From a virus, in IMG/VR virus record IMGVR_UViG_3300042090_002405, positions 1 through 64,000 of that record: a DNA stretch of 64,000 bases. One strand, 5' to 3'. Of this stretch, positions 1 to 64,000 are shown piece by piece (position 1 is the first letter of the stretch; each line of letters starts with the position of its first letter). Below the pieces are notes generated by a model. It had not been told where the DNA came from, did no database searches, and worked only from the letters and a program-made list of their open reading frames with translations. A program made the position numbers and the translations under genes.

Positions 1-166
1 AGTAGTAGTCGTGTCGTCTCTGCGTCCGTCATCGGTTGTCTCCTTGCTCTTCCGTCGTCGGCTCGAACTCGGCGCGCATCAGAATCGTCTCTGACGCCCA
101 CGTGGTTGCTGCCCTGGCGATTACGAGACCGGGATGTCGTCGTATGAACTCAGCCTCGCGCGCATA

Positions 167-388
167 TTATTTCTCGGCCCACGCCGACAGCGACTCAGGC
201 CGATAGCAGCGCCCCCACTTCGGATCGAAGAAGACCTCCGTATCGCACCTGAAGACGGGGTCGTCCTTGATTATTAGCGGCATGGTCGCCATCCACCACC
301 AACGGCGATGGTCGCCGACCTCGCGCCTGCTTGTGCGGAGCGCTCGTCGCACCTCGCGATTCACCCTGGCCTTTCGCCGACGCTTCAT
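167..388 (-). CDS. Hypothetical basic protein
   Basis: MKRRRKARV... start within ORF 167..451, downstream of HTH gene. Confidence 0.4.
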   Translation of the reverse strand: MKRRRKARVNREVRRALRTSRREVGDHRRWWWMATMPLIIKDDPVFRCDTEVFFDPKWGRCYRPESLSAWAEK

Positions 389-410
389 CGCTTCTCCTTC
401 GCGCCCACGA

Positions 411-632
411 CTACACGCTCGATTTCGTTTCGGTCGACGTCCGTTGCTCACGTCTCCGCTGATGGTACCTGCGCATCCCTGCCGACCTCGACCTCTGCTC
501 CCCAGACTCTCGCGCTAGCAACATGACCGTCTCCCGATTCACGCCCGCGAGCCGAGCAACCTCCCGCTGCGTCTCGCCCTGAGCAAGAAGCCACACGGCT
601 AGGTCCCATTTCGCCTGCGGGAGAGTGTTCAT
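411..632 (-). CDS. Small helix-turn-helix DNA-binding protein
   Basis: LLAQGETQREVARLAGVNRETV HTH signature; ATGA overlap with upstream gene. Confidence 0.75.
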   Translation of the reverse strand: MNTLPQAKWDLAVWLLAQGETQREVARLAGVNRETVMLLARESGEQRSRSAGMRRYHQRRREQRTSTETKSSV

Positions 633-1183
633 ACACCCGAACGCAGGCCGATCGACGCAGCCTGTTCCTTCGTCAAGATAACGCTCGGCATCGGTCCGAG
701 CGGAACTACCTTCGCTTGCGGGTAGTGCCCCAAACAGTAGACACTCGGCGGCCTACAGCCGCACGCCGGACTGGCCCTGTTCTCGTTCGGGCGGCCACCC
801 CCGTCACAGTCTTCGCACCTGTACGTGTGTTCGTCGCCATCGTCGTCCGCTAGGCTGTACTCGCCTTCCCCAGCGCACGTATCGCAGACCTCGGGACCGT
901 CCCACCAGTGCTCGCAGTGCACCCCATCCTGGCGCCTGAAGCATGGCGTTGCGTCAGGACCGGAGTGGCCACACGAGCAGCACGTACCCCCTAACGGCCC
1001 CTCTCCACACGTCGGAATGCCCGGCTGAGTCACGTCGTCTCCTCCTGTACCGCGCGCACAATATCGCTCGGATCGGCATTCAACGCGCGTCCCACACGTC
1101 GCCTGGATCCCGTCAGGCACCTTCCCCTTGCACACCTTGTTCGGGTCACCCAGCTCCACCTTGCTCAGCTCGAAAGTCGTCAT
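629..1183 (-). CDS. Cys-rich protein with DnaJ-like zinc-finger motifs
   Basis: CDTCAGEG and CEDCDGGG (CxxCxGxG) plus other Cys clusters; GAGGAAGAGG RBS. Confidence 0.6.
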   Translation of the reverse strand: MTTFELSKVELGDPNKVCKGKVPDGIQATCGTRVECRSERYCARGTGGDDVTQPGIPTCGEGPLGGTCCSCGHSGPDATPCFRRQDGVHCEHWWDGPEVCDTCAGEGEYSLADDDGDEHTYRCEDCDGGGRPNENRASPACGCRPPSVYCLGHYPQAKVVPLGPMPSVILTKEQAASIGLRSGV

Positions 1184-1221
1184 GGCTCGTCCTCTTCCTC
1201 TCGTTCACTGTGGCTCGTCGC

Positions 1222-1650
1222 TCAACCACCTAGTTCCTCGTCACCGTCGATGTCGTCGGGCTCCTGACTCGCCTCGATGCCGAGCGCGTGAGCTTGGTCA
1301 ACCCAGAGCGCCTTGCCGTCGATCGTCCTACCCCAGAGCCAGTAGGATCCGGGCGTCGACGACGTGTGCTCCCACCCACGCGACCGTAGGAACGCGTCCA
1401 CCCGGAAGCTCAGTTGCTCACCCTGCCACTTCGCCTCCGCCACGCTCCCAATCGCGCCAGCGTCGGACCACTCCAGCACGGTCTTCTTTTTTGCCACCGC
1501 TCGCGGATCGATCACGTCATCGGCGGCGTAGTTGCCGGACTGCGCCTTCGCCGCGTCCCATGCCCGTCGCGCGAGCGCTTTCGCCTCGGTCTCACTGCTC
1601 ACCGAGCCGAGGTCGTGCAGTATGCGATTCCACCACTTCTCGAAGTCCAT
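1222..1650 (-). CDS. Hypothetical protein (5' end duplicated at 7640-7718)
   Basis: 142-aa ORF in the minus-strand gene run. Confidence 0.65.
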   Translation of the reverse strand: MDFEKWWNRILHDLGSVSSETEAKALARRAWDAAKAQSGNYAADDVIDPRAVAKKKTVLEWSDAGAIGSVAEAKWQGEQLSFRVDAFLRSRGWEHTSSTPGSYWLWGRTIDGKALWVDQAHALGIEASQEPDDIDGDEELGG

Positions 1651-1657
1651 TGCCTTC
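1579..1657. repeat. 79-bp direct repeat, copy 1
   Basis: Identical to 7640-7718 (tttcgcctcggtctcactg...ccattgccttc). Confidence 0.95.
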
Positions 1658-1892
1658 GCGCCTTCGCGCGCACGACTACGCGCCTGATCCTTCTTCGCTC
1701 AACGACTCACCGCGCCGCCTCTTCGAGCGCGTCGGTCGCCTCATGCTGACTCTTCATGCGGACCACGCACGGACGGAGACGGAAGCGACGCATGGCGCCG
1801 CAGGCGCGGCACGTGTTGTCGTGGTCCCAGTCGTGCGTGTCGTCGTGCTTCCCCATCGCGTCTCCCTCGCCCATTCGTGTCCAGCGCGCATG

Positions 1893-2780
1893 TTATTGCG
1901 AACTCGCAGCGGTGGCGCTCGCACGAAGTGCGGACTGTAAGCGCGCCTTGAAGACCTCGGCCGTCTTCTTCCCAATGGCGGCCCTTGCCTCACGGCTGTC
2001 CACGATCTCTCCCGCGCCCTCGCGCATGACATCCTCGGTCATGGCGGCGATGACGTCTCGCATTCGTTCGATGCCTGCGTTCGGATCGAGCTTGTCGAGG
2101 ACGTGGGCAAGGCGTGTCGGCGTGACCCACTCGTCGGCAATCTCGGTCGCTCGCGTGAGCACTTGGAGCTTGTCCGGGTCGACCACCTTGCGCGGCGACG
2201 CCGTCTCGCGCTCATCATCCCTCTTGTGTTTCGCGATGATACGGCCGCCGCCGTTGTCCTTCAGTTCGATGAGCGGACGCAGCACCACGCCCTCACGCGG
2301 CTTGTCACTATCGACGACGCCGTTGCGCTTCGCCTGTTCGCTCGGCGCATCACGCTCCGCGTCGAGCGCTACTAGGTCCGTCGAGACCTTGGCGTAGTGC
2401 ACGAACTCCAAGCCGAGCTTAGTCGCGACGTCATGAGCCTGCGGGACTGCCAGAAAGATGCCACCGATCTCGACCTCGAACGCGACGAAGCGAAGCGACT
2501 CCCCGTAGCGCCACTTCTGACCCTGCTGGCTACCGCCGTACGCCTCGCCGTAGACGATGACGCCGTCATGCCCGAGAGCCGCGAACAACTCCCGCAGCTT
2601 CAGCTCGTCGAACAGCTTCGCGAATCGATCGTGCTTCTCCCCGCCAGACGAGAAGTGAACGCCGTTGTCGCGCCACGCAACATGGGCGCTCGTGCCGTGG
2701 ATCTTCTCCAGCGCGAAGCATTCGCGGAACATGAGGATCCGCTGGTCCTTGTACAGGTTGTTGATGTGCATGTAGCCCAC
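1893..2780 (-). CDS. RNA ligase, Rnl2-like nucleotidyltransferase
   Basis: Motif I EKIHGTS, motif III YGE, IIIa FVAFEV, motif IV EGVVLRP, motif V IAKHK; GGGAGGT RBS. Confidence 0.85.
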   Translation of the reverse strand: MGYMHINNLYKDQRILMFRECFALEKIHGTSAHVAWRDNGVHFSSGGEKHDRFAKLFDELKLRELFAALGHDGVIVYGEAYGGSQQGQKWRYGESLRFVAFEVEIGGIFLAVPQAHDVATKLGLEFVHYAKVSTDLVALDAERDAPSEQAKRNGVVDSDKPREGVVLRPLIELKDNGGGRIIAKHKRDDERETASPRKVVDPDKLQVLTRATEIADEWVTPTRLAHVLDKLDPNAGIERMRDVIAAMTEDVMREGAGEIVDSREARAAIGKKTAEVFKARLQSALRASATAASSQ

Positions 2781-2829
2781 GAGCCGTTACCTCCCTTCGT
2801 TTCCGTTTGCTGGCGCATCTAAGCGCGCA

Positions 2830-3012
2830 TCACTGCGCCCGGATCCTTGCGTTCACGCCCACATCATCCCAGAAACGCCACTGGATGTTCCGGTCGGTGA
2901 CGCACCGGCAAACGATTGCCAGCACGTCCAGCGCCTCATCGAACGGCAACGCCTTAAGGTAGTAGAGGATGCGAGCCGCGACCTCCAAGTGGAGCCCGTA
3001 CCGGACGGTCAT
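2830..3012 (-). CDS. Hypothetical protein
   Basis: MTVRYGLH... ATGA-coupled to the stop of the recombinase fragment. Confidence 0.55.
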   Translation of the reverse strand: MTVRYGLHLEVAARILYYLKALPFDEALDVLAIVCRCVTDRNIQWRFWDDVGVNARIRAQ

Positions 3013-3230
3013 CGCTTCTTCTCCGGCTCGTCGTCGCTGAGCCCCTCGGTCGGATTGTCCTGCCATACCGTCGCCGGGCGGATATACATCATCGCCGTCC
3101 GCTGATCCTTCCAGCGCCCCTGCCGCATGATCTGCGGCAACGTCCGCGTAGGCCCCGTGCCCGCCCGCAAGACCGGACAGACCGCCATGATCCGTCGATT
3201 GGATAAGTTTTTCTTTCTCGTCGTCGGCAT
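3009..3230 (-). pseudogene. Truncated paralogue of the C-terminus of recombinase 8949-9989
   Basis: TLPQIMRQGRWKDQRTAMMYIRPATVWQDN vs TLPKIMRQGRWKDQRTAMMYIRPATVWEDN; own GGAG + ATG. Confidence 0.8.
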
Positions 3231-3450
3231 GTGCGTCTCCTGACCCCCCAAGTCCGCCCCCCACGCGCTTGGCGAGGGTCTCCCACGCGGCGAGGTCCAC
3301 GCACGGGACCCAACGGGCGGGGGGCGGGCTTGGAGGGTCACGTGTCTCGTTGCCGCGGGCTCAGCTCCGCGGGCTCAGCTCCACCAGAAAAGCTGCTTTG
3401 ATCTTCTCGCCCAGCTCAGCATCCTTGGCGATGTCCTCCGACGGTTTCGT

Positions 3451-3630
3451 CTAGGCTTCCTCCGCCTCGCCTTCCGTCTCGCCCTCCTCTCCCTCGCGCC
3501 GCTCCACGTACGCCTTGAGCGCGTGCCCGACGCGCGCGACTGCGACGCACGCCCCGAGCGCGTAACGCGCCAGGGTCAAACGAAACGTGTAAGCCACCAC
3601 CAAAACCACGATGACGTTGCCGGTAATCAT
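3451..3630 (-). CDS. Small membrane protein with acidic tail
   Basis: AAGGAGG RBS, hydrophobic N-terminus. Confidence 0.6.
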   Translation of the reverse strand: MITGNVIVVLVVAYTFRLTLARYALGACVAVARVGHALKAYVERREGEEGETEGEAEEA

Positions 3631-3688
3631 CTCGATTCCTCCTTTTGAAACCACGTCCAATGGGGCCCGGACGTCGACTCTTGCCGGT

Positions 3689-4609
3689 CTACTTCGCCTC
3701 GTTCGCCGCGTCCGCATCCGCCGCGAGCACCGCGACCGCAACCGCGGCTTGCGCGTTCTCTACCCCCGCACGGATCGCGTCGAGTTTGTCCCCCAAAAGC
3801 CCGGCGTAGCGATCTAGCCTCGCGAGCAAGTCTCGGCACTTCGTCTCGCGCGCCTCAAGCGCGCGCTTGCCGCGCCCTTCCGTAATCGTTTCGTTGACCT
3901 CTTGCACGGCGGTATCCGTGTCGTGCACGAGTGCCGAGAGAACCACCCTAAGGCTCCCTTCCGTCGAAGCCATGGGCGCGGCGTGCACTTCAAACTTGCC
4001 CCCCGTCACCCGCTGGACTGCGTTGACGAGCTTGGCGAACCGCGGGGCGCTTTCCGGTGGGAGGTAGTAGACGCCTCCCTTGATTGCGATGCCGCCTAGG
4101 CCGTCGACCTTCGCGGTAAACCAAGAGCTAATGTCCTCGTTCGTGAGCACGTCCTCTGCCGCGTGAAACGCCGCGCGAAGCTCTGAAACGATGTCCGGCC
4201 GTCCGTCGAACGATCCGGCCCGCGCCGTCGCGACGATGGGCGAGACGCGCGCGCCCATGCCCCCGCCGATCGAATGATTCACGTACGCGCCTTGGACGAG
4301 CTCCCACCCCTGCGTTCCCCGCTTGGCGCCTTCGATATTGCGGCGCGACACACACGAGAAGTCATGATCCGCCGCGACCTTTGCCGCGGCCCGCGCCGTG
4401 CGAAGGACCGTCGACGGGGCCTCCGGCGGGACGGCGCTAGAGCCCTCCGTCACAAGCGCACTCGTCAAGTCGGAGAGCGAAACGTCACCCCCCGGGGTTG
4501 CGAGGATATAAACGATCGCGCCCACCCCCTTTTCGCCGATCGCGTCGGCTTTGATCTCACCGTAGATCTTGCTGCCGATGTCCCGAACGTTGCTCACCAT
4601 CGCCACCAT
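3689..4609 (-). CDS. Hypothetical protein with C-terminal coiled coil (DUF3150/DUF6744-like, AAA-VWA associated)
   Basis: GGVYYLP motif, helical C-terminus, position downstream of AAA/VWA pair. Confidence 0.6.
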   Translation of the reverse strand: MVAMVSNVRDIGSKIYGEIKADAIGEKGVGAIVYILATPGGDVSLSDLTSALVTEGSSAVPPEAPSTVLRTARAAAKVAADHDFSCVSRRNIEGAKRGTQGWELVQGAYVNHSIGGGMGARVSPIVATARAGSFDGRPDIVSELRAAFHAAEDVLTNEDISSWFTAKVDGLGGIAIKGGVYYLPPESAPRFAKLVNAVQRVTGGKFEVHAAPMASTEGSLRVVLSALVHDTDTAVQEVNETITEGRGKRALEARETKCRDLLARLDRYAGLLGDKLDAIRAGVENAQAAVAVAVLAADADAANEAK

Positions 4610-4663
4610 GGGAATCTCTCTTTCTGACCCCGCCAAGGGCCGCTATTTACCTACTCTGCTTCG

Positions 4664-5845
4664 CTAGTACGCCTGAATCACTTCGGCCCACGTGGGGGGC
4701 CGTCCGCAGTAGGAAGGTTCCCGCGTGAGGACCACGATCACCGGGCACGCGGGCTCTTCGTTGGGCCACCCCGTCTCCCCGTCCGTAACGACCACGATCG
4801 CGTCGGGGGACGTCTCTTCTGCCCGGGCGATTCCAGCTACCATGTTCGTACCTCCCCCGCCGCGGAGGTAGTCCCGAAGATCGTCCACGTGCCGCACGTC
4901 CACGACGTCACCTGCCTCGGCATCACACGCCACGGCTTGCACGTGGCCCAACGCTAGGCACGCGTCGACTACGACCGCGAGGGCCGTACCGATGTCCCCC
5001 CCGCGCATGCTTCCCGAGGTATCCAAGACGAGCGAGACGCGCGGGACGGGCGCGCGGTAAACCGGCAGAATCATCGCACAACCCATGCCGCGCCGTGACG
5101 GGCGCGCGTAGCTCGGGGTCGGGCCGCGCTTGGCTTGCGTCGCATAGACGATCCGAGCCTGCACCATGGCACGCCAGTCGATCGTGGGCGCATCTCCCAT
5201 GCTCTCGGCCCAACGGAGCATGCCCGCTCCTACGCTTCCAGGCTTCGTTTTGGCAGCTTCGATCGTGGCTTGCGCGACCGCGACGCGTACCAGGTCCCCC
5301 TCCCCCTCGGAAAGGCCCGGGGGACCGCCGAGCCCCGCGGCCGGAAGCTCGCTTTCCGCGTCGTGCGGTGCGCCAGCGCCTGATCCGCCCGAGCATCCTG
5401 GCTCGGGACCCTTGCGAGGGTTGGAAGGTTGCGAGTAATACTCTTCGGCCGCGAGGCTCGGCGCCCACCCAAACGTCGCGGCGCGCACGCCGCACGAGGG
5501 CAGCTTGAGGACCTTCACTTCGTCGATCCGCGCGTTGATCTCACAGTCGCCCGAGCAATTCCAGCGCGGGTGATCGTCGGCGCCGATCGTCTTGGCGCGC
5601 GGACCGTGGCGTAGGATCTGGTGAAGCGCCTCGTGCACGAGAGCCGCGGGAAGACTCCCATCCGCGGCGCACTTGACCGCGAACGTGGGGTTGACCAGGA
5701 CGCGCCACTTGCTGTCTATCGCGAACGTCTCGACGTCGGACGATTCGACGTAGGAGCATGCCCAAAGACCCCGCGCGAGATAGGGGACGCTACGCGACGC
5801 CTGGAAGCGCGCCAGCGAGAGCAAGTCAGCGAGCTGGGGAGTCAT
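4664..5845 (-). CDS. Putative metallopeptidase plus VWA-like domain protein (DUF2201-type)
   Basis: HEALH (HExxH) with downstream DCEIN; MIDAS DTSGSM, GGGGT, VVVTDG; ATGA overlap with AAA gene. Confidence 0.85.
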   Translation of the reverse strand: MTPQLADLLSLARFQASRSVPYLARGLWACSYVESSDVETFAIDSKWRVLVNPTFAVKCAADGSLPAALVHEALHQILRHGPRAKTIGADDHPRWNCSGDCEINARIDEVKVLKLPSCGVRAATFGWAPSLAAEEYYSQPSNPRKGPEPGCSGGSGAGAPHDAESELPAAGLGGPPGLSEGEGDLVRVAVAQATIEAAKTKPGSVGAGMLRWAESMGDAPTIDWRAMVQARIVYATQAKRGPTPSYARPSRRGMGCAMILPVYRAPVPRVSLVLDTSGSMRGGDIGTALAVVVDACLALGHVQAVACDAEAGDVVDVRHVDDLRDYLRGGGGTNMVAGIARAEETSPDAIVVVTDGETGWPNEEPACPVIVVLTREPSYCGRPPTWAEVIQAY

Positions 5846-6948
5846 CGCGCACCAGCGAGAAGCTTGGCGATGCGCGGGGGCATGACTGTGTGAGCTGGCG
5901 CCAGCTTGACGCCGGAAGGCGCTTGCTTGGGCAGCATGACTAGTTGCTGCGCGGCGAACATGGCGGCATCCGCCTGGCTCGCATCGCTGGCGACCGTCAC
6001 GAGAGCCCACGCGGCGCGCCAACGCGCATCCGTGAGATCACGCGACACCGCGGCAAAGACCATGGCGAAGGCTGCGATCGTCTTGTCCACGCGGCCGACG
6101 GGAACCTTCCAGGCGCTGGGGTTGGACAAGAGGACTTCGGGATCGATCTCGGCATCCGCGACGAACGCCAGGAATTCGACCGCCGGGCCCATGCCCACGC
6201 ATCCGCCCACGAGAGCCATGGTGTCTTCCACGTCGTATCCCAGCGAGCGCGCGACCGCGTACAGACGGATCGCGTGATCCCACGAGCGAGGGGACGGCCA
6301 GGCACGTCCGGCCGACACCGGATCCGTCGGCTCCTTCGAGAGAGTCTCTGGACGGCGGCGCACGAAAGCACTCGCCAGTGCCAGGGCCTTGCTCGTCTCG
6401 CTGGCGAGCGTGGACGCGTCAGGGTTGTCCAGGCTTGACCCGTCCGACGGCCAACCGTTGATCAACGCGTTCGCGTACGCTTCGGAATCGCTCGCCACGT
6501 CCAGGTGGCAGAAGCGGTTAGCCGCGGCCGACTCAAGCGAGCGTGCCGCTTGCCCCCGCGAAGGAGGGTTGCAGGCGATGACAACGGCCACGTGCGCGGG
6601 CGCCGCGTCGATAATGTCCAGGCTCGCGCCTTCCACTTCGCGCGTGCTCCGGTTGAATTCGTCCAGGAAGAGCACACCGAGCCGCTTGGACGCGAGGTAT
6701 GCATCCGCCAGGCGCTGGACTTCGGGCATGGTCAGGACCTTGATCTGACCGTCGATCGCCAGGCGAGGCTTGACGTCGATCGGCTCGAAACGCGAGAGCA
6801 GGCAACGCTCGATCGCGCGGTCCGTCGCCTTCGCGTAGGACAGCACGCGGGCGGTCTTGCCTCCCCCAGGGGCCCCCCAGATTGCGGCGGGCACGTGGGC
6901 GAGGATGCAGGCGTGCAGCCTGCGAACGATCGGATCGGCGTGGCTCAT
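5842..6948 (-). CDS. MoxR/dynein-related AAA+ ATPase
   Basis: Walker A GAPGGGKT, Walker B LFLDEFN, sensor ACNP, NRF, SPRSW. Confidence 0.88.
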   Translation of the reverse strand: MSHADPIVRRLHACILAHVPAAIWGAPGGGKTARVLSYAKATDRAIERCLLSRFEPIDVKPRLAIDGQIKVLTMPEVQRLADAYLASKRLGVLFLDEFNRSTREVEGASLDIIDAAPAHVAVVIACNPPSRGQAARSLESAAANRFCHLDVASDSEAYANALINGWPSDGSSLDNPDASTLASETSKALALASAFVRRRPETLSKEPTDPVSAGRAWPSPRSWDHAIRLYAVARSLGYDVEDTMALVGGCVGMGPAVEFLAFVADAEIDPEVLLSNPSAWKVPVGRVDKTIAAFAMVFAAVSRDLTDARWRAAWALVTVASDASQADAAMFAAQQLVMLPKQAPSGVKLAPAHTVMPPRIAKLLAGAR

Positions 6949-7073
6949 GATAGGCCCCCCGTCCAAAGCCCTTCCACCAAGGCCCCCAAGATGGTCCGGG
7001 CGAACGCATTCGCCCGGATCATGTCGGGGAAGGCCCGTAGGAAGGCCCCCTCCAAAGAAACGACGTAAACCAT
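6945..7073 (-). CDS. Small hypothetical protein, first gene of AAA operon
   Basis: GAAGGAGGAGAGG RBS, ATGA overlap with AAA gene. Confidence 0.5.
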   Translation of the reverse strand: MVYVVSLEGAFLRAFPDMIRANAFARTILGALVEGLWTGGLS

Positions 7074-7138
7074 TGACCTCTCCTCCTTCGGCCCCCGCCA
7101 AGGGGCCCGCGTCCCTTGCGGGGCGCACAAGGGTATAT

Positions 7139-7154
7139 AGCAGCGGGCGTGCCA
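7139..7154 (-). promoter_or_regulatory. Sigma54 (-24/-12) promoter for the AAA-VWA operon
   Basis: TGGCACGCCCGCTGCT vs consensus TGGCACG-N4-TTGCW: correct spacing, one mismatch. Confidence 0.6.
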
Positions 7155-7234
7155 GCATATACACCACCTATATACGTGCACTTACAGCTCATCCGTAACG
7201 CCCCCTAGGGCGCAGGGGTCGCGGTGTTGCGAAA

Positions 7235-7273
7235 GGTATACACCCCTAGTAGCAAACGGTATACACCACTAGT
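7235..7273. promoter_or_regulatory. Two 16-bp direct repeats, putative operator/enhancer sites
   Basis: ggtatacacccctagt (7235-7250) and ggtatacaccactagt (7258-7273). Confidence 0.6.
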
Positions 7274-7298
7274 GCGTACGGCCCCCCGCGCTGCGCCC

Positions 7299-7604
7299 CT
7301 ATCGTGGGGCCGGTTGCGCCCCCCGCCGAAGGGGCCCTTTAGGGGCCGCGTGAACGCCCGTGGCCCCGTTCCCGGGCACGCGCTCCTCGGCGGGGTTAGG
7401 GGCCCGATCTAGCCGTGGCCCCTCTTCTTCGAGGGCCCTAACGAGCCCCACCAAGGTCACGCGCGCGAGCCCCAAACGCTCGGCCGCTTCGGCGAACGTG
7501 GCTCTCCCAGCGAAGGCTTTTTCGATGCGTCTACGCCACGCGGCGGGGTCTTTCTTGCGGAGGGTGCGGAGGTCTTGTGCGGCTTGCGAGGGGGTACCGG
7601 GCAT
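7299..7604 (-). CDS. Stand-alone Fis-like HTH protein
   Basis: IEKAFAGRATFAEAAERLGLARVTL resembles the Fis/HTH_8 motif. Confidence 0.65.
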   Translation of the reverse strand: MPGTPSQAAQDLRTLRKKDPAAWRRRIEKAFAGRATFAEAAERLGLARVTLVGLVRALEEEGPRLDRAPNPAEERVPGNGATGVHAAPKGPLRRGAQPAPR

Positions 7605-7639
7605 GCACTGGGCCTAAGCACGCGGCGTGCTAGCGCACG

Positions 7640-7718
7640 TTTCGCCTCGGTCTCACTGCTCACCGAGCCGAGGTCGTGCAGTATGCGATTCCACCACTTC
7701 TCGAAGTCCATTGCCTTC
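7640..7718. repeat. 79-bp direct repeat, copy 2 (truncated gene start)
   Basis: Identical to 1579-1657; encodes MDFEKWWNRILHDLGSVSSETEAK then diverges. Confidence 0.95.
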
Positions 7719-7849
7719 TCCTTGCGCGCCTTCGCGCGCGGTCATCTGCATGTTCACGGCGCAGCAGAAACAACCAACCTGGGTGGTTGGCGTCGCAGGC
7801 TGACATGCTCGCCGATGACTGGTCGACGGTGGACGAGTGAGCGAGTCTT

Positions 7850-8099
7850 GCTGGAGCCCGCCCCAACGCCTCACGCTCGCGAGCGCCGAGGCGAAGCACC
7901 CGCCGTCGTCCCCGAGTTTCCGCTTCACCTTAGCGCTCGGACCTCCGCCCCAATACCGCCCCCACCTCTCACACGGAGGGTGCGCGACCACGGGGTGCGG
8001 ACCACGGTACTGCCTGGCGTCGCGTTCCACATCCCAGGGGTCGACTCCGGGTAAGTCGTAGTAGCTCCCGCCCTTCGCGACGAAGAGCGCGGCCACCAT
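7850..8099 (-). pseudogene. 5' fragment of a phage DNA-cytosine-methylase-like gene
   Basis: VAALFV...DPWDVERDARQYRGPHPVVAHPPC motif; protein-like sequence degenerates after VRRWGG. Confidence 0.5.
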
Positions 8100-8206
8100 C
8101 GGTGGGTCAGCGTTCGCGCGCAGTTCATCCCTCAAGTTTCGTTCTACGCACGTCTTGCACCGGCGGTCACCATTGACTCGAACTTGAGGGATCTGGGGGC
8201 TTCTCG

Positions 8207-8518
8207 TTACAACATCGCAAGGGCGTCCCGCTCGGCCTCGTCCAGGACCGCCATGGCCTTCGAGTAGCCAAGGATGGCCGCGACAGCCTTCAAGAGCTGC
8301 TCGGGGCTTCGAGCCTGTCGTCCGGTGGGACGCCCAGGGCCATGCTTCTTGGGCCCCGTTGCGTTTTTTCGGGCCGCTGCCCTCATTCGGGCCGTTGCCC
8401 TCACGGAATAGACGTAATTGTCGTCGTAGAAGATGTTCGCCTTAGCTCCCTTTGCCACGACGTCTTTGGCGGGCATTGTGAGGGGTAGATCAAGGATGAA
8501 CTTGCTCTTTGTGCTCAT
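8207..8518 (-). CDS. Hypothetical basic protein
   Basis: AAGGAA RBS before MSTKSKFIL; alternative start at 8551. Confidence 0.6.
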   Translation of the reverse strand: MSTKSKFILDLPLTMPAKDVVAKGAKANIFYDDNYVYSVRATARMRAAARKNATGPKKHGPGRPTGRQARSPEQLLKAVAAILGYSKAMAVLDEAERDALAML

Positions 8519-8595
8519 GATCGGTTCCTTTCTTTTCGTTTCCTTTTCCATCGTGTTTCCTTGTCCAGCGCGCAGTGTTGTAGACGTCTTCACGA

Positions 8596-8952
8596 CTACG
8601 CCACCGTCCTTTCCTGTTCAGCGCGCAGTTCATCCCTCAAGTCGTGCATACAACCGATGCCAACGCACCCGCCGTCGGGGATCGTGACGCATCGTGCGTC
8701 CGGCCTGGCTACCCGGCGGACCCCATCAGCCGCTTGCTCGGGAGACACTCCAAGCTCGTCCAGACGACGATAAATCGCGTCCTCTGGAAGCATCGAGGCT
8801 ACGTCGTAGCAGTCGCGACACACCTCCACCGCGGTACGAAGGTCGGCGCCCGACGCGCCGCACACGTCGCAGTAGGGCGCCTCGGCAACTTCATCTTGTT
8901 TCGTTTCAGGCACCCCATCCTCCTTCGCGCGCAGGATTGCGTGCGGTTTCAT
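8596..8952 (-). CDS. Hypothetical zinc-finger protein
   Basis: CDVC...CRDC; ATGA-coupled to recombinase stop. Confidence 0.6.
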   Translation of the reverse strand: MKPHAILRAKEDGVPETKQDEVAEAPYCDVCGASGADLRTAVEVCRDCYDVASMLPEDAIYRRLDELGVSPEQAADGVRRVARPDARCVTIPDGGCVGIGCMHDLRDELRAEQERTVA

Positions 8953-9989
8953 TTCTTCTTACCCACATCGTCGCCTAGCCCATCACTCGCGTTGTCCTCC
9001 CAGACAGTCGCCGGGCGGATGTACATCATTGCCGTACGTTGGTCCTTCCAGCGACCCTGCCTCATGATCTTGGGAAGCGTCTTTCCCTTGACCGCAGCGG
9101 TCGTTGCGAAGCCCGACCGAAGGGAGTGGCCAGAGAACACCTTTTCAGGGTCGAGCCCCGCACGTTCAGCTACGGCTTTCACGAGGTTGGCGATGCTCTG
9201 AGGGATGAGAGCCTTTGCACCCATGCAATCGCTCCGAGGGTCAATGCGTCGAAAGAGGGGGCCGCTCTTGAGCCCTGAGACCTCCAGGTAGCGCTTGAGG
9301 AGCACGACAGGGCAGACTTCCGGGTCGGACTGTAAAGAGAGTCCTACGGTGTCGCCCGCCGCAAGCTGGTCTGTCTTGCTCTTCCGAATGTGCAAGATGA
9401 GCCCCTCGGGGGCGAACTCCAGATCCTCCACCTTGAGGGCAACGATCTCCCCACGACGGAGAGCGCCAAAGAAACCTAGAGAGAGGATCGCTCGGTCGCG
9501 GTAGGTGACCAAGTCCTCGAATCGCTTCTCTCGAAGAGCGCCAAGGCACTTCTTCAAGTCGGCGATCTGCATCGGGGCAACCCGCGTCTTTCGAGTCCCC
9601 TTCCGAAAGGCGATGCCCCGGAGCACCTTCGTCACGGCCGGGTGAGCGTGGGGCCAGTCATGGCCGTTCTGTCGCATGCAGAAGATGATCGCCTGGTAGG
9701 CGTGCTGAATCGAACCGTACTTGTACGCCTTCTTAGAGCTTCGCGGGTTGCCGCCTCGGTCCAACCAGCGCACCTCGACGTTGCCGTCTGCCAGGGCTGC
9801 GAGGTAGACCACGACGACTTCGATCGTTGTTGGCATGAACGGCAGCTCGCGCTCTGATGCCCACGCCACGAAGCGGCGGAACTCTTGCTGGTAGCAGAGG
9901 CGAGTCGCATCCGTGATCGTGGACTGCGAGTAGGCCGCTGCGCTGGCTACGAGTTCTCGGAGGTCATCACGTTTGGCGAGGTTGCTCAC
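8949..9989 (-). CDS. Tyrosine recombinase, Cre-like subfamily
   Basis: RDRAILSLGFFGALRRGE, KSKTDQ, GHSLRSG, GRW...MMY catalytic set; N-terminal core-binding domain. Confidence 0.93.
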   Translation of the reverse strand: MSNLAKRDDLRELVASAAAYSQSTITDATRLCYQQEFRRFVAWASERELPFMPTTIEVVVVYLAALADGNVEVRWLDRGGNPRSSKKAYKYGSIQHAYQAIIFCMRQNGHDWPHAHPAVTKVLRGIAFRKGTRKTRVAPMQIADLKKCLGALREKRFEDLVTYRDRAILSLGFFGALRRGEIVALKVEDLEFAPEGLILHIRKSKTDQLAAGDTVGLSLQSDPEVCPVVLLKRYLEVSGLKSGPLFRRIDPRSDCMGAKALIPQSIANLVKAVAERAGLDPEKVFSGHSLRSGFATTAAVKGKTLPKIMRQGRWKDQRTAMMYIRPATVWEDNASDGLGDDVGKKK

Positions 9990-10118
9990 TCTTCGCCTCG
10001 GTCCCCGCGGGAGTCCCCGGAAACCACACCGACGATGTACCCATGAGCGGTGAGCCACTCACTGCGCTCGGCATCCGTCTTTTTCGTAAGAAAGTGACAT
10101 TTTCGCAGGTCGCGCGCA

Positions 10119-10301
10119 TTATCGGGAATCTGTCTCCCGCAACCGTGCGTTGCGAATTAGCTGCTCAATCGCCCCGCTTCTGGTCTGTCCCCGCGCTGCC
10201 CGGATGGTGTCTAGGCAGGCAAGTGCATCCGGCGACAGAGTAATAGTAACCATTGGTCGCGAACGCTTCGCGTTAGGCGTTGTTGATCCGGATCGGCTCA
10301 T
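10119..10301 (-). CDS. Ribbon-helix-helix (CopG-like) regulator, cassette 1
   Basis: VTITLSPDALACLDTIRAARGQTRSGAIEQLI. Confidence 0.8.
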   Translation of the reverse strand: MSRSGSTTPNAKRSRPMVTITLSPDALACLDTIRAARGQTRSGAIEQLIRNARLRETDSR

Positions 10302-10543
10302 GACTTCGCCTCTATCAAGGTGCGGTAATCCCGCACCTGTTTCTCGAAGTGCGCCGACCAGCAAACGTGGCATGGCTCATGCTCCAAAGGCTGCGTACAG
10401 TGTTTGCAGAAGTGCGGCGCTGTCAGGGCTCGTGGAGCGGTGTAATGCGCCTCCACTTTGGCGCAATACTCCGCAATTTCTTCCGGCGTTGCTGGCCTAC
10501 CCTCGATAGTAGGCCAGCCTTTCGGACGTCGTATTTTCTTCAT
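10298..10543 (-). CDS. Hypothetical zinc-binding protein, cassette 1 cargo
   Basis: CKHC...CHVC; ATGA overlaps on both sides. Confidence 0.6.
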   Translation of the reverse strand: MKKIRRPKGWPTIEGRPATPEEIAEYCAKVEAHYTAPRALTAPHFCKHCTQPLEHEPCHVCWSAHFEKQVRDYRTLIEAKS

Positions 10544-10722
10544 GCCGGAAGCCTGATGCCGCGCTTGCGGGCGATGGCGACGATGATGTCAAGGTTGCGG
10601 AGAGTGTGGCCGAGGTTGCGCGACTTCACAGCAGCGCCGTTGTAGGCGAGCGCCTTGGTCGCGAGGTAGTTTTCGACGAGAGCGGCATCCGAGAGATCCT
10701 TGAAGAGCGGCGTCCTGTTCAT
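10540..10722 (-). CDS. Hypothetical protein, probably leaderless, cassette 1 cargo
   Basis: Only 6 nt separate the -10 box from the ATG. Confidence 0.6.
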   Translation of the reverse strand: MNRTPLFKDLSDAALVENYLATKALAYNGAAVKSRNLGHTLRNLDIIVAIARKRGIRLPA

Positions 10723-10728
10723 GAGATT

Positions 10729-10757
10729 ACTGTATGGTCGGGGTACGTACAGCGCAA
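10729..10757 (-). promoter_or_regulatory. Sigma70-like promoter, cassette 1
   Basis: TTGCGC-N17-TACAGT. Confidence 0.65.
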
Positions 10758-10818
10758 GCGTTAAAACGACCGCGCGTATAGATTTGTCGAAACCGTCGAG
10801 TTTTGCAGGCCGCGCGCA

Positions 10819-11004
10819 TTATCGTGACTCCGTCGCCGCGATTCTCGCTCGTCGGATCAGTTGCTCGACAGCCCCGCTCCGGGTTGTCCCTCGGGCCTGG
10901 GCGATCCGGTCAAGGCGCGCAATTGCGTCAGGCGAGAGGGAGACGTGGATCAGCGGACGCTTGCGCTGCGCGTAGGGCGTCGTCGGGGTGCCGGATCGTG
11001 TCAT
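10819..11004 (-). CDS. RHH regulator, cassette 2 (paralogue of 10119-10301)
   Basis: IHVSLSPDAIARLDRIAQARGTTRSGAVEQLI. Confidence 0.8.
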   Translation of the reverse strand: MTRSGTPTTPYAQRKRPLIHVSLSPDAIARLDRIAQARGTTRSGAVEQLIRRARIAATESR

Positions 11005-11456
11005 AGCGCCTCTCCCGATGGTCGCACACCTGATATCCACGCGGTCCCAACAGGAGCCTCGCGGGGTGCCCGCCCAACGACGTCCCACGCGCTTTCCCCG
11101 TCACGCGGCTCGAGCAACTGCGGGGCGCTCATGGGCGCGATCGACATGCCCCAATCGAGTGTCCCTCCACGCGCTCTGCAAATCTCCGCCACATCGCGAT
11201 CACGTCGTTCCAGCCACGCACGCATCCCAGCCGTGATCGCCTCTTCACGCGTATCGTGAGCGCTCACCGCCTCGAGCATGCCGCCTACCCCGAGCTGTGC
11301 ATGCCATGGGCGCTTGCGTCGCTGCACCCCGGCCGGCTGATGCGTGATCGCGAGCGATAAGCCGTATCGCTCCGCGATCCTAGTCTGCACGCTACGAGCA
11401 CGATTCTCATCGGGCGTAACGAGCGTGCCGGTCGATAGACCGAACGCGCCGAGCAC
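11001..11456 (-). CDS. Hypothetical protein, cassette 2 cargo (start uncertain)
   Basis: Stop overlaps the RHH start (ATGA). Confidence 0.5.
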   Translation of the reverse strand: MLGAFGLSTGTLVTPDENRARSVQTRIAERYGLSLAITHQPAGVQRRKRPWHAQLGVGGMLEAVSAHDTREEAITAGMRAWLERRDRDVAEICRARGGTLDWGMSIAPMSAPQLLEPRDGESAWDVVGRAPREAPVGTAWISGVRPSGEAL

Positions 11457-11510
11457 ATGGCGTAGAGCGGCGGTCGCACTCTCACTCCCGTGGCGCGTCT
11501 CACACCCATC

Positions 11511-11539
11511 AATGTAGTCTCGTTGTGGCTACAGCGCAA
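11511..11539 (-). promoter_or_regulatory. Sigma70-like promoter, cassette 2
   Basis: TTGCGC-N17-TACATT; shares CTTGCGCTGTA with the cassette 1 promoter. Confidence 0.65.
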
Positions 11540-11588
11540 GGGGTAATCGACCGGGCCGTGTCGATTCCATGGACGGCGGTCGTGACAG

Positions 11589-11822
11589 TCAAGCCATACC
11601 GCGCAGCGCGTACATCACCGTCGCGTGGTCCCTCTCGCCCACGAATCCGCCAATCGCTTCGTACGTCCATCCCCACGCCCGCAACTTCCGATAGAGCTCC
11701 CGCCGGGCAGTCACCAACCGAGGCGCCCTCCGCCGGCCGAGTAGTGCCTGTACGGTCGTACCATTCGCGTCGGCGACGAAGCCGGCGAGAACGAGGGGAT
11801 CACGAGCGCCGAAGTTGATCAT
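11589..11822 (-). CDS. Stand-alone DnaA domain IV-like HTH protein
   Basis: LLGRRRAPRLVTARR...YEAIGGFVGERDHATVMYAL matches the DnaA C-terminal RDHxTV signature. Confidence 0.8.
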   Translation of the reverse strand: MINFGARDPLVLAGFVADANGTTVQALLGRRRAPRLVTARRELYRKLRAWGWTYEAIGGFVGERDHATVMYALRGMA

Positions 11823-12034
11823 CGCCCACGCCGCGAATTCGTGACGGCCGCACCCCTTCGGCCCATCTGCTGGCGCGTCGTCACAGGACGTCGCCACATC
11901 GCGCATCCCATGCATCCTGATCGAAGAAGGATCCCGTTGCGATAGCCGGCAGTGAAATACGTCGTCCGGCAGTGGGGGCAACGCACCAAGGAAGACACGC
12001 CGAAACGGTCGTAGCGGAGAATCTCAACGGTCAC
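11819..12034 (-). CDS. Small zinc-ribbon protein
   Basis: CPHC...CMGC; coupled overlaps. Confidence 0.55.
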   Translation of the reverse strand: MTVEILRYDRFGVSSLVRCPHCRTTYFTAGYRNGILLRSGCMGCAMWRRPVTTRQQMGRRGAAVTNSRRGR

Positions 12035-12237
12035 GACGGCAGAGTTCCCCCCGACTCCGGTTCGCCTTTCTGCCAGCTCTTGTGCAGCTCCGGATGCTCT
12101 CTAAAAAACAGCTCGTGCGCGCAGTGCGGCGAACAAGCCCGTACAGAATTGTCTTGGTGCTTGTGCGCGACGATCATCTTGGTGCAGATCGCGCACGGGC
12201 GAAGCGGAGTGCCGGGTGGGAAAACGGTCTTACCCAT
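12031..12237 (-). CDS. Small zinc-finger protein
   Basis: CAIC...CSPHC. Confidence 0.55.
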   Translation of the reverse strand: MGKTVFPPGTPLRPCAICTKMIVAHKHQDNSVRACSPHCAHELFFREHPELHKSWQKGEPESGGTLPS

Positions 12238-12242
12238 GGGCC

Positions 12243-12761
12243 CTACCGTTGCCGCGCGACATCGCGCACGTCCCATATTTCGAATCCTGGCGGCAGGCCA
12301 TAAACCGACAAGATCAGGTCCTTGGGGTAAGGATCTCGGCCGTCGAAGGATAATCGTCCTTGCAGTGCGAACACGCGGGCGTAGTTCCATACGTCCGCGG
12401 CGAACCAATTGCTGCCGATGCTAGCGGGCGTCAGGAAAAAAATCCGCCGGGGCCCCTTCGGACTGCGCGAGACACGACATTTCTCGGCCCACGGTGCGAT
12501 CGATCCGAAGGGCGGATTCAGCCAGAGGTCCCCGCGGATCTTTGTCCAATCTTGAGCGAGGCTGTTTTCCTCTTCGCAGTAGAAGTGCTTCGCCGCTGTT
12601 GTTTCGGGCTCGGCCGCAAGATCGTACGCGAACTCAAGGATTGTAAATCGCCGTTTGACCGCTTCGAGGAACGGACGCGGTGTCGCGTACGTTTGTACAG
12701 ACCGGCCGGGCTTTTGCGCGGGCATCTTTCGCGCGGGGCGCATCTTAGCGTCGGCCGTCAT
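12243..12761 (-). CDS. dam: Phage-type DNA N6-adenine methyltransferase
   Basis: YATP, YDLAA, NSLAQDW, WLNPPF catalytic motif, GRLSF. Confidence 0.85.
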   Translation of the reverse strand: MTADAKMRPARKMPAQKPGRSVQTYATPRPFLEAVKRRFTILEFAYDLAAEPETTAAKHFYCEEENSLAQDWTKIRGDLWLNPPFGSIAPWAEKCRVSRSPKGPRRIFFLTPASIGSNWFAADVWNYARVFALQGRLSFDGRDPYPKDLILSVYGLPPGFEIWDVRDVARQR

Positions 12762-14272
12762 CGGAACACCGTGAGTGTCCTCTCTGCCCTTGTGGCTGCC
12801 GTATACATCCATCTTGTCCTGTCCTCTCGAGACATCACACGGTACATGCTCGGCTCGAGCACGACACCCACATCTGCCGCCTGCGACCCTTGCATCTTGT
12901 GGCACGTGAGGGCGTACCCAAAATCATACAGCCCGCCCAGCGCCGCAAAGGACACCCCCATCTCTTTCACCTTGTCGAAGTCGATCGTTTTTTCCTCGAA
13001 GAACTGGAACTCGGACATAAGCGTCCCCGCGTTGCGGATGCCATCTTCGGCGAACCAGAGATCCGCGGCGACTTTGGGGGTCTTTCCCCCGCCGGATCGT
13101 ACCCCATCATTCTCTAGAATGGCCCGCATCCCGTTGTAGACCGGCGGGGTGTTTTTCAGGCACACGACGACCTCCCCCTTCGTGGGCGGCTCGTCCGTCG
13201 TCCCCAAGGCGGCGCGCACGTCATAGTTCAACGAACACCGGAGCCGGTTCGTCCACGACACGAGTACCGTCCCGAGTACGCTCTCCGGCGCGCAAGGATC
13301 CCTCTCGAGCCGGCTCGCCGGAAATCGGGTTGCGATCCAGTCCTCCAATTTTCGACGTGCGAGGATCGTGAAAAACTGCCCGTCTTCGAGCTCGTCGGCG
13401 ATGTCGCCCGTCTCGCGAATTCTCTTCGAGAGCTGGATGATGGGGTTGCCCTCGGCTTGCCGATGGATCTTCTCCAATCGAAGATCAGGCGCCCGCATCA
13501 GAGATCCCGCCCCGCGCACGGGCGGAAGCTGGCCGTGATCTCCGACAGCCAGCAAGGGCACACCGTGTCTCAACAGCGTTTCGAGGATGTCGTCCGAGAC
13601 CATCGACGCCTCGTCGACGATGATCAGCGAATAGTTCCGATCGAGTTTGTCTCGCCGGAGATATCGTGCGTTGTTGCACGTGCCACACGAGCTAAGGATC
13701 GGCTTGGGGGGCGGCACGGGCGGCGCGAGGCACGCCGGGCACGAAACAACCATAACCTTTTTGGCGATATCCGGAGCTCCGAGGTCTTCGCGGCAGCCCG
13801 CCGTCTTGGTGTGCTCCGGCTCCACTGTCGTGTTGTCGATCATGCAGACGGGGCACGGCCGGTACACGAGCCCGTGGATGGTCCCGCAATACGGCCGGAC
13901 CTCATATCGCGCTATCCCGCCCTCGTCACGGGGCACGGCCCGCGATACCGTCTTCACCCCTGCCTGTGCGAGTTTCCTCGCCAAAACAGAGGAGGCCTTG
14001 CCGGTAAAGGCGCAGAAGGCTAAGGAGGAACCGTCGAGCTCCTGTGCGAGCACAGACAAAATGTAGCTCTTCCCCGTGCCGCCAAATCCCGCGAGGGTCA
14101 GAGTCCTCTTCGCACCCGTACCACGATCGAGCCACGCGCGCACCCCCGACAGTGCCGCATGTTGATCGGGCGAGAGATCTTTCGTCTTGGTGGGGCGCAC
14201 GGCCCAGTGCGGCACATCTGTGCCCCCTCCGTCGCCTCCGTCGGCATAGCCCCCTTCGAGCACGTCGTTCAT
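12758..14272 (-). CDS. RecD/Dda-like SF1B helicase with Cys-rich insertion
   Basis: GFGGTGKS, AFTGKA, IVDEASMV, GDHGQLPPV, YALTCHKMQGS, YTAATRA. Confidence 0.92.
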   Translation of the reverse strand: MNDVLEGGYADGGDGGGTDVPHWAVRPTKTKDLSPDQHAALSGVRAWLDRGTGAKRTLTLAGFGGTGKSYILSVLAQELDGSSLAFCAFTGKASSVLARKLAQAGVKTVSRAVPRDEGGIARYEVRPYCGTIHGLVYRPCPVCMIDNTTVEPEHTKTAGCREDLGAPDIAKKVMVVSCPACLAPPVPPPKPILSSCGTCNNARYLRRDKLDRNYSLIIVDEASMVSDDILETLLRHGVPLLAVGDHGQLPPVRGAGSLMRAPDLRLEKIHRQAEGNPIIQLSKRIRETGDIADELEDGQFFTILARRKLEDWIATRFPASRLERDPCAPESVLGTVLVSWTNRLRCSLNYDVRAALGTTDEPPTKGEVVVCLKNTPPVYNGMRAILENDGVRSGGGKTPKVAADLWFAEDGIRNAGTLMSEFQFFEEKTIDFDKVKEMGVSFAALGGLYDFGYALTCHKMQGSQAADVGVVLEPSMYRVMSREDRTRWMYTAATRAERTLTVFR

Positions 14273-14288
14273 CGTCGGATCCCCTTTC

Positions 14289-17200
14289 TTAGAATTCGCT
14301 CCACCGTCGTCCGCGCTTCGTCTCTGTCGGGAGGAAAAACTCCCGCGCCTCCGGGCACACCTGACTTTCCGGAAACCGAACAGGTTCTTCCCACAGCGCG
14401 TTGATCAACGTCACGATTCGATCATCACCCTTTTTACCCTCGATGATCGCCGCGTCGTGATACTGCCCTACTACGCGAGCTGTCTTCGGTAACTGCCGCG
14501 AAAGCAATACGAGACGCTCGTTCATCACGTCCGCGATACCCCCTTGGATCGGCCGATTTGCGACATCAGTAGGTTTGGGCGCGTACCCAAACCAACTTTT
14601 GCGTCCGATCAAAGGCGACGGGAGAAACCCGTGTTTCTTCACGAAGGCGATGTTCGCTTCAACATAAGCATAATAGACTTTGTATGCCGCCTTTAGCGAA
14701 GAGAGCATCTCCTCGACATCCCCTAGTTCTACATCGAACCCTTGCGCCCGCAGATACGCGAACACCGTCGGTACCTCCGCGAGATACGCAACCGCAAAGC
14801 CAGCATTCTTCGCTACGTCACGGTAGGGTTTGCCGCAGTTGCACGCAGCGCCCGAAGATCCGCCGGCCCCATGGCGTAGGCAGTGTTTGCCTTTCGGGTC
14901 TCGCTCGATCATCTCGCGAGCGTCAGGGAACAGCACCAGAGCGTTGCCGACGTGGACATCCCCCTTGCATGTGTTCAAGAATGCGGGATCGCCAGAGAGA
15001 TTTGCAGCCATGCGTGCTTCTGCCTGACTGTTTCTGACAAACACGCCGGCGGCGAGCGCGTAGTTGTGATCGGGGGCTACCGCGATACTCCAGACGTCTG
15101 CGCACCCGTCGGGCTCAATGGAAACAACCTTGTGGTTCAAGCCTTGTTCAGCGCCGACCTTCTTGCACTTGCGTGCACAAAACAGTGCGGTGGGTCGTGT
15201 GGGCTGTCGGCCGCAGATCGCACAAGGTTGTCGCGTCTTTGTTCGCGCCAACCCGTAACACTTGCGTGAGCAAAACTTGGCTAAGCTTGTCGTCTTATGG
15301 GCACCGCAGAGGGCGCATATCTGCGCGGGGTTGTAACGCCCGTTTGCGGCGCCATAGTGTGCGGTTTTCCCTTCAGCCGTTGCGCGCCGAAGCGCTCGGG
15401 TCATCTTCGCGCGCACCTTTGGATCGGCCCATTGTCGACGGGCTTGCACGCGACCGTGATCCGCCTGGTGCTCTGCCGCATGCTTGTACTCGAGATTGCT
15501 CGGGACATTGTCCGAAGAGTCTTCGTTCTTGTGGTGCACATCATGGCCAGTGGGGCGAGGGCCATAGACAGTCGCGGCGACCTCTACGTGTGTCCTTGAA
15601 TACGTGAAGGCATCATGGGCATATAAACGTTCGCGACCTCCGACGATTTGCTTTCGGAGCGGTAACAGCCGATCGCCCGGCTGAAGATCCCGTGCGAGTC
15701 GGTCGGTTGGGCCGCCGCACGGCCATGGACCTTTCTTGTGCGGCCGCGTCTCGACTCGCGGCAGCACGATCCATTTATGCTCGGGGGTGCACCTGACCAC
15801 TTCGCCATTGTCGAGCGTGACTTTCAGGATAGGCTTGCGGCCAACGTGCAAATGCTGAGTGATTTTTCCGATGGCCGGGCGACGTGTTGAAGCACGATAT
15901 GTGTAGACGAGATCGCCAACCGCCAGCGTGCGTATCGGTTTGGCCCCGGTGGGCCCATCTATGAGCGTATCGCCGGTAAAGCACAAATCGAAGTAGTACA
16001 GATCGTGATTTGGAGCGGCCACGTACATTTCCCGAACGCGCTCTTCGAGTGCCGTGCTCCACCGCGGTACCGACTGCATGCGACAACTCCATCTGCCAGA
16101 TACTGCCCCGAATGATTTCCAATTGAAATGCGCTCGGTCGTCCTTGTGCACCTTCACTGCCTCTATATACGTGCTGCGTATCTTTCCGACGACACGCCAC
16201 CGCAATAGGGCATCGGCGAACTTGGCGGCTTTCCCTCGGCCCTTCTTCAATTCCTCCAAGGTGGCGTTTGACGTCGAAGCAAGCCCCGTCCCGGTCGGGT
16301 TGAGCATCGGTGCTCGGAGGCGTGTAAAGAGGATCCGGCGGATCTCCCCGAGTCGTCCAGGTGACAGATCCGGGACACCAGAGATAGATCTCAACCGCCC
16401 CTTCAAAGCGGCCGCACGCCTTTTCAATAGCTTCGACAAAAGGCGCTTTCGTTTTCGGTCTACACGAAAACCAGTCTCTTGAATCTGTTCGCACAAAAGT
16501 GCGGTGGCCTTGTCGTGTGCGTAGACCTTGGTTTCATCCCGAAGATCATTCTGCATCGCGTGCCACACTCGGGCAGTGAGGATCACGTCACAGGAATTGT
16601 AAAAGTGAAGATCGTCGGACGTCATATCTTGCGGGGGGAGCCCCTTCTCGGTGGCTTGACGCCGCCCGAATCGTACCTTCCATGGCCGCGCATCGAGGAA
16701 CACGCTTACGACATGATCTAGCCGTTGCGGCATATGTCCCGCGAAGGCGTGGTGCGCGATGAGTGTGTCCTCCATTCGGGCGGGGTCGACCGCTGCACCA
16801 TCACGGCCAAGCGCAAGCGCATCGAAGTTGTACCCGTTGTGGAACACCGTCTTGCGCGACGCGAGCGCCTTCGTCAGCACCCCCGCATGTATCTCCTCAC
16901 GCCAGGGCCCAAAGACGACGACCCTCTTAGTATCCCCAACTCCCACGCAGAGGATCTTGACCAACAAGGGCGACAACGGGTCAACGCTTTCGGTCTCGAT
17001 GTCACATGAGACGGTCTCATCAAGAACCGCCAAGGCGGCCGCTAAAGTGGCAGCGTCGTCCGTCGCGAGATACACCCGCTCGCGCGTACGGAACTCCTCC
17101 AGCGTGTCTACTCTCTCTATTCGATCCTCGAGATCTTCGTCCTTCAGTTCGCCGTCGGCCCACCGTCGCGCACGGTCGAGATCCAACTTGAGGATCGGCG

Positions 17201-17861
17201 TCCACGCATCCGCCCGCAGTACAAACGCCGGGTGGACAGTCGGGAACACCACCCTCTCTTTTAGATCTTGCCGCGCACGGAGGGTTTGTACCCTCAGTTC
17301 GGCTTCCCGGATTGCCCCCTTGTCTTTCTGCCGTTCGGCCTTCCGCAGTCCGCTTTCGGCCGTCTTGATGTTCGAGGAGAGATCGCGGCATCGCCATACG
17401 AAGCCCCGTACAAGCAAGATGCTCTTCGTCCCGAGCACGCTCTTGGCGGCCTGCTTGCCTAAAGGGACGATCGGGGTACCCGGATCGAGAGAAGAGAGCT
17501 CCCGCGCGAGCCGTGGGGCACAGCATTCCGCCGCTCGGTCGGCCTCCTTGTCGGTGTCCCCGCGGCACAGGGCCGCATTGGTCGCGAAGACGTCCCATCG
17601 CGAGATCCCGACGTCCGAAAGGGTGTCATCTAAAAGGGACCCGGATTGCCCGATGAAGCCGGTCTTGAAGACTTCCTCTTTTCGGCCAGGCCCCTCACCC
17701 ACTACGATCAGCTTCGGGGCACGTCCCGACCGGGGGGGTTCGTAGGGGACGACGGGGTTACCCCGTAGGGGGCAGAGGTCGCAGCGCGCGCCGTGTTTGA
17801 CGGGGTCGTATGACGAGACGTCACGGGGGGTGTGCCCGTCCCATGGGGAGAGGGCGAACAT
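14289..17861 (-). CDS. polA: Family A DNA polymerase with N-terminal family-4 uracil-DNA glycosylase domain, 3'-5' exonuclease and intein
   Basis: UDG: CDLCPL, GEGPG, TNAALC, HPAF; Exo I-III: DIET, HNGYNFD, YNSCD; Pol: SGRWS, DL/SQAEAR, RDVAKNAGFAVAY, NRPIQG, YHD. Confidence 0.93.
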   Translation of the reverse strand: MFALSPWDGHTPRDVSSYDPVKHGARCDLCPLRGNPVVPYEPPRSGRAPKLIVVGEGPGRKEEVFKTGFIGQSGSLLDDTLSDVGISRWDVFATNAALCRGDTDKEADRAAECCAPRLARELSSLDPGTPIVPLGKQAAKSVLGTKSILLVRGFVWRCRDLSSNIKTAESGLRKAERQKDKGAIREAELRVQTLRARQDLKERVVFPTVHPAFVLRADAWTPILKLDLDRARRWADGELKDEDLEDRIERVDTLEEFRTRERVYLATDDAATLAAALAVLDETVSCDIETESVDPLSPLLVKILCVGVGDTKRVVVFGPWREEIHAGVLTKALASRKTVFHNGYNFDALALGRDGAAVDPARMEDTLIAHHAFAGHMPQRLDHVVSVFLDARPWKVRFGRRQATEKGLPPQDMTSDDLHFYNSCDVILTARVWHAMQNDLRDETKVYAHDKATALLCEQIQETGFRVDRKRKRLLSKLLKRRAAALKGRLRSISGVPDLSPGRLGEIRRILFTRLRAPMLNPTGTGLASTSNATLEELKKGRGKAAKFADALLRWRVVGKIRSTYIEAVKVHKDDRAHFNWKSFGAVSGRWSCRMQSVPRWSTALEERVREMYVAAPNHDLYYFDLCFTGDTLIDGPTGAKPIRTLAVGDLVYTYRASTRRPAIGKITQHLHVGRKPILKVTLDNGEVVRCTPEHKWIVLPRVETRPHKKGPWPCGGPTDRLARDLQPGDRLLPLRKQIVGGRERLYAHDAFTYSRTHVEVAATVYGPRPTGHDVHHKNEDSSDNVPSNLEYKHAAEHQADHGRVQARRQWADPKVRAKMTRALRRATAEGKTAHYGAANGRYNPAQICALCGAHKTTSLAKFCSRKCYGLARTKTRQPCAICGRQPTRPTALFCARKCKKVGAEQGLNHKVVSIEPDGCADVWSIAVAPDHNYALAAGVFVRNSQAEARMAANLSGDPAFLNTCKGDVHVGNALVLFPDAREMIERDPKGKHCLRHGAGGSSGAACNCGKPYRDVAKNAGFAVAYLAEVPTVFAYLRAQGFDVELGDVEEMLSSLKAAYKVYYAYVEANIAFVKKHGFLPSPLIGRKSWFGYAPKPTDVANRPIQGGIADVMNERLVLLSRQLPKTARVVGQYHDAAIIEGKKGDDRIVTLINALWEEPVRFPESQVCPEAREFFLPTETKRGRRWSEF
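15030..15983 (-). mobile_element. Intein (318 aa) with HNH endonuclease, inserted in PolA motif A
   Basis: Starts CFTGDTLI; block B CTPEHKW; VHHKNEDSSDNVPSNLE HNH; ends HNYALAAGVFVRN followed by Ser. Confidence 0.92.
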
Positions 17862-18052
17862 CAGTCGAGAAACCGCGGGCAGTTTCCACACGTGCACACC
17901 CCCCACCCGTCGGTATGGACCGCACGGGGGCACCCGCATCGCACCCTCGAACAGGTGTCGGCGTCGGTAGTGGCATCCCCGTCCTCATCGTCGATGAAGA
18001 TCAGCTCATCGTCGAGATCGTCGGCACCGTCAACATCGTCAACCGTAGTCAT
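17861..18052 (-). CDS. Small acidic, Cys-containing protein
   Basis: AAGGAG RBS; TGATG overlap with polymerase start. Confidence 0.55.
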   Translation of the reverse strand: MTTVDDVDGADDLDDELIFIDDEDGDATTDADTCSRVRCGCPRAVHTDGWGVCTCGNCPRFLD

Positions 18053-18322
18053 CGGTCGGCGCTCCTTCCCTCTGTCTTCTTCTTCTTCTTCTTCTTCTTT
18101 TGCCGTTTGCTGTTCCGTCGAAAGCGTCCGCCGAAGTCGTGCCCGACTGCGTCAGGAAGGGGGAGACCGACGTACGAAGAACCCACGTGGGGGTAGACAC
18201 GCGAGAGTTCGTTGCGGGCGCTCCTCGGCGGGCGCTTTCGACGGGGGAGGCTTGCGGACCTCCCCCATCCTTCTGCTGCACAAGATAAGAGATCCGGAGA
18301 TCCGGAGATCCGGATATTCCCG

Positions 18323-18931
18323 TCAGCGGCGGGCCTTACCTCCCTTCTGCACCTTGCGCGGCGCCTCTTCCTCTTCCTCCTCTTCCTCTTTGCTCTTGGT
18401 CACGAGGCCGGCACCTGGCTTCGCGAAGCGCACATCCGTATCCGTGAGCTCCTCGCCGCTCTCCGCGATGCGCTTGGAGTGCACGGTCCAGATCGTCAAT
18501 TTTTGCCCCTCGAGGGCATCGAAGAGCGGCCGGAAGTCCTCCTCGGATGTCACCTCGGTCGGGTAGACCTCGCCCATGTCGATGTCGAGTGCTGTGCACA
18601 ATGATCGGAGGCGTTGTTTCATCATGTTGGCGCCGCGACGCTTGGTCGCGTCCTCGTCGTCAAAGATAATGATCGACAAGGACACTTCGGAGCCCTGAAA
18701 GCTCTCGTTCTTCTCGTCCGCCGCCGTGAGCAGCTTGAAGGGTACGATAAGACGAGGATCGCCCTTCTGGGTGATCAGCATCTTGCACTTCCCCTTAGGG
18801 ATCTGTGCCTCCCACTCGCCCTCGGGGGCGTCGGGCTTGATCTCGGTGGATGTCTTTCGCGGCTTGAAGGCTAGTTTCTTCTCGCCGTTGCCGTGCCTGT
18901 TGGTTTCGTGCGTGCCGTTTGCCATTGTCAT
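18323..18931 (-). CDS. Putative single-stranded DNA-binding protein (DUF669-like)
   Basis: PEGEWEAQI beta pattern, acidic tail, position downstream of AAA_24 ATPase. Confidence 0.55.
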   Translation of the reverse strand: MTMANGTHETNRHGNGEKKLAFKPRKTSTEIKPDAPEGEWEAQIPKGKCKMLITQKGDPRLIVPFKLLTAADEKNESFQGSEVSLSIIIFDDEDATKRRGANMMKQRLRSLCTALDIDMGEVYPTEVTSEEDFRPLFDALEGQKLTIWTVHSKRIAESGEELTDTDVRFAKPGAGLVTKSKEEEEEEEEAPRKVQKGGKARR

Positions 18932-19048
18932 GGTCTCTTTCTTCTCTTCTCGGGTGTGCTGGATCCGGTGAGGCGTCCGGATCGGACGTGCGCTGTCAAC
19001 ACTTCGAGCCGCACCGCGCGGTCCGAAGTCGTGCCTCTACGTTCTTTC

Positions 19049-19852
19049 TTACGAGGACGAAGAGGAGGACGTCCGCGCAGAGCCGTTCGGTTTCTCCTTC
19101 CGCTCGCGAGGCGCGGGGGAGCTCATCGCCTTCATGAATTCGCCGAAGTCGGCCGGGATGTCCCTCGTCCCGTCTACGCTCCTGCAACCCGGCCCCCACA
19201 CGCCCTGAGGGTTGATCTTGAAGACGCGCTCATCCCCACGCGCGGCCTTCTCCATAAAGATGACATCCTTGAAGAGGGCGGGGAGTTCCTCTCTTGCGCT
19301 GCCCCCGATCATCGGAACGATGCCAATCCCCGACTTCGGGCGTTGCGTCACGCCGGTCTCCGGATCGGTGATCTCGCCGGACTGTTCGATAAAGTGGGTG
19401 ATAAAAACGGCGTGGGCGTTGATGTCCAAGGACCGCCGGACGATGTTGAGGAGCCGCGACTTGTACTCCGGCCAGTAGCGTCGGCCATCCGGTTGCTTGC
19501 TCTTGTTGGCGACGGCGGAAGCATCGCGCAACGCGCCCTCTAGCCACGAGGCGTAGAGAGAAAAGTCATCGTTGACGATCCACTTGTACTTGCCCTCTTT
19601 GACGCCCCGTCGGGCCTCCTTGAGGGCGGTCTCCATGTCGTTCTCGTCACGGATGAGATCCCACTCGAATTTTTTTGTCCGACGAACGGCGGGCTCGAGG
19701 CCGCTCTTATCCCCACAGACGAGGACGTAACCCGGGCCGAAGGCACGGACGAGCGAGTCGATCGCCGTTGTTGTTTTCCCGCACTTCGCGGCGCCCATAA
19801 GGAGCACCCGAAGGTACGTCTCGCGCTCAAGCGCGGAAGCTGCATGCGGCAT
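19049..19852 (-). CDS. AAA_24 / Sak4-like NTPase
   Basis: LRVLLMGAAKCGKTT, WIVNDD, AVFITH. Confidence 0.8.
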   Translation of the reverse strand: MPHAASALERETYLRVLLMGAAKCGKTTTAIDSLVRAFGPGYVLVCGDKSGLEPAVRRTKKFEWDLIRDENDMETALKEARRGVKEGKYKWIVNDDFSLYASWLEGALRDASAVANKSKQPDGRRYWPEYKSRLLNIVRRSLDINAHAVFITHFIEQSGEITDPETGVTQRPKSGIGIVPMIGGSAREELPALFKDVIFMEKAARGDERVFKINPQGVWGPGCRSVDGTRDIPADFGEFMKAMSSPAPRERKEKPNGSARTSSSSSS

Positions 19853-20017
19853 TCTGATCCCCTTCTCCCGGCGCCGCGGGGAGTTCCCTTTGCTGTCTTT
19901 TTTTCCCGTCCCCTCTCGTATCTGCCGGCGTTGCGGGCAGCTCGTCACTCAAGCGGCGGGATGACCGTCCTACCTCTAGCGGTTCGCGCCCGCAAGAAGA
20001 AAAAAGACCGCCCCGCG

Positions 20018-20059
20018 AAAAGACAACGGCCCTCTCCGTGACGAGCGGAAGAGGGCCGT
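20018..20059 (-). terminator. Putative intrinsic terminator
   Basis: 10-bp perfect stem acggccctct/agagggccgt followed by TGTCTTTT on the minus strand, downstream of HNH gene. Confidence 0.45.
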
Positions 20060-20127
20060 CTGACACCCCCAAGGGCGTCGAAGCGCGGGCGGCGGGGAGC
20101 GGGCCGCGCACTCAAGGTGGTATCACA

Positions 20128-20742
20128 CTAAACCGCGTCGCGGTACGAAAAGAACTTGCCTTCTGCCCAAAACCCTTTCTTGAGCCAGAGGCACGACCCC
20201 GCAGTCGTCCGTCGAATGCTCTCCCGCAATTGCTTGTGCATTGCACGTGTTGCGCGCGTGGGTCGGCCCAGGCGGCGCCACTCTCGCCACGCGTGCCATG
20301 CAGCCCGGAGTACCTCGTTACGGTTGCCGCCTAAGGCGCGGAGCGCGGCGGCGAGCTCTCTGTAAGAAGAGGGCTCCTTGAGCAACGGTTTTTTGGCCTC
20401 ATCGTCGGCCAAATCACCGATCCAGTCCTCGCGCCCTCGCTGGTGCCGGAGGTACTCGACGAAGGAATACCTACATCCTGCTACAAAAGTGCAACCCTTG
20501 CCTTGGTTGCAAAGGAGACAGCAAGCGATGAGATTTGACCCCTCGTCGGATCCGCCGGCTGCGACAGGGAGAATGTGATCAACTACAAGCTTTGTCTCCG
20601 GAGACCCCGTAAAACAAGCCCCGCAGTAGCCACACGCGAAGCCGAAACGCGAGAGGACGCGAAAGCGCACAGAAGGCCGGATCGAGCGCCCAGGGGGCTG
20701 CCGTCTCCTTTTGGACGAGTGTACTTTGCATGTCGGCATCAC
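20128..20742 (-). CDS. HNH endonuclease with C-terminal YozE-SAM-like domain
   Basis: CGYCG...VDHILPVAAGG...NLIACCLLCNQGK; FVEYL...DWIGDLADD. Confidence 0.8.
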   Translation of the reverse strand: MMPTCKVHSSKRRRQPPGRSIRPSVRFRVLSRFGFACGYCGACFTGSPETKLVVDHILPVAAGGSDEGSNLIACCLLCNQGKGCTFVAGCRYSFVEYLRHQRGREDWIGDLADDEAKKPLLKEPSSYRELAAALRALGGNRNEVLRAAWHAWREWRRLGRPTRATRAMHKQLRESIRRTTAGSCLWLKKGFWAEGKFFSYRDAV

Positions 20743-22376
20743 GATCCCCCTTGTTTTGTCTTGCAGATCGCCTTGTCAATAGACATGACGTTGGAGACGT
20801 TGGAGACACTAGAGACACCTGGGTCCCTATTATCGGCAGATCTAGGAGTCGTATTTCTTTTCGAGGATGCCCTAGCGTTTTGGGCGGTTATCCCCCCCGA
20901 GGCGTCTCTAGTGTCTCTAGTGTCTCCTGAAGGAACAGGTGCGATCTTTCGCGTAAACCCGCGCCATCCCCTCTTTTTTTCTGGCCCAATGTTCGTGGCG
21001 CGCTGAAAGCCCATCTCGAGGAGACGCTCCGCGAGCGCGCGCTCCGAAAAATTGAAGAGATTATTTTTCTCGCACCAACCCTTCGAGGTGCGGAAAAGAT
21101 CCTCGTTCGTGATGGTGAGTTCAGAGCCGCGCGTCATGCGTTCCTCTACGAATTTCCCGACCCAATCCTCACTTTCGCGGTACTCGCGCGTCGCCTCCCG
21201 AACGGCCCCGGGAACGGGAAGTCCGGATTTCTGCCACAGGAGGCACCCGCGCACGCTCCACGCGAGGATGCCCTCAACTTCGCTCAGAAGTGTCTCCAGG
21301 AGGTTCCGATTCACTTTTTCGATGCGGACGGTGAAGGGCACCAGGGCGATCCGATCCCAGAAGCTATCCGACGTGTCTTTCACGCGGGGCTTGTGGTTCG
21401 TCGCGAGGATGATCTTGTGGGTCGGGTCGAACTCCCAGAAGTCTTCGCGCATACGCCGGGCTTTGAGGGTGTCGTTACCCGTAAGCCGCTTGACTTGCTC
21501 TTCGTCGAAAACCCGGCCCTTTTTCACTTCGCTTGCGATGGCGAGCCGCACCCCAAAGAGGTCCGCAACCTCGGTGGGATGCGCCTCGGTGTCTCGTGCC
21601 ATCAAGAGCGTCGGCGCCGCGGAGATCGCATAGGCCCCCAAGACTGTCTGTAGAACGCGCAGAAAGACGCTCTTGCCGTTCCGACCCCCACCGAAGAGGA
21701 CCACGAACATCCGCTCAGTGACGGCCCCCGTAAGGCAGTACCCGACGTAGCGCTGCAAGAACCCTCGTACCTCCTCGTCGGGCACGACCTCCTTTAGGAA
21801 CCGTTCCCACTTCGGCGCCTTCGCCTCAGCGCGAAAGTTGAAGGGGATGATCTGTGTGAGGAGGTTTCGCGGCGAGTGCTCTTTCAGCTTGCCGGTGCGT
21901 AGATCGATCGTCCCGTTCCGACAGTTGAGGAGCATCGGGTCACGGTTCAGCTTCGAGTGGTCGATCGCAACGTCGTCCTCTGCTTTGGCGAGGGCGATCA
22001 TCGCTTCGACCCGCGATCGTGCCCGAGAGCTCTTGTACCAGCGAAGGATCGCGGCCTTCTTCTTGTCGTCGACGACCTCCTTGGCGCTCTGACGAATGTG
22101 CAAAGCGGTCGCCTTCGCGAGGGCGATCATCTTGATGCTGCCGACGTCTTGCCGCCAGCGAGCCCCGTCCCACACGACGTACTCCCCCCACGCCGGGACA
22201 TAATGAAACTCGTTGTAGAAGAGGGCGGCTAGCCGCTCGGCGTTGCCTGTGTCTGTATGATCGTAAGAGCGGCTCACGATCCCTGCCCTCGCGCAGTCGT
22301 GACGGATCTCGTCTTGCCGCGTGTTTGGCCCTTCGGTGACGCCTTCGTCATAGGCTCCCCACCCGGCGCTTCTCAT
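20739..22376 (-). CDS. P4/D5-family SF3 helicase (primase domain absent)
   Basis: TDTGNAERL D5_N, LLNCRNGTIDL, Walker A GGGRNGKS, LAIASE, LATNHKP. Confidence 0.9.
   Translation of the reverse strand: MRSAGWGAYDEGVTEGPNTRQDEIRHDCARAGIVSRSYDHTDTGNAERLAALFYNEFHYVPAWGEYVVWDGARWRQDVGSIKMIALAKATALHIRQSAKEVVDDKKKAAILRWYKSSRARSRVEAMIALAKAEDDVAIDHSKLNRDPMLLNCRNGTIDLRTGKLKEHSPRNLLTQIIPFNFRAEAKAPKWERFLKEVVPDEEVRGFLQRYVGYCLTGAVTERMFVVLFGGGRNGKSVFLRVLQTVLGAYAISAAPTLLMARDTEAHPTEVADLFGVRLAIASEVKKGRVFDEEQVKRLTGNDTLKARRMREDFWEFDPTHKIILATNHKPRVKDTSDSFWDRIALVPFTVRIEKVNRNLLETLLSEVEGILAWSVRGCLLWQKSGLPVPGAVREATREYRESEDWVGKFVEERMTRGSELTITNEDLFRTSKGWCEKNNLFNFSERALAERLLEMGFQRATNIGPEKKRGWRGFTRKIAPVPSGDTRDTRDASGGITAQNARASSKRNTTPRSADNRDPGVSSVSNVSNVMSIDKAICKTKQGGS
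20787..20926. repeat. Inverted arrays of 9-bp repeats, putative replication origin
   Basis: gacgttgga-gacgttgga-gacactaga-gacac ... gcgtctcta-gtgtctcta-gtgtctc around a spacer of about 80 bp. Confidence 0.7.
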
Positions 22377-22496
22377 ATATTAGAACTTGCGCGAGGGACC
22401 CCGGGTCTACTATATGGACATCCCCTCAAGCAACCTCAAATCACCGAACCGCATCACGCACCGTACGACGCGCCGCAGCAAGCCAAGGAGCACCCG

Positions 22497-22733
22497 ATGA
22501 ACTACGTCAATTTCTCGCTCCACTTCCCGGATGCCGCGGTCCTTAGAGAGATCAAGAGGGCGGCCAAAGCGCGGGGCATCTCGCCGGGGATGTTTATCCG
22601 TTTGTCCGCTGAACGGTGCCTCGCGCAGAACGCCGTTTTTCGCGCAGAGTCCGACGAGAAAGAGAAAGAGAAGAAGAAAGAGGAGGAGAAGGAGAAAGAA
22701 AAGAGGAAGCGCCCGGCGAAGAGGGCCGCTTGA
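22497..22733 (+). CDS. RHH-like regulator with charged tail
   Basis: AAGGAG RBS; NFSLHFPD...IKRAAKARGISPGMFI. Confidence 0.7.
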   Translation: MNYVNFSLHFPDAAVLREIKRAAKARGISPGMFIRLSAERCLAQNAVFRAESDEKEKEKKKEEEKEKEKRKRPAKRAA

Positions 22734-22734
22734 C

Positions 22735-23940
22735 ATGAACGATGCGAGGAGAACGCTGCAACCGTCCGCCTCCAAGACGGGGCTCCTACTAGAGTGCGCG
22801 TACCCGTTCGATAAGATCATCGCCACCACCGGCCCGGGTGACCGCGAGTCCGCCGACTATGGGCTCGCGTTCCACGAGCTCATCGCGTGGAGCATCGAGA
22901 ACGACTGGGCATCACCCTCAACGAGAAGAATCGCCGAGACGGCGGCGCGGTGGGGCCTCGACGACAGCGCCAAAGACGAGGAGTTGGCCCCGCACATCGC
23001 CGAAGCCGCGGGGATCCTCCGACGGTGGCTCGCGGGCGCGAACCCCTTCAAGATCAACTTTCTAGAGGGAAAGACCCACACGGAGATCTCGTACGCGCTC
23101 GGCCCTAGGGGGGCGCGTCGGATCGCCCCGCCGACCGTGGACGAGCACATCTACGAGGACCTTCGGTCGGGGGAAATAGCGGGCACGGCTGATCTCATGA
23201 TCGAACCCGCAAGGAGAAGTACGCCGTGGCTCGTGCTCGACCACAAGACGGGACAGTCCGATTTCTCCGAGCCCCTGAAGATCCCCCAGCTCTTGACGCT
23301 CGCGGCGTGCGTCGAAGCGAGAAACGTGATCGTGGCCGTCTTGCATGCCCGGCGTCGGGGCATGACGGCCGTCTACGGCGACCACGTCCCCAAGGAGATG
23401 TTGACGGAACACTGCCGGAAGGTGTTTGGACAGCTCGCCCGGATCGGCGACGGCAGCATGCGGCCGGGCACTTGGTGTCTCTCCGAGAGATGCCCAGCCG
23501 CGGCCGCCGGGGTATGCCCCGCGCGAGATGCGGAGCTCCTCGAGAAGGCCGGACATGTTCTCACGGGCCTCGTGGAATGGGTCGATCCTGACAAATCGTC
23601 GATGGAGCGGCGAGTGTTCGGCTCCTCGCGGATGACGCGCCCCCAAAAGTTGGGAATGCTATACACCGTCGTCCAGCAAGCTGAAAAGCTCGCCGTGGCC
23701 GCGAGAAGAGAGATCCGTACCGAGGTCGCCGCCGGGGCACTTCCGGAGCTCCCCTCGGCCAGCGGCGGGGGCTATCTCACGATCAGAAAGTACGAGCGCG
23801 AGACATTGTCAAAAGCATCCTACGTGCGCGCGTACGGCGCCGCGGCGGCAGAGCGCGCCTTTCAGAAATTACGGCGGGACGGAGCCATCGAGACGACAAC
23901 GGTAGAAGCGCTGCACATAGAAAAGGAGCGGGGATCATGA
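22735..23940 (+). CDS. PD-(D/E)xK nuclease (RecB/Cas4-like)
   Basis: GLAFHE, E...GTADL...LDHKTG...Q motif, conserved Cys residues. Confidence 0.8.
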   Translation: MNDARRTLQPSASKTGLLLECAYPFDKIIATTGPGDRESADYGLAFHELIAWSIENDWASPSTRRIAETAARWGLDDSAKDEELAPHIAEAAGILRRWLAGANPFKINFLEGKTHTEISYALGPRGARRIAPPTVDEHIYEDLRSGEIAGTADLMIEPARRSTPWLVLDHKTGQSDFSEPLKIPQLLTLAACVEARNVIVAVLHARRRGMTAVYGDHVPKEMLTEHCRKVFGQLARIGDGSMRPGTWCLSERCPAAAAGVCPARDAELLEKAGHVLTGLVEWVDPDKSSMERRVFGSSRMTRPQKLGMLYTVVQQAEKLAVAARREIRTEVAAGALPELPSASGGGYLTIRKYERETLSKASYVRAYGAAAAERAFQKLRRDGAIETTTVEALHIEKERGS

Positions 23941-24434
23941 CGACAAAAACGAAAATGATAGACGACAACGATCGACGGTACGACGCACGCAAGGAAGATG
24001 GCCCACCCCCCGCGCCCGCGCCGATCAAGAGGACGATCGCCGTTCGCCCGGCGCACAGCATGAAGGTCGTCTACGTCGCACACCCCCTCGGTGGCGGGCC
24101 CGGCCGCGAAGACAACCGCCGCGCCGCCGCGAAGTGGGTCGGAGAGATCGGCAAATTGGGGGTTGCCCCCGTGGCGGACTGGATCATCCTCTCGGGGCAG
24201 TGGCCCGAAGAAGACGGCGGGAGGGAGCTCGGCCTACGGATCGACCGAGCTTTGATTGAACGCTGTGACGAGATCTGGCTCGTCGGGCCCCGTATCTCGC
24301 CGGGCATGACGATCGAGGCCGAACACGCCCGCACATGGGGAAAGCCCGTGCGCGACCTCACGGAGTGCGCGACGATCGAAGAGGTAAAAGACCTCCTCCG
24401 ACAGGCCTCTAGAGAGGAGATCGTCTCCTCGTGA
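23937..24434 (+). CDS. Nucleoside deoxyribosyltransferase-like (DUF4406-type) protein
   Basis: VYVAHPL...LIERCDEIWL...SPGMTIE. Confidence 0.7.
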   Translation: MTTKTKMIDDNDRRYDARKEDGPPPAPAPIKRTIAVRPAHSMKVVYVAHPLGGGPGREDNRRAAAKWVGEIGKLGVAPVADWIILSGQWPEEDGGRELGLRIDRALIERCDEIWLVGPRISPGMTIEAEHARTWGKPVRDLTECATIEEVKDLLRQASREEIVSS

Positions 24435-26251
24435 AGGTCGTAGCAGTCGGCGATGGGATCTACGCCTTTCGGTGTTCGTACTTCTCTCGTGCGCTCGTTG
24501 ATCACGCGAAGATGGTGCCGGGGATGCGCTTCGATGGCCCCTCGCGCGAGTGGAGAGGGTACGCCGACGCGTGCGCAGCTTTGGCGGCGCGCCTCCGACA
24601 CGCCGGGCTAAAGTTGGACACGGACGATCTCCCCAGGCCGGACGCTTGGCGGACGGCGCCTACACCCTTCTTGTTCGCGACAAATGGACTCCGCGACTAT
24701 CAAGTCGAGGGCGTGCGCTTTTTGATCGCGCGGAGCACGCAGGGGGCACTCCTCGCCGACGGGATGCGGCTCGGAAAATCGCTGGAGGCGATTGTTGCCG
24801 CCCGCGCGATCAAGCAGAAGACGCTCGTTATCTGTCAATCACACGTCGTCGGGGTGTGGGGCCGTGATCCCGAAAGCCCCGTCGGGCCCGGTGAGATCGC
24901 GAAGTGGTGGCCCGACGCGTGGCTCTCCGGAGCCCTTCGGGGTGCCCCCGAGACGGGGGATGCGCCGGGGGTCGTCGTGCTTGAGGGCGTCCGTCCCGTT
25001 CCGAAGATGTGGCTGGCAGAGCACTCCTCCGCGGCGGTCGTCGTGGTCTCCTACGACATCGTCTACGCATGGACGGAGATCCTGAAAGAGTGGGATTTCA
25101 AGACTTTGATCATCGACGAAGGACACTGCATCTCGAACCACAAATCCCGGCGCAGCACGGCGATCGAAGAGCTCGCGGCGCACGCGAAAAGAAAGATGGT
25201 TCTCACGGGCACCCCGATGACGAACCGGCCCAGGGATCTGTTCAACGTGCTGGAAACGCTCGCCCCCGGCCGGTTCGGATGGTTCTTCACGCACGAAAGG
25301 CCCGACGGATCCGTTGGCGGATCCTTCTCGCGGCTGTTCTGCGACGCGAAGCAAAAGACGATCGGGAAGGGGCCCGAAGCCAGATCGGTTTGGGACTTCT
25401 CCGGCTCTAGTAATCTGGACCCGGAAGGGATCGGGGGCTTGGCGATTGCCCCCGAAGAGAGCCTTCGTTCTCGATTGGCGTATCTGATGCTTCGGCGCGT
25501 AAAGTCCGAAGTCGATTCTCAGCTTCCGCCGAAGACTCGCCAGGTCATCGACGTTCGTATCCCGGCCACCAAGATGGTCACGATAACGGGATCGATGATG
25601 TCCGATCGTGGGGCCCTTCGCAGGGCTCTAGATCTGTCGGCGGACGGGAAGATAAAGGCCGTTGTCGATCTTCTTCGTACGCACGTCGAGGAGGGCGAAA
25701 AGGTCATCTGCTTTTGCTACCGGCGACTCTTCGCCGAAACTCTCGCAAAGGAGCTCAAGAAGAAGGGCGCTTCGGCGGAGTACGTGCACGGCGGGTTGGT
25801 CCAACGTCAGAGAGACGAGCGAATCTTGCTCTGCCGCAAGAGCCCCGAACCGTGCGTGCTCTGCGCGACCATCGACACAACCTCGACGGGTATCGATCTA
25901 TCCTTCTCGTCAGTTGCAGTGTTCGCTGAACTCTCTTGGGAGCCGCACGAACTCGTGCAAGCCGAGGAAAGGATCTATCGTTTCGGCTCTTCGGAGAAAC
26001 CCCTCGTGCAGTACATCATCGCGAAGGGTACGGGCGACGAGCTCATCGTCCGTGCGGTAGTCAATAAGCTGGATGACTTCGAGAAGGCCATCGGGAAGAC
26101 TGGGGATCGGATGAAGGAAGATCTCTCGGGTGGGCTCCGCGGCGAGGCCGCTTTGCGGCGGCTGGCGGGAGCCCTCGCAGAGATGCAACAGGCAGCGCCC
26201 CCGAAAGGGAGAGCCGGCAAGAAAAGAAAGAGCGCGGGAGTCGAGCGATGA
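24431..26251 (+). CDS. SNF2-family helicase
   Basis: LRDYQVEG, LADGMRLGKS, IIDEGH, LTGTP, GIDL, QAEERIYRFG. Confidence 0.92.
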   Translation: MKVVAVGDGIYAFRCSYFSRALVDHAKMVPGMRFDGPSREWRGYADACAALAARLRHAGLKLDTDDLPRPDAWRTAPTPFLFATNGLRDYQVEGVRFLIARSTQGALLADGMRLGKSLEAIVAARAIKQKTLVICQSHVVGVWGRDPESPVGPGEIAKWWPDAWLSGALRGAPETGDAPGVVVLEGVRPVPKMWLAEHSSAAVVVVSYDIVYAWTEILKEWDFKTLIIDEGHCISNHKSRRSTAIEELAAHAKRKMVLTGTPMTNRPRDLFNVLETLAPGRFGWFFTHERPDGSVGGSFSRLFCDAKQKTIGKGPEARSVWDFSGSSNLDPEGIGGLAIAPEESLRSRLAYLMLRRVKSEVDSQLPPKTRQVIDVRIPATKMVTITGSMMSDRGALRRALDLSADGKIKAVVDLLRTHVEEGEKVICFCYRRLFAETLAKELKKKGASAEYVHGGLVQRQRDERILLCRKSPEPCVLCATIDTTSTGIDLSFSSVAVFAELSWEPHELVQAEERIYRFGSSEKPLVQYIIAKGTGDELIVRAVVNKLDDFEKAIGKTGDRMKEDLSGGLRGEAALRRLAGALAEMQQAAPPKGRAGKKRKSAGVER

Positions 26252-26512
26252 CCAACGGACGAGAACACGAACAAGCAAAAGACGGGCGGCGAGGGTGAAG
26301 ATTCGATCGAGGACGTATGCCTTCTATCCTGCGACATTTGCGGCCAGGAAGAGATCGCGGAGGAAGTAGACGAGTTTTGGGTCACGTTCACGGCCCCTAC
26401 GGCCTTCGAAGTGCTCGTGTGCGACGATTGCGCCGACGACTCGAAAAACCTCGAGAGGGCTCTTCAGATATTCCTGGAAACGCGTGCAGCTAGCAGAATG
26501 CTGGCATCATGA
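26252..26512 (+). pseudogene. Zinc-finger reading frame lacking an in-frame 5' start
   Basis: CDIC...CDDC frame follows the SNF2 TGA in frame and ends in an ATGA overlap with 26509; missing from the ORF track. Confidence 0.55.
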
Positions 26513-27117
26513 GCACGGGCATGCACCCGAAAGATCGTTTCGCGCAGCTAACCGCCCTCGTCCAAAGGGAGCTGCCCTCTTTGGGGGAGTGCGCCGCGCC
26601 CGCGCGGCGCCCCTCCAAGGCCGGCTGGAGCGCCTCCGAGGTGCTCAAGGCCCTCCAGGAGGGACGGAAGAAAGAAGACGAGGCAAGGCGCAAGCGACGC
26701 GGACGCATCTTGGCGATGATGGCGTGCGCATGGCGAGAACGAGCATACGTGGGTTTTCTTGAGCGACGACTCCCCGCGTTCCGGTGCGGGGATCAAACAG
26801 TCCGCGTGGTCACAATCGTTCAGGCAGACGGGGCACGGCTCGTGGCTGCACACGGCGCACGGTTGCTGCTCGCACTCGGCGCACGCGATCTCCAAAAGAG
26901 CATCGTCGTACTCGAGCGGCGGTTGCGACGTCCAACCGGAGAGGTGCGGGCGAATCCTGGCTCGTCTCATCGCGGCTTGCCGTGCGAGCGAATCACGCCG
27001 GAGTCTATCCGCGTCCGCTCGGACTTCTGCAACGGGTACCCCGTCGAGAAGGCAAACTCAGGACCTGGCAGTCGTCCTCCGCCGTCGACCCGTCAATCTC
27101 GACCAACAAGACGTTAG
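26509..27117 (+). CDS. Hypothetical protein (3' part overlaps a convergent Cys-rich ORF)
   Basis: ATGA-coupled start. Confidence 0.4.
   Translation: MSTGMHPKDRFAQLTALVQRELPSLGECAAPARRPSKAGWSASEVLKALQEGRKKEDEARRKRRGRILAMMACAWRERAYVGFLERRLPAFRCGDQTVRVVTIVQADGARLVAAHGARLLLALGARDLQKSIVVLERRLRRPTGEVRANPGSSHRGLPCERITPESIRVRSDFCNGYPVEKANSGPGSRPPPSTRQSRPTRR
26548..26970 (-). CDS. Cys-rich hypothetical protein
   Basis: CAEC-PCAVC-PCPVC-DC-DC cluster. Confidence 0.4.
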   Translation of the reverse strand: MRRARIRPHLSGWTSQPPLEYDDALLEIACAECEQQPCAVCSHEPCPVCLNDCDHADCLIPAPERGESSLKKTHVCSFSPCARHHRQDASASLAPCLVFFLPSLLEGLEHLGGAPAGLGGAPRGRGALPQRGQLPLDEGG

Positions 27118-27156
27118 GATGTTCGAAGGTTGCTTCGCATGCTTGGCAACGAAAGT

Positions 27157-27552
27157 TCACGTTGCGGTTCTCTTGCCGTTGCCGATCGTGTACGTCGTCG
27201 CTCTCTTGTTGCCCGATTTCTTGATCCGCTTCTCTTTCAGAGCCAGGGCGATGGGCCGGGGAAGCTCTTTCGCCTCGAGTCCGAGTTTTTCGCGGAGCGC
27301 TTCGGCCCGGAGCCCTTCGGGGGCCTTTGCGAGCAAAGAGCAGATCTTGTCGACAACCGCGCCGACGTCAGCGGCGGAGCGACGGGGGAGCCGGCCCGAG
27401 GCATTCCTCTTTTTTCGAGCCCCCAACGTCGGCGACGCCGCGGGGGCGGTACCGTTCGGCTTCACCTTCTTAATGACTTCGTTCAGGACCATCGCGCGGA
27501 TAGCAGCGACGAGCTCTTCCACCTTTTGCTCTACTTGTGCCGAGGTCGACAT
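27157..27552 (-). CDS. Winged-helix DNA-binding protein, myxobacterial type
   Basis: RLPRRS...GLRAEALREKLGLEAKELPRPI...KSGNKRATTY. Confidence 0.75.
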   Translation of the reverse strand: MSTSAQVEQKVEELVAAIRAMVLNEVIKKVKPNGTAPAASPTLGARKKRNASGRLPRRSAADVGAVVDKICSLLAKAPEGLRAEALREKLGLEAKELPRPIALALKEKRIKKSGNKRATTYTIGNGKRTAT

Positions 27553-27582
27553 GAGTATTCTTTCTTCCTTCCTTCCGAGGCC

Positions 27583-27650
27583 ACCGTAGCGTCCTCGTAG
27601 CTCGCCGTCAACCCGTGAGCTTGACTGAGCTACATAGGAGGTGGCACAAT
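27583..27650. promoter_or_regulatory. Divergent sigma70-like promoters sharing GAGCTAC
   Basis: Minus TTGACG-N17-TACGGT; plus TTGACT-N18-CACAAT; both spacers contain GAGCTAC. Confidence 0.55.
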
Positions 27651-27864
27651 GGCGGCTGGCATGAAAAAGAAGGAGAGAAAGCCCAAGGGCGTCAAGAAGG
27701 ACCTAACCAAGGTCCGCATGCTTCGTATGGGAGCCGATCTCGAGGCACGCATATGTGAACATCAGGCACGCGTCGAGGGGGAGACCGGATACGCGATTCA
27801 GGGGGGCTTTTCGGGTATGGTGCGCCTCCTGCTTGAGGAGGCCTTGGAGAGTCACTATGGATGA
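27649..27864 (+). CDS. RHH-like regulator
   Basis: VRMLRMGADLEARI...FSGMVRLLLEEAL; AGGAGGT RBS. Confidence 0.6.
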   Translation: MAAGMKKKERKPKGVKKDLTKVRMLRMGADLEARICEHQARVEGETGYAIQGGFSGMVRLLLEEALESHYG

Positions 27865-28112
27865 AGCGAATGACAAGAGCTGAGTTCATACAACGAGCCG
27901 TCCTCGCCGTCAGCGATCGCCGTTCTATATCCGACGCGGTTGACCTCGCCAACGCGCTTGAATCATCTGGAAAGGCACCGTGGGACGACACGAAAGAAAA
28001 TCGCCAGAACCGCGAGCAAATGATGTTCGGCGGGTGCCCTACTTGCGAGCGGTATCTTGACATCATCGCCGAACTGAAGACCGCCGAACTGAAACGCAAT
28101 CGGCAAGCGTAA
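27861..28112 (+). CDS. Hypothetical protein
   Basis: ATGA-coupled ORF. Confidence 0.55.
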   Translation: MKRMTRAEFIQRAVLAVSDRRSISDAVDLANALESSGKAPWDDTKENRQNREQMMFGGCPTCERYLDIIAELKTAELKRNRQA

Positions 28113-28212
28113 GCATCATCGGGCGCGTTGCGGCCACGTGCCGCCAGGTAGGAAGAGAGGAATCCGCCAAAATGCTCGAGGCGGTGGCGCGCGAAGTAAG
28201 CGCACGTGACAG

Positions 28213-28509
28213 ATGACTCAGCGACCCTACCGCGAACTAGCGCTTGTCGCGCCACGCGTCGATGAGCTGGCGACACCCTTGTCACCGCTCAGCAAGACAC
28301 GGTGTCCAAAATGTACCGCAATACCTGAATTCTCAGCATTCGCTTCTTCATACAAATCCGATCCAATCGTATTCAGTGGCCGTGGCCTATGCACTGGGCG
28401 GAAGATCGGGCACGAGACGCGCGAGCATTTTCACGTCAAATGCAGAGTCTGCAAATCGCGTTTCTTGATGGCACCGGCGGATAGCCCCTCTCCGATGGAT
28501 GACAAATGA
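28213..28509 (+). CDS. Zinc-ribbon hypothetical protein
   Basis: CPKC...CRVC. Confidence 0.55.
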   Translation: MTQRPYRELALVAPRVDELATPLSPLSKTRCPKCTAIPEFSAFASSYKSDPIVFSGRGLCTGRKIGHETREHFHVKCRVCKSRFLMAPADSPSPMDDK

Positions 28510-28811
28510 CCGACTACATCCGCACCGATGCCGAGCTCGCTCATCAGCACGCCTACGAGGCGCGCGAAGCCGCCCGGCATGCCGTCGCGGCGATCCACTA
28601 CCGCATCGTCGAGAGCGCCCCGCCGCCGGCGGACATCATCACCCGCGGGGCCGCATGGCGCGTCGTCCGCGAGATCTCCAAAAAGCAGGAATGGAGCGGA
28701 TGGTTTTTCAGACGCGTAGAGGCCGCTGCGTACCGCGACGAGCAGATGCGACGAGACAGAGCAGCGGCGCAGAGGCTAGGGATTCATGTGCACGTGACGG
28801 GCGATCGATGA
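28506..28811 (+). CDS. Hypothetical protein
   Basis: ATGA-coupled ORF. Confidence 0.55.
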   Translation: MTDYIRTDAELAHQHAYEAREAARHAVAAIHYRIVESAPPPADIITRGAAWRVVREISKKQEWSGWFFRRVEAAAYRDEQMRRDRAAAQRLGIHVHVTGDR

Positions 28812-29020
28812 CCACCGTCGGCGTCTCCGGCATGGGCCGCGATCAACTGATTGCGCTGCTCCACGCAACCGCCGACGAGCGGGATGCAATGCGCAAGGCG
28901 CTCCAGGACACCCTCAGCGTCATCGCTAAGGAGGCCGAAACACCGCATGCACGCCATGGCGATCTTGATCGGCGCATCAAGGACATCGAACAGTTAGCTC
29001 GCGTTGCGCTTTGGTTGTAA
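28808..29020 (+). CDS. Hypothetical coiled-coil protein
   Basis: ATGA-coupled ORF. Confidence 0.55.
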   Translation: MTTVGVSGMGRDQLIALLHATADERDAMRKALQDTLSVIAKEAETPHARHGDLDRRIKDIEQLARVALWL

Positions 29021-29032
29021 CGGAGGAATCCT

Positions 29033-29299
29033 ATGGACGCACGACAGAAAGCAAAAGACCTGATAACCCTCGCCCTCGACGAGCGCACCCCAGAAAAGGA
29101 GCGGATTTCGGCCGCTTTTGGATGCCTGAAGGTGATCGCGAAAAACGGGCTCCTCGACAGTCCTCTTGACGGCATCCTCAGCAGCGATAACGAGACGGTA
29201 CAGGCCGCTGCGACAATCTTCGAGGCGTTGTCCAACCCCGTCCTCGTGAAGAGCGTACGGAAGATCGCGGGCGGGTTCAGCCGGGGGCGGCGGCGATGA
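29033..29299 (+). CDS. Hypothetical protein
   Basis: GGAGG RBS. Confidence 0.65.
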   Translation: MDARQKAKDLITLALDERTPEKERISAAFGCLKVIAKNGLLDSPLDGILSSDNETVQAAATIFEALSNPVLVKSVRKIAGGFSRGRRR

Positions 29300-29598
29300 G
29301 CATGCGGGGTGAACCGGCACGAGAGTGGTTCACTTTATTTGAAAATAGAGTGAAAATATTGGAGGGGAAGGTGCGGCGGCTCGAAGAAAGGAGCGTTCAA
29401 CCCTCCGTCGAGACGACGACGGGCACCGAGGACATGAACGCCGCCCGTGAGTGGCTCCGCCGCGAAGCGACCGAAGCGCCGTACGAGGGCCAGCGGGAGC
29501 GGCTTGCCGCCTTGCTCGCGAAAACGCGTCGGGATGCGCTGGAGCGAGCGATGCTATATGCGTGGAAATCGCCGCAGAATGTGTTCAGGAAGGCATGA
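29296..29598 (+). CDS. Hypothetical protein
   Basis: ATGA-coupled ORF. Confidence 0.5.
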   Translation: MSMRGEPAREWFTLFENRVKILEGKVRRLEERSVQPSVETTTGTEDMNAAREWLRREATEAPYEGQRERLAALLAKTRRDALERAMLYAWKSPQNVFRKA

Positions 29599-29653
29599 GA
29601 GACGGGGCGTTGCTCTGTAAAGGATACATCGAGGCGCTAATCGGAAAGTAGGA

Positions 29654-30019
29654 TCAGCTACAGAGCTTCGCGATCCCCTCCTTGATCAGCCCCTCGAGGG
29701 GCTCCCCGGCGACCACCCGCGGGCGCACCGTCGCGGCGAACGCCCGAACAGCGGGCGCCCGGAACCCCATCCCGACTAGGGCATGCGTGAGCTGCTCCTC
29801 CTTCGGGCCCTCCCCTGCCTTCTCGGCCGGCTTCGGCGCGGTCTCCGGGGCCCTCGGGGCCTTCGCCGGGCTCTTCATGGCCCCCGCCAGCCATGCTACC
29901 GCCCTCGTCATCGCCTGTAGCGCCCTAGCAGCCAGCTCGAGGAGTCCGGCGGTCAAGCCGAGCACCCCGGCGACGAGCCCGAAGACGGCAACCAAGAGGC
30001 GGATGACGGCACGTTTCAT
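29654..30019 (-). CDS. Membrane-anchored protein with RuvA C-terminal-like domain
   Basis: N-terminal hydrophobic helix, Pro/Ala linker, ALVGMGF...LEGLIKEGIAKL; AGGAGG RBS. Confidence 0.7.
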   Translation of the reverse strand: MKRAVIRLLVAVFGLVAGVLGLTAGLLELAARALQAMTRAVAWLAGAMKSPAKAPRAPETAPKPAEKAGEGPKEEQLTHALVGMGFRAPAVRAFAATVRPRVVAGEPLEGLIKEGIAKLCS

Positions 30020-30057
30020 GATCTGTCCTCCTGCGCGCGGATCCTGTCTGCACCTCT

Positions 30058-30141
30058 ATTCTAACCATCTGGGATTCGGCGTCAACCAGCGACGTTCTTT
30101 AGGTTGCAGTGGTTGACAAGGAATCGCACTGGGATTATTGT
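30058..30141. promoter_or_regulatory. Divergent sigma70-like promoters
   Basis: Minus TTGACG-N16-TAGAAT; plus TTGACA-N17-TATTGT; CTGGGATT occurs in both promoter regions. Confidence 0.6.
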
Positions 30142-30238
30142 GAGGGTATGAAGACGGCGCGAAAGACCTCGACGACGAAGAAGACCACGAAGAAGTTTGC
30201 CCCGGTATTGGTTCCACCACCCACATTCGGAGATTTGC

Positions 30239-30442
30239 ATGACCCTCGCCGATTTAGAACTCGAGCTCGCCAAGCGCGGTGTCGTTCTCGCGGTTCACCG
30301 ATCAGCCGGCCGCTGGCTTGCTCTCGTCACGGGAGAGGTGAGTGGTACCGGCGAGTCATTGGAACTAGACGTGGCGGTCTATCGAGCGCTAGCAAAGTTC
30401 GACGAAAAAATAGCGCAGAGCTTCTGTAAGGGGTCAGCGTGA
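30239..30442 (+). CDS. Hypothetical protein
   Basis: GGAG RBS before MTLADLE. Confidence 0.5.
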   Translation: MTLADLELELAKRGVVLAVHRSAGRWLALVTGEVSGTGESLELDVAVYRALAKFDEKIAQSFCKGSA

Positions 30443-30605
30443 CCTCCGGGCGCCCTCGTCGCGGCGGTCCTCGTCGATCAAAATACGCCCTCCAGCACCC
30501 CTATTGCTGCCCCGTCTGCGGCGGTGCGATGCGTGAAACTTCAGGGATGGTGCGTGTTCTGGTTTGCGCCGATCGCACGTGCGCACCGGCCTTTTATCGA
30601 AAGGG

Positions 30606-30788
30606 ATGAAAATGTGGACGATCGAGTGCCGATGGGCGAAAGAGGGATGCGAGTGGGTGCGGCAGGTCGACTTGGATGGCCGACCATCCGTGTATTACTC
30701 GCACCAAGAGGCCGCACAGGACGCGGCGACGCTAAACGACATGGCGGGGGCGACGGGTTGGGAGTTCCGGGCGGTCGTGGCGCCATGA
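30606..30788 (+). CDS. Hypothetical protein
   Basis: Coupled to next ORF. Confidence 0.5.
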   Translation: MKMWTIECRWAKEGCEWVRQVDLDGRPSVYYSHQEAAQDAATLNDMAGATGWEFRAVVAP

Positions 30789-30952
30789 ACCATCTGTCGC
30801 GAGACGAGCTAAGCCTCGTTCGGGCCTTTTTGCGGGATCGGCAGGGCCAGGTTGTTCCGACGCCGCGTGCTTGGATTACGGCACTCCTGGACGAGGTCGA
30901 GCAACGTCGACGCGCCTCCAACGAAGACGACGAGGTAGAGAAGAAGTCATGA
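30785..30952 (+). CDS. Hypothetical protein
   Basis: ATGA overlaps on both sides. Confidence 0.5.
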   Translation: MNHLSRDELSLVRAFLRDRQGQVVPTPRAWITALLDEVEQRRRASNEDDEVEKKS

Positions 30953-31137
30953 CTGACAAGGAAGAGAGCAGTATCCAGATAGCCGTACGCCTTCCGGAGT
31001 CCTGGCTCAGGGAGCTCGACGACTTCGCCAAGGCGGCGTCCGAGCCGGGACGGCAGACGTACCGTGCGGACGTGCATCGAATGGCACTTCGTCGCGGGCT
31101 TGATCTTTTGGCGAAAGAGCGCAAGAAGCGGGGATGA
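30949..31137 (+). CDS. RHH-like regulator
   Basis: IAVRLPESWLRELDDFA...RADVHRMALRRGL. Confidence 0.75.
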   Translation: MTDKEESSIQIAVRLPESWLRELDDFAKAASEPGRQTYRADVHRMALRRGLDLLAKERKKRG

Positions 31138-31343
31138 GAAAAGTAGAGGAGGAACCCGTCTGCCCCGCGGCCATTGCCGGGACGGATCCCTCGTGGGTGC
31201 CCCGAACGCCCGATCTGCGCTTCGGGCTGCGCAACGGCCGGCTCTGCTCACTGCCGCAGAGACTGTCGCTGAAGCCGACGGTAGAGGAAATGATCGTCGT
31301 CGACGAGCCCACCGAGGGGGACCGGAACGAAGAGGCAAGATGA
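31134..31343 (+). CDS. Hypothetical protein
   Basis: ATGA-coupled ORF. Confidence 0.45.
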   Translation: MRKVEEEPVCPAAIAGTDPSWVPRTPDLRFGLRNGRLCSLPQRLSLKPTVEEMIVVDEPTEGDRNEEAR

Positions 31344-31537
31344 AGACGTGTATCGTGTGCGATTGTCGCGACAGCGGCTCGGAAGGTTTGCCGGATGCGC
31401 TCTTACAGGGCGCGGCGACTACTACTCTCGCCTTTGTTCTTGAAGAGGGCGTCACGGCTGCAAGAGACGGTTTGTGTGGTCGACACCGGACGTTGGTAGA
31501 GGCGGCGCGGGAGATAGCTAGAGGAATGCGGCAATGA
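31340..31537 (+). CDS. Small zinc-binding protein
   Basis: CIVC...CGRH. Confidence 0.5.
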   Translation: MKTCIVCDCRDSGSEGLPDALLQGAATTTLAFVLEEGVTAARDGLCGRHRTLVEAAREIARGMRQ

Positions 31538-31870
31538 GACTCGTGGTCATCGAAAGCCCGTACGGGCGCAATGTAGACGGCTCCGTTGCCATGCGAGCGC
31601 ATATGTGCAAACACGACCGAGGGGCCGAGTGGGAGTCGGAGGTGTGTCACGATTGCGGGATGCGGTTGAAGGGAACGGGGCGCCCTCATCCGGTAGAATA
31701 TGACGAATGAACCGCGCCGAGCATGCGTACGCCGGTCTCCATGATGTGACGTCGATCGGCGTCGTTCGCGTGGTGGCAGTCGAACAGAACACGATTCGCG
31801 TGATAGGATGGGTACGCCGTCCGCGCCAGAAACCGTATCGCGCGCTGCGCCCTTTTTGCGAGGAGCCGTC

Positions 31871-32194
31871 ATGAGCGTCCAATTCATCGTGCAAGTCTTC
31901 GTGTCTTCGAGGTCCAAGCTTGAAGCGCCCGACATTGAAGGAGTGGTGTACGACGTCGCTAGCACAAGCACGTTTCATGGATGTTCGTGGACCTACCACG
32001 ACGGAACGGCAGTCGGGGGACTATATCAGTTCGAGCGCAGTCTCCACACGCCGGAGGACGCAGAGGCCTCGACGATCATCCGTGACATTCAACGGGGTAT
32101 TCGGCGTGCGGTCGGCGCGGGCCCGACCATAGACGTGCGCGTTCTGAACGCTGATCAGGCTAGATGGGTAGTTGAATTGAGGCGGCGGGGATAG
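31871..32194 (+). CDS. Hypothetical protein
   Basis: GAGGAG RBS; converges on the late region. Confidence 0.55.
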   Translation: MSVQFIVQVFVSSRSKLEAPDIEGVVYDVASTSTFHGCSWTYHDGTAVGGLYQFERSLHTPEDAEASTIIRDIQRGIRRAVGAGPTIDVRVLNADQARWVVELRRRG

Positions 32195-32195
32195 A

Positions 32196-34142
32196 TCAGT
32201 CCCCGCGTACGGGGCCTTCGGCCGCGGACCGTTTCGGCCTCACCGTCGATCGCGGCGGATTCCGGCTCAAGATGAACTCCACGTATCCGCCCTCTTGGTC
32301 GGCGTGCTGCTTGGCCTCGCCGTAGTCGCGGAAGGGGCCGGCGACGGCGCGGCCGTCCACGTCGACGGCGATGTAATCGCGAACGGCATGCCCCCCGGCT
32401 TCCGCGATGGTTCCTCCTTGAGGGCCGCTCATCGCTCTACGGTTCGATAGTCCGTGCGCCGGAGAATGCTCTACGATCGGCTCCGCGTTGGCCGGCAGCC
32501 TATCGATCGTCTTCCGCTCGCCCGGCGCGTGCGTGTGCCAGTAGCCGCCCTCGGACCAAACGCAGGATTCGGCGTACCAGCCGTCCTCCAGCGGGAAGTA
32601 GAGTCTTGTTTCGCCGTCGACGACGCTTACGTGGGTCGCGCCCTCGCGCTGGGCGTGCGCGATGAGCTCGGGGAGGGTAGAGAAATCAGCAACTAGGTGT
32701 TGCGTCTCGCGAGCCCGCTTGCTCGTCAAAGGCGGATACTCATCGATGACATCGGCCCCGTAATGCAGGGTGACCCGATATCCCTGTCGTGCATGCGTCA
32801 ATGCGGATACTCTCGCCCTACGTTCGTCGTGCGCAAACGTCGCGCTTGCTAACGAATGGGTCCCGTAATCAGGGCGCGAGAGAGTGAGCCACCAACCTTC
32901 ATGCTCTTCGGAGACGGTCTCGTGCATTTCTCGCATTCCGCGCCCCGCCATCGGCCCATGCCCCGGCTGCGTCGTGGCCAGATTCGACGCCTCTTCGCGA
33001 CTCCACCATCGTTGCCAGGATGGACCGAAACGGTGGCCGCCGTCGATCGGCTGAATCGCATGTGCAATGGCGCCATCGATATGGGCTCCATGCGACGCTA
33101 GAGCTGCCTCGAATTGATAAATCGACGGCGTGGATCCTTGCACATGCCACTCAACAGTGACCTTGTCAGACTGGATGTCGTGTGGCGTGGGGGCGCCTTT
33201 GGCGTAGAGGTTGGTAGCCTTGTAGTCGTAGATGACTACGTCGCCGACTTTCCACTCGAACGCCGTCTTGTACGGATCTGCGACCATGTGCGGCTGTCCG
33301 AACATGCGAACTAAGTCGGAGTATTTTGCAAGGAGGATATTCTCGTCGCGCAGGAAGACAGGTCCGGACGGTTCCGTCTTGCCGCATCGGCCGGCCACGG
33401 TTCCCCGCACCTCTCCGACTTCTCCGCCCTCCGCAAGTGCCGCCGCCAGCGCATCCCGGATGGTGTAGAGCTCGTCGATGTCTTTCTTCGAGAAGGTCCC
33501 CTTGCCGAGGTGGTACTTCTTCCCTGTTTTTTTCACCTTGCCGATGTCGGTCTCGATGTTCGCCAAGGCATCGCGAATGACCTCCGCGGGAGCCTCCCCG
33601 CCGCTACTGTAGATCGCATAGAGCGGATCCCCCTGCCCGGCCCACCAGTTCTGAAAGAGCTGCAACGCTTCGTAGTCGTAGATTATGATCACACGGTCGG
33701 CGTCCACGGGATGATGGTGTTGGCGAACTACGGGCTTCGGGCTCATCGGCGTCTCCAAGTACGAGGACTCTTCTTTCAGGCCTTCGGTGCTTCCGTAGGG
33801 CGCAGGGGCCACGACGGAGAGAGGTTCTTCAGCGGGGCGAATCGCGTCCTCCCATGTGAGCTTCTCACGGATCCACCATGCAGGCGCGCCAGTAAGCCAC
33901 GCCTCGCCGCGGGGGCTGATCCGCACTAGCAAATCGATGATCTTGTCGCCGATTTTGTCCGCGCGTCCTTCGAACCGTTCAAGTTTCGCGCGCTCGGCCC
34001 GTGTGATCCAGTTCTGCCAGCGCGGGTCGGAATAACCGTACCGAGCTTGCAGCGAAGATCGGTACTCGTCGGCAGCGGCGCGCGCCGTCGCGTAGGACGC
34101 GTGCAGATCATCCCATCTTCGTCTGTCGGCCGCGGTAGGCAT
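32196..34142 (-). CDS. Large mosaic hypothetical protein
   Basis: 648-aa ORF of apparent short domains joined by linkers. Confidence 0.75.
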   Translation of the reverse strand: MPTAADRRRWDDLHASYATARAAADEYRSSLQARYGYSDPRWQNWITRAERAKLERFEGRADKIGDKIIDLLVRISPRGEAWLTGAPAWWIREKLTWEDAIRPAEEPLSVVAPAPYGSTEGLKEESSYLETPMSPKPVVRQHHHPVDADRVIIIYDYEALQLFQNWWAGQGDPLYAIYSSGGEAPAEVIRDALANIETDIGKVKKTGKKYHLGKGTFSKKDIDELYTIRDALAAALAEGGEVGEVRGTVAGRCGKTEPSGPVFLRDENILLAKYSDLVRMFGQPHMVADPYKTAFEWKVGDVVIYDYKATNLYAKGAPTPHDIQSDKVTVEWHVQGSTPSIYQFEAALASHGAHIDGAIAHAIQPIDGGHRFGPSWQRWWSREEASNLATTQPGHGPMAGRGMREMHETVSEEHEGWWLTLSRPDYGTHSLASATFAHDERRARVSALTHARQGYRVTLHYGADVIDEYPPLTSKRARETQHLVADFSTLPELIAHAQREGATHVSVVDGETRLYFPLEDGWYAESCVWSEGGYWHTHAPGERKTIDRLPANAEPIVEHSPAHGLSNRRAMSGPQGGTIAEAGGHAVRDYIAVDVDGRAVAGPFRDYGEAKQHADQEGGYVEFILSRNPPRSTVRPKRSAAEGPVRGD

Positions 34143-34144
34143 TT

Positions 34145-34609
34145 TTACCGGCGTCTCCTCGACTCCATCACGTGCGTCGGCGGGGTCGATACGACGGGCG
34201 GGGGCGGTACTTCCTCCTCTTCCTCTTCTTCCTCCTCATCGTTCTCTTCGTCGTTCTCTTCGTCCCCCTCGCATCCCTCGTCCTCTTCTTCCTCGTCTTC
34301 TTCAAACTCTTCCTGGATCTCGTCCCACAGCTCCCGGGCGCCGTCTTCGTGTTCGAACCATGTCACCTCGAAGCATCCGTCCACCTGCTCGAACACCGCC
34401 GCAACGCTCGTGTCCAAAAGCGCGTCGTCGCTGTCGTCGAGTGCAACGTTCTCGTCCGCGATGCTCCGGATGCGCATCCGCGTGGAGGGACTTATCCAGA
34501 GAAGTCCGTACCAGTTGCCGTCGACGTCCTCCTCTTCCTCGTCGGCGCCCCCGTCTTGCGTGAGCTCGTACGCGTACCGATCGAGGTTGTTGCTGAATTT
34601 TCCGGGCAT
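34145..34609 (-). CDS. Highly acidic protein
   Basis: GGAGGAG RBS; long E/D tract. Confidence 0.7.
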   Translation of the reverse strand: MPGKFSNNLDRYAYELTQDGGADEEEEDVDGNWYGLLWISPSTRMRIRSIADENVALDDSDDALLDTSVAAVFEQVDGCFEVTWFEHEDGARELWDEIQEEFEEDEEEEDEGCEGDEENDEENDEEEEEEEEEVPPPPVVSTPPTHVMESRRRR

Positions 34610-34640
34610 CGTCATCTCCTCCAAAGTCCGTGCATACGAT

Positions 34641-36056
34641 CTACGAGAGCACGATCGCGCTCGGCACCACCGGTACCGCAAGCGCGAGTTGCAGCGTACG
34701 CCCGAAGAGGCCGCTCAGGAAGGTCGGAGCGGGGTTCATCGTCTGAGGGCTCAGGGGCGGGTTAGGAGGAGGGATCGCCGTACCCGGATTGACGAACTCC
34801 CCCACGAGGGTCTCGAGTTGCGCCGCGTTCGGAGGGGACCCCAACGGCGGAGCGACGAGTTGCGCACTCGAGAGGATTGAGTTGTCATTGAGCCCGACCC
34901 ACGGGCTCGTCAACGTCAATAGTCCAGGGGAGATCGCGGCGATGATGTAGCTCTGAGGGACGCCCCCGAAGGGCGTGTCGACGGTAGGCTGCGCCGTGAA
35001 CTGAATTCCCTGGCCCGCGCTGAGGGTGCCTGTCAGATCGGCAGAGACGGGCACGCTCGGCGATCCGGGGCTCAGCGTGAACCCTGCGGGCAAGATCGGC
35101 GCGGAGTTGCCCTGTTGCGCGAGCGCCGCGAAAGACGGCGGCATGTACCCTAACGGCCGAGTGATCAGAAGTTGGGTTTGATCAGTCAGGAGTTGAAACT
35201 GAGCTTGTGAGATTCCGACGGGAATCGCGGGCGGTATCGTCGACAGCTCGCAGAGAGTGATCTGCCCGACGCTGTTCCCGAAGCTCCCTGCTGTCGCAAC
35301 AGACATCGAGAGGATGTCGTAGATGTCAACGCTTCCCGCGGCGAGCGTCACGGGGGCGGGGTACTTCCCTGCGAGCGATGTTGTCACAGTGAAGGGCCCA
35401 GCTCCCGTAGAATCCAGGTACTCGATCGTGACGGACTGCGCGCCCGTACCCGGCGGGATCGCTGGAGTTGTCGGCACGCCGGCGGTATCGAGGGGCGACG
35501 TCGAGTAGATCGCCGCGGTGACGGCTGGTGCGGGGATCATCACTGCCGCCGTGCCGTCGGCCGAAAACGGGCCCGTATAGGGCGTCGTTAAAGCAACGAA
35601 TGTCGGAAAGACCCCAGCGACCGTATAGAACACGCCCGGCTGTGAGGCGAACTGCACAATATTGCCGAGGGAGAGTGACGGCCTTTCGCTCACCGTTGTG
35701 AGGGCGTTCACGTCGCCAGGTGTTGTGAGGAAGAACCCCGGCAACGGCTTCGCCTGCAACAAAGGTCCCGGACGTCCCGGCGGGATCGCCGTGATAGGCC
35801 TACCGGGGAACGATGGCGGCGCGGTCGGCGTGTGCGTCGCGTCCGTGTTCAATACGATCGTTCGCGTGGCCGTCGTCGCCGTATTCGTCGTCGTGTCGCC
35901 CGCGACGGTCAACCCGAAAAGCTGGCCGAGCACAGGATCGGCGACGCCTCCTTGTGTGTAGAGCTCCACGTCGGCTAGCTCGGCTGCGGCTTGTGCGGGC
36001 CCATACGAGGTGCCGGCGACGGAGACGGTGTACGCGAGAGTGATCTGGGACGTCAT
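34641..36056 (-). CDS. Putative virion structural protein, Pro/Thr/Gly-rich
   Basis: Beta-rich, low charge, two related LSxG..VQF..QP...Y.....LTxP(Y/W)xG units. Confidence 0.65.
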   Translation of the reverse strand: MTSQITLAYTVSVAGTSYGPAQAAAELADVELYTQGGVADPVLGQLFGLTVAGDTTTNTATTATRTIVLNTDATHTPTAPPSFPGRPITAIPPGRPGPLLQAKPLPGFFLTTPGDVNALTTVSERPSLSLGNIVQFASQPGVFYTVAGVFPTFVALTTPYTGPFSADGTAAVMIPAPAVTAAIYSTSPLDTAGVPTTPAIPPGTGAQSVTIEYLDSTGAGPFTVTTSLAGKYPAPVTLAAGSVDIYDILSMSVATAGSFGNSVGQITLCELSTIPPAIPVGISQAQFQLLTDQTQLLITRPLGYMPPSFAALAQQGNSAPILPAGFTLSPGSPSVPVSADLTGTLSAGQGIQFTAQPTVDTPFGGVPQSYIIAAISPGLLTLTSPWVGLNDNSILSSAQLVAPPLGSPPNAAQLETLVGEFVNPGTAIPPPNPPLSPQTMNPAPTFLSGLFGRTLQLALAVPVVPSAIVLS

Positions 36057-36326
36057 GCGCCGAGCCTAGCGGATGCCGAAGACGGCGCCGAGGTCGAAAA
36101 CGATAGTCGAAGCGAGTAGAGGGCCAGGGATAGCTCTGGGCCTCGCTCGGATCTTGTCCTTGGGCGTGCGTGGGGCATGCGATGGGGCGGGGTCGGCAGG
36201 GGAGCCAGAGACACGCCGTGAGACAACCTGGTATGTGCCCGCGGGATGCGGGGTATGCGTGTTCGAAAGGAAACCACGGCAGGGCCGGATTTGGCCTCTC
36301 GGGGGTACCTAAATTGATTGCTTGCG

Positions 36327-36352
36327 GCCAACCTTATGGTGCTAAGATTGGC
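36327..36352. other. Putative tyrosine-recombinase core site (att/dif/lox-like)
   Basis: gccaacctta-tggtgc-taagattggc: 10-bp inverted arms (1 mismatch), 6-bp spacer, directly upstream of a recombinase. Confidence 0.55.
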
Positions 36353-36354
36353 GG

Positions 36355-37644
36355 GTGTCAGATGGTGTAGTATTACGTAGGCGAAGACGGCGCCAATGGG
36401 CCGCGCCAGGGGCCGTCCCCGTGCGGCGAAAGCGCTACCGCGCGCGCCCGCGGCCGCTACAGGGTCCTAGCGTCGCGCCCCCTTCGCTACCGTCCGTCGA
36501 TACGGCGGGGCTCGTGTTGGCATCAAGTGCCCCGACGGTTGATGCGGTTGATGCGGCCCTCGCGCGCGACACTCCCGATGATGTGAGGGCACGTCTTGCG
36601 GTGCGGCAGTATGTGCAATCTCAGCTCTCCCGGCGCAGTAGGGAGAACGCGGTAGACGCGCTTCGTCGCATCGCTCGGATAGCAAGGAACGACCCGACGG
36701 CCCCAGCCGAAGCCTTCCCATGGCCCTCCATCTCCATGGAGATGGCTGAAATGATTCGGCGCGTGCTATCCGATCAGACGTTGCCTGGAGCGGCCTCGCC
36801 GATCTCACCAGGTACAGCCAACCTGACGTTGTCACATCTACGCGGCATCGTGCGGACGATGCACAAGATGGGTCTCATTGGCGAGAAACAGCTCTCTATC
36901 GCGCAGCCGATGATGATCAAGAACCTGCGAGCGACGCGCAACGAACGCGGAGACTCATTGTCAGTCGACGTGGAGCAAAAACTACGTCGGGCCGCTCGAG
37001 CGCTTGGCGGCTATCGAGGAACGATGCTGAATACGGCTATCGTGGTCGCGATTGGTGCGGGTCTTCGCCGCGAAGAGGTCGCAGGCCTCATGCTTCACGG
37101 TTTGCGTAAGCCGGGGTTGCTGACGGTCATCGGCAAGGGCAACAAGGAACGGGACCATGCGATCGACCCGCAAATGCAGGCCGCGATTGACGAATGGATG
37201 ACGGAACGTGCGAAGCTTCAACCGGGCCATCACAATCTTTTTTGCTCGCCCGATCGCCCTGAACAGAAACTCTCGACCTGGAGCTTTTGGTCTTTGCTCC
37301 GCAAAGTCGCACACACGGCGTTTGGGGGATCTAGGCCGTGCGGGGGCGACTGCCCATGCTTGGATGTGCTAACCGGGCCGCACGATTTTCGTCGGACGTT
37401 CGCTACACGAATGTTCGCTGCTGGCTTCGACATACGCGAGGTGCAAGTGCTCATGGGGCACGCATCACCAGAGACCACGGCTCGCTACGACAAGCGAGCC
37501 AAGTCGGATCTCTTAGAGAAACGCCGCCGCATGCGAATGTTCACCGTCGAAGAGTCCGTGGGTGAGATCAAAGATCCTGAGGAGCTTCTCGCGCTCATTC
37601 CGAAAGAACCGAAACGACCGCGATCTAGAAGAGGCACATCATGA
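36355..37644 (+). CDS. Tyrosine recombinase, XerC/D-like (start uncertain)
   Basis: AGLRREEV, GKGNKER, PHDFRRTFAT, MGHASPETTARY. Confidence 0.92.
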   Translation: MSDGVVLRRRRRRQWAAPGAVPVRRKRYRARPRPLQGPSVAPPSLPSVDTAGLVLASSAPTVDAVDAALARDTPDDVRARLAVRQYVQSQLSRRSRENAVDALRRIARIARNDPTAPAEAFPWPSISMEMAEMIRRVLSDQTLPGAASPISPGTANLTLSHLRGIVRTMHKMGLIGEKQLSIAQPMMIKNLRATRNERGDSLSVDVEQKLRRAARALGGYRGTMLNTAIVVAIGAGLRREEVAGLMLHGLRKPGLLTVIGKGNKERDHAIDPQMQAAIDEWMTERAKLQPGHHNLFCSPDRPEQKLSTWSFWSLLRKVAHTAFGGSRPCGGDCPCLDVLTGPHDFRRTFATRMFAAGFDIREVQVLMGHASPETTARYDKRAKSDLLEKRRRMRMFTVEESVGEIKDPEELLALIPKEPKRPRSRRGTS

Positions 37645-37691
37645 ACGCGTGGGCGAACGGGGTGTGTCTAGTTCCGCACGTCCGGCGGCCG

Positions 37692-37907
37692 TTACTCGTC
37701 CTCGTAGCCTTCTCCCTTAGTCGACACCATTTCCACAACTACCAAGCCGAACATGACGAGGACAAGAATGGGCCACCCGATGGTAGCGACCATTACCCCG
37801 GGCCACGTACGGGCAATTCCCTTTCGCGAGATGAACACGAAGACACGACCGATGAGCAAGTACAGAAATAGCAAGAGCCCAGCAAGAGCCCCAGCATCAA
37901 AGCGCAC
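37692..37907 (-). CDS. Small two-TM membrane protein
   Basis: Two hydrophobic helices. Confidence 0.55.
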   Translation of the reverse strand: MRFDAGALAGLLLFLYLLIGRVFVFISRKGIARTWPGVMVATIGWPILVLVMFGLVVVEMVSTKGEGYEDE

Positions 37908-37916
37908 CTCGAAAGA

Positions 37917-38174
37917 TCAGAGTGACTTTAGCGCGTACACTCCGGTGATCGCCCCCGAGATGCTCGTCACGGCGTTCGCCACCCCCGCCACCGTCGCAAG
38001 AACATCGAGCAGCTTCTGCCAGACTTCCGGCCCCTCCGTGACAGCGGCGGTCGCGCGAGACGCGATCACAAGCTTTCGTTCCTCGTCGGTGCCGTCGAGG
38101 AGCACGGCGGCTTGCTCCTCAGAGAGCCAAGGGGCCGCGACGATCATCTGCGCGACGAGCTCGGCGCGGGTCAT
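37917..38174 (-). CDS. Small membrane-associated protein
   Basis: GAGGAG RBS; hydrophobic C-terminal helix. Confidence 0.6.
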   Translation of the reverse strand: MTRAELVAQMIVAAPWLSEEQAAVLLDGTDEERKLVIASRATAAVTEGPEVWQKLLDVLATVAGVANAVTSISGAITGVYALKSL

Positions 38175-38247
38175 GATCGGCTCTCCTCGATCGCCCAGAG
38201 GAGAAGACCTATCGCGCAGCCTAGGGTGAAGGCCAAAAGATGCATGG

Positions 38248-38514
38248 CTATTGGGGGCAACCGGCGTCGATGGGATCGGTCGCCGTCGGCGTGATCCGGT
38301 GTCGTGCTTGGATTGCTCGCGCGGCGCACACGTTTGCCAGATCAAGAATGCGTCCGACGCCCCCCTCTTGCTGATGACTTGCAGCAAGAACCGACAGCCG
38401 CACCTCTTGGTCGAGCGCGGCTTTGTCCTCCGCATAGAGCTGATGACACGCGAGGACGGACATCGTAGCGGGGAGCGCCGATAGCACGGACAGGACGATG
38501 AGCTCTCTTTTCAC
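38248..38514 (-). CDS. Putative small lipoprotein
   Basis: Signal-like N-terminus ending VLAC; GTGA-coupled. Confidence 0.5.
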   Translation of the reverse strand: MKRELIVLSVLSALPATMSVLACHQLYAEDKAALDQEVRLSVLAASHQQEGGVGRILDLANVCAARAIQARHRITPTATDPIDAGCPQ

Positions 38515-38648
38515 AGCGTTCCCCCGTCCTCTACGGTCCATGTCCCCTGCGGATAGCAATACGCCCACGCAAGCGTCATCGCCACGGTCATGATGATGCA
38601 AGTCACGACGGAGAGGAGAGCAACGTTGCTCCAATCCTTTTGTGTCAC
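38511..38648 (-). CDS. Small single-TM protein
   Basis: Hydrophobic helix; coupled to next gene. Confidence 0.4.
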   Translation of the reverse strand: MTQKDWSNVALLSVVTCIIMTVAMTLAWAYCYPQGTWTVEDGGTL

Positions 38649-38844
38649 GATTGCACCATCGATCGGGGTGTGTCCGGCTTCCGGCAAGCCTCGAGCACCG
38701 CCATCTGTACGTGCGGAGGGAATTCGGCGAGCCAGCCAAAGCACCGTCGAAGAAGGTTCGTCGAAACGTTCAACGATTCGGCGCCTTGGGCGAGGATCGA
38801 GGGGCTATAACGTTGCGGATCGAAAGGCATGGAAGAGCGCGGAT

Positions 38845-39054
38845 TTACTCGCGCTTGCGTGAGGATGCAAGAGGCGCATCGAGGATCAACTGCTCGAGCG
38901 TCCCCGACCGCGTCTGTACACGCTCCGTTGCGAGTTTTTTTAGATGCGCGAGGGCCTCGCGCGAAAGCGTGAACGTCGCCATTTGACGGGTTCGCTGCTC
39001 GTTGGTGCGGGTTGGGGTGCCGGAACGTCTTCGCAGCGAATCGGCCCCGGACAT
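38845..39054 (-). CDS. RHH regulator, cassette 3 (paralogue of 10119 and 10819)
   Basis: RSGTPT...ATFTLSREALAHLKKLATERVQTRSGTLEQLI. Confidence 0.75.
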   Translation of the reverse strand: MSGADSLRRRSGTPTRTNEQRTRQMATFTLSREALAHLKKLATERVQTRSGTLEQLILDAPLASSRKRE

Positions 39055-39083
39055 CTCCAGCATCTTCTTCGTTGGTCTCACGA

Positions 39084-39350
39084 CTAAACCTCGTCGTCGG
39101 ATCGAGCGGTTCGGGTGGCTCGTTCGCGTAGCGAGGCGACGACACCGCGGTTGTACTCTGCGCATGCCCGATCGAACGCGCTAGTTCCCTCTTTGACGCC
39201 CCACTTCTTGGCGCACGCGGTCGCTCCCATCGCGTTGATCGTTGATTCGTTCCATCCGGCGGATTGCGCGGCAGCCTCCTCCGCTCGCTCTGCCCGGGTC
39301 ACGCGGTCGCGGGCGGCCATGAGTCTGGTGCGCAGGGTTTCCCTGTTCAT
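39084..39350 (-). CDS. Hypothetical protein, cassette 3 cargo
   Basis: GAGGT RBS, ATGA overlap. Confidence 0.6.
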   Translation of the reverse strand: MNRETLRTRLMAARDRVTRAERAEEAAAQSAGWNESTINAMGATACAKKWGVKEGTSAFDRACAEYNRGVVASLRERATRTARSDDEV

Positions 39351-39589
39351 GACCGCACCTCGTCCAGGATCCAGCCGAGTCGTTCCCTGACGCGCGCAGG
39401 GACCTTTGCCTCGGGCACGAGTTCCCACTCCCCACCGCCGGTCTGGGGCCCGCTAACCGTCGCCCCGAATCCGCCGTTCCACGAGCCGTCCTCGTCGGCG
39501 AGATAGAACCCCCATCGCGAATCGGGGTCAGGCACCTGCACGAGCCAGGTTCGGCCAGAGCGAACGTAACCGAGTGCCGGCGCGTTCAC
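39347..39589 (-). CDS. Hypothetical protein, cassette 3 cargo
   Basis: GAGGT RBS, GTGA overlap. Confidence 0.6.
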   Translation of the reverse strand: MNAPALGYVRSGRTWLVQVPDPDSRWGFYLADEDGSWNGGFGATVSGPQTGGGEWELVPEAKVPARVRERLGWILDEVRS

Positions 39590-39955
39590 GACGCCACCTC
39601 GGCCGCCCGCTCAGCGTCGGCGCGTGTCGCATAGACTTCGATCGTATCGTCGTCTACGTAGCCGGCGAGCAGATTGATCGTCGTACGAAACCCGCTGTCG
39701 GATCTCGTGCACCGACGCCTCGACCTCCGCTTCCGCCACCGACGTAGGCAGGGAAGTGTCGATCCACCCGTCATCGTCGCGCGTCGTCACGACGACGAGC
39801 GGCTGAAGGCGCTGCTCACACGAAACATCTACGTCGGTCCCGGGGAACGCCTCGGCAATCGCCTCGGCGAGCGCCGTCTCGTACGCCGCGAGGTCGTCTG
39901 ACGTGTAGTCGCACCCCCAATCGAGGGTGTCCCGCACCACGATCGAGCGGCTCAC
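39586..39955 (-). pseudogene. Frameshifted or chimeric acidic protein, cassette 3 cargo
   Basis: Coupled start is in ORF 39611..39955; coupled stop and protein-like C-terminus are in ORF 39586..39774. Confidence 0.5.
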
Positions 39956-40188
39956 GACGCCACCTCGTCAGCCGCTTCGCAGTGCGCAGGGAACTCGTCG
40001 GCCTCCTCACAATCGGCCCAATCCGCCTCCTCAACTTCCGCGCGGATCCAATCCCCTTCACCGGGGTATCGCCCGGTCTGTATCTGGCCCACGAGACGCA
40101 TCACTCGATACAGTTGCCCGTTGCCCGGCACATAGGCGCCAACCGTCGGCAGCCCGTTCCCTCGCGCGCAAATCACTGCCTCGATCAT
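39952..40188 (-). CDS. Hypothetical protein, first gene of cassette 3
   Basis: GAGGAGG RBS. Confidence 0.6.
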   Translation of the reverse strand: MIEAVICARGNGLPTVGAYVPGNGQLYRVMRLVGQIQTGRYPGEGDWIRAEVEEADWADCEEADEFPAHCEAADEVAS

Positions 40189-40227
40189 CCCCGCATCCTC
40201 CTCGGAGCCCCGCGCCCCACGAGAAAG

Positions 40228-40300
40228 AACATAGCGCGGTACGTACCGCGCGCAAGCCCGGCGGGTCGGTTTCGGACGGATGTTCAGGTACGTACCGCGC
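40228..40300 (-). promoter_or_regulatory. Cassette 3 promoter with palindromic operator
   Basis: TTGCGC-N16-TATGTT; perfect 18-bp palindrome gcgcggtacgtaccgcgc (40234-40251) and a partial copy at 40287-40300. Confidence 0.65.
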
Positions 40301-40304
40301 AGCG

Positions 40305-41357
40305 CTAGGTCTTCGGCCACCCTGCCGCAAGCCCCTGCGTGGCGAGCTGGATCGCCTCCGTCTTCGTCAGGACGAACCCCGCCGAGGACAACCCCGCGAC
40401 GGCCCAGCTCTGGGCCTGTGCGAGCTCCACAGCGGCCCCAGGGGTCGCCCGCGCGGCCGCGGGGGCCGGCTTCGGGGGGAACAGCGCGACGACCGCCGCA
40501 ACCGCCTGTGCGTTGCCCCCGAGGGCGACCCATTTGTCGGCCTGATCGGCGACGTGGCGGCCGTGGCTATCGAATCCCGTCTTGTTGAACTGGAGCGCAC
40601 TGAAGGTGACGAAGCATTCGGGATCCACACTAGCCACGAAGGCCGAGCTCACCCACGCCCATGAGCCCCACGTCCATACGCGGTAGAAGCCGTTCAGGGA
40701 CGTCCCGTTGCTCGAGTCGTTTGGGCCGGCGATGTCCGCGAGGGCCGAGTAGTGGCCGTTGTTCGGGTTGGGCGTATCGGCGTTCGGCCACACGGTTCCC
40801 TGTGCGAACCCTGCGAGAAAGTCGTCCGGGACGCTCCATGCGAGGCAGATGCCGTAGAACTGATCTTGACAATACTGCGCAAGCGGAACGTTCGTCACGT
40901 CGACGTCGAGGTGATCCGCGATCACTGCCGTCGAGTCCCCCGCGATTCCTCCACCGGCCGGGGTCCAGATGCCGGAGGGTCCAACGAGCATGTCTTCGTC
41001 AGTCCCGTTGTCTCCGCCGCTTACGCTTTCATATTGGCTGATCAGGGCGGCTTGATTGACGGATATCTCTGCGAATCCTGGTTGCCCCTGGCCATAGGTG
41101 CGAATCTCGTCGATGTGCGCACACATCACGGGGCCGCAATCGCCATACTGATTGTTGCCAAGCATAGGACAAGAGACTGTTGCGTTACCTGTGCAGTCTA
41201 CAGGTAACACTGTTGTGGGCGGCGCGACGTGTCCAACAGGCAATACCGCTTTCGCCATCGGCTTCTTGCGGCGAAGCAGATCGCGGTGGTGAAAATGGAC
41301 CCACGTCCCGTGCTTAGGGAGCCATACCTTTTGTGAGGTGGACGTTTTCGAAGCCAT
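40305..41357 (-). CDS. Papain-like cysteine peptidase
   Basis: MLGNNQYGDC (catalytic Cys), NGHY (His), VWTWG. Confidence 0.7.
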   Translation of the reverse strand: MASKTSTSQKVWLPKHGTWVHFHHRDLLRRKKPMAKAVLPVGHVAPPTTVLPVDCTGNATVSCPMLGNNQYGDCGPVMCAHIDEIRTYGQGQPGFAEISVNQAALISQYESVSGGDNGTDEDMLVGPSGIWTPAGGGIAGDSTAVIADHLDVDVTNVPLAQYCQDQFYGICLAWSVPDDFLAGFAQGTVWPNADTPNPNNGHYSALADIAGPNDSSNGTSLNGFYRVWTWGSWAWVSSAFVASVDPECFVTFSALQFNKTGFDSHGRHVADQADKWVALGGNAQAVAAVVALFPPKPAPAAARATPGAAVELAQAQSWAVAGLSSAGFVLTKTEAIQLATQGLAAGWPKT

Positions 41358-41372
41358 GGTTTTCTCCCTTCT

Positions 41373-42035
41373 CTATTCCTTGTGCCGGATCGAGCGGAGC
41401 TTCACGCGAAAGTCGGGATCCTCGAGAAGCGCCGCGACCTTTGTGGACTTAATCACCAAAGTCCCCGCATCGCCCGCCGGCCCGTTCGTCCAAAGATCGA
41501 TGATGTTCGCGATTTCTTGCGCCGTGATCATGCCGCACGAAGTGCCGACCGCCGTTGCGATGTCCTCGAACGTTGTTGTACCGGCTGCGACGGCTGCTGC
41601 GATGGCCTCCTCTACGCAAATCGTCACCTGGCCCACGTCGGCGGTAACGGGAGCAACCTTGTTACAGCCCGCGACAGCGGCAGCGACGGTTTCGTGCGCA
41701 TGCGCATGCGATGGCTGTGTACGGGGCAACGCAAAGGCCAGCAAGATGAGCGCTGCCAGAGCGTAAATCATCCGCAAGGCGGCGGGCGCTTTCGTCTCCG
41801 CGGGCGGTGTGGGCGCAGGAGGCGGCACTACGGGCGGGGTGTTCGGCGGGACGATAATGCTCCGCGCGACGAGCGCGATCACGACCGCGACGAGCCCGCC
41901 CCAGGGGCCTAGCTTCGTCAGATCGAGGCTTCCCGGCTGAAGGAGCTGCTGCCCGACGGCGGTGACCAGAAGCGTCAGCACGGCGGCGAGGTGGGCCGAG
42001 TTGAGAGATACGCGCGAGCCTAGTTTCAGGTTCAT
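41373..42035 (-). CDS. Multi-TM membrane protein (holin-like N-terminus, lipobox-like VAGC)
   Basis: Three hydrophobic helices, Pro-rich linker. Confidence 0.6.
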   Translation of the reverse strand: MNLKLGSRVSLNSAHLAAVLTLLVTAVGQQLLQPGSLDLTKLGPWGGLVAVVIALVARSIIVPPNTPPVVPPPAPTPPAETKAPAALRMIYALAALILLAFALPRTQPSHAHAHETVAAAVAGCNKVAPVTADVGQVTICVEEAIAAAVAAGTTTFEDIATAVGTSCGMITAQEIANIIDLWTNGPAGDAGTLVIKSTKVAALLEDPDFRVKLRSIRHKE

Positions 42036-42055
42036 CGGTCGAAGATACTACAAGA

Positions 42056-42253
42056 GTGCGCGCCTTCGTACTCCTCTTGGCCCTTCTGTCGGCTTGCGGC
42101 ATGTGGGCGCAGACAGGGAGCATCTACCGCGGGAGTTGCGTCCACGCGGGCGTACGGCCGGCCAGTGACGGGGGCGGCGACTATGCCGTGACCTTGCAGG
42201 TCAGCACGGACTTCCCCCTCTGCAAGAACGTCTACCCGTCTCGTGGACGTTAG
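42056..42253 (+). CDS. Small lipoprotein on the opposite strand
   Basis: MRAFVLLLALLSAC lipobox; fills the gap between two minus-strand genes. Confidence 0.6.
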   Translation: MRAFVLLLALLSACGMWAQTGSIYRGSCVHAGVRPASDGGGDYAVTLQVSTDFPLCKNVYPSRGR

Positions 42254-42954
42254 CGGGTCGGGGCAACCGTTGTTGCCGCGTGTTTTGCTTCGCTCGCGCA
42301 CCAAGCCAGAAGGGGGCCCGCTGTCGAGATCCCCGCGAGCACCGCCAGCACGATCTTCAAATTTCGAACACGATTGCGCGAAAGCTTTTTGATCGCCTGT
42401 TCCGCCTCTGCTGCTGCGCGGGCTTGTTTCCTTTGCGCTTCCTCGGCGCCTTCCGCGCGTGCTTTGGACAAGGCGGCCTCTTTTTCTGCCGTCTCGCGCG
42501 CCTCGTGCAGCTCGTTGATCTGATCTTGGATCTGCGCGAGATAGTCGGGCTTGATTGTCCACGAACCCGTGTCCGACGGCTTGCCGGGGGGCGGCATCAC
42601 CGAGCGCATGCCGTGGACGCTGCTGTACGCGCCAGGGTATGGCGAAGGTCGTCGCTTGGAGGACTCTTCGTCGAGGCGCTTCTCGAGATCGTCTGTCCGC
42701 TTCGCCATCAAATTCACGAGGCGGTGTTGCGAGGTAATCTCTTCGCGGAGGGCCTTGAAATTTTGCTCGTCGCGCTGCGAATGCGCCTCGATGGTTGCAG
42801 ATAGGCCCGTGTGATTTTTCACGAGCTCGTTGCGCAGAGCATTCGACTCGGCGCGATACTCGTGCGCTGTGACAGGGCGCCGATTTGGATCCGCTAGGGT
42901 CTGGTAGAGCGCGTGGATCATCTCCTCTTGGCTCAGCAGCGGCGGGGACGGCAT
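42250..42954 (-). CDS. Coiled-coil protein with C-terminal TM helix
   Basis: AAGGAG RBS; heptad segments; IVLAVLAGISTAGPLLAW. Confidence 0.7.
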   Translation of the reverse strand: MPSPPLLSQEEMIHALYQTLADPNRRPVTAHEYRAESNALRNELVKNHTGLSATIEAHSQRDEQNFKALREEITSQHRLVNLMAKRTDDLEKRLDEESSKRRPSPYPGAYSSVHGMRSVMPPPGKPSDTGSWTIKPDYLAQIQDQINELHEARETAEKEAALSKARAEGAEEAQRKQARAAAEAEQAIKKLSRNRVRNLKIVLAVLAGISTAGPLLAWCASEAKHAATTVAPTR

Positions 42955-43156
42955 CCTCAGCTCCTTCGGCGGAAACGGCAGCAACGGCGACAGAAACGGA
43001 ATCCTCCCCAAGTGTAGAGCGCCCCTCAAGATACCGCCGGCCTCTGCCGGACCCGCCGTCGTGAACATTAGGGAGCCTCGTTTCGCTCCGAGCGTACTCC
43101 GGGCGGGACGCTACAGCTACCGTCTCCTGCGAGGTGGTTTGCGGTATGCTTTTAGC

Positions 43157-43315
43157 ATGCGAACCTCATCCATATGCCGCCGGTGCCACCGCCTTCGGGC
43201 CGTAGACGAGACCCGAGCCTGTGCGACGTGCGTGGCGGAGCTCCGCGCGCAGGAGCGCCGCCGTCCAGCACCCCCACCGCCCACGGTGGCTGTCGTGCCG
43301 GAGAAGCCGACCTAA
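43157..43315 (+). CDS. Small zinc-finger protein
   Basis: CRRC...CATC. Confidence 0.35.
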   Translation: MRTSSICRRCHRLRAVDETRACATCVAELRAQERRRPAPPPPTVAVVPEKPT

Positions 43316-43318
43316 GCC

Positions 43319-44530
43319 CTAAGAGCCCTCGTCGAGGGTGTCGCCACGGGTCGACATCGCCCCCTCGCCGCTCTTGAGCTCGTGGAGCAGCGTGAAGACG
43401 CGCTCGTATTTTTTCCGGCACGCCGCGAGCGAATACTTTTCGCGTGCCGCCGCCGCGATGTCTTCTCGGTTGAGACGCCCCTCTAGCACGAGCTCGACCG
43501 AGCGGATCATGTCCCCTAGCGTCCGGAAGCGGTACCCATTAAGACCGGGCTCGATGGTCTCCGTGAAGGCCCCCCAATCGCTCGCGAGAAGGGGGGTTCC
43601 GGAGAGAAGCCCCTCGACGCCCGAGCCCCCGAAGGGCTCGATGAATTGCGTAGGCATGATGCTCGCGACAGCGTTCCGCATCCATTTTGATCGGTCCTTG
43701 CCGACGAGGGCCCCGACGTACTCCGCTTTGCCGGCATACTCGCCGCAGTGTGCGCGGATCCATTCGAAGTCCCCCTGCCCCGCGAAGACAAATCGAAGGG
43801 CGCTCTTGGGATACTTTTGGAACCATGCTTTCAGGAGGGTCCCGACGATGTCCGCGCCTTTGGACGAATTGATCCGCCCCATGAAGAGGATGTACGGCCC
43901 TTTCGCGTCGCCTTCGCCTTTGCCGTACGGCCACTCTTCCGGATCGAAGTAGTTCGGGATCACGAACGAGTAGCAAGGGTTCGTTCCAAGTCCGTACGAA
44001 GTGCCTTCCCAGCGGCCGAGATGCCGGTACATCCACGCGTGGCTCTCATAGATACGTGCGGTCGTACCGGCTTGGGTGGGCCCCTCGATGGGGGCGTCCG
44101 GGTAGCCGATGCCGGTCTCAACGTGCATCGCCGCGGCGAATTCGGGGATGATACTCGCATGTGCACAACCGAATGGGTGCGCTACGAAGTCGTGCAAACG
44201 GACGCGTTTCCGCATCGCGCGACGAAGGCGCTCCTCGAAGAGCCGATGCCCCTCCGATCCAACCTTCGCATGGTTTCCGATAAAGTCGGCAGGGTCTCGA
44301 GGGTAGAGCTTTCGAACCTCGCTCTTGGTGAGGATCTTCACGTGTTCGTCGGCGAGGCTCTCCGACCCTTCGTTGCCGTACTCGATTACCCCGCCTTGGA
44401 AGAAGCCCTTCATCATCTTCGGGAAGCGCAGGGCCTTCATCGTGAAAGCGCAGTGGCTGAACTCTAAAGAGGGGACGGTGTGAAACGGCGCGATTAGATG
44501 AAGCGCGCCAGGCACAGACGCGCGCTTCAT
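43319..44530 (-). CDS. Glycosyltransferase, GT4 / GT-B fold
   Basis: LFMGRINSSKG, EPFGGSGVEGLLSGTP, GAFTETI. Confidence 0.9.
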   Translation of the reverse strand: MKRASVPGALHLIAPFHTVPSLEFSHCAFTMKALRFPKMMKGFFQGGVIEYGNEGSESLADEHVKILTKSEVRKLYPRDPADFIGNHAKVGSEGHRLFEERLRRAMRKRVRLHDFVAHPFGCAHASIIPEFAAAMHVETGIGYPDAPIEGPTQAGTTARIYESHAWMYRHLGRWEGTSYGLGTNPCYSFVIPNYFDPEEWPYGKGEGDAKGPYILFMGRINSSKGADIVGTLLKAWFQKYPKSALRFVFAGQGDFEWIRAHCGEYAGKAEYVGALVGKDRSKWMRNAVASIMPTQFIEPFGGSGVEGLLSGTPLLASDWGAFTETIEPGLNGYRFRTLGDMIRSVELVLEGRLNREDIAAAAREKYSLAACRKKYERVFTLLHELKSGEGAMSTRGDTLDEGS

Positions 44531-44736
44531 CGCTGGATCCCAGGCTGGGGCTGGGGGTCATATTTGCCACTGCTCGCGAGACGTGCGCAGGTACGAATCC
44601 ATGCCGACAATGTTGCCCCACTCGCTCGCGCGGCCTTTGTAAAGATCTTCTCTTCTTCGGGTGTGATTCGAAGATGCACGCTCACCGTGCGCTTCGAGCT
44701 CTTCGGCCGCCCGCGCACCTGCCCGCGCGGCGTCAC
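44527..44736 (-). CDS. RHH-like regulator
   Basis: GRPK...VHLRITPEEEKIFTKAARASGATLSAWIR. Confidence 0.75.
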   Translation of the reverse strand: MTPRGQVRGRPKSSKRTVSVHLRITPEEEKIFTKAARASGATLSAWIRTCARLASSGKYDPQPQPGIQR

Positions 44737-45125
44737 TTTGCTATCCGGCTAGGCCCATTATCTGTGGCGGCGGCAAGGCCCAACAGGAGATCGTCGTACC
44801 CGCGTACCTGAATGTAGACGAGGGGCGGCTCCCGATCGACCGTAGGGGCCTTGATCACTTCTGCGAGGAGTTTGAGGTCTCCCTCTTCGAGTTGCATCGT
44901 CTGTCCGACGCTCTTTTCGAACTCTTTCTTGAGCCGAAGCATCGCGTCGAGGTTCGTAATCGGTGTGGTCCAACGCTTGTCGTTGAGCCAATGCCCGAGT
45001 GCGTAAGCCCGAAACGAGTACGCGTTGCCCGCGGCGCCAGAGATTTGATCGCGGAGCACGACGGTCGCGGGGATGGGCGCTTCTCTCATTCCGCGCCGTG
45101 TAGACCAGAAAAAGAGGCGGGTCAA
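44733..45125 (-). CDS. Hypothetical protein
   Basis: Coupled to the GT2 gene; start uncertain. Confidence 0.55.
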   Translation of the reverse strand: MTRLFFWSTRRGMREAPIPATVVLRDQISGAAGNAYSFRAYALGHWLNDKRWTTPITNLDAMLRLKKEFEKSVGQTMQLEEGDLKLLAEVIKAPTVDREPPLVYIQVRGYDDLLLGLAAATDNGPSRIAK

Positions 45126-45775
45126 CCCCCGGGCGTGTTCGTCGCGTAGAACTCATGCCCTCCCGAGTGCATGACGTGCCCTGGCCCGCCACACCAAAGC
45201 ATCACGCGACCGCCGAGGGCTCGCCACCGCGCGCAGAAAGAGAGATCTTCCGAAAGAAGGCCGTCCCCCTCGGTCGGCCCCGTGTAGAGCAGTCCGAAGA
45301 GGTCGGCGCACTTCCACGGGTTGGGGTGGTCCGTGTAGATCCGCGCGGCTTTCGTCATCTCTTCGAGACATTTTCTCGAAGTGAGCGTGAAACCGAACCC
45401 TAACCCTTCTACCTCGAGGAGATCCCCTTCGCGTTTTTTGTCCGGCAGCGCTGCATGCGTAAACTTGATGGGGTAATCCTTTCCTACGTACGGTGCGCCG
45501 ACGAGGTCCTCTCTCGTATCGATCATCCTCTGTATGATTTCCGGTCTGTCTGCCCACTGGTCAGCATCGAGCCAAAGAACGTGCGTCATCTTCTCTAGGC
45601 GGGTGTCCTGAAGAATACGCGCGGCGAGACGGTTCCTCGCTCGTACGGGCTCGAACGATACCGCGGTCTTTGCGAAGCGGGGTGGCACTAGGTTCGCGCG
45701 GAAATCCGCGAACCCCAGTGTGACCAGCGCATTTTTCGGGTTCGTTCCTCGAACGGGCGTGGCGACGACGATCAC
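45122..45775 (-). CDS. Glycosyltransferase-like protein, GT-A fold
   Basis: IVVATP, ARNRL, WLDAD (DxD), GFGFTL, SEDLSFC. Confidence 0.85.
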   Translation of the reverse strand: MIVVATPVRGTNPKNALVTLGFADFRANLVPPRFAKTAVSFEPVRARNRLAARILQDTRLEKMTHVLWLDADQWADRPEIIQRMIDTREDLVGAPYVGKDYPIKFTHAALPDKKREGDLLEVEGLGFGFTLTSRKCLEEMTKAARIYTDHPNPWKCADLFGLLYTGPTEGDGLLSEDLSFCARWRALGGRVMLWCGGPGHVMHSGGHEFYATNTPGG

Positions 45776-45782
45776 GGCGCGG

Positions 45783-47177
45783 TCACGGCGCGGCGGTTGT
45801 ACCGCCGACGTAGAAGGGTGAACCGCCCACGAGCACCTCGAAATAGTGCGTGGGCGCTGTCCCGGTACCGCCGATAGTCTGCCCGGAGAAGTTGACGAGG
45901 CCGCCCGACGTCGCCGCCAACACTAGGTTGCTTCCGCTTGCCGCTGCGAGCTCCAAGATACCGCTCGTCGCGAAGATAGATGCTGTTCCTCCGGCTGACG
46001 CCAAGAAGTATTGACCGCTGCTCGCGTTGAGCTCGAGTTGCCCGGTTGTCTCTAGCGTCGCTACTCCACTCGCCGCCGTGATGAAAACGGTTCCAGTGTC
46101 CGGGGTGAGTGTGATGTTTGTCGAAGACGTCTCGAGCGTCATGCCCCCCGCGCCCGTCGCATCGAGAACTACCGTAGAGCCCGTCAGATGTGCTGCGCCG
46201 GCCGCCGCGAGAAGCAGTGTTGCGTTCGCACCATTGCCCTCCAGCATGAGGTCACTCGACGACGTGAGCGTCTGCGCGCCACTTGTGCCGAGCGTCGTTA
46301 CATCCGTGGATGGGGCCAGAAGGATTCCGCCGCCTGAAGCGGAGATCTCTACAGACAGAGCTGCGTCAATGTCGATGTTGCCGCCCGACGACGTGATCGT
46401 GAGCAGAGCGCCGCCCGTGAGCGTCTCGTTGCCACCTGTGCCGAAAGTCGTCGTGTTGTTGGAGGGGGCGATCGTGATGCCGCCCCCCGCGGTCGAGATG
46501 TCTAGACCGCTGCTTCCGATGATTCCGGGGCCGCCGTTGATGGTGACGGCGCCGTTCGAAAATGTTGTGTTGCCGCCCCCTGGGTTGACCGCGATCGATC
46601 CGGAATTCGTTTCGATCGTGATCTGCGCGCCCCCTAGGGGGGACGACGTGAAAACTGTAAGCGTGTCGTTATCGTTGTTGCCAAGAGTGGCGCTTCCTCC
46701 GCCGAAGCTGTTGCCACCGTTGATCCACGCGTTGGCAGCACCTGCGCCGGTTGCGCCCTGAGGGCCGGTCGCCCCTGTCGTGCCTACTCCCGTAGCACCG
46801 GCCGCGCCCTGCACGCCAGTTGCGCCCTGTACGCCGGTTGCGCCCGTCGCGCCGCCCCCCGGGCCGGTCGGCCCTTGTAGCCCCGTCGCGCCGGTCGACC
46901 CCGCCCCTGTGGCACCCGTCACTCCCGTTGCGCCCTGCACGCCGGTTGCCCCGGCAACACCCGTCGCTCCCGTGGCCCCCGAGCCGGGCCCCGTTGCTCC
47001 CTGGACGCCCGTGGCGCCGGTCGCCCCTGCTCCCGTCGCACCCTGTACCCCGGTAGCACCCGGCGGGCCCGCAACGCCCGTCGCACCCGTTGCGCCTCCG
47101 CCGGCCCCTCCGCCGCTGCTGGGAGGGCTTTCGTAGGTGTTGGGCGACTTATTTTTGATCCCTGCGATAGACCCCAT
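45783..47177 (-). CDS. Collagen-like fibre protein with KN(K/R)SPxTY N-terminal motif
   Basis: About 120 aa of G-X-Y (mostly GAT) triplets followed by a beta-rich region. Confidence 0.85.
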
Positions 47178-47205
47178 GGAAGAAACTCCGCGTTGGCTGT
47201 GACGG

Positions 47206-49164
47206 TTAGCGGACCGGAGGCGGTGCCGGGAACGCCGGGTGCGTCACTACCGGAGTCTCCATAGGCGTCGCTGGGTACCTTTCAGGATCGAGCTTCGGCG
47301 GTCGAAGGGCGCGCTCGATCGGATGGTCCAAGAGGAAGCTCGGGACATCCGCCGATTTGATCGTGGGGCCAAGTGGCTGAAGCCCCGGGACGGGATCGCT
47401 TACTCCGACGGGCCCTTGCGGGTAAGGCCCGTACGCTGCGCCCGAAGGCTGGGCACCTCCGCCGTCGAAAAAGTGCCCATGCCTGTGCCCGTGTCCGTAG
47501 TGGGCCGCCCACTGCCGGAGACGATTCCACTTGTCCGATCCGTGCACCGGGGGCCGAGGGCGACCCACGATCGCCTCGAGCCGATGCGCGTGCACGAGGG
47601 GGGCGCCGGGCACCTCGTGGCTCACTCCGGCGAGGGCGGTACGCGCGATGGGCTCCGGGATACCTAGCTTTTTCGCGAGGTCTATGGAGGAGAGCCCCGC
47701 GAGGGCTGGTTGCGATACGAGCGCCGCGGCGGCCTGGTGGGCCAGATCTGCGGCGTTCGCTGGGAGATTTTGTTTCACGTCACGGATGGCGGAGGAAAGG
47801 AGATCATTCGTCTGCGCGCCGAGGGCGTTGAGCACTTTTCCGACGGGGCCGCCGCTAGCCGCGGGGGGAAGGAGCTGGTGGGCGGCGGCGTAACCCTTCT
47901 TCTGGAGGCCTTGTGCTGTCGAGAGCGCCAACCCCGTGTCGAAGGCATGCGAGGAGGCCTGATCGAGCCCCTGCTTCGCAGTCGCGATCTGGGCCAAGAC
48001 GGGACCGGCTGCCCCCTGCGCGGCTTGCGTGAGCTGGTTACCGATGGCGGCGCCTTGCTGGAGCGCTTGCTGGGCCGCCGGCCCCGCGGCTTGGCCGATG
48101 ACCGCCCCAGCGGCGCCCAAAACATCCTGAGGAAGAGGCTTGCCCTCGGCGAGGTTTGCTGCCGCCGTGAGGCCGGAGGTGGCTTCGGGAGGAACGCCTG
48201 CGACCTGAGAGGCGTATTTGGCCTTGTCGCTGAGCCACTGCGTCACTTGCTTCTTTTGATCGAGAATGGCTTGGCCGATGTTCTTGCCGTGGAGCGCTTC
48301 GTCGGTCGCGCCGAGAACCAAAGTTTTTGCGAAGAAGGCGGGGTTGGCCTGCATGTAGCCAGACTTGTACGTCTGCGCGAGGGTGTTCAGGACCTTGTTC
48401 TTCGCGAGGTCCTTACCGATCTTCTTTCCGGCTCCGGTGTGGCCCGCCTCGACGGCGCCGGTGGCCAGGATCGCGGCGGCACCCGCCCCTGGAATAAACG
48501 CCACGGGGCCGACTTTCGTTGCGTCTTGCGCGATCTGCTTGAGGGCTTTCAGTGGCTGGAACTTGAACCCTACCCCTATCGATCCGCCAGCGCCGGAGAC
48601 ACCCGGCGTTCCGGTTCTGCCACTTTCGAGCTTCGTGGCGCGCGCCTGAAGCACGCTCGCCGCCGCGGGGTAGCCAGGCAAGAGTAGTGTCGCAAACGAC
48701 CGTAGCTTCGTCGGATCGGTCTCTTGGTGCGCCGCCGTAAGGACCGCGCTCTCGAGATCCTTCGGCAGGTTCGCGTCGAGGACGGGTTTACTAGAAGCAA
48801 CGATCAGATTCGACGGACCGCTCACGCCGATTTGGAACCCGATCGCCGCTCGGCCGCCCCTAGAGATACGCTCGTGCATGGGCCGAGCGTACCACGACCT
48901 ACTCGACCACCATCCTGAGAAAATGAGGGGTTCGTGAGCCCGTCCCGGAGAAGTCGGATGCGCACCGCCGTCTTCCCCCGCCTGGTGTCCCGGCGAGCCA
49001 TACGTCGGATGCGGTCTCGACGATCTCACTCTGCCGGGGGTACTTCTCTCGTAGGGCTCATGGAGGACGGTCTCCGTGAGTCGGCTCGCCGAGAGCCCGA
49101 TCGGCTTGGCTGCCCTGTGGTGGGGCGCCAGGCCGTTCGCGTTTCGGCGGTGGTGAGAGCCCAT
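47206..49164 (-). CDS. Large Ala/Gly/Gln-rich helical protein, putative virion/membrane protein
   Basis: Start directly after the transglycosylase stop (TAGATG); amphipathic helices. Confidence 0.65.
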
Positions 49165-49707
49165 CTAGTTTTGTGCGTACGGATGCTCGCGCCAGTAAGT
49201 CATCGCGCGGCCCATCCTCCGCGCAGATCGGCGCTCGGCGCGCGGCGTGTTCCACGCGAGCCCGTCGGTGTACTCGGCAAGCCACGTACGAGGGTCCGAT
49301 CCGCGACAAATTCGAAAACTTTCTTGCACCATTTCGATCGCTACGCCTGATGCCCCCAGCATGCCCGAGCACGTACGGTCGCGCGACCGTACGGTCTGAA
49401 AGAGACCCCAGGATTTGTTTGAGTCGCCGCCCTTCTTGCACATGGTGACGTCGTCACGAAAGTGACTTTCGTCGGCCGCGATCGCGACGAGGAGCAAACC
49501 CGTCTTTGCCCGCGCCGCGATGGGATCTCGGTCGGCGAACACCGGCTGCACGTACGGCTGGGAGACGGCGAAGGCGATGTCCCGCGCGATGGCCTCGTAG
49601 CGCGCTTCGGTCACTTCTTCGTTCTCGGTCCACCGATGCTCCTCTACGGGAACGAACGTGTGCATCGCGGCAAGAAGCCAGAGTGTGAGGTGTAGGATGT
49701 TCGGCAT
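49165..49707 (-). CDS. Lytic transglycosylase / lysozyme-like protein
   Basis: AIAADESHF (catalytic Glu) and SWGLFQ; hydrophobic N-terminus. Confidence 0.7.
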   Translation of the reverse strand: MPNILHLTLWLLAAMHTFVPVEEHRWTENEEVTEARYEAIARDIAFAVSQPYVQPVFADRDPIAARAKTGLLLVAIAADESHFRDDVTMCKKGGDSNKSWGLFQTVRSRDRTCSGMLGASGVAIEMVQESFRICRGSDPRTWLAEYTDGLAWNTPRAERRSARRMGRAMTYWREHPYAQN

Positions 49708-49750
49708 GACCGGCGCTTCTAGCGCGGCAGAGACCGAAGGCCAACCCGTT

Positions 49751-49948
49751 TCATTCACGGGGCGGCGGTCGCGAGCGCTTCTTCCTTCGCAGGATTGCTT
49801 CGACGAGAAGAGTGCGCACGGCATCTGATCGCGAGACGCTATGAGTTTTCTGGGCTCGTTGCATCTCCTCCGCAATCTCATCGATTTCCTTCATGAGATC
49901 GCGTCCAATACGCAGGCCCAGATGTACACCCGTGTCTTCGTGGCTCAT
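49751..49948 (-). CDS. RHH-like regulator
   Basis: LGLRIGRDLMKEIDEIA...SRSDAVRTLL. Confidence 0.75.
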   Translation of the reverse strand: MSHEDTGVHLGLRIGRDLMKEIDEIAEEMQRAQKTHSVSRSDAVRTLLVEAILRRKKRSRPPPRE

Positions 49949-49950
49949 AC

Positions 49951-49996
49951 CAATATTGTTGCACAAGCTTGCACAATGTCAAACAGCATCTAGTAT
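49951..49996. promoter_or_regulatory. Overlapping divergent promoters with TTGCACAA direct repeats
   Basis: ttgcacaa at 49959 and 49969; minus TTGACA...CAATAT; plus TTGCAC-N16-TAGTAT. Confidence 0.6.
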
Positions 49997-50022
49997 GAGC
50001 GTCGGAGGCGGGACACGAAAAC

Positions 50023-51189
50023 ATGAAAACCCTTCTTTGCGCGACGATGACGGTGTTTGCGGTGGCGACAACGGGTTGTATGGCAGCATCATCGCCATCG
50101 CCATCTCCTGTAGAGGAGGCCACAGGAACGACCGAAGAGGCCGCCACGACGACATGCACGAACGACTCGCAGTGCTCTGGCACCACGCCGTTCTGCACTG
50201 GATTGTCCCTCGCGTTGAACGCGAGCAGCACGACGCAGACCATCAACGGAGAGTCCGTCGCCGCGGGCAACTTCGCCGAGTACATGCCGCAGACGGTCGG
50301 GGAGTGCACGGGATGGTCCACGACTAATTCGCGTGCGTCGCAAGTACAGGGATCCTGCGCAGCGGGGCAGATCTGTGTGAACCTGAATGGCGGAGCTCAA
50401 GGGTCCTGCTACACGACGTGCACGGGATCAGGGCAGGGCACGTGCTCGGCGGGTTTGATCTGCGATTCGAACACGAACGTGTGCTCTACGAACGCGTCGG
50501 CGTGTGCTTCTGGGCTCGCGGTTTTCGGAAGCACTCCGCTTACCGTGACGTCCAAGGCGACCTACTCGGGTGGCACGGTCACCTACGGACAAGAGATTGG
50601 TGGGTCTGCGATTCCCTCGGCGGGGCACTGGGTGCCTGAGGTGTGGGCAACAACCCCGTCTTGGTCGACCAAAATCAAGGTCAACTTCAACATGCAAGGC
50701 ATCTGCACGTGGATCTCGAACAGTGACACGCAAGCGACTTGCACTGCGAGTGACGAGTCTTGGTACGCGACCAACGGCGTCGACGTGTGTTCGTACTACA
50801 CGACGGGTGCTGCCGAGGTCTTCTGCATGGAGTCCGACGTGTTCGGGGAGACGGGCGAGCTCGTCGAGTACAGAGCCCTCACTACGACGACGCCCTTCGG
50901 CGTCACGCAGTCAGCGCTGACTGCCGTGAGCCCGCCCGCTAACTTCACGCTTCCCGCCCGAGGAACCGTTCCTCCCGGTGTGGAGGGTGTAACGGGCTCG
51001 AGCGGGACGACGTGGCAGACACTCGAGGGCCCCGCTGGCACTTCGGGCGGCTATGCCGGATACGGCGGCTATGGCGGCTATGGCGGGGCCGGCGGCTACA
51101 GTGGATATGGTGGTTACGGTATCTACGGCAGCTACGGCGGATACGGCGGGGACTGCGCCTACGGCGGTTGCGGCGGCTTCGGCGACTGA
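50023..51189 (+). CDS. Cys-rich lipoprotein with Gly/Tyr repeat tail
   Basis: Signal peptide ending TTGC; many Cys; (GGY)n C-terminus. Confidence 0.8.
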   Translation: MKTLLCATMTVFAVATTGCMAASSPSPSPVEEATGTTEEAATTTCTNDSQCSGTTPFCTGLSLALNASSTTQTINGESVAAGNFAEYMPQTVGECTGWSTTNSRASQVQGSCAAGQICVNLNGGAQGSCYTTCTGSGQGTCSAGLICDSNTNVCSTNASACASGLAVFGSTPLTVTSKATYSGGTVTYGQEIGGSAIPSAGHWVPEVWATTPSWSTKIKVNFNMQGICTWISNSDTQATCTASDESWYATNGVDVCSYYTTGAAEVFCMESDVFGETGELVEYRALTTTTPFGVTQSALTAVSPPANFTLPARGTVPPGVEGVTGSSGTTWQTLEGPAGTSGGYAGYGGYGGYGGAGGYSGYGGYGIYGSYGGYGGDCAYGGCGGFGD

Positions 51190-51199
51190 TCCTGAAGTC

Positions 51200-51451
51200 C
51201 TATTTGCAGGGGTGCCCGTCCGTACCCGTCGTCGGGTGCCCCTTGCAGGCGGGACGGCCTGGCCACCACGTCCCGGGTTTCGTGGGGGCAGGTTTGGAAG
51301 CGGGTTTGCCGTTCACGTACTTCGGCAGTCCGGGGCCGCAGTGCGCACAGAACTGGGTTGTCTTGGTAGCCGGTCTCTTCTTGGCCGCCTCGGCGTTACC
51401 GACGGCGGCTACTGCGATAGCGACCGTGAGGGCTAGGATGATAGTTCGCAT
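51200..51451 (-). CDS. Small secreted basic Cys/Pro protein
   Basis: Signal peptide with AEA cleavage motif; AGGAAGAAG purine-rich RBS. Confidence 0.65.
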   Translation of the reverse strand: MRTIILALTVAIAVAAVGNAEAAKKRPATKTTQFCAHCGPGLPKYVNGKPASKPAPTKPGTWWPGRPACKGHPTTGTDGHPCK

Positions 51452-51466
51452 TGAATTCTTCCTTCC

Positions 51467-54400
51467 TCACGGGGCCGACGAGTTGAACGTTGCCGTGAAG
51501 ACTTGCGGGTAAATGCCCGGGGCAGTTTGGCATGTGCCTCCCGTGCAAACGTTTGAGGCACAATCAGCATTGTGCACGCACGTGATGCTCTGTCCGACGT
51601 TGGGGACGTTTTGGGTCTGGCAGAGGCCGTTGATGCAAGCGCCAACACCACCAGTTCCTGAGATAGGCGGACAGTCGGTCGAGAGCTCGCAAGTGGATCC
51701 CGTAATGTTGGCCTGGAGTGGATCTAAACCGTTACGGTTATCGGCCCACGTCGTTACCCATTTGCCCCCGCCAACGCCTACTAGTCCGAAGTCATAATCG
51801 CCGATCGTTGTGTTGTATGTCAGGACGCGTTCTGGGGCGGGTGTCTGCGAGCCCGAGCTGATCGTGGTAGTTCCGTGCGGACAAGATCCGCCCGTGCACG
51901 GGGCAACACCGACCTGAAATCCAAATCCGACGATTTGATACTCAAAATCTTGAGTTTGATTTCCGTAATTACACGAGGCCTGACCTGCGCCAGGAAATGG
52001 GGCCGACGCACCGCCAGAGCAGAAACCACCAACGCATTGACTGGTCGGTCCATTGTAGGCGCAGTCTGCGTTAGAGCCGCACGCGCACACTTCAGCGGGC
52101 GATGAACTGGTGGGGGGAACATCTACGCAGTTTGCGCAACTTCCGTTAGGCCCATTGCAGCCGGCGGTGCAATCGTTGTAGCCGAGCGTGGTATTATACG
52201 TACAGCCGATTCCGAATCCTAATCCTGTTGGGATTATGCAATCCACATTGATGCCCAATAGCCCGGTAGCAGGCGGCGTTCCGTTGTTGGTGGTGGGGAT
52301 TTGGGTGCGATACCCGTAGCCCGTGCACTCGTTGAGCAACACGTTGTTGGCTGCTGTGCCGTACCCCTGCGCTAGAACGCACTGCGGGTAGCCGGCGTCG
52401 GGAGCGATCGGGTCTTGGCCAACTCCGGGGGTGAACGGGGCTGTCGGGAGTGCCGTGCCCGCATCGGTGGGGAAATTGACCCTGACTGTCTGGTGAAATG
52501 TCACGGCGGCGTAAATGTTGCTCCCACCGCTGCCTTGTGTGATTGCGATGTTCGATCCGTACTGATTGCCGGAGATCTCTGCGATACCAGATGTGGCCCC
52601 GTAGCCCGTATCGTACGTCGGAACGACGAGCGCTCCTCCGTATGCAGCAACCCCTGCTGTGTAGTTCGTGTTCAGGACTTGTACCGGTTTCGTCGTGGAT
52701 GGGGATATCATTGACGCCCATTCGTCCGCAACCTGCCCCGCTGTAGCGGCAGGCCATTGCCCCGCGACAGCGCGAAGACCACGGTATTGCGTCGCGGCGG
52801 CCTGGTATTGCGCTTGGTTGCACCCAGGTTGTCCGAGCACGCATGTGGACGTGAAAACCGGACGCTCGTACACGAACACGAATTCGCCGGGCGCATTTCC
52901 GGGAGCACCGTTAACGAGCGACGAAACAGAACCGGCCCAATACGGATTGACCGCCATTGACACGCGATACCAATGATTGCCGTTACCGCGAGGAGTAGGC
53001 CCAAGTCCTTCGAACAGGGATCCCTGCAGGGATACCTGCGGGACGAAACCAGACCCTGCCCCGTTTGCTCCGCTGTTGTTGTTCGGATTGCTCGTAAGGA
53101 CGAGGGGGTAAGCAGGATTGCCAAGAGTATCCAAGTCCTTGCCCAGAACGTACGTAGTCCAATCGCTAGCGTATCCGTGATACGGGTTGTCTGAAACGGA
53201 CAGATACCAAACGAGTCCGACGTTTGTAACCTGATCTCTGGTAGACGAAATCGATCCGGGGGCCAGGAACGGCGCATTGCCCGGCAATTGATTGCTCGGC
53301 GCTGCACCGCCATTCCAAACCACAGGATATTGCGCCCCCACGTAGATGAGGTAGATGCGGGGCGCACACGGCTGGGTTCCGTTGCCACATGTAGCCGGCT
53401 TATGGCGCACTGCCATATTCATTTGCCATGGCTGTTGCACCGGCAGGCAATTGCCGTATGTGCCGTTGCCGAGGTTACAGCTATCGAGATTCAAGAAGTG
53501 CAGCCGGTTAGCGTCTCGAGAGCTATTGTAACCGTTGATCGGCGCAACAGACGGGTCTGCGTCCGTCGCAATCGGCGTTTGGTGCACCCCATCGACGGCG
53601 AACTGCCCAGACGGCAAGCATGCGTCCTGTACGAGCCCACACTGCCCTGTCACGGTGTTCGGTGTCGTCACTGCCGAACCCAATGCCAACGTGCCGTTGC
53701 CTCCTCCGGTGCATCCAGTAAAGCTGGTGGCGGTCATACCGGTGCACGTGACGGTTTGTTCGCCCGGAATCCCGGGAGGAGAAGTGTTGACAAGGATACT
53801 TGCGGGCGCTGCGGGGAAGCCGGCGGTCGACGTGACATTGATCGTTGCTTGGGGAAGTCTCTTGCCCGCAGACGCCGCCGCGATTGCCGTAGTGGCGGTG
53901 CCGATACATTGCACGCCCGCACAGCAACGGGTCGCGTTGCTTTTTTGGGACGCTACGCACGTAGATTGCGACGCACCGAATGCGGACTGAACGTACCCAG
54001 CAAAGCTCGGTTGACAACTACCGTTTTGGTCTCGAGATGCAGAGGTCCATTCGTTCCAACCGTTTTGCTTGGTTGCAGAGACGCCCGCTATAGGACCGCA
54101 GTTCGCCGGATCTGGGACAGGAAAGGCGTAAGAGTTGTTGCAGGGTACGCCGTTCAAGCAATGCGGGGGGACGGGTGTAAAATGAAAACTGCCCGTCGGA
54201 TCGACCGGAACCTCTGCGAGATATGGGCCTGCCAACGGGTCAGGTAGCCCTGGATTCCGGATCGAGAACGTGCCCGTATTTTGATATTGGATGGGTTGTT
54301 GTCCTGCGTTTGCAGCATCCCACACCACCTCGAGATTCGCTGGCTGGTTGGGCGTCGGATTGCACCCAGACGTTCCTATGACACACGTGTTACCGTCGAC

Positions 54401-55870
54401 GCGCACCATCGGCGCGTCTGCGATTCCAGCTCCGTAAGTCACGTCGTCCATGAACGATCCCATGGAAACGGTGGCGGAGTTCGTAAAGCTCTTACCACCG
54501 TTTGTGCTGACGGTCAGTGTGATGTCCTGGATGCTGCCGCCAGTGGCAAAATTGGATGCTAAAGTTGCCCAGTTATAGAACCCACCGCCGGCAGCGCTGG
54601 CATTTAGCGTGCCATTCTGGGTTGTCCCGCATACGCCAGTCCCACATGCGTAGTTTTGCGGCCCCGGTGCAGAGATCCCGCACGTTCCGTTAGATATCCC
54701 CGGGCACACTAGACCTTGAGGGCAATCGGCATTTGTGTTGCAACTGAAATTCAAGGATGGAGGCGGGAAACCGGAGCCCAACAACGCAGTTTGCATGTTC
54801 CCGCAAATCGAATTGCATCCACCTGCGAACAGTCCCGATCCGCTACTGAGGCTATCATCGCAGAACTGCTCCGCCGCGGTCCCGTCTTTGCCGTGCGGGC
54901 ATGTCGCATCGGCGGCGGCTTGTGTAGATCCGGTACAGACACAGAAACCGGGGGATGCCGATGTGCATGTCGAAGGGGTACAAGGATCGGTGCCGTCTGG
55001 AGTGCAAAGCATCGTTCCGGGACAATCGGATTGCACGAGACATGTCGGCTCGCCGTAGAGAGATCCGTTTGAGGCACACGTCGGCAGCGTCGGTCCTATG
55101 AGCGGTGCTGCTCCCGCCGGAGGTGGAAACGTTTGGGCCTTCGTCTGTACGTAGCTCGCGATGACAGCAAGGTCGTTGCCGGTATTGCCACTACCCCCCT
55201 TCGTGTTGTTTGCGTACGGGACTGCTGTGATCGTGCCGTTGAACGCAAAATCCCCAAACGCCGCGTTGCTCCCGTGGTCTCCACCAGCACCCCACTTCTG
55301 CGAGCAAGCATTTGCGCCTGCCGTGATTCCGTTGGCAGGACAAGCCCACTGGTAAAAATTTGGGTTGTTGGCCGCTACCGTGCTCGTAGTGGGCCCAGAT
55401 CCGACACTGACCGTAGAGCTCCAGTTCGAGAACGTGGGCCCCGAAGCCGTCAGTGACGCCTCCGAAAAATGCAGTATCTGCGACCCTGAAGCGTTTGGAT
55501 CGCTCACGATCCTCGTCGCGAAGTTATTGACGTACTGCTGACCCCCGCCCTTCATATTCAGGAGCGTTCCGTTGATATCTGCGCCCGAGATGAGCCCCTT
55601 CACGCAACTCGTCGGCGGGGCGCATCCGTTCTGCCCTGCGCCTGTTCCTGGGGGCAGCGTCGGGTCGCACGTAATCCACGAACCGGAGCAGTGGCTGGGG
55701 GTTGTCAGCCACGTATTGCCTGACACCCCCGTGATGAGCGGCCCCGAAGCGCCGAACATCCCCGGCGCGAGCCCCATTCGGTTTCCTGGGCCGGTGTTGC
55801 GACAACACGCCCACACCGCAGCGGCGATGACGAGAAAAGAAGCAGCTAGAGCGGCAATCTTGCGATTCAT
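51467..55870 (-). CDS. Very large Cys-rich secreted/lipoprotein with Asp-box (BNR)
   Basis: MNRKIAALAASFLVIAAAVWAC signal; STNGGKSF Asp-box; CxxxxDC repeats; TGATG-coupled to the upstream gene. Confidence 0.8.
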   Translation of the reverse strand: MNRKIAALAASFLVIAAAVWACCRNTGPGNRMGLAPGMFGASGPLITGVSGNTWLTTPSHCSGSWITCDPTLPPGTGAGQNGCAPPTSCVKGLISGADINGTLLNMKGGGQQYVNNFATRIVSDPNASGSQILHFSEASLTASGPTFSNWSSTVSVGSGPTTSTVAANNPNFYQWACPANGITAGANACSQKWGAGGDHGSNAAFGDFAFNGTITAVPYANNTKGGSGNTGNDLAVIASYVQTKAQTFPPPAGAAPLIGPTLPTCASNGSLYGEPTCLVQSDCPGTMLCTPDGTDPCTPSTCTSASPGFCVCTGSTQAAADATCPHGKDGTAAEQFCDDSLSSGSGLFAGGCNSICGNMQTALLGSGFPPPSLNFSCNTNADCPQGLVCPGISNGTCGISAPGPQNYACGTGVCGTTQNGTLNASAAGGGFYNWATLASNFATGGSIQDITLTVSTNGGKSFTNSATVSMGSFMDDVTYGAGIADAPMVRVDGNTCVIGTSGCNPTPNQPANLEVVWDAANAGQQPIQYQNTGTFSIRNPGLPDPLAGPYLAEVPVDPTGSFHFTPVPPHCLNGVPCNNSYAFPVPDPANCGPIAGVSATKQNGWNEWTSASRDQNGSCQPSFAGYVQSAFGASQSTCVASQKSNATRCCAGVQCIGTATTAIAAASAGKRLPQATINVTSTAGFPAAPASILVNTSPPGIPGEQTVTCTGMTATSFTGCTGGGNGTLALGSAVTTPNTVTGQCGLVQDACLPSGQFAVDGVHQTPIATDADPSVAPINGYNSSRDANRLHFLNLDSCNLGNGTYGNCLPVQQPWQMNMAVRHKPATCGNGTQPCAPRIYLIYVGAQYPVVWNGGAAPSNQLPGNAPFLAPGSISSTRDQVTNVGLVWYLSVSDNPYHGYASDWTTYVLGKDLDTLGNPAYPLVLTSNPNNNSGANGAGSGFVPQVSLQGSLFEGLGPTPRGNGNHWYRVSMAVNPYWAGSVSSLVNGAPGNAPGEFVFVYERPVFTSTCVLGQPGCNQAQYQAAATQYRGLRAVAGQWPAATAGQVADEWASMISPSTTKPVQVLNTNYTAGVAAYGGALVVPTYDTGYGATSGIAEISGNQYGSNIAITQGSGGSNIYAAVTFHQTVRVNFPTDAGTALPTAPFTPGVGQDPIAPDAGYPQCVLAQGYGTAANNVLLNECTGYGYRTQIPTTNNGTPPATGLLGINVDCIIPTGLGFGIGCTYNTTLGYNDCTAGCNGPNGSCANCVDVPPTSSSPAEVCACGSNADCAYNGPTSQCVGGFCSGGASAPFPGAGQASCNYGNQTQDFEYQIVGFGFQVGVAPCTGGSCPHGTTTISSGSQTPAPERVLTYNTTIGDYDFGLVGVGGGKWVTTWADNRNGLDPLQANITGSTCELSTDCPPISGTGGVGACINGLCQTQNVPNVGQSITCVHNADCASNVCTGGTCQTAPGIYPQVFTATFNSSAP

Positions 55871-57525
55871 CACGCGACCTCGGTGTAGCGGTTGACACAT
55901 GAAATGTGCAGCGTGACAGGCACAGCAGTGGCTGGCGCCTGTGAAATTTGAAAGAGCAATGTGCCCGTGAAGGTGCCATCATCGAGTGCCTGGAAAAGCC
56001 AGTTCCCCGTCGCCGGCTGCGCGCCCGCTGTTCCCGTCGTGGTCGTCACAGCGATCTGCCCTGGCGGTCCTGCGACGGGGAAGATGATGGGGCCCGAACC
56101 GGGCCACGAGCACGATACGGTCGTCTCGAAGGTCGCGAAATCGGCGTAGCTTGCGGAGGTGGCTGTGGTGCTCGTGGGGCCGCTCGTGAGTGCTGCGCCA
56201 TTGGCGAATGGAGCGGGGGTTGGCGTGCCGGTAAAAGTCAACGTTCCCACCGCGGCCGACGTCGGCGCGATCGTCGCAGAGTTCGTCCCATCCGTGACGA
56301 CATCCCCGGGCGCGAACGCCGGGCCCGTCACGGCGCCAATGCTGATCTCATTCTGCACCTGCCCCTGCGCGACGACGGATATATCGAGCAGATAGGCCTT
56401 CCCGGCCTGGAGCTGAAACGGCCCCGGGGTCGTCCCCGACGCCAGATTAGAGGCGGCGCCGGTGTTGGTGCCAAGAAACGGCTGATCCGAGAACTGTGCG
56501 TCGCCCGGGACCGAGATGGCCCCGCCCGCGAACGCGCGCTGCGTGCTCCGCGTCGCAACGGCCTGATAGCCAGCCGCTTCTGCCGCGTCTGCGCGCGCCT
56601 GGCACTCGATGCCCCGCGCAAACGCGGCGCCCATGTTGACGGAGATCGCTACGGACTGCCGGCCGAGCGCGACATCGCCCGGCGGAAGCCCTGAAACAGG
56701 GGGTGCGATAGAGCCGGCGATGCAGTTGAAGCCCGCGACGAAGGCGTAAGCCGAGTTGGCTTGACAGGAGCCGAATGCCACGCCCCACGAGCTCAGGACG
56801 GACGCTTGAGGGCCGTACGCGAATCCGCCGATTGCGGTCGGAGCAACAAAGCTGCCGTTGCCGCCTGCAAACGAGTTCTGCCCAGCCGCGATGTTCTGAT
56901 TCCCACCTGGCACATAGGCGCCCATGCCGGCGGCGATGTTTCCGATTCCGCCCCCCACACCCGATGCGTACCCCGTGGCGGAGTTCTTGAGGCCGCCGGC
57001 AACGGTTGCGTACGCGCCGACAGTAGGATCCAAGAAGATCCCGCTCGTAGCTGTCGCGGTAGCCCCCGACAACACCCCTTGGAGGGAATCGCCGCTGCTG
57101 ATGGTCCCGCCGGTCACCCCCGCAAGGGTCAGGACAGATCCGGTATCGCTCGCGACAACCGCACTGGCTCCGGAGGTTAGATCGTTGACCGATTCACCGA
57201 CCTGAAAGGTACCGGTAAGAAGATCGTAGCTGACAGTCGCGGCGCCGGCTTGGTTCTGGTCACCGCCCCCTATCGTCGTGTAGTTCGCCGTTGCGCCGGG
57301 GTTCACCCCCGATGTGTCATTGCCCGCAGAGAAGATCCCCGTGGCGTTCGGGTTGACGGCGCTGTTCGTCCCACCGTTGCTACGGTTAGACTGAATGTCG
57401 ACCGCCCCGGAGACGGTGTTGAAGACGAACGGGAGCAAGCCGATAACCCCCCCGCTGCCTACCGCCGGCGAAATCGGATAGGTGATCGGAGACTTGTTTT
57501 TTAGTCCAGCGACTACGGCAACCAT
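55870..57525 (-). CDS. Fibre/adhesin-like protein with KN(K/R)SPxTY motif
   Basis: GG..N.A.G..S.V YadA-head-like repeats; GGGAG RBS. Confidence 0.8.
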   Translation of the reverse strand: MVAVVAGLKNKSPITYPISPAVGSGGVIGLLPFVFNTVSGAVDIQSNRSNGGTNSAVNPNATGIFSAGNDTSGVNPGATANYTTIGGGDQNQAGAATVSYDLLTGTFQVGESVNDLTSGASAVVASDTGSVLTLAGVTGGTISSGDSLQGVLSGATATATSGIFLDPTVGAYATVAGGLKNSATGYASGVGGGIGNIAAGMGAYVPGGNQNIAAGQNSFAGGNGSFVAPTAIGGFAYGPQASVLSSWGVAFGSCQANSAYAFVAGFNCIAGSIAPPVSGLPPGDVALGRQSVAISVNMGAAFARGIECQARADAAEAAGYQAVATRSTQRAFAGGAISVPGDAQFSDQPFLGTNTGAASNLASGTTPGPFQLQAGKAYLLDISVVAQGQVQNEISIGAVTGPAFAPGDVVTDGTNSATIAPTSAAVGTLTFTGTPTPAPFANGAALTSGPTSTTATSASYADFATFETTVSCSWPGSGPIIFPVAGPPGQIAVTTTTGTAGAQPATGNWLFQALDDGTFTGTLLFQISQAPATAVPVTLHISCVNRYTEVA

Positions 57526-57553
57526 GTCTTATCTCCCTGTCCTATTTCCTATT

Positions 57554-59164
57554 TCAGTTGGCCAGATTGCAGAGACTACCGCCGCCCTCGACCCATAGGC
57601 ACCCCAGCGTGGCGCCCAAGTTGGAGTCGGCGTTAGCGGCGCTCGCAGTGATGTTGCACGTAAGCGTGGGTGATGCGACAGTAGGTACCCCCAGACATGC
57701 TTTGGTCTGACCGTTTAGGGTGATCCCGCCAGTCTCTAGAAACGTTGCGGCGGCCTCGCCAGCTCCGGACGGGTAAGTCACGTGGCCGTTCGATGTAACG
57801 CCTAGGGTCCCTGTGCCCCAAAGGAACGGCCCCAGAGTGGGAAACGAGTCGGAGCTGTTGAGGTTCAGCGAACCGTTTACGGTGAGGGTCGATCCGTCCA
57901 AGTACGCGGTGCCGAGGATCCCGCCGCTGACGTTGATGAGATTCCCGTGGCCCTGCGCGAAAATCACGTCGTTCGTAAATTGTCCATAGTTTGGCGTGAT
58001 GTTGTACGAGTTCCCGGTGCCAAAAAAGCCCGCTGAATAACAAGTGCCAGACGCCTGTAGGCCTGTGACAATAGACGTATTCGAAAGAGGGCCGCCATAC
58101 GACGGCAAGACGCCGCCGAGGATTGCCGAGTTGATGAATCCATTTCCTACGAGAGGGCCGGCGTTGGGCGTTGCCACGTAGACCGGATAGTTGCTCGTAC
58201 TCTCGACGAATTCGGTAGCGGCACCGATAGTAATCCCGGCGAAAACATTCGTCGTCGTCGGCGTACGCACGCCGATGTTGTAAAGAACGAGACCGTTCGC
58301 GAAGGTTGATGTGCTCTCGCCTTGCACTACGGCTCCGGCTGTGGCGATGTTGATTTGCGGCGTCGAGTTGATCGTGACGGTGTCCCCCGTCGTCCATACG
58401 TCTTGCTCTTGCGGATTCTCGCAGTTCTTGAGCTCCGGCGGGGATATTGAGATTGCGCTTGCCGTCTGGCTCATCAGCCACGTCGTGCCAGACACTAGCT
58501 TGTAGAGCCATCCTCTAGAGGCATGCGTTGAGTTGATGACGAGTAGCCCAGGTGAAAGAGAGCCCGCATCGGCACCAGCAAAGGTCACCTCGAGAAGCTG
58601 CGGCGTAGATCGGTTCTTTGCGGCCACGACCGTGATGGTGGTCGTCTGCACCGTAGTAAGGGCCCCTTCGAGAAGAACGCTTGCACCCGATTCGAGGAAG
58701 TACGGCCCCACGTACCATACGTCAGAGTCGCTCGTGTTCGAACTCATCGCCTTGATCGTCGTGTTCTGCCGGATGCGCGGGCTCATCGTGCCCCATCGCG
58801 CAACGATCTGCGTATACGAAAGGCAGGGGCCGTCGGCGATCCCGGGAATCCCCGACGTGCACGTCGACTGTCCGCACGTGACATTACCGTCGCTCGCGCA
58901 TCCGGAGGTATTGCTGGGATCGACGTACCATGCCGCCTGGCTCCAAGAGCTCGGGCACGTAGGTGCCCCGCCATCACCGGGAGCTGTCGAGCACAGAGGG
59001 GGAAAAACAACAGGGGGCGGCAGAGCGTTTGCCGCACCGAACGTCTGGCCATTCGCGCCGGCCGCAGGGGCAGTTTCGATGGCGGTACGTTGGCCGTAGA
59101 TGCTCACCACCAAGGCGAAGACAGCGCACCCCAGAACGAAAAACGAAAACTTCTTCGACATCAT
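57554..59164 (-). CDS. Signal-peptide-bearing beta-rich protein
   Basis: SKKFSFFVLGCAVFALVV; WYVDP...ASDGN...PC motif typical of beta-helix caps; ATGA-coupled. Confidence 0.75.
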   Translation of the reverse strand: MMSKKFSFFVLGCAVFALVVSIYGQRTAIETAPAAGANGQTFGAANALPPPVVFPPLCSTAPGDGGAPTCPSSWSQAAWYVDPSNTSGCASDGNVTCGQSTCTSGIPGIADGPCLSYTQIVARWGTMSPRIRQNTTIKAMSSNTSDSDVWYVGPYFLESGASVLLEGALTTVQTTTITVVAAKNRSTPQLLEVTFAGADAGSLSPGLLVINSTHASRGWLYKLVSGTTWLMSQTASAISISPPELKNCENPQEQDVWTTGDTVTINSTPQINIATAGAVVQGESTSTFANGLVLYNIGVRTPTTTNVFAGITIGAATEFVESTSNYPVYVATPNAGPLVGNGFINSAILGGVLPSYGGPLSNTSIVTGLQASGTCYSAGFFGTGNSYNITPNYGQFTNDVIFAQGHGNLINVSGGILGTAYLDGSTLTVNGSLNLNSSDSFPTLGPFLWGTGTLGVTSNGHVTYPSGAGEAAATFLETGGITLNGQTKACLGVPTVASPTLTCNITASAANADSNLGATLGCLWVEGGGSLCNLAN

Positions 59165-61617
59165 TGCAGTACCCACGCTGTGCCTGTGTAGTAGAGGGTC
59201 GCGCCCCCACCGGCGGGGATAGACGCGAGAGCGCCGGTGCCGGCATCGAGGACGGTCAACGTGTTTCCGGAGTCATCGGTCCGCGTGATCCGTAGTGTCT
59301 GCGCAGCAGGCCCGGAGTCGAGAAGCGTGATTGTCGTGTTCACCGCAAGGGACTTGACGGTGTACCAGTTGCCGCCTTGCGTGTAGCCGGCGGTCGCGCC
59401 CGCACCGGTGATCGACAAAGACACCGCACCGCCCGCGGGATTGTTGATTGCTGCGCCTGGGACAGGCCCTGCGAGGTAGCCGCCCACTACAACCACGACA
59501 ACGTTGGCCGAGTAGCTCCCGCCTTGAGCGATAAAGGTGAGCCACGATTGGCCGTCGAATGTGGCGACGGTGCCCGGCGCTCCTGACAGCGCAGTCGCCT
59601 CTTCGAAACGCGTTCGATAGAACGTGAACTGCGTCGCGACGAGGCTAGGCGAGTCGATCTGGCAATCGTCGTAGGTCTGCGTCGTGGTCGTCGTGATCGC
59701 GACGGTGTCCAAAACAGAGCATCCCGAGACGGCCTGGACGCTCCCACATGACAAGTTGGTCGAGACCCAATTCACGTCATTGGAGAGTCCTAGCTTCCAC
59801 GTGGGTGACGCGCCGGACGTGACGACGAGCTGGGTGTCGTTGTTCTCCACGAGGAGCGCAGAGAAGTTCGTTGCGCCGGAAACGTTCAAGGTGCTGTTGA
59901 GAAGCTCGCCGTCCTTGAGGAGGAGAGCGCTTTGGCACGAGCCCGGACCGTCAGTGACGGTCATCGCCATCTCGTTGATGGCCAGTGCTTCAAAAACGAG
60001 GAGCGCTTGCGAGGGGATAAACGCCGTGACGCCGTTGGCCCAATTGACCGTCAAGCCGGTCATCATCACGGGCCCCGTGAATGTCGGAGCCGCGGGGAAA
60101 TTGGTCGAAGTGATCTGGATCGATCGACATGGAGGAATCGTCCACGTTTGTGGATCTGGGTCCCACACGTCCGCCGCGGTAGGGGCTATCGATCCGACCT
60201 CGAACGTGGCCGCATCGTCAGCACTCGTCGGATCCCCTAGCGTCGCAAGCCACGCTTCGGGACTAGAGTACGGGGCGCTCTCGGTGCCGTTCTGAAAAGC
60301 CGCCGGCACGAGGGTATTGCCGTCGATCCAACGAAATCGCGCAAGAGGGACCGCGCCGCCGCCATCCGAAGACTGCCCAAAGATCTGAAGAACCCAATGG
60401 CCGCTTTCAAAATATACTACGACGCTCCCAGGCCCCGTCAGGGTGATAATCGTACCGCTGCCAGCATCTAGGATTTGGAGCTCAGCGCCCTCCGTATTGT
60501 CGGTGCGCGTAAAGCAGATCGTGTCTCCTGGATCGGCGGTGTCCGCCACCGTGATGGTGGTAACGCCCTCCGCAAGGGTTGGGATGGTGTACCAGTTGCC
60601 GCCCTGTTCGTATCCCGACGAAGCACCGGTGCCGATGATCGAAACGGTCACCGATTCCGTAATATTCGCGCCGGGTACTTGCCCCGCGAGAAAGCCGCCC
60701 GTGACAGCGACGATCGTAGAGCCGTACGTGCAATCCGCGTCTTGAAACGCCTTCCACGAGATGCCGTCGAACTCCGCGGTGGGCGCGGAGAGTACGCACG
60801 CTTGTGACCAACTCGTCTGGTTGAAAAAGCACTGCGCCCCCGCCGTTAGACCGGGCGCGCCGATAGACGCTCTCGTGTAGTTCTGGTTGCCGCTCGTCGT
60901 GATCGTACCGCTGTCAGAGACGATCGAATCCTCTGCCTGCAACCCCGCGCAGGTTAGGTTCGTAGAGCTCCATTGACTCCCCTCTTGAAGCGTGAGCGAC
61001 CACGTCGGAGTAGCGCTGGACGTTACTTGCAGCTGCGCTTGGGTGCCGCTGATGTCGAGAATCTCGAAAAGAGCCGCTCCTGTCACGTCGAGCGTGCCTT
61101 GCAGGTTGCTGCTACCGAAGATCAACGCAGATGGGGCGGATCCAGCCGCGTCCGTGATCGTCATCGTGAGGCCGGAAATGTTGGCGTTCTCGACGATGAA
61201 CGTGGCGATCGTGGGCACGAACGCCGCCGGGGCGTTGTTCCAATTGATTGTCAGTGGTGCGAACGACGGCGCCACCATGTTGAACGCCATGAGGATGACG
61301 TTTCGGCTACTGGGTACAGTCCACGTTTGCGGATTCGGACTCCACGCATCCGCTGCAGCCGGGGAGATGACGCCTAGCTCGGCTGTCGATGCGTCGTCGG
61401 TGCTCGTCGGTGCGCCCAGCGTGTTGAGCCATGCCTCGGGGCTTTGGTACGGCGTCCCGGGTGCGCCGTTCTGCATCGCAGGCGCGACGGTCGTGTACGC
61501 GTCGATCCATCGTAGCCGCTTCAGCGGAACGTCCGAGAAGGGACCGGAGCCGCCCATGCCCAGCGACCTCTCGTAGGTGAGAGGCGATCGATTCTTGATG
61601 CCGAGAATAGAGCCCAT
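59161..61617 (-). CDS. Spike-like protein with two tandem repeats of about 400 aa and KN(K/R)SPxTY motif
   Basis: VPLKRLRWID...YEQGGNWY...WVLQ and VPLARFRWID...YTQGGNWY...WVLQ. Confidence 0.85.
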   Translation of the reverse strand: MGSILGIKNRSPLTYERSLGMGGSGPFSDVPLKRLRWIDAYTTVAPAMQNGAPGTPYQSPEAWLNTLGAPTSTDDASTAELGVISPAAADAWSPNPQTWTVPSSRNVILMAFNMVAPSFAPLTINWNNAPAAFVPTIATFIVENANISGLTMTITDAAGSAPSALIFGSSNLQGTLDVTGAALFEILDISGTQAQLQVTSSATPTWSLTLQEGSQWSSTNLTCAGLQAEDSIVSDSGTITTSGNQNYTRASIGAPGLTAGAQCFFNQTSWSQACVLSAPTAEFDGISWKAFQDADCTYGSTIVAVTGGFLAGQVPGANITESVTVSIIGTGASSGYEQGGNWYTIPTLAEGVTTITVADTADPGDTICFTRTDNTEGAELQILDAGSGTIITLTGPGSVVVYFESGHWVLQIFGQSSDGGGAVPLARFRWIDGNTLVPAAFQNGTESAPYSSPEAWLATLGDPTSADDAATFEVGSIAPTAADVWDPDPQTWTIPPCRSIQITSTNFPAAPTFTGPVMMTGLTVNWANGVTAFIPSQALLVFEALAINEMAMTVTDGPGSCQSALLLKDGELLNSTLNVSGATNFSALLVENNDTQLVVTSGASPTWKLGLSNDVNWVSTNLSCGSVQAVSGCSVLDTVAITTTTTQTYDDCQIDSPSLVATQFTFYRTRFEEATALSGAPGTVATFDGQSWLTFIAQGGSYSANVVVVVVGGYLAGPVPGAAINNPAGGAVSLSITGAGATAGYTQGGNWYTVKSLAVNTTITLLDSGPAAQTLRITRTDDSGNTLTVLDAGTGALASIPAGGGATLYYTGTAWVLQ

Positions 61618-61644
61618 GGATCCCTCGTTCGCCCGCGCTTGGCC

Positions 61645-62148
61645 TCAGACGCTCACGACTTCGACGGTAAGGCGCGCCGACGGCGAAACGGAAGGCGGTT
61701 TACCCAAAACCGTCGCGCTCGTCGCTCCGTCCTGACAAATCGCGTCGAGTTGCACCGTGTAACTACCTGTCGAGGTCACCGGCACTTCGAAGACACGCGT
61801 GACGGTCTGGCTCGGCATGATAATCGTCGAGTTTTCAACACCGTCCTGAATAACCGGAGGTCCGGGGGGTTGAGATATGAATATGCCCGTGAAGATCGTC
61901 CCATTTCCAGCGATGGAGGTGTAATTGACCGTCGCATGGACGATGATCTTCTGCCCTGCGGCCGCAAGGATCCCAGTGATCGTCACGAGGGGCGTATCGA
62001 CGGAGTCGCTAACCGTGATCGTGTCCGCCCCGTTGTCCCCGTAGTACGTCGCGACGAGTCCCGGCGGTACCGCCATCCCCGAGCCCACGGCGGGAGATTG
62101 CTCATAGGTGCTCGGGGAGCGATTTTTGGTGCCTGTCAGGTAGCCCAT
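61645..62148 (-). CDS. Small beta-sandwich protein with KN(K/R)SPxTY motif
   Basis: AAGGA RBS before MGYLTGTKNRSPSTY; GSYTVQL...LTVEVV. Confidence 0.75.
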   Translation of the reverse strand: MGYLTGTKNRSPSTYEQSPAVGSGMAVPPGLVATYYGDNGADTITVSDSVDTPLVTITGILAAAGQKIIVHATVNYTSIAGNGTIFTGIFISQPPGPPVIQDGVENSTIIMPSQTVTRVFEVPVTSTGSYTVQLDAICQDGATSATVLGKPPSVSPSARLTVEVVSV

Positions 62149-62279
62149 CGAAGATCCTTTTTCTTTCTTGCCGTGATCCACTGCACGAAGCCGTGTCGTG
62201 GCAGATCACGGTTTGAGAGTCAGGATCTCGACGTCGTCACGTTTTGCTTGCTGCCGATCGACTTTTGAAAAACTCGCGT

Positions 62280-62756
62280 TTATCCCGGGTACGTAAGAAC
62301 GACTCCAACGTCCGTGACATCTGCTCCCGCAACGGTCCCGGGGTTGTTGGAGATCGGGCTCAAGAGACTTGCGCCTAGTGGGAAAGTCAGCACGGTGACG
62401 TTGTACGGAGAGCCGTTCGGCAACGGGTCAGAAAACGTGAACGGGCCGTTTGCAGTGAGTGTGAGATCGTCTCCGCCGTTGATCTGCAAAACGAGCGGAC
62501 CTGTCCCGGTGTCGTATCCCGACAACGTGCCCCCCACGGTGAACAGGTCAGCCGCCACTACGGAGGCGCGTAGCGAGATCGCTTGGTCTTTCGGCCGCGA
62601 TGCGTTCGACCATCCACTGTACTCCGTGTCGTAAACCGAGCCTGTGGCGACGAAGTTCGCGAATTCGCGGTACACTGCCTCGTCCATGAGCTGGCGCGAG
62701 CAGCCGTTTTCGCTAGCGCCTCCCTTCGCGCGAAGCGTGGTCAACTTCCTTCTCAT
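62280..62756 (-). CDS. Putative structural protein with Ig-like C-terminal domain
   Basis: TVGGTLSG...LVLQINGGDDLTLTANGPFTF...YNVTV; GAGGAG RBS. Confidence 0.7.
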   Translation of the reverse strand: MRRKLTTLRAKGGASENGCSRQLMDEAVYREFANFVATGSVYDTEYSGWSNASRPKDQAISLRASVVAADLFTVGGTLSGYDTGTGPLVLQINGGDDLTLTANGPFTFSDPLPNGSPYNVTVLTFPLGASLLSPISNNPGTVAGADVTDVGVVLTYPG

Positions 62757-63043
62757 GACACTTTCTCCTCTTCGCCCGGGTCTCCGAGCAGCTTGAGCAA
62801 AACCGCATCTGCTAGCAGCGCAAGAAAGCTCGTCGCCGCCCCTACGACCGCTGCGTCCCCTATGCGGCCGAATCCTACGGTGACAATCCCGCTCGCCCCC
62901 GCCGCTGCCCCAACCCATGTACCGGTGCACTGACTGCACTCGAAGAGGGCCGGGAAAAGCCGTCGGATCGGACGCGCGATCGTGCTGCGCACGACGAGGA
63001 GCGTCGCGCCGATCAGCGCGGAGAGGAGGAGGATCGAGGTCAT
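62753..63043 (-). CDS. Membrane protein, DUF1360-like
   Basis: TM helices around CSQCTGTW. Confidence 0.7.
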   Translation of the reverse strand: MTSILLLSALIGATLLVVRSTIARPIRRLFPALFECSQCTGTWVGAAAGASGIVTVGFGRIGDAAVVGAATSFLALLADAVLLKLLGDPGEEEKVS

Positions 63044-63228
63044 CGGCGTGCGGAGAGCACCTCGAGAAGATGCGCAGCTACAGCGGGGCGGAGTTTGATG
63101 ATGCCGACCGAACCGGCTTCGGCATCGTCGTCGGTGAGCTCGACAGAACCGTCCTCGAAGAGGCGTATTTTCGGACAGCGCTTGTAGCCACAGCACATTG
63201 TCTCTCCGTGGATGACTTTCGGGTTCAT
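63040..63228 (-). CDS. Small Cys-containing protein
   Basis: AAGGAGAAGGT RBS; CCGYKRCP. Confidence 0.6.
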   Translation of the reverse strand: MNPKVIHGETMCCGYKRCPKIRLFEDGSVELTDDDAEAGSVGIIKLRPAVAAHLLEVLSARR

Positions 63229-63233
63229 CGCTT

Positions 63234-63788
63234 TCACCTTCTCCTTCCGCCGCCGCCGCCGCCCGAGAAGACAGCGCCCATCGCCAAAAACGCAGCGACA
63301 CCCACGCCACCCAGAACGAGCGTGCTCTTCTTGAGAAACCACGGCGAGGGCTCCTCGATCGGTGCCGCTGGTGCCGCCTGTGCCGTCGCGACTGGCGCCG
63401 CAGAGGGCCCGTCCGCGGCCGTACCGCTGTCAGCCGGATGCGCCTTCGATTGCGTGTACTCGTGCTTTGAGCTGCGCTTCGCCGTTACGATTCCGCCGCC
63501 GCAATTGCTCTGCCCATGCCCCGCCCACCACGATGGTCGCGGATGGCAACCTGCCGGGGCACCCGGGGATACAGCTTGCGCGGCCTTTGCCGTGGACGCG
63601 CCGTACTTTCCATCGGGCGTGAGCCCCGCGGCCGTCTGGAAGTTGCACACGAGCTGCACGTTCGCGAGGTCGCACGGATCTACCTGTGCGAGTGTCATGG
63701 CGAACGCTTGCGATGAGCCCGTGTCGTCGCCGATCCCGACGGCGCGGACCGCGCGCCCGTTGTACCGAAGAGAGAACATCAGCGCCAA
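63234..63788 (-). CDS. Peptidoglycan-binding-domain protein with C-terminal TM anchor
   Basis: FQTAAGLTPDGKYGAST (PG_binding_1 signature); TM helix then RRR; start may be 63779. Confidence 0.75.
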   Translation of the reverse strand: MALMFSLRYNGRAVRAVGIGDDTGSSQAFAMTLAQVDPCDLANVQLVCNFQTAAGLTPDGKYGASTAKAAQAVSPGAPAGCHPRPSWWAGHGQSNCGGGIVTAKRSSKHEYTQSKAHPADSGTAADGPSAAPVATAQAAPAAPIEEPSPWFLKKSTLVLGGVGVAAFLAMGAVFSGGGGGGRRR

Positions 63789-64000
63789 GCCTTCGCAATA
63801 GTCGCAGGTAATGCGGGTGCCGCCGAGGGCGCGGCTCGATGTCCGTGCGATCTCGATCCGCCCTTCTTTCGGGCCATGTGAACGACACCCGCAACGAGTG
63901 CAACTCCGGCCAGCCCGATCCCCACCTTGGCCGGCGTGCTGAGATTGCGGAACTTGTCGAGCGCCGACGAAGCGGACGGTGGCACCGGGGAGGGAGCCGC
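63779..64000 (-). CDS. 3' end of a membrane protein with C-terminal TM anchor (partial)
   Basis: VGIGLAGVALVAGVV followed by RKK; the frame runs to the window edge. Confidence 0.55.
   Translation of the reverse strand, partial: AAPSPVPPSASSALDKFRNLSTPAKVGIGLAGVALVAGVVHMARKKGGSRSHGHRAAPSAAPALPATIAKAWR

Follow-up and report, generated by a model that had tools for sequence, protein, structure and literature searches.

A short N-terminal peptide on unrelated fibre-like proteins of an uncultured wetland virus is a candidate docking tag for interchangeable receptor-binding proteins

Analysis of the 81,287 bp genome of an uncultured wetland virus (G000; IMG/VR record IMGVR_UViG_3300042090_002405, of which positions 1 to 64,000 constitute the 64,000-nucleotide window described here) revealed that four otherwise unrelated fibre- or spike-like proteins have an N-terminal peptide of ~16 residues in common, and that this peptide represents one lineage's version ("type B") of a tag present throughout the virus family. 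The reading that we favour, with moderate confidence, is that the tag docks exchangeable receptor-binding proteins on the virion. While the docking principle is known from adenovirus and from phages K1-5, SP6 and those of Klebsiella, both this peptide and the lineage of viruses that carries it are new. The tagged genes and their neighbours in G000 are as follows:

43319..45775, minus strand: glycosyltransferase gene and gene of a 217-aa protein, directly downstream of the collagen-like tagged gene
45783..47177, minus strand: 464-aa collagen-like fibre protein; tag at residues 1-16 (47130-47177)
55870..57525, minus strand: 551-aa protein; tag at residues 1-17 (57475-57525), with one extra residue before the Gly; 21.8 bits
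59161..61617, minus strand: 818-aa protein; tag at residues 1-16 (61570-61617)
61645..62148, minus strand: 167-aa protein; tag at residues 1-16 (62101-62148); 30.7 bits with the tag HMM
62280..63228, minus strand: three small genes, coupled in translation, for proteins of 62 aa, 96 aa (membrane protein) and 158 aa

Translation from the ATG codons at 47177, 57525, 61617 and 62148 on the minus strand yields the four N-termini quoted in the first-pass annotation, with the consensus M-x-x-h-h-G-[ILT]-K-N-[KR]-S-P-x-T-Y. The glycine had been placed at residue 6-7; it is residue 7 in the 551-aa protein, and residue 6 in the other three. A degenerate DNA pattern for K-N-[KR]-S-P produced exactly four matches in the whole 81,287-bp genome, which are the four tagged starts; the reversed pattern, employed as a control on the same genome, produced zero, and a six-frame regular expression uncovered no further tag copies in G000. 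Shine-Dalgarno-like sequences (GGAG, GAGG or AAGGA) lie 8-13 nt 5' of each start, and the true start of the 167-aa protein is the ATG at 62148 rather than the GTG upstream at 62181. Between the four tags, codons differ synonymously (e.g. GGG/GGA/GGC, AAG/CGA/CGC and TCG/TCT/TCC), and the DNA upstream of the starts is not conserved between the copies. Conservation of the tag is therefore at the protein level, as the first-pass annotation had concluded from the differing codons, and neither a nucleic-acid element (RNA or DNA) nor gene conversion in the recent past can account for it. Exact short contigs of the tagged region were also observed in one wetland metatranscriptome library, where DNA carry-over is possible and which is thus no proof of transcription.

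The four bodies behind the tag had been described as unrelated, and BLASTP detects no similarity between them. In the 464-aa protein, the tag (25.9 bits with the tag HMM) is followed by a Gly/Ser linker, G-X-Y repeats to approximately residue 150, and a C-terminal domain without a known family. Its original label of collagen fibre agrees with a weak Pfam Collagen match, with PHROG tail-fibre families, and with matches to PDB collagen chains (down to E 6e-42), BclA being a weak PDB match. The body of the 551-aa protein belongs to no known family, its sole match, to UspA1, being non-significant (E 0.33); its first-pass label of YadA-head-like, like that of small beta sandwich for the 167-aa protein, found no confirmation. 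The 818-aa body, correctly recognized at first pass as duplicated, contains a ~400-aa module twice in tandem. Among the nine relatives for which we obtained whole genomes, four encode this module once, likewise behind a tag, and the two halves of the 818-aa body each align to these tagged 403-418-aa proteins of G002, G006, G022 and G025. The 167-aa protein was considered as an orthologue of a conserved ~170-aa tagged family of the relatives, and this was rejected, since hhalign matches the tag alone. The three small genes overlap one another stop to start, at 63040-63043 and 62753-62756, and they are kept in 7-8 of the eight relatives tested, where they are interleaved with tagged genes; their products are candidate partners of the tagged proteins.

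Among the relatives, the commonest form of the tag is M-x-x-I-I-G-R-G-R-Y-A-R-E-T-Y-P (type A, GRGRYARETYP), and the family-wide pattern is M-x-x-h-h-G-x(8)-[TS]-Y-P, with a middle that is usually GRGRYARE. The consensus G-[ILT]-K-N-[KR]-S-P-x-T-Y, as written at first pass, has to be restricted to G000: the exact G000-type DNA pattern is absent from 25 relatives, an absence which is explained by the tag variants. A first impression that the G000 tag is not conserved in relatives was dropped once these variants had been found. In total, 75 unique tags were assembled from ~30 related IMG/VR viruses, with Tyr15 present in 75 of 75, Gly6 in 74, Pro16 in 65 and Thr14 in 57. The tag is basic: Lys and Arg account for 18% of its residues, but for only 3% of those in the bodies. 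Behind it comes a linker rich in Gly, Ser and Pro and low in hydrophobic residues (18% in positions 17-32).

Position and copy number are equally consistent. In ten whole genomes (G000 and nine relatives) the tags are always located at the start codon and never internally. A tag HMM, for which reversed-sequence controls reached at most 11.5 bits, produced ~44 matches of 12-43 bits in nine of these genomes (G000 and eight relatives), every one at an ATG, and 11 further matches in the tenth, two of them at GTG starts. Genomes carry 3-11 tagged ORFs, with four in G000, and some adjacent tagged genes are recent duplicates. The first-pass annotation had suggested asking whether the motif is multi-copy, N-terminal and linked to one capsid family; the first two properties are evident from these counts and from the 75 unique tags, all at the initiator codon, and the third from a strict DNA pattern for GRGRYAxETYP, which has 12 matches in 2.9 million IMG/VR contigs, every one of them in a contig carrying a 449-aa capsid-like gene. 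A word-indexed protein search with residues 1-40 of one tagged protein returned two candidates only. Distant relatives keep the capsid module, yet the 10 kb to either side of their capsid gene show no tag, which indicates that the conserved capsid module works without the tag.

When the bodies of 44 tagged proteins were clustered by BLAST similarity, 25 mutually unrelated groups resulted. Their recognizable domains include Collagen (five proteins), a pectate-lyase-like beta-helix, Beta_helix, Ice_binding, CBM_5_12 and an endosialidase N-terminal extension, which are, judged by sequence, typical of phage receptor-binding proteins and depolymerases. The fibres and spikes would follow a common plan, in which the tag is succeeded by a flexible Gly/Ser/Pro or collagen-like linker and then by a variable receptor-binding or glycan-degrading body. 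The basic and probably extended tag (Gly6, Thr/Ser14, Tyr15, usually Pro16) would insert into one conserved site of the particle, so that new bodies, brought in by recombination behind the tag, could be displayed with the capsid unchanged. The first-pass annotation had proposed just such a plug-in docking system for interchangeable adhesins; its multi-copy, N-terminal and capsid-linked character and its receptor-binding-like bodies stand as observations, as do the conservation and modularity of the tag, while the socket, that the tag binds, and what it binds are the parts that we infer. It counts against the docking reading that neither the type A nor the type B variant has a gene that accompanies it specifically.

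If the tag is a universal plug, an abundant, undescribed lineage of wetland and soil bacterial viruses would change host range by swapping bodies behind 16 residues, and up to 11 different binding proteins could be present on one particle. The tag provides a simple sequence handle with which to find receptor-binding proteins in these genomes, and is a candidate minimal peptide for the display of foreign proteins on such particles. The identity of the socket would, in turn, reveal the vertex architecture of a virus type without a cultured member.

The conserved N-termini of phage and adenovirus fibres are known to be particle-attachment parts (PMC8156859, PMC6872550, PMC13352976). In adenovirus, the N-terminal tail of the fibre, FNPVYPY, binds to a cleft between two penton base monomers (PMC8156859). 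The first-pass annotation had drawn this comparison, which remains an analogy: an N-terminal fibre peptide with a tyrosine usually joined to a proline is common to both, and the rest of the sequence differs. In both systems a short, conserved N-terminal peptide, extended in adenovirus and probably so here, precedes the shaft and variable head of a fibre (trimeric in adenovirus), and the peptide contains an aromatic residue that never varies and mostly has a Pro behind it (T-Y-P in the tag, V-Y-P-Y in adenovirus). The particle here is probably tailless and may, as in adenovirus, have jelly-roll-type capsid proteins. There is, however, no sequence homology, the tag being unlike FNPVYPY apart from the Tyr, usually then Pro. 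Furthermore, adenovirus has one fibre gene (rarely two) vs 3-11 tagged genes per genome here, its penton base is known whereas the present virus has candidate proteins only, and the host in our case is bacterial.

A parallel may also be drawn with phages K1E, K1-5 and SP6 and Klebsiella phages KP32, KP34, Menlow and PhiK64-1, whose secondary receptor-binding proteins possess conserved N-terminal docking peptides of 7 to 11 residues or longer (PMC6872550). These bind a T4gp10-like branching domain (PMC6872550) and have been tested experimentally (PMC13352976). As here, several depolymerase or fibre proteins per genome have only a short N-terminal peptide in common; the peptide is group-specific, the bodies are swapped horizontally, and multiple receptor-binding proteins are displayed. 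In contrast, those phages are tailed and have a T4gp10-like socket, while tail genes and a T4gp10-like domain were not detected here. The docking peptides of Klebsiella phages were reported to be without positive charge (PMC6872550), whereas the present tag is basic and of unrelated sequence.

Two further systems resemble the tagged proteins in layout. PRD1, a tailless membrane-containing bacterial virus of 15 kb, carries two different spikes, P5 and P2, at one vertex, where N-terminal parts hold them on the penton P31. P5 attaches by its N-terminal part and continues into a collagen-like, Gly-rich shaft that ends in a knob, an arrangement which the collagen-like tagged fibre resembles; PRD1 differs in its small genome, in having two spikes, and in attachment by a whole N-terminal domain vs a 16-residue peptide, and homology was not detected. 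In Bacillus exosporium proteins of the BclA type, a targeting motif at the N-terminus is separated by a collagen-like region from a globular C-terminal domain. They are alike in this three-part layout and in a short N-terminal address that is common to several collagen-like proteins, and unlike in being cellular, in attaching to a spore layer, in their motif, and in cleavage upon attachment.

One relative of 116 kb carries both tag types, of which type A is found mostly on long collagen-like fibres, and type B (there G-[IL]-K-x-[KR]-S-P-x-[TA]-Y) on small proteins of 147-163 aa; G000 carries type B alone, on its four proteins. We regard it as a rather improbable extension of the docking reading that the two classes form an address code for two different sites on a particle that would itself be of a new type, large and tailless, among bacterial viruses. 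Such sites could be vertices vs facets, or outer shell vs membrane, and G000 would have moved all of its fibres to the type B address.

We consider it rather unlikely that the tag serves as a signal for assembly or maturation, read by the virus's own protease or scaffold and then cleaved off, in the manner of phage T4 internal proteins, from which the prohead protease cuts off an N-terminal capsid-targeting sequence. The tag is indeed short, strictly N-terminal and common to unrelated proteins, and the capsid module encodes a conserved 220-aa putative Cys protease, which might remove it. Adenovirus protease sites conform to (M/I/L)-X-G-X-G, which the type A sequence I-I-G-R-G resembles. Nevertheless, G-R-G is missing from the type B tags of G000, Gly6 and Tyr15 form no known cleavage motif and none is conserved across the two types, and the protease assignment, a weak transglutaminase-like Cys-protease match, lies below Pfam's cut-off. 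Moreover, the bodies (collagen, beta-helix, CBM) resemble external receptor-binding proteins and not internal cargo.

It is also unlikely that the tag is what an assembly chaperone or a modifying enzyme recognizes, such as a glycosyltransferase acting on the collagen-like or Thr-rich linker. Directly downstream of the collagen-like tagged gene lie the genes of a group-1 glycosyltransferase of 403 aa (43319-44530; Pfam Glyco_trans_1_4, 2e-12) and, nearer to it, of the 217-aa protein with a weak Anp1-like match (0.004, below the cut-off), and these may glycosylate the fibre. GPT-type collagen repeats are present in many tagged proteins, and the Thr/Ser-Tyr of the tag could itself be modified. 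Yet many other tagged proteins have neither collagen nor a Thr-rich region, and, while every member of the clade bears the tag, only one of eight relatives has a match to the glycosyltransferase.

A signal for export or membrane targeting, an alternative raised in part at first pass, is very unlikely: the tag is N-terminal and basic, but its basic residues do not lead into a hydrophobic core, and it lacks the twin-arginine consensus. Ordinary signal-peptide-like N-termini are borne instead by two large neighbouring proteins (1477 aa and 540 aa), and export in this virus thus seems to rely on standard signals. Just as doubtful is a functionless remnant, left by common descent or by recombination that recurred at gene starts: fibre genes are mosaics with frequent recombination, and some neighbouring tagged genes are recent duplicates, but 75 distinct tags from ~30 genomes retain invariant positions with synonymous variation while the bodies are replaced.

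Returning to the docking reading, the particle that would hold the socket is marked by the 449-aa capsid-like gene, which characterizes the virus family and forms a module with the protease, core, 200-aa and 333-aa genes. Searches of ~50 larger ORFs against Pfam and PHROGs detected no terminase, portal, HK97-type capsid or tail genes, although sequence searches of this kind do not prove absence. The proteins scanned gave no Pfam or PHROG match to a T4gp10-like branching domain, and the genes conserved across relatives include no Walker-A protein that might serve as an FtsK/HerA-type packaging ATPase, the ATPases present belonging to the replication module. The 449-aa sequence has no match in the PDB or among INPHARED phages, and shows only sub-threshold similarity to CRESS-virus capsid clusters in a language-model atlas.

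An AF2 model of this protein, built on a 76-row alignment from an exhaustive search, reached pLDDT 85.6 and pTM 0.84 (24 close homologues gave a pLDDT of only 31). Its best fold matches are weak (Z 5.0-5.8) and include SPV1, HHIV-2, HCIV-1, PRD1 P3, PBCV-1, FLiP and P23-77 VP16, mixed with unrelated beta-sandwiches, namely CBM and discoidin domains. The top Foldseek matches are papillomavirus L1 (E 3e-3), and no HK97-fold protein is among the fold-search matches listed. We tentatively take the particle to be tailless, with putative jelly-roll capsid proteins.

The 200-aa and 321/333-aa proteins beside the capsid-like gene are candidates only for penton base equivalents. A co-fold of the 321-aa protein (two copies, 78-row alignment) with a 36-residue tag (41-row alignment) returned an ipSAE of 0.00, a value that speaks neither for nor against binding. 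The N-terminal "RGRYE" of the 333-aa protein, considered as a tag mimic, was dropped as it is not conserved in relatives. As to the host, a species-genome scan recovered one contig of 5.8 kb, assigned by binning to Ca. Binatia, and, in a Polyangiaceae MAG, a 15-residue remnant beside an integrase fragment; each is too weak to name a host. Genome sizes in the lineage range from ~67 to 125 kb, and the 200-aa and 333-aa capsid-adjacent genes each form >500 distinct protein clusters at 90% identity in public metagenomes.

One peptide had been quoted by the first-pass annotation at the head of four fibre- or spike-like proteins, and translation of the minus-strand ORFs at 47177, 57525, 61617 and 62148 confirmed all four N-termini. 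The sharing of this peptide, here called the tag (about 16 residues, the remainder of each protein being its body), is real and far above chance. The window covers bases 1-64000 of an IMG/VR virus record. Across the whole record (81,287 bp; G+C 62%; 98% complete by CheckV estimate; no end repeats), a degenerate DNA pattern for K-N-[KR]-S-P matched the four tagged starts only, the reversed control pattern had no match, and a six-frame regular-expression search found no additional copy.

Tagged ORFs of the genome under study, by translation (window coordinates)
45783-47177, minus strand, start ATG 47177: 464 aa
Start ATG 57525, minus strand: 551 aa
Start ATG 61617, minus strand: 818 aa
Start ATG 62148, minus strand: 167 aa

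All four possess a Shine-Dalgarno-like motif 8-13 nt 5' of the start. Codons do differ between the copies, with synonymous positions varying between the four tags, and the upstream DNA is unrelated; what is under selection is therefore the peptide rather than an RNA or DNA element, and the copies did not arise by recent gene conversion. The bodies are indeed unrelated, no BLASTP similarity being found among the four. The 464-aa protein was rightly described as a collagen fibre, its G-X-Y collagen repeats spanning ~130 residues; the 818-aa protein is a tandemly duplicated ~400-aa module, and no family match was found for the 551-aa and 167-aa bodies. For the 464-aa protein (45783-47177, minus strand), the collagen-like stretch had its top PDB sequence match in chains of 8zxl and 9ius (E 6e-42), which bear the name 'spindlefibril/axialfibril'.

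Relatives were collected via a 449-aa capsid-like protein encoded just past the window end (genome 67789-69138, minus strand), yielding 29 related IMG/VR loci with 64-78% identity to this protein, on contigs of up to 125 kb, several with direct terminal repeats, one with inverted repeats and one flagged as a provirus. The motif as originally worded, G-[ILT]-K-N-[KR]-S-P-x-T-Y, holds for the genome under study and is absent from the 25 relatives checked, because these carry the common, GRGRYA-type form of a family-wide tag, of which the genome under study has a variant; in every relative, several ORFs start with M-x-x-[IVL]-[IVA]-G-R-G-R-Y-A-[RT]-E-T-Y-P. The intermediates G-R-G-R-S-P-E-T-Y-P and K-R-[KR]-S-P-E-x-Y bridge this common form (type A) and that of the genome under study (type B). 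An HMM covering residues 1-22 was searched against nine whole genomes (the one under study and eight relatives), translated in six frames, and gave ~44 matches of 12-43 bits, all at an ATG, and a tenth genome contributed 11 further tags, two with a GTG start; the reversed-sequence control reached a maximum of 11.5 bits. The tag is strictly N-terminal, with no internal matches in the ten genomes, and multi-copy, at 3 to 11 per complete genome. Both classes occur in a 116-kb relative, which possesses eight type A tags, the majority on long collagen-like proteins, and three type B tags (A-G-[IL]-K-x-[RQ]-S-P-E-[TA]-Y), borne by proteins of 147-163 aa; the genome under study has type B only, on all four tagged proteins.

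Stripped of their tags, the 44 proteins of the nine genomes form 25 clusters without BLASTP links between them, and only two body families recur widely: one of ~170 aa, in eight of nine genomes, and the ~400-aa module, in five of nine. The 167-aa protein of the genome under study was considered as a member of the ~170-aa family and rejected, no relationship being detectable. A Pfam census of the tagged proteins returned Collagen in five and, in one case each, a pectate-lyase-like beta-helix, Beta_helix, Ice_binding, CBM_5_12 and an endosialidase N-terminal extension, which are usual components of the proteins with which phages bind receptors and degrade glycans. The tag itself is basic (Lys+Arg 18%, versus 3% in the bodies) and is followed by a linker that is Gly/Ser/Pro-rich or collagen-like.

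The replication and integration genes include a family A DNA polymerase, a D5-type primase-helicase, SNF2 and SF1 helicases and two tyrosine recombinases. Pfam and PHROG searches of ~50 of the larger ORFs detected no terminase, portal, HK97-type capsid or tail protein. The conserved late module includes a protein weakly matching a transglutaminase-like Cys-protease, beta-rich proteins of 449, 200 and 333 aa, several small membrane proteins and a 701-aa protein.

Replication, integration and late-module features (window coordinates unless marked; L005 is a locus label)
14289-17939, minus strand: 1216-aa fusion of uracil-DNA glycosylase domain, 3'-5' exonuclease and family A DNA polymerase, split by an intein with HNH endonuclease
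8949-10058, minus strand: tyrosine recombinase gene
36355-37644, plus strand: tyrosine recombinase gene
Genome 65873-67084 (L005:2873-4084), minus strand: GIY-YIG homing endonuclease gene, an insertion separating two conserved capsid-module genes (200 aa and 333 aa), no match in the eight whole relatives compared
Genome 69241-71346 (L005:6241-8346), minus strand: 701-aa conserved late-module protein, directly 5' of the capsid-like gene

In the 701-aa protein, possibly a core protein that condenses the genome, ~150 residues of Arg-rich RRRVRA-type repeats are followed by hydrophobic segments and a His/Pro-rich tail. Modelling of the 449-aa protein from a deep alignment produced a confident fold (pLDDT 85.6, pTM 0.84), with no strong structural neighbour in VIA-align or Foldseek. 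The top VIA-align scores (Z 5.0-5.8) included single and double jelly-roll capsid proteins (SPV1, HHIV-2, HCIV-1, PRD1 P3, PBCV-1, FLiP, P23-77 VP16) alongside unrelated beta-sandwiches, and the top Foldseek matches were papillomavirus L1 (E 3e-3). With no tailed-phage structural genes detected and these fold matches, a tailless particle with jelly-roll-type proteins as its building blocks would be plausible. A bacterial host is suggested by ribosome-binding sites of bacterial type and by a weak match to a peptidoglycan-binding domain. In a Polyangiaceae MAG contig, an integrase fragment adjoins what is left of the capsid-like gene, a 15-residue remnant; together with the two tyrosine recombinases and the provirus-flagged relative, this contig hints at a temperate lifestyle. 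Wetland metagenomes from four studies, one of them possibly the record's own source, contained near-identical DNA.

A strict DNA pattern for G-R-G-R-Y-A-x-E-T-Y-P was run against all 2.9 million IMG/VR contigs, and all 12 matches lay in contigs previously reached through the 449-aa gene, linking the tag to one capsid family and showing it, as far as this pattern reaches, to be exclusive to this virus family across IMG/VR. The 449-aa family counts 187 clusters at 50% identity among 1.84 billion representative proteins; at 90% identity, the adjoining 200-aa gene counts 521 clusters and the 333-aa gene 591, none named. Distant relatives (~30% identity in the capsid-like protein) retain the protease, core protein, 449-aa, 200-aa and 333-aa genes in this order; within 10 kb of their capsid gene the tag was not found, and the fibre-like genes there have no other common N-terminus. 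On present evidence, the tag is restricted to a single clade within a larger virus group. One tag-less distant relative (locus L088:4024-6415, plus strand) possesses, 5' of the protease and capsid genes, at least three adjacent paralogues with a common N-terminal membrane-anchor sequence (MKK-S/T-TK-x-x-LW-x-GG...).

The earlier interpretation of the peptide as a docking tag is reasonable, is partly supported by the bodies, the N-terminal position and the capsid link, and is the best supported of the readings; we infer both the binding step and a socket, a site on the particle that would accept the tag. A short, extended, basic peptide would fasten every fibre to one conserved site, in a layout of tag, flexible linker and exchangeable body. 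No gene was found to track type A versus type B. Either the socket would read the shared positions only, or the classes would have separate sites. Attachment by tag, linker and swappable body is a general rule among phage and adenovirus fibres. In adenovirus, the analogy originally drawn, the conserved N-terminal tail of the fibre binds the penton base, in the cleft separating two monomers (PMC8156859). In K1-5/SP6 and many Klebsiella phages, group-specific N-terminal peptides, the shortest only seven residues long, bind the secondary receptor-binding proteins to a T4gp10-like domain (PMC6872550), an interaction for which an experimental test has been published (PMC13352976). The present family differs from these systems in peptide sequence, in the number of tag-bearing proteins and in its apparently non-tailed lineage. 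The docking principle is known; what is new is the peptide, with its type B variant that occurs together with type A in one genome, and the lineage of viruses.

Two less probable explanations are that the tag is a cleavable assembly signal, or a site at which a chaperone or a modifying enzyme recognises the protein. Export is an unlikely role, as the tag lacks a hydrophobic core. Among 75 unique tags, from whole genomes and flanking loci of further relatives, Tyr15 is invariant and Gly6 (74/75), Pro16 (65/75) and Thr14 (57/75) are conserved, which speaks against a remnant without function, also unlikely.

A second common N-terminal motif, roughly G-x-R-x-[VA]-x-G-F-x-[IV]-G, lies inside the first 20 residues of another group of proteins, several of which possess membrane segments; among them, a 557-aa protein sits between tagged genes and probably starts at ATG 48879, not 49164.

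Other genes (window coordinates unless marked)
47206-48879, minus strand: second-motif protein of 557 aa
63779, minus strand: second-motif protein
Genome 77895, plus strand: second-motif protein
Genome 78335, plus strand: second-motif protein
51467-55900, minus strand: 1477-aa protein, within the tagged-gene cluster
57554-59176, minus strand: 540-aa protein, within the tagged-gene cluster
62280-63228, minus strand: three conserved genes for small proteins (62 aa; 96 aa, membrane protein; 158 aa)

The 1477-aa and 540-aa proteins, without match among Pfam and PHROG families, have ordinary hydrophobic signal-peptide-like N-termini in place of the tag. The three small genes are translationally coupled through stop/start codon overlaps, and alternate with tagged genes in relatives.
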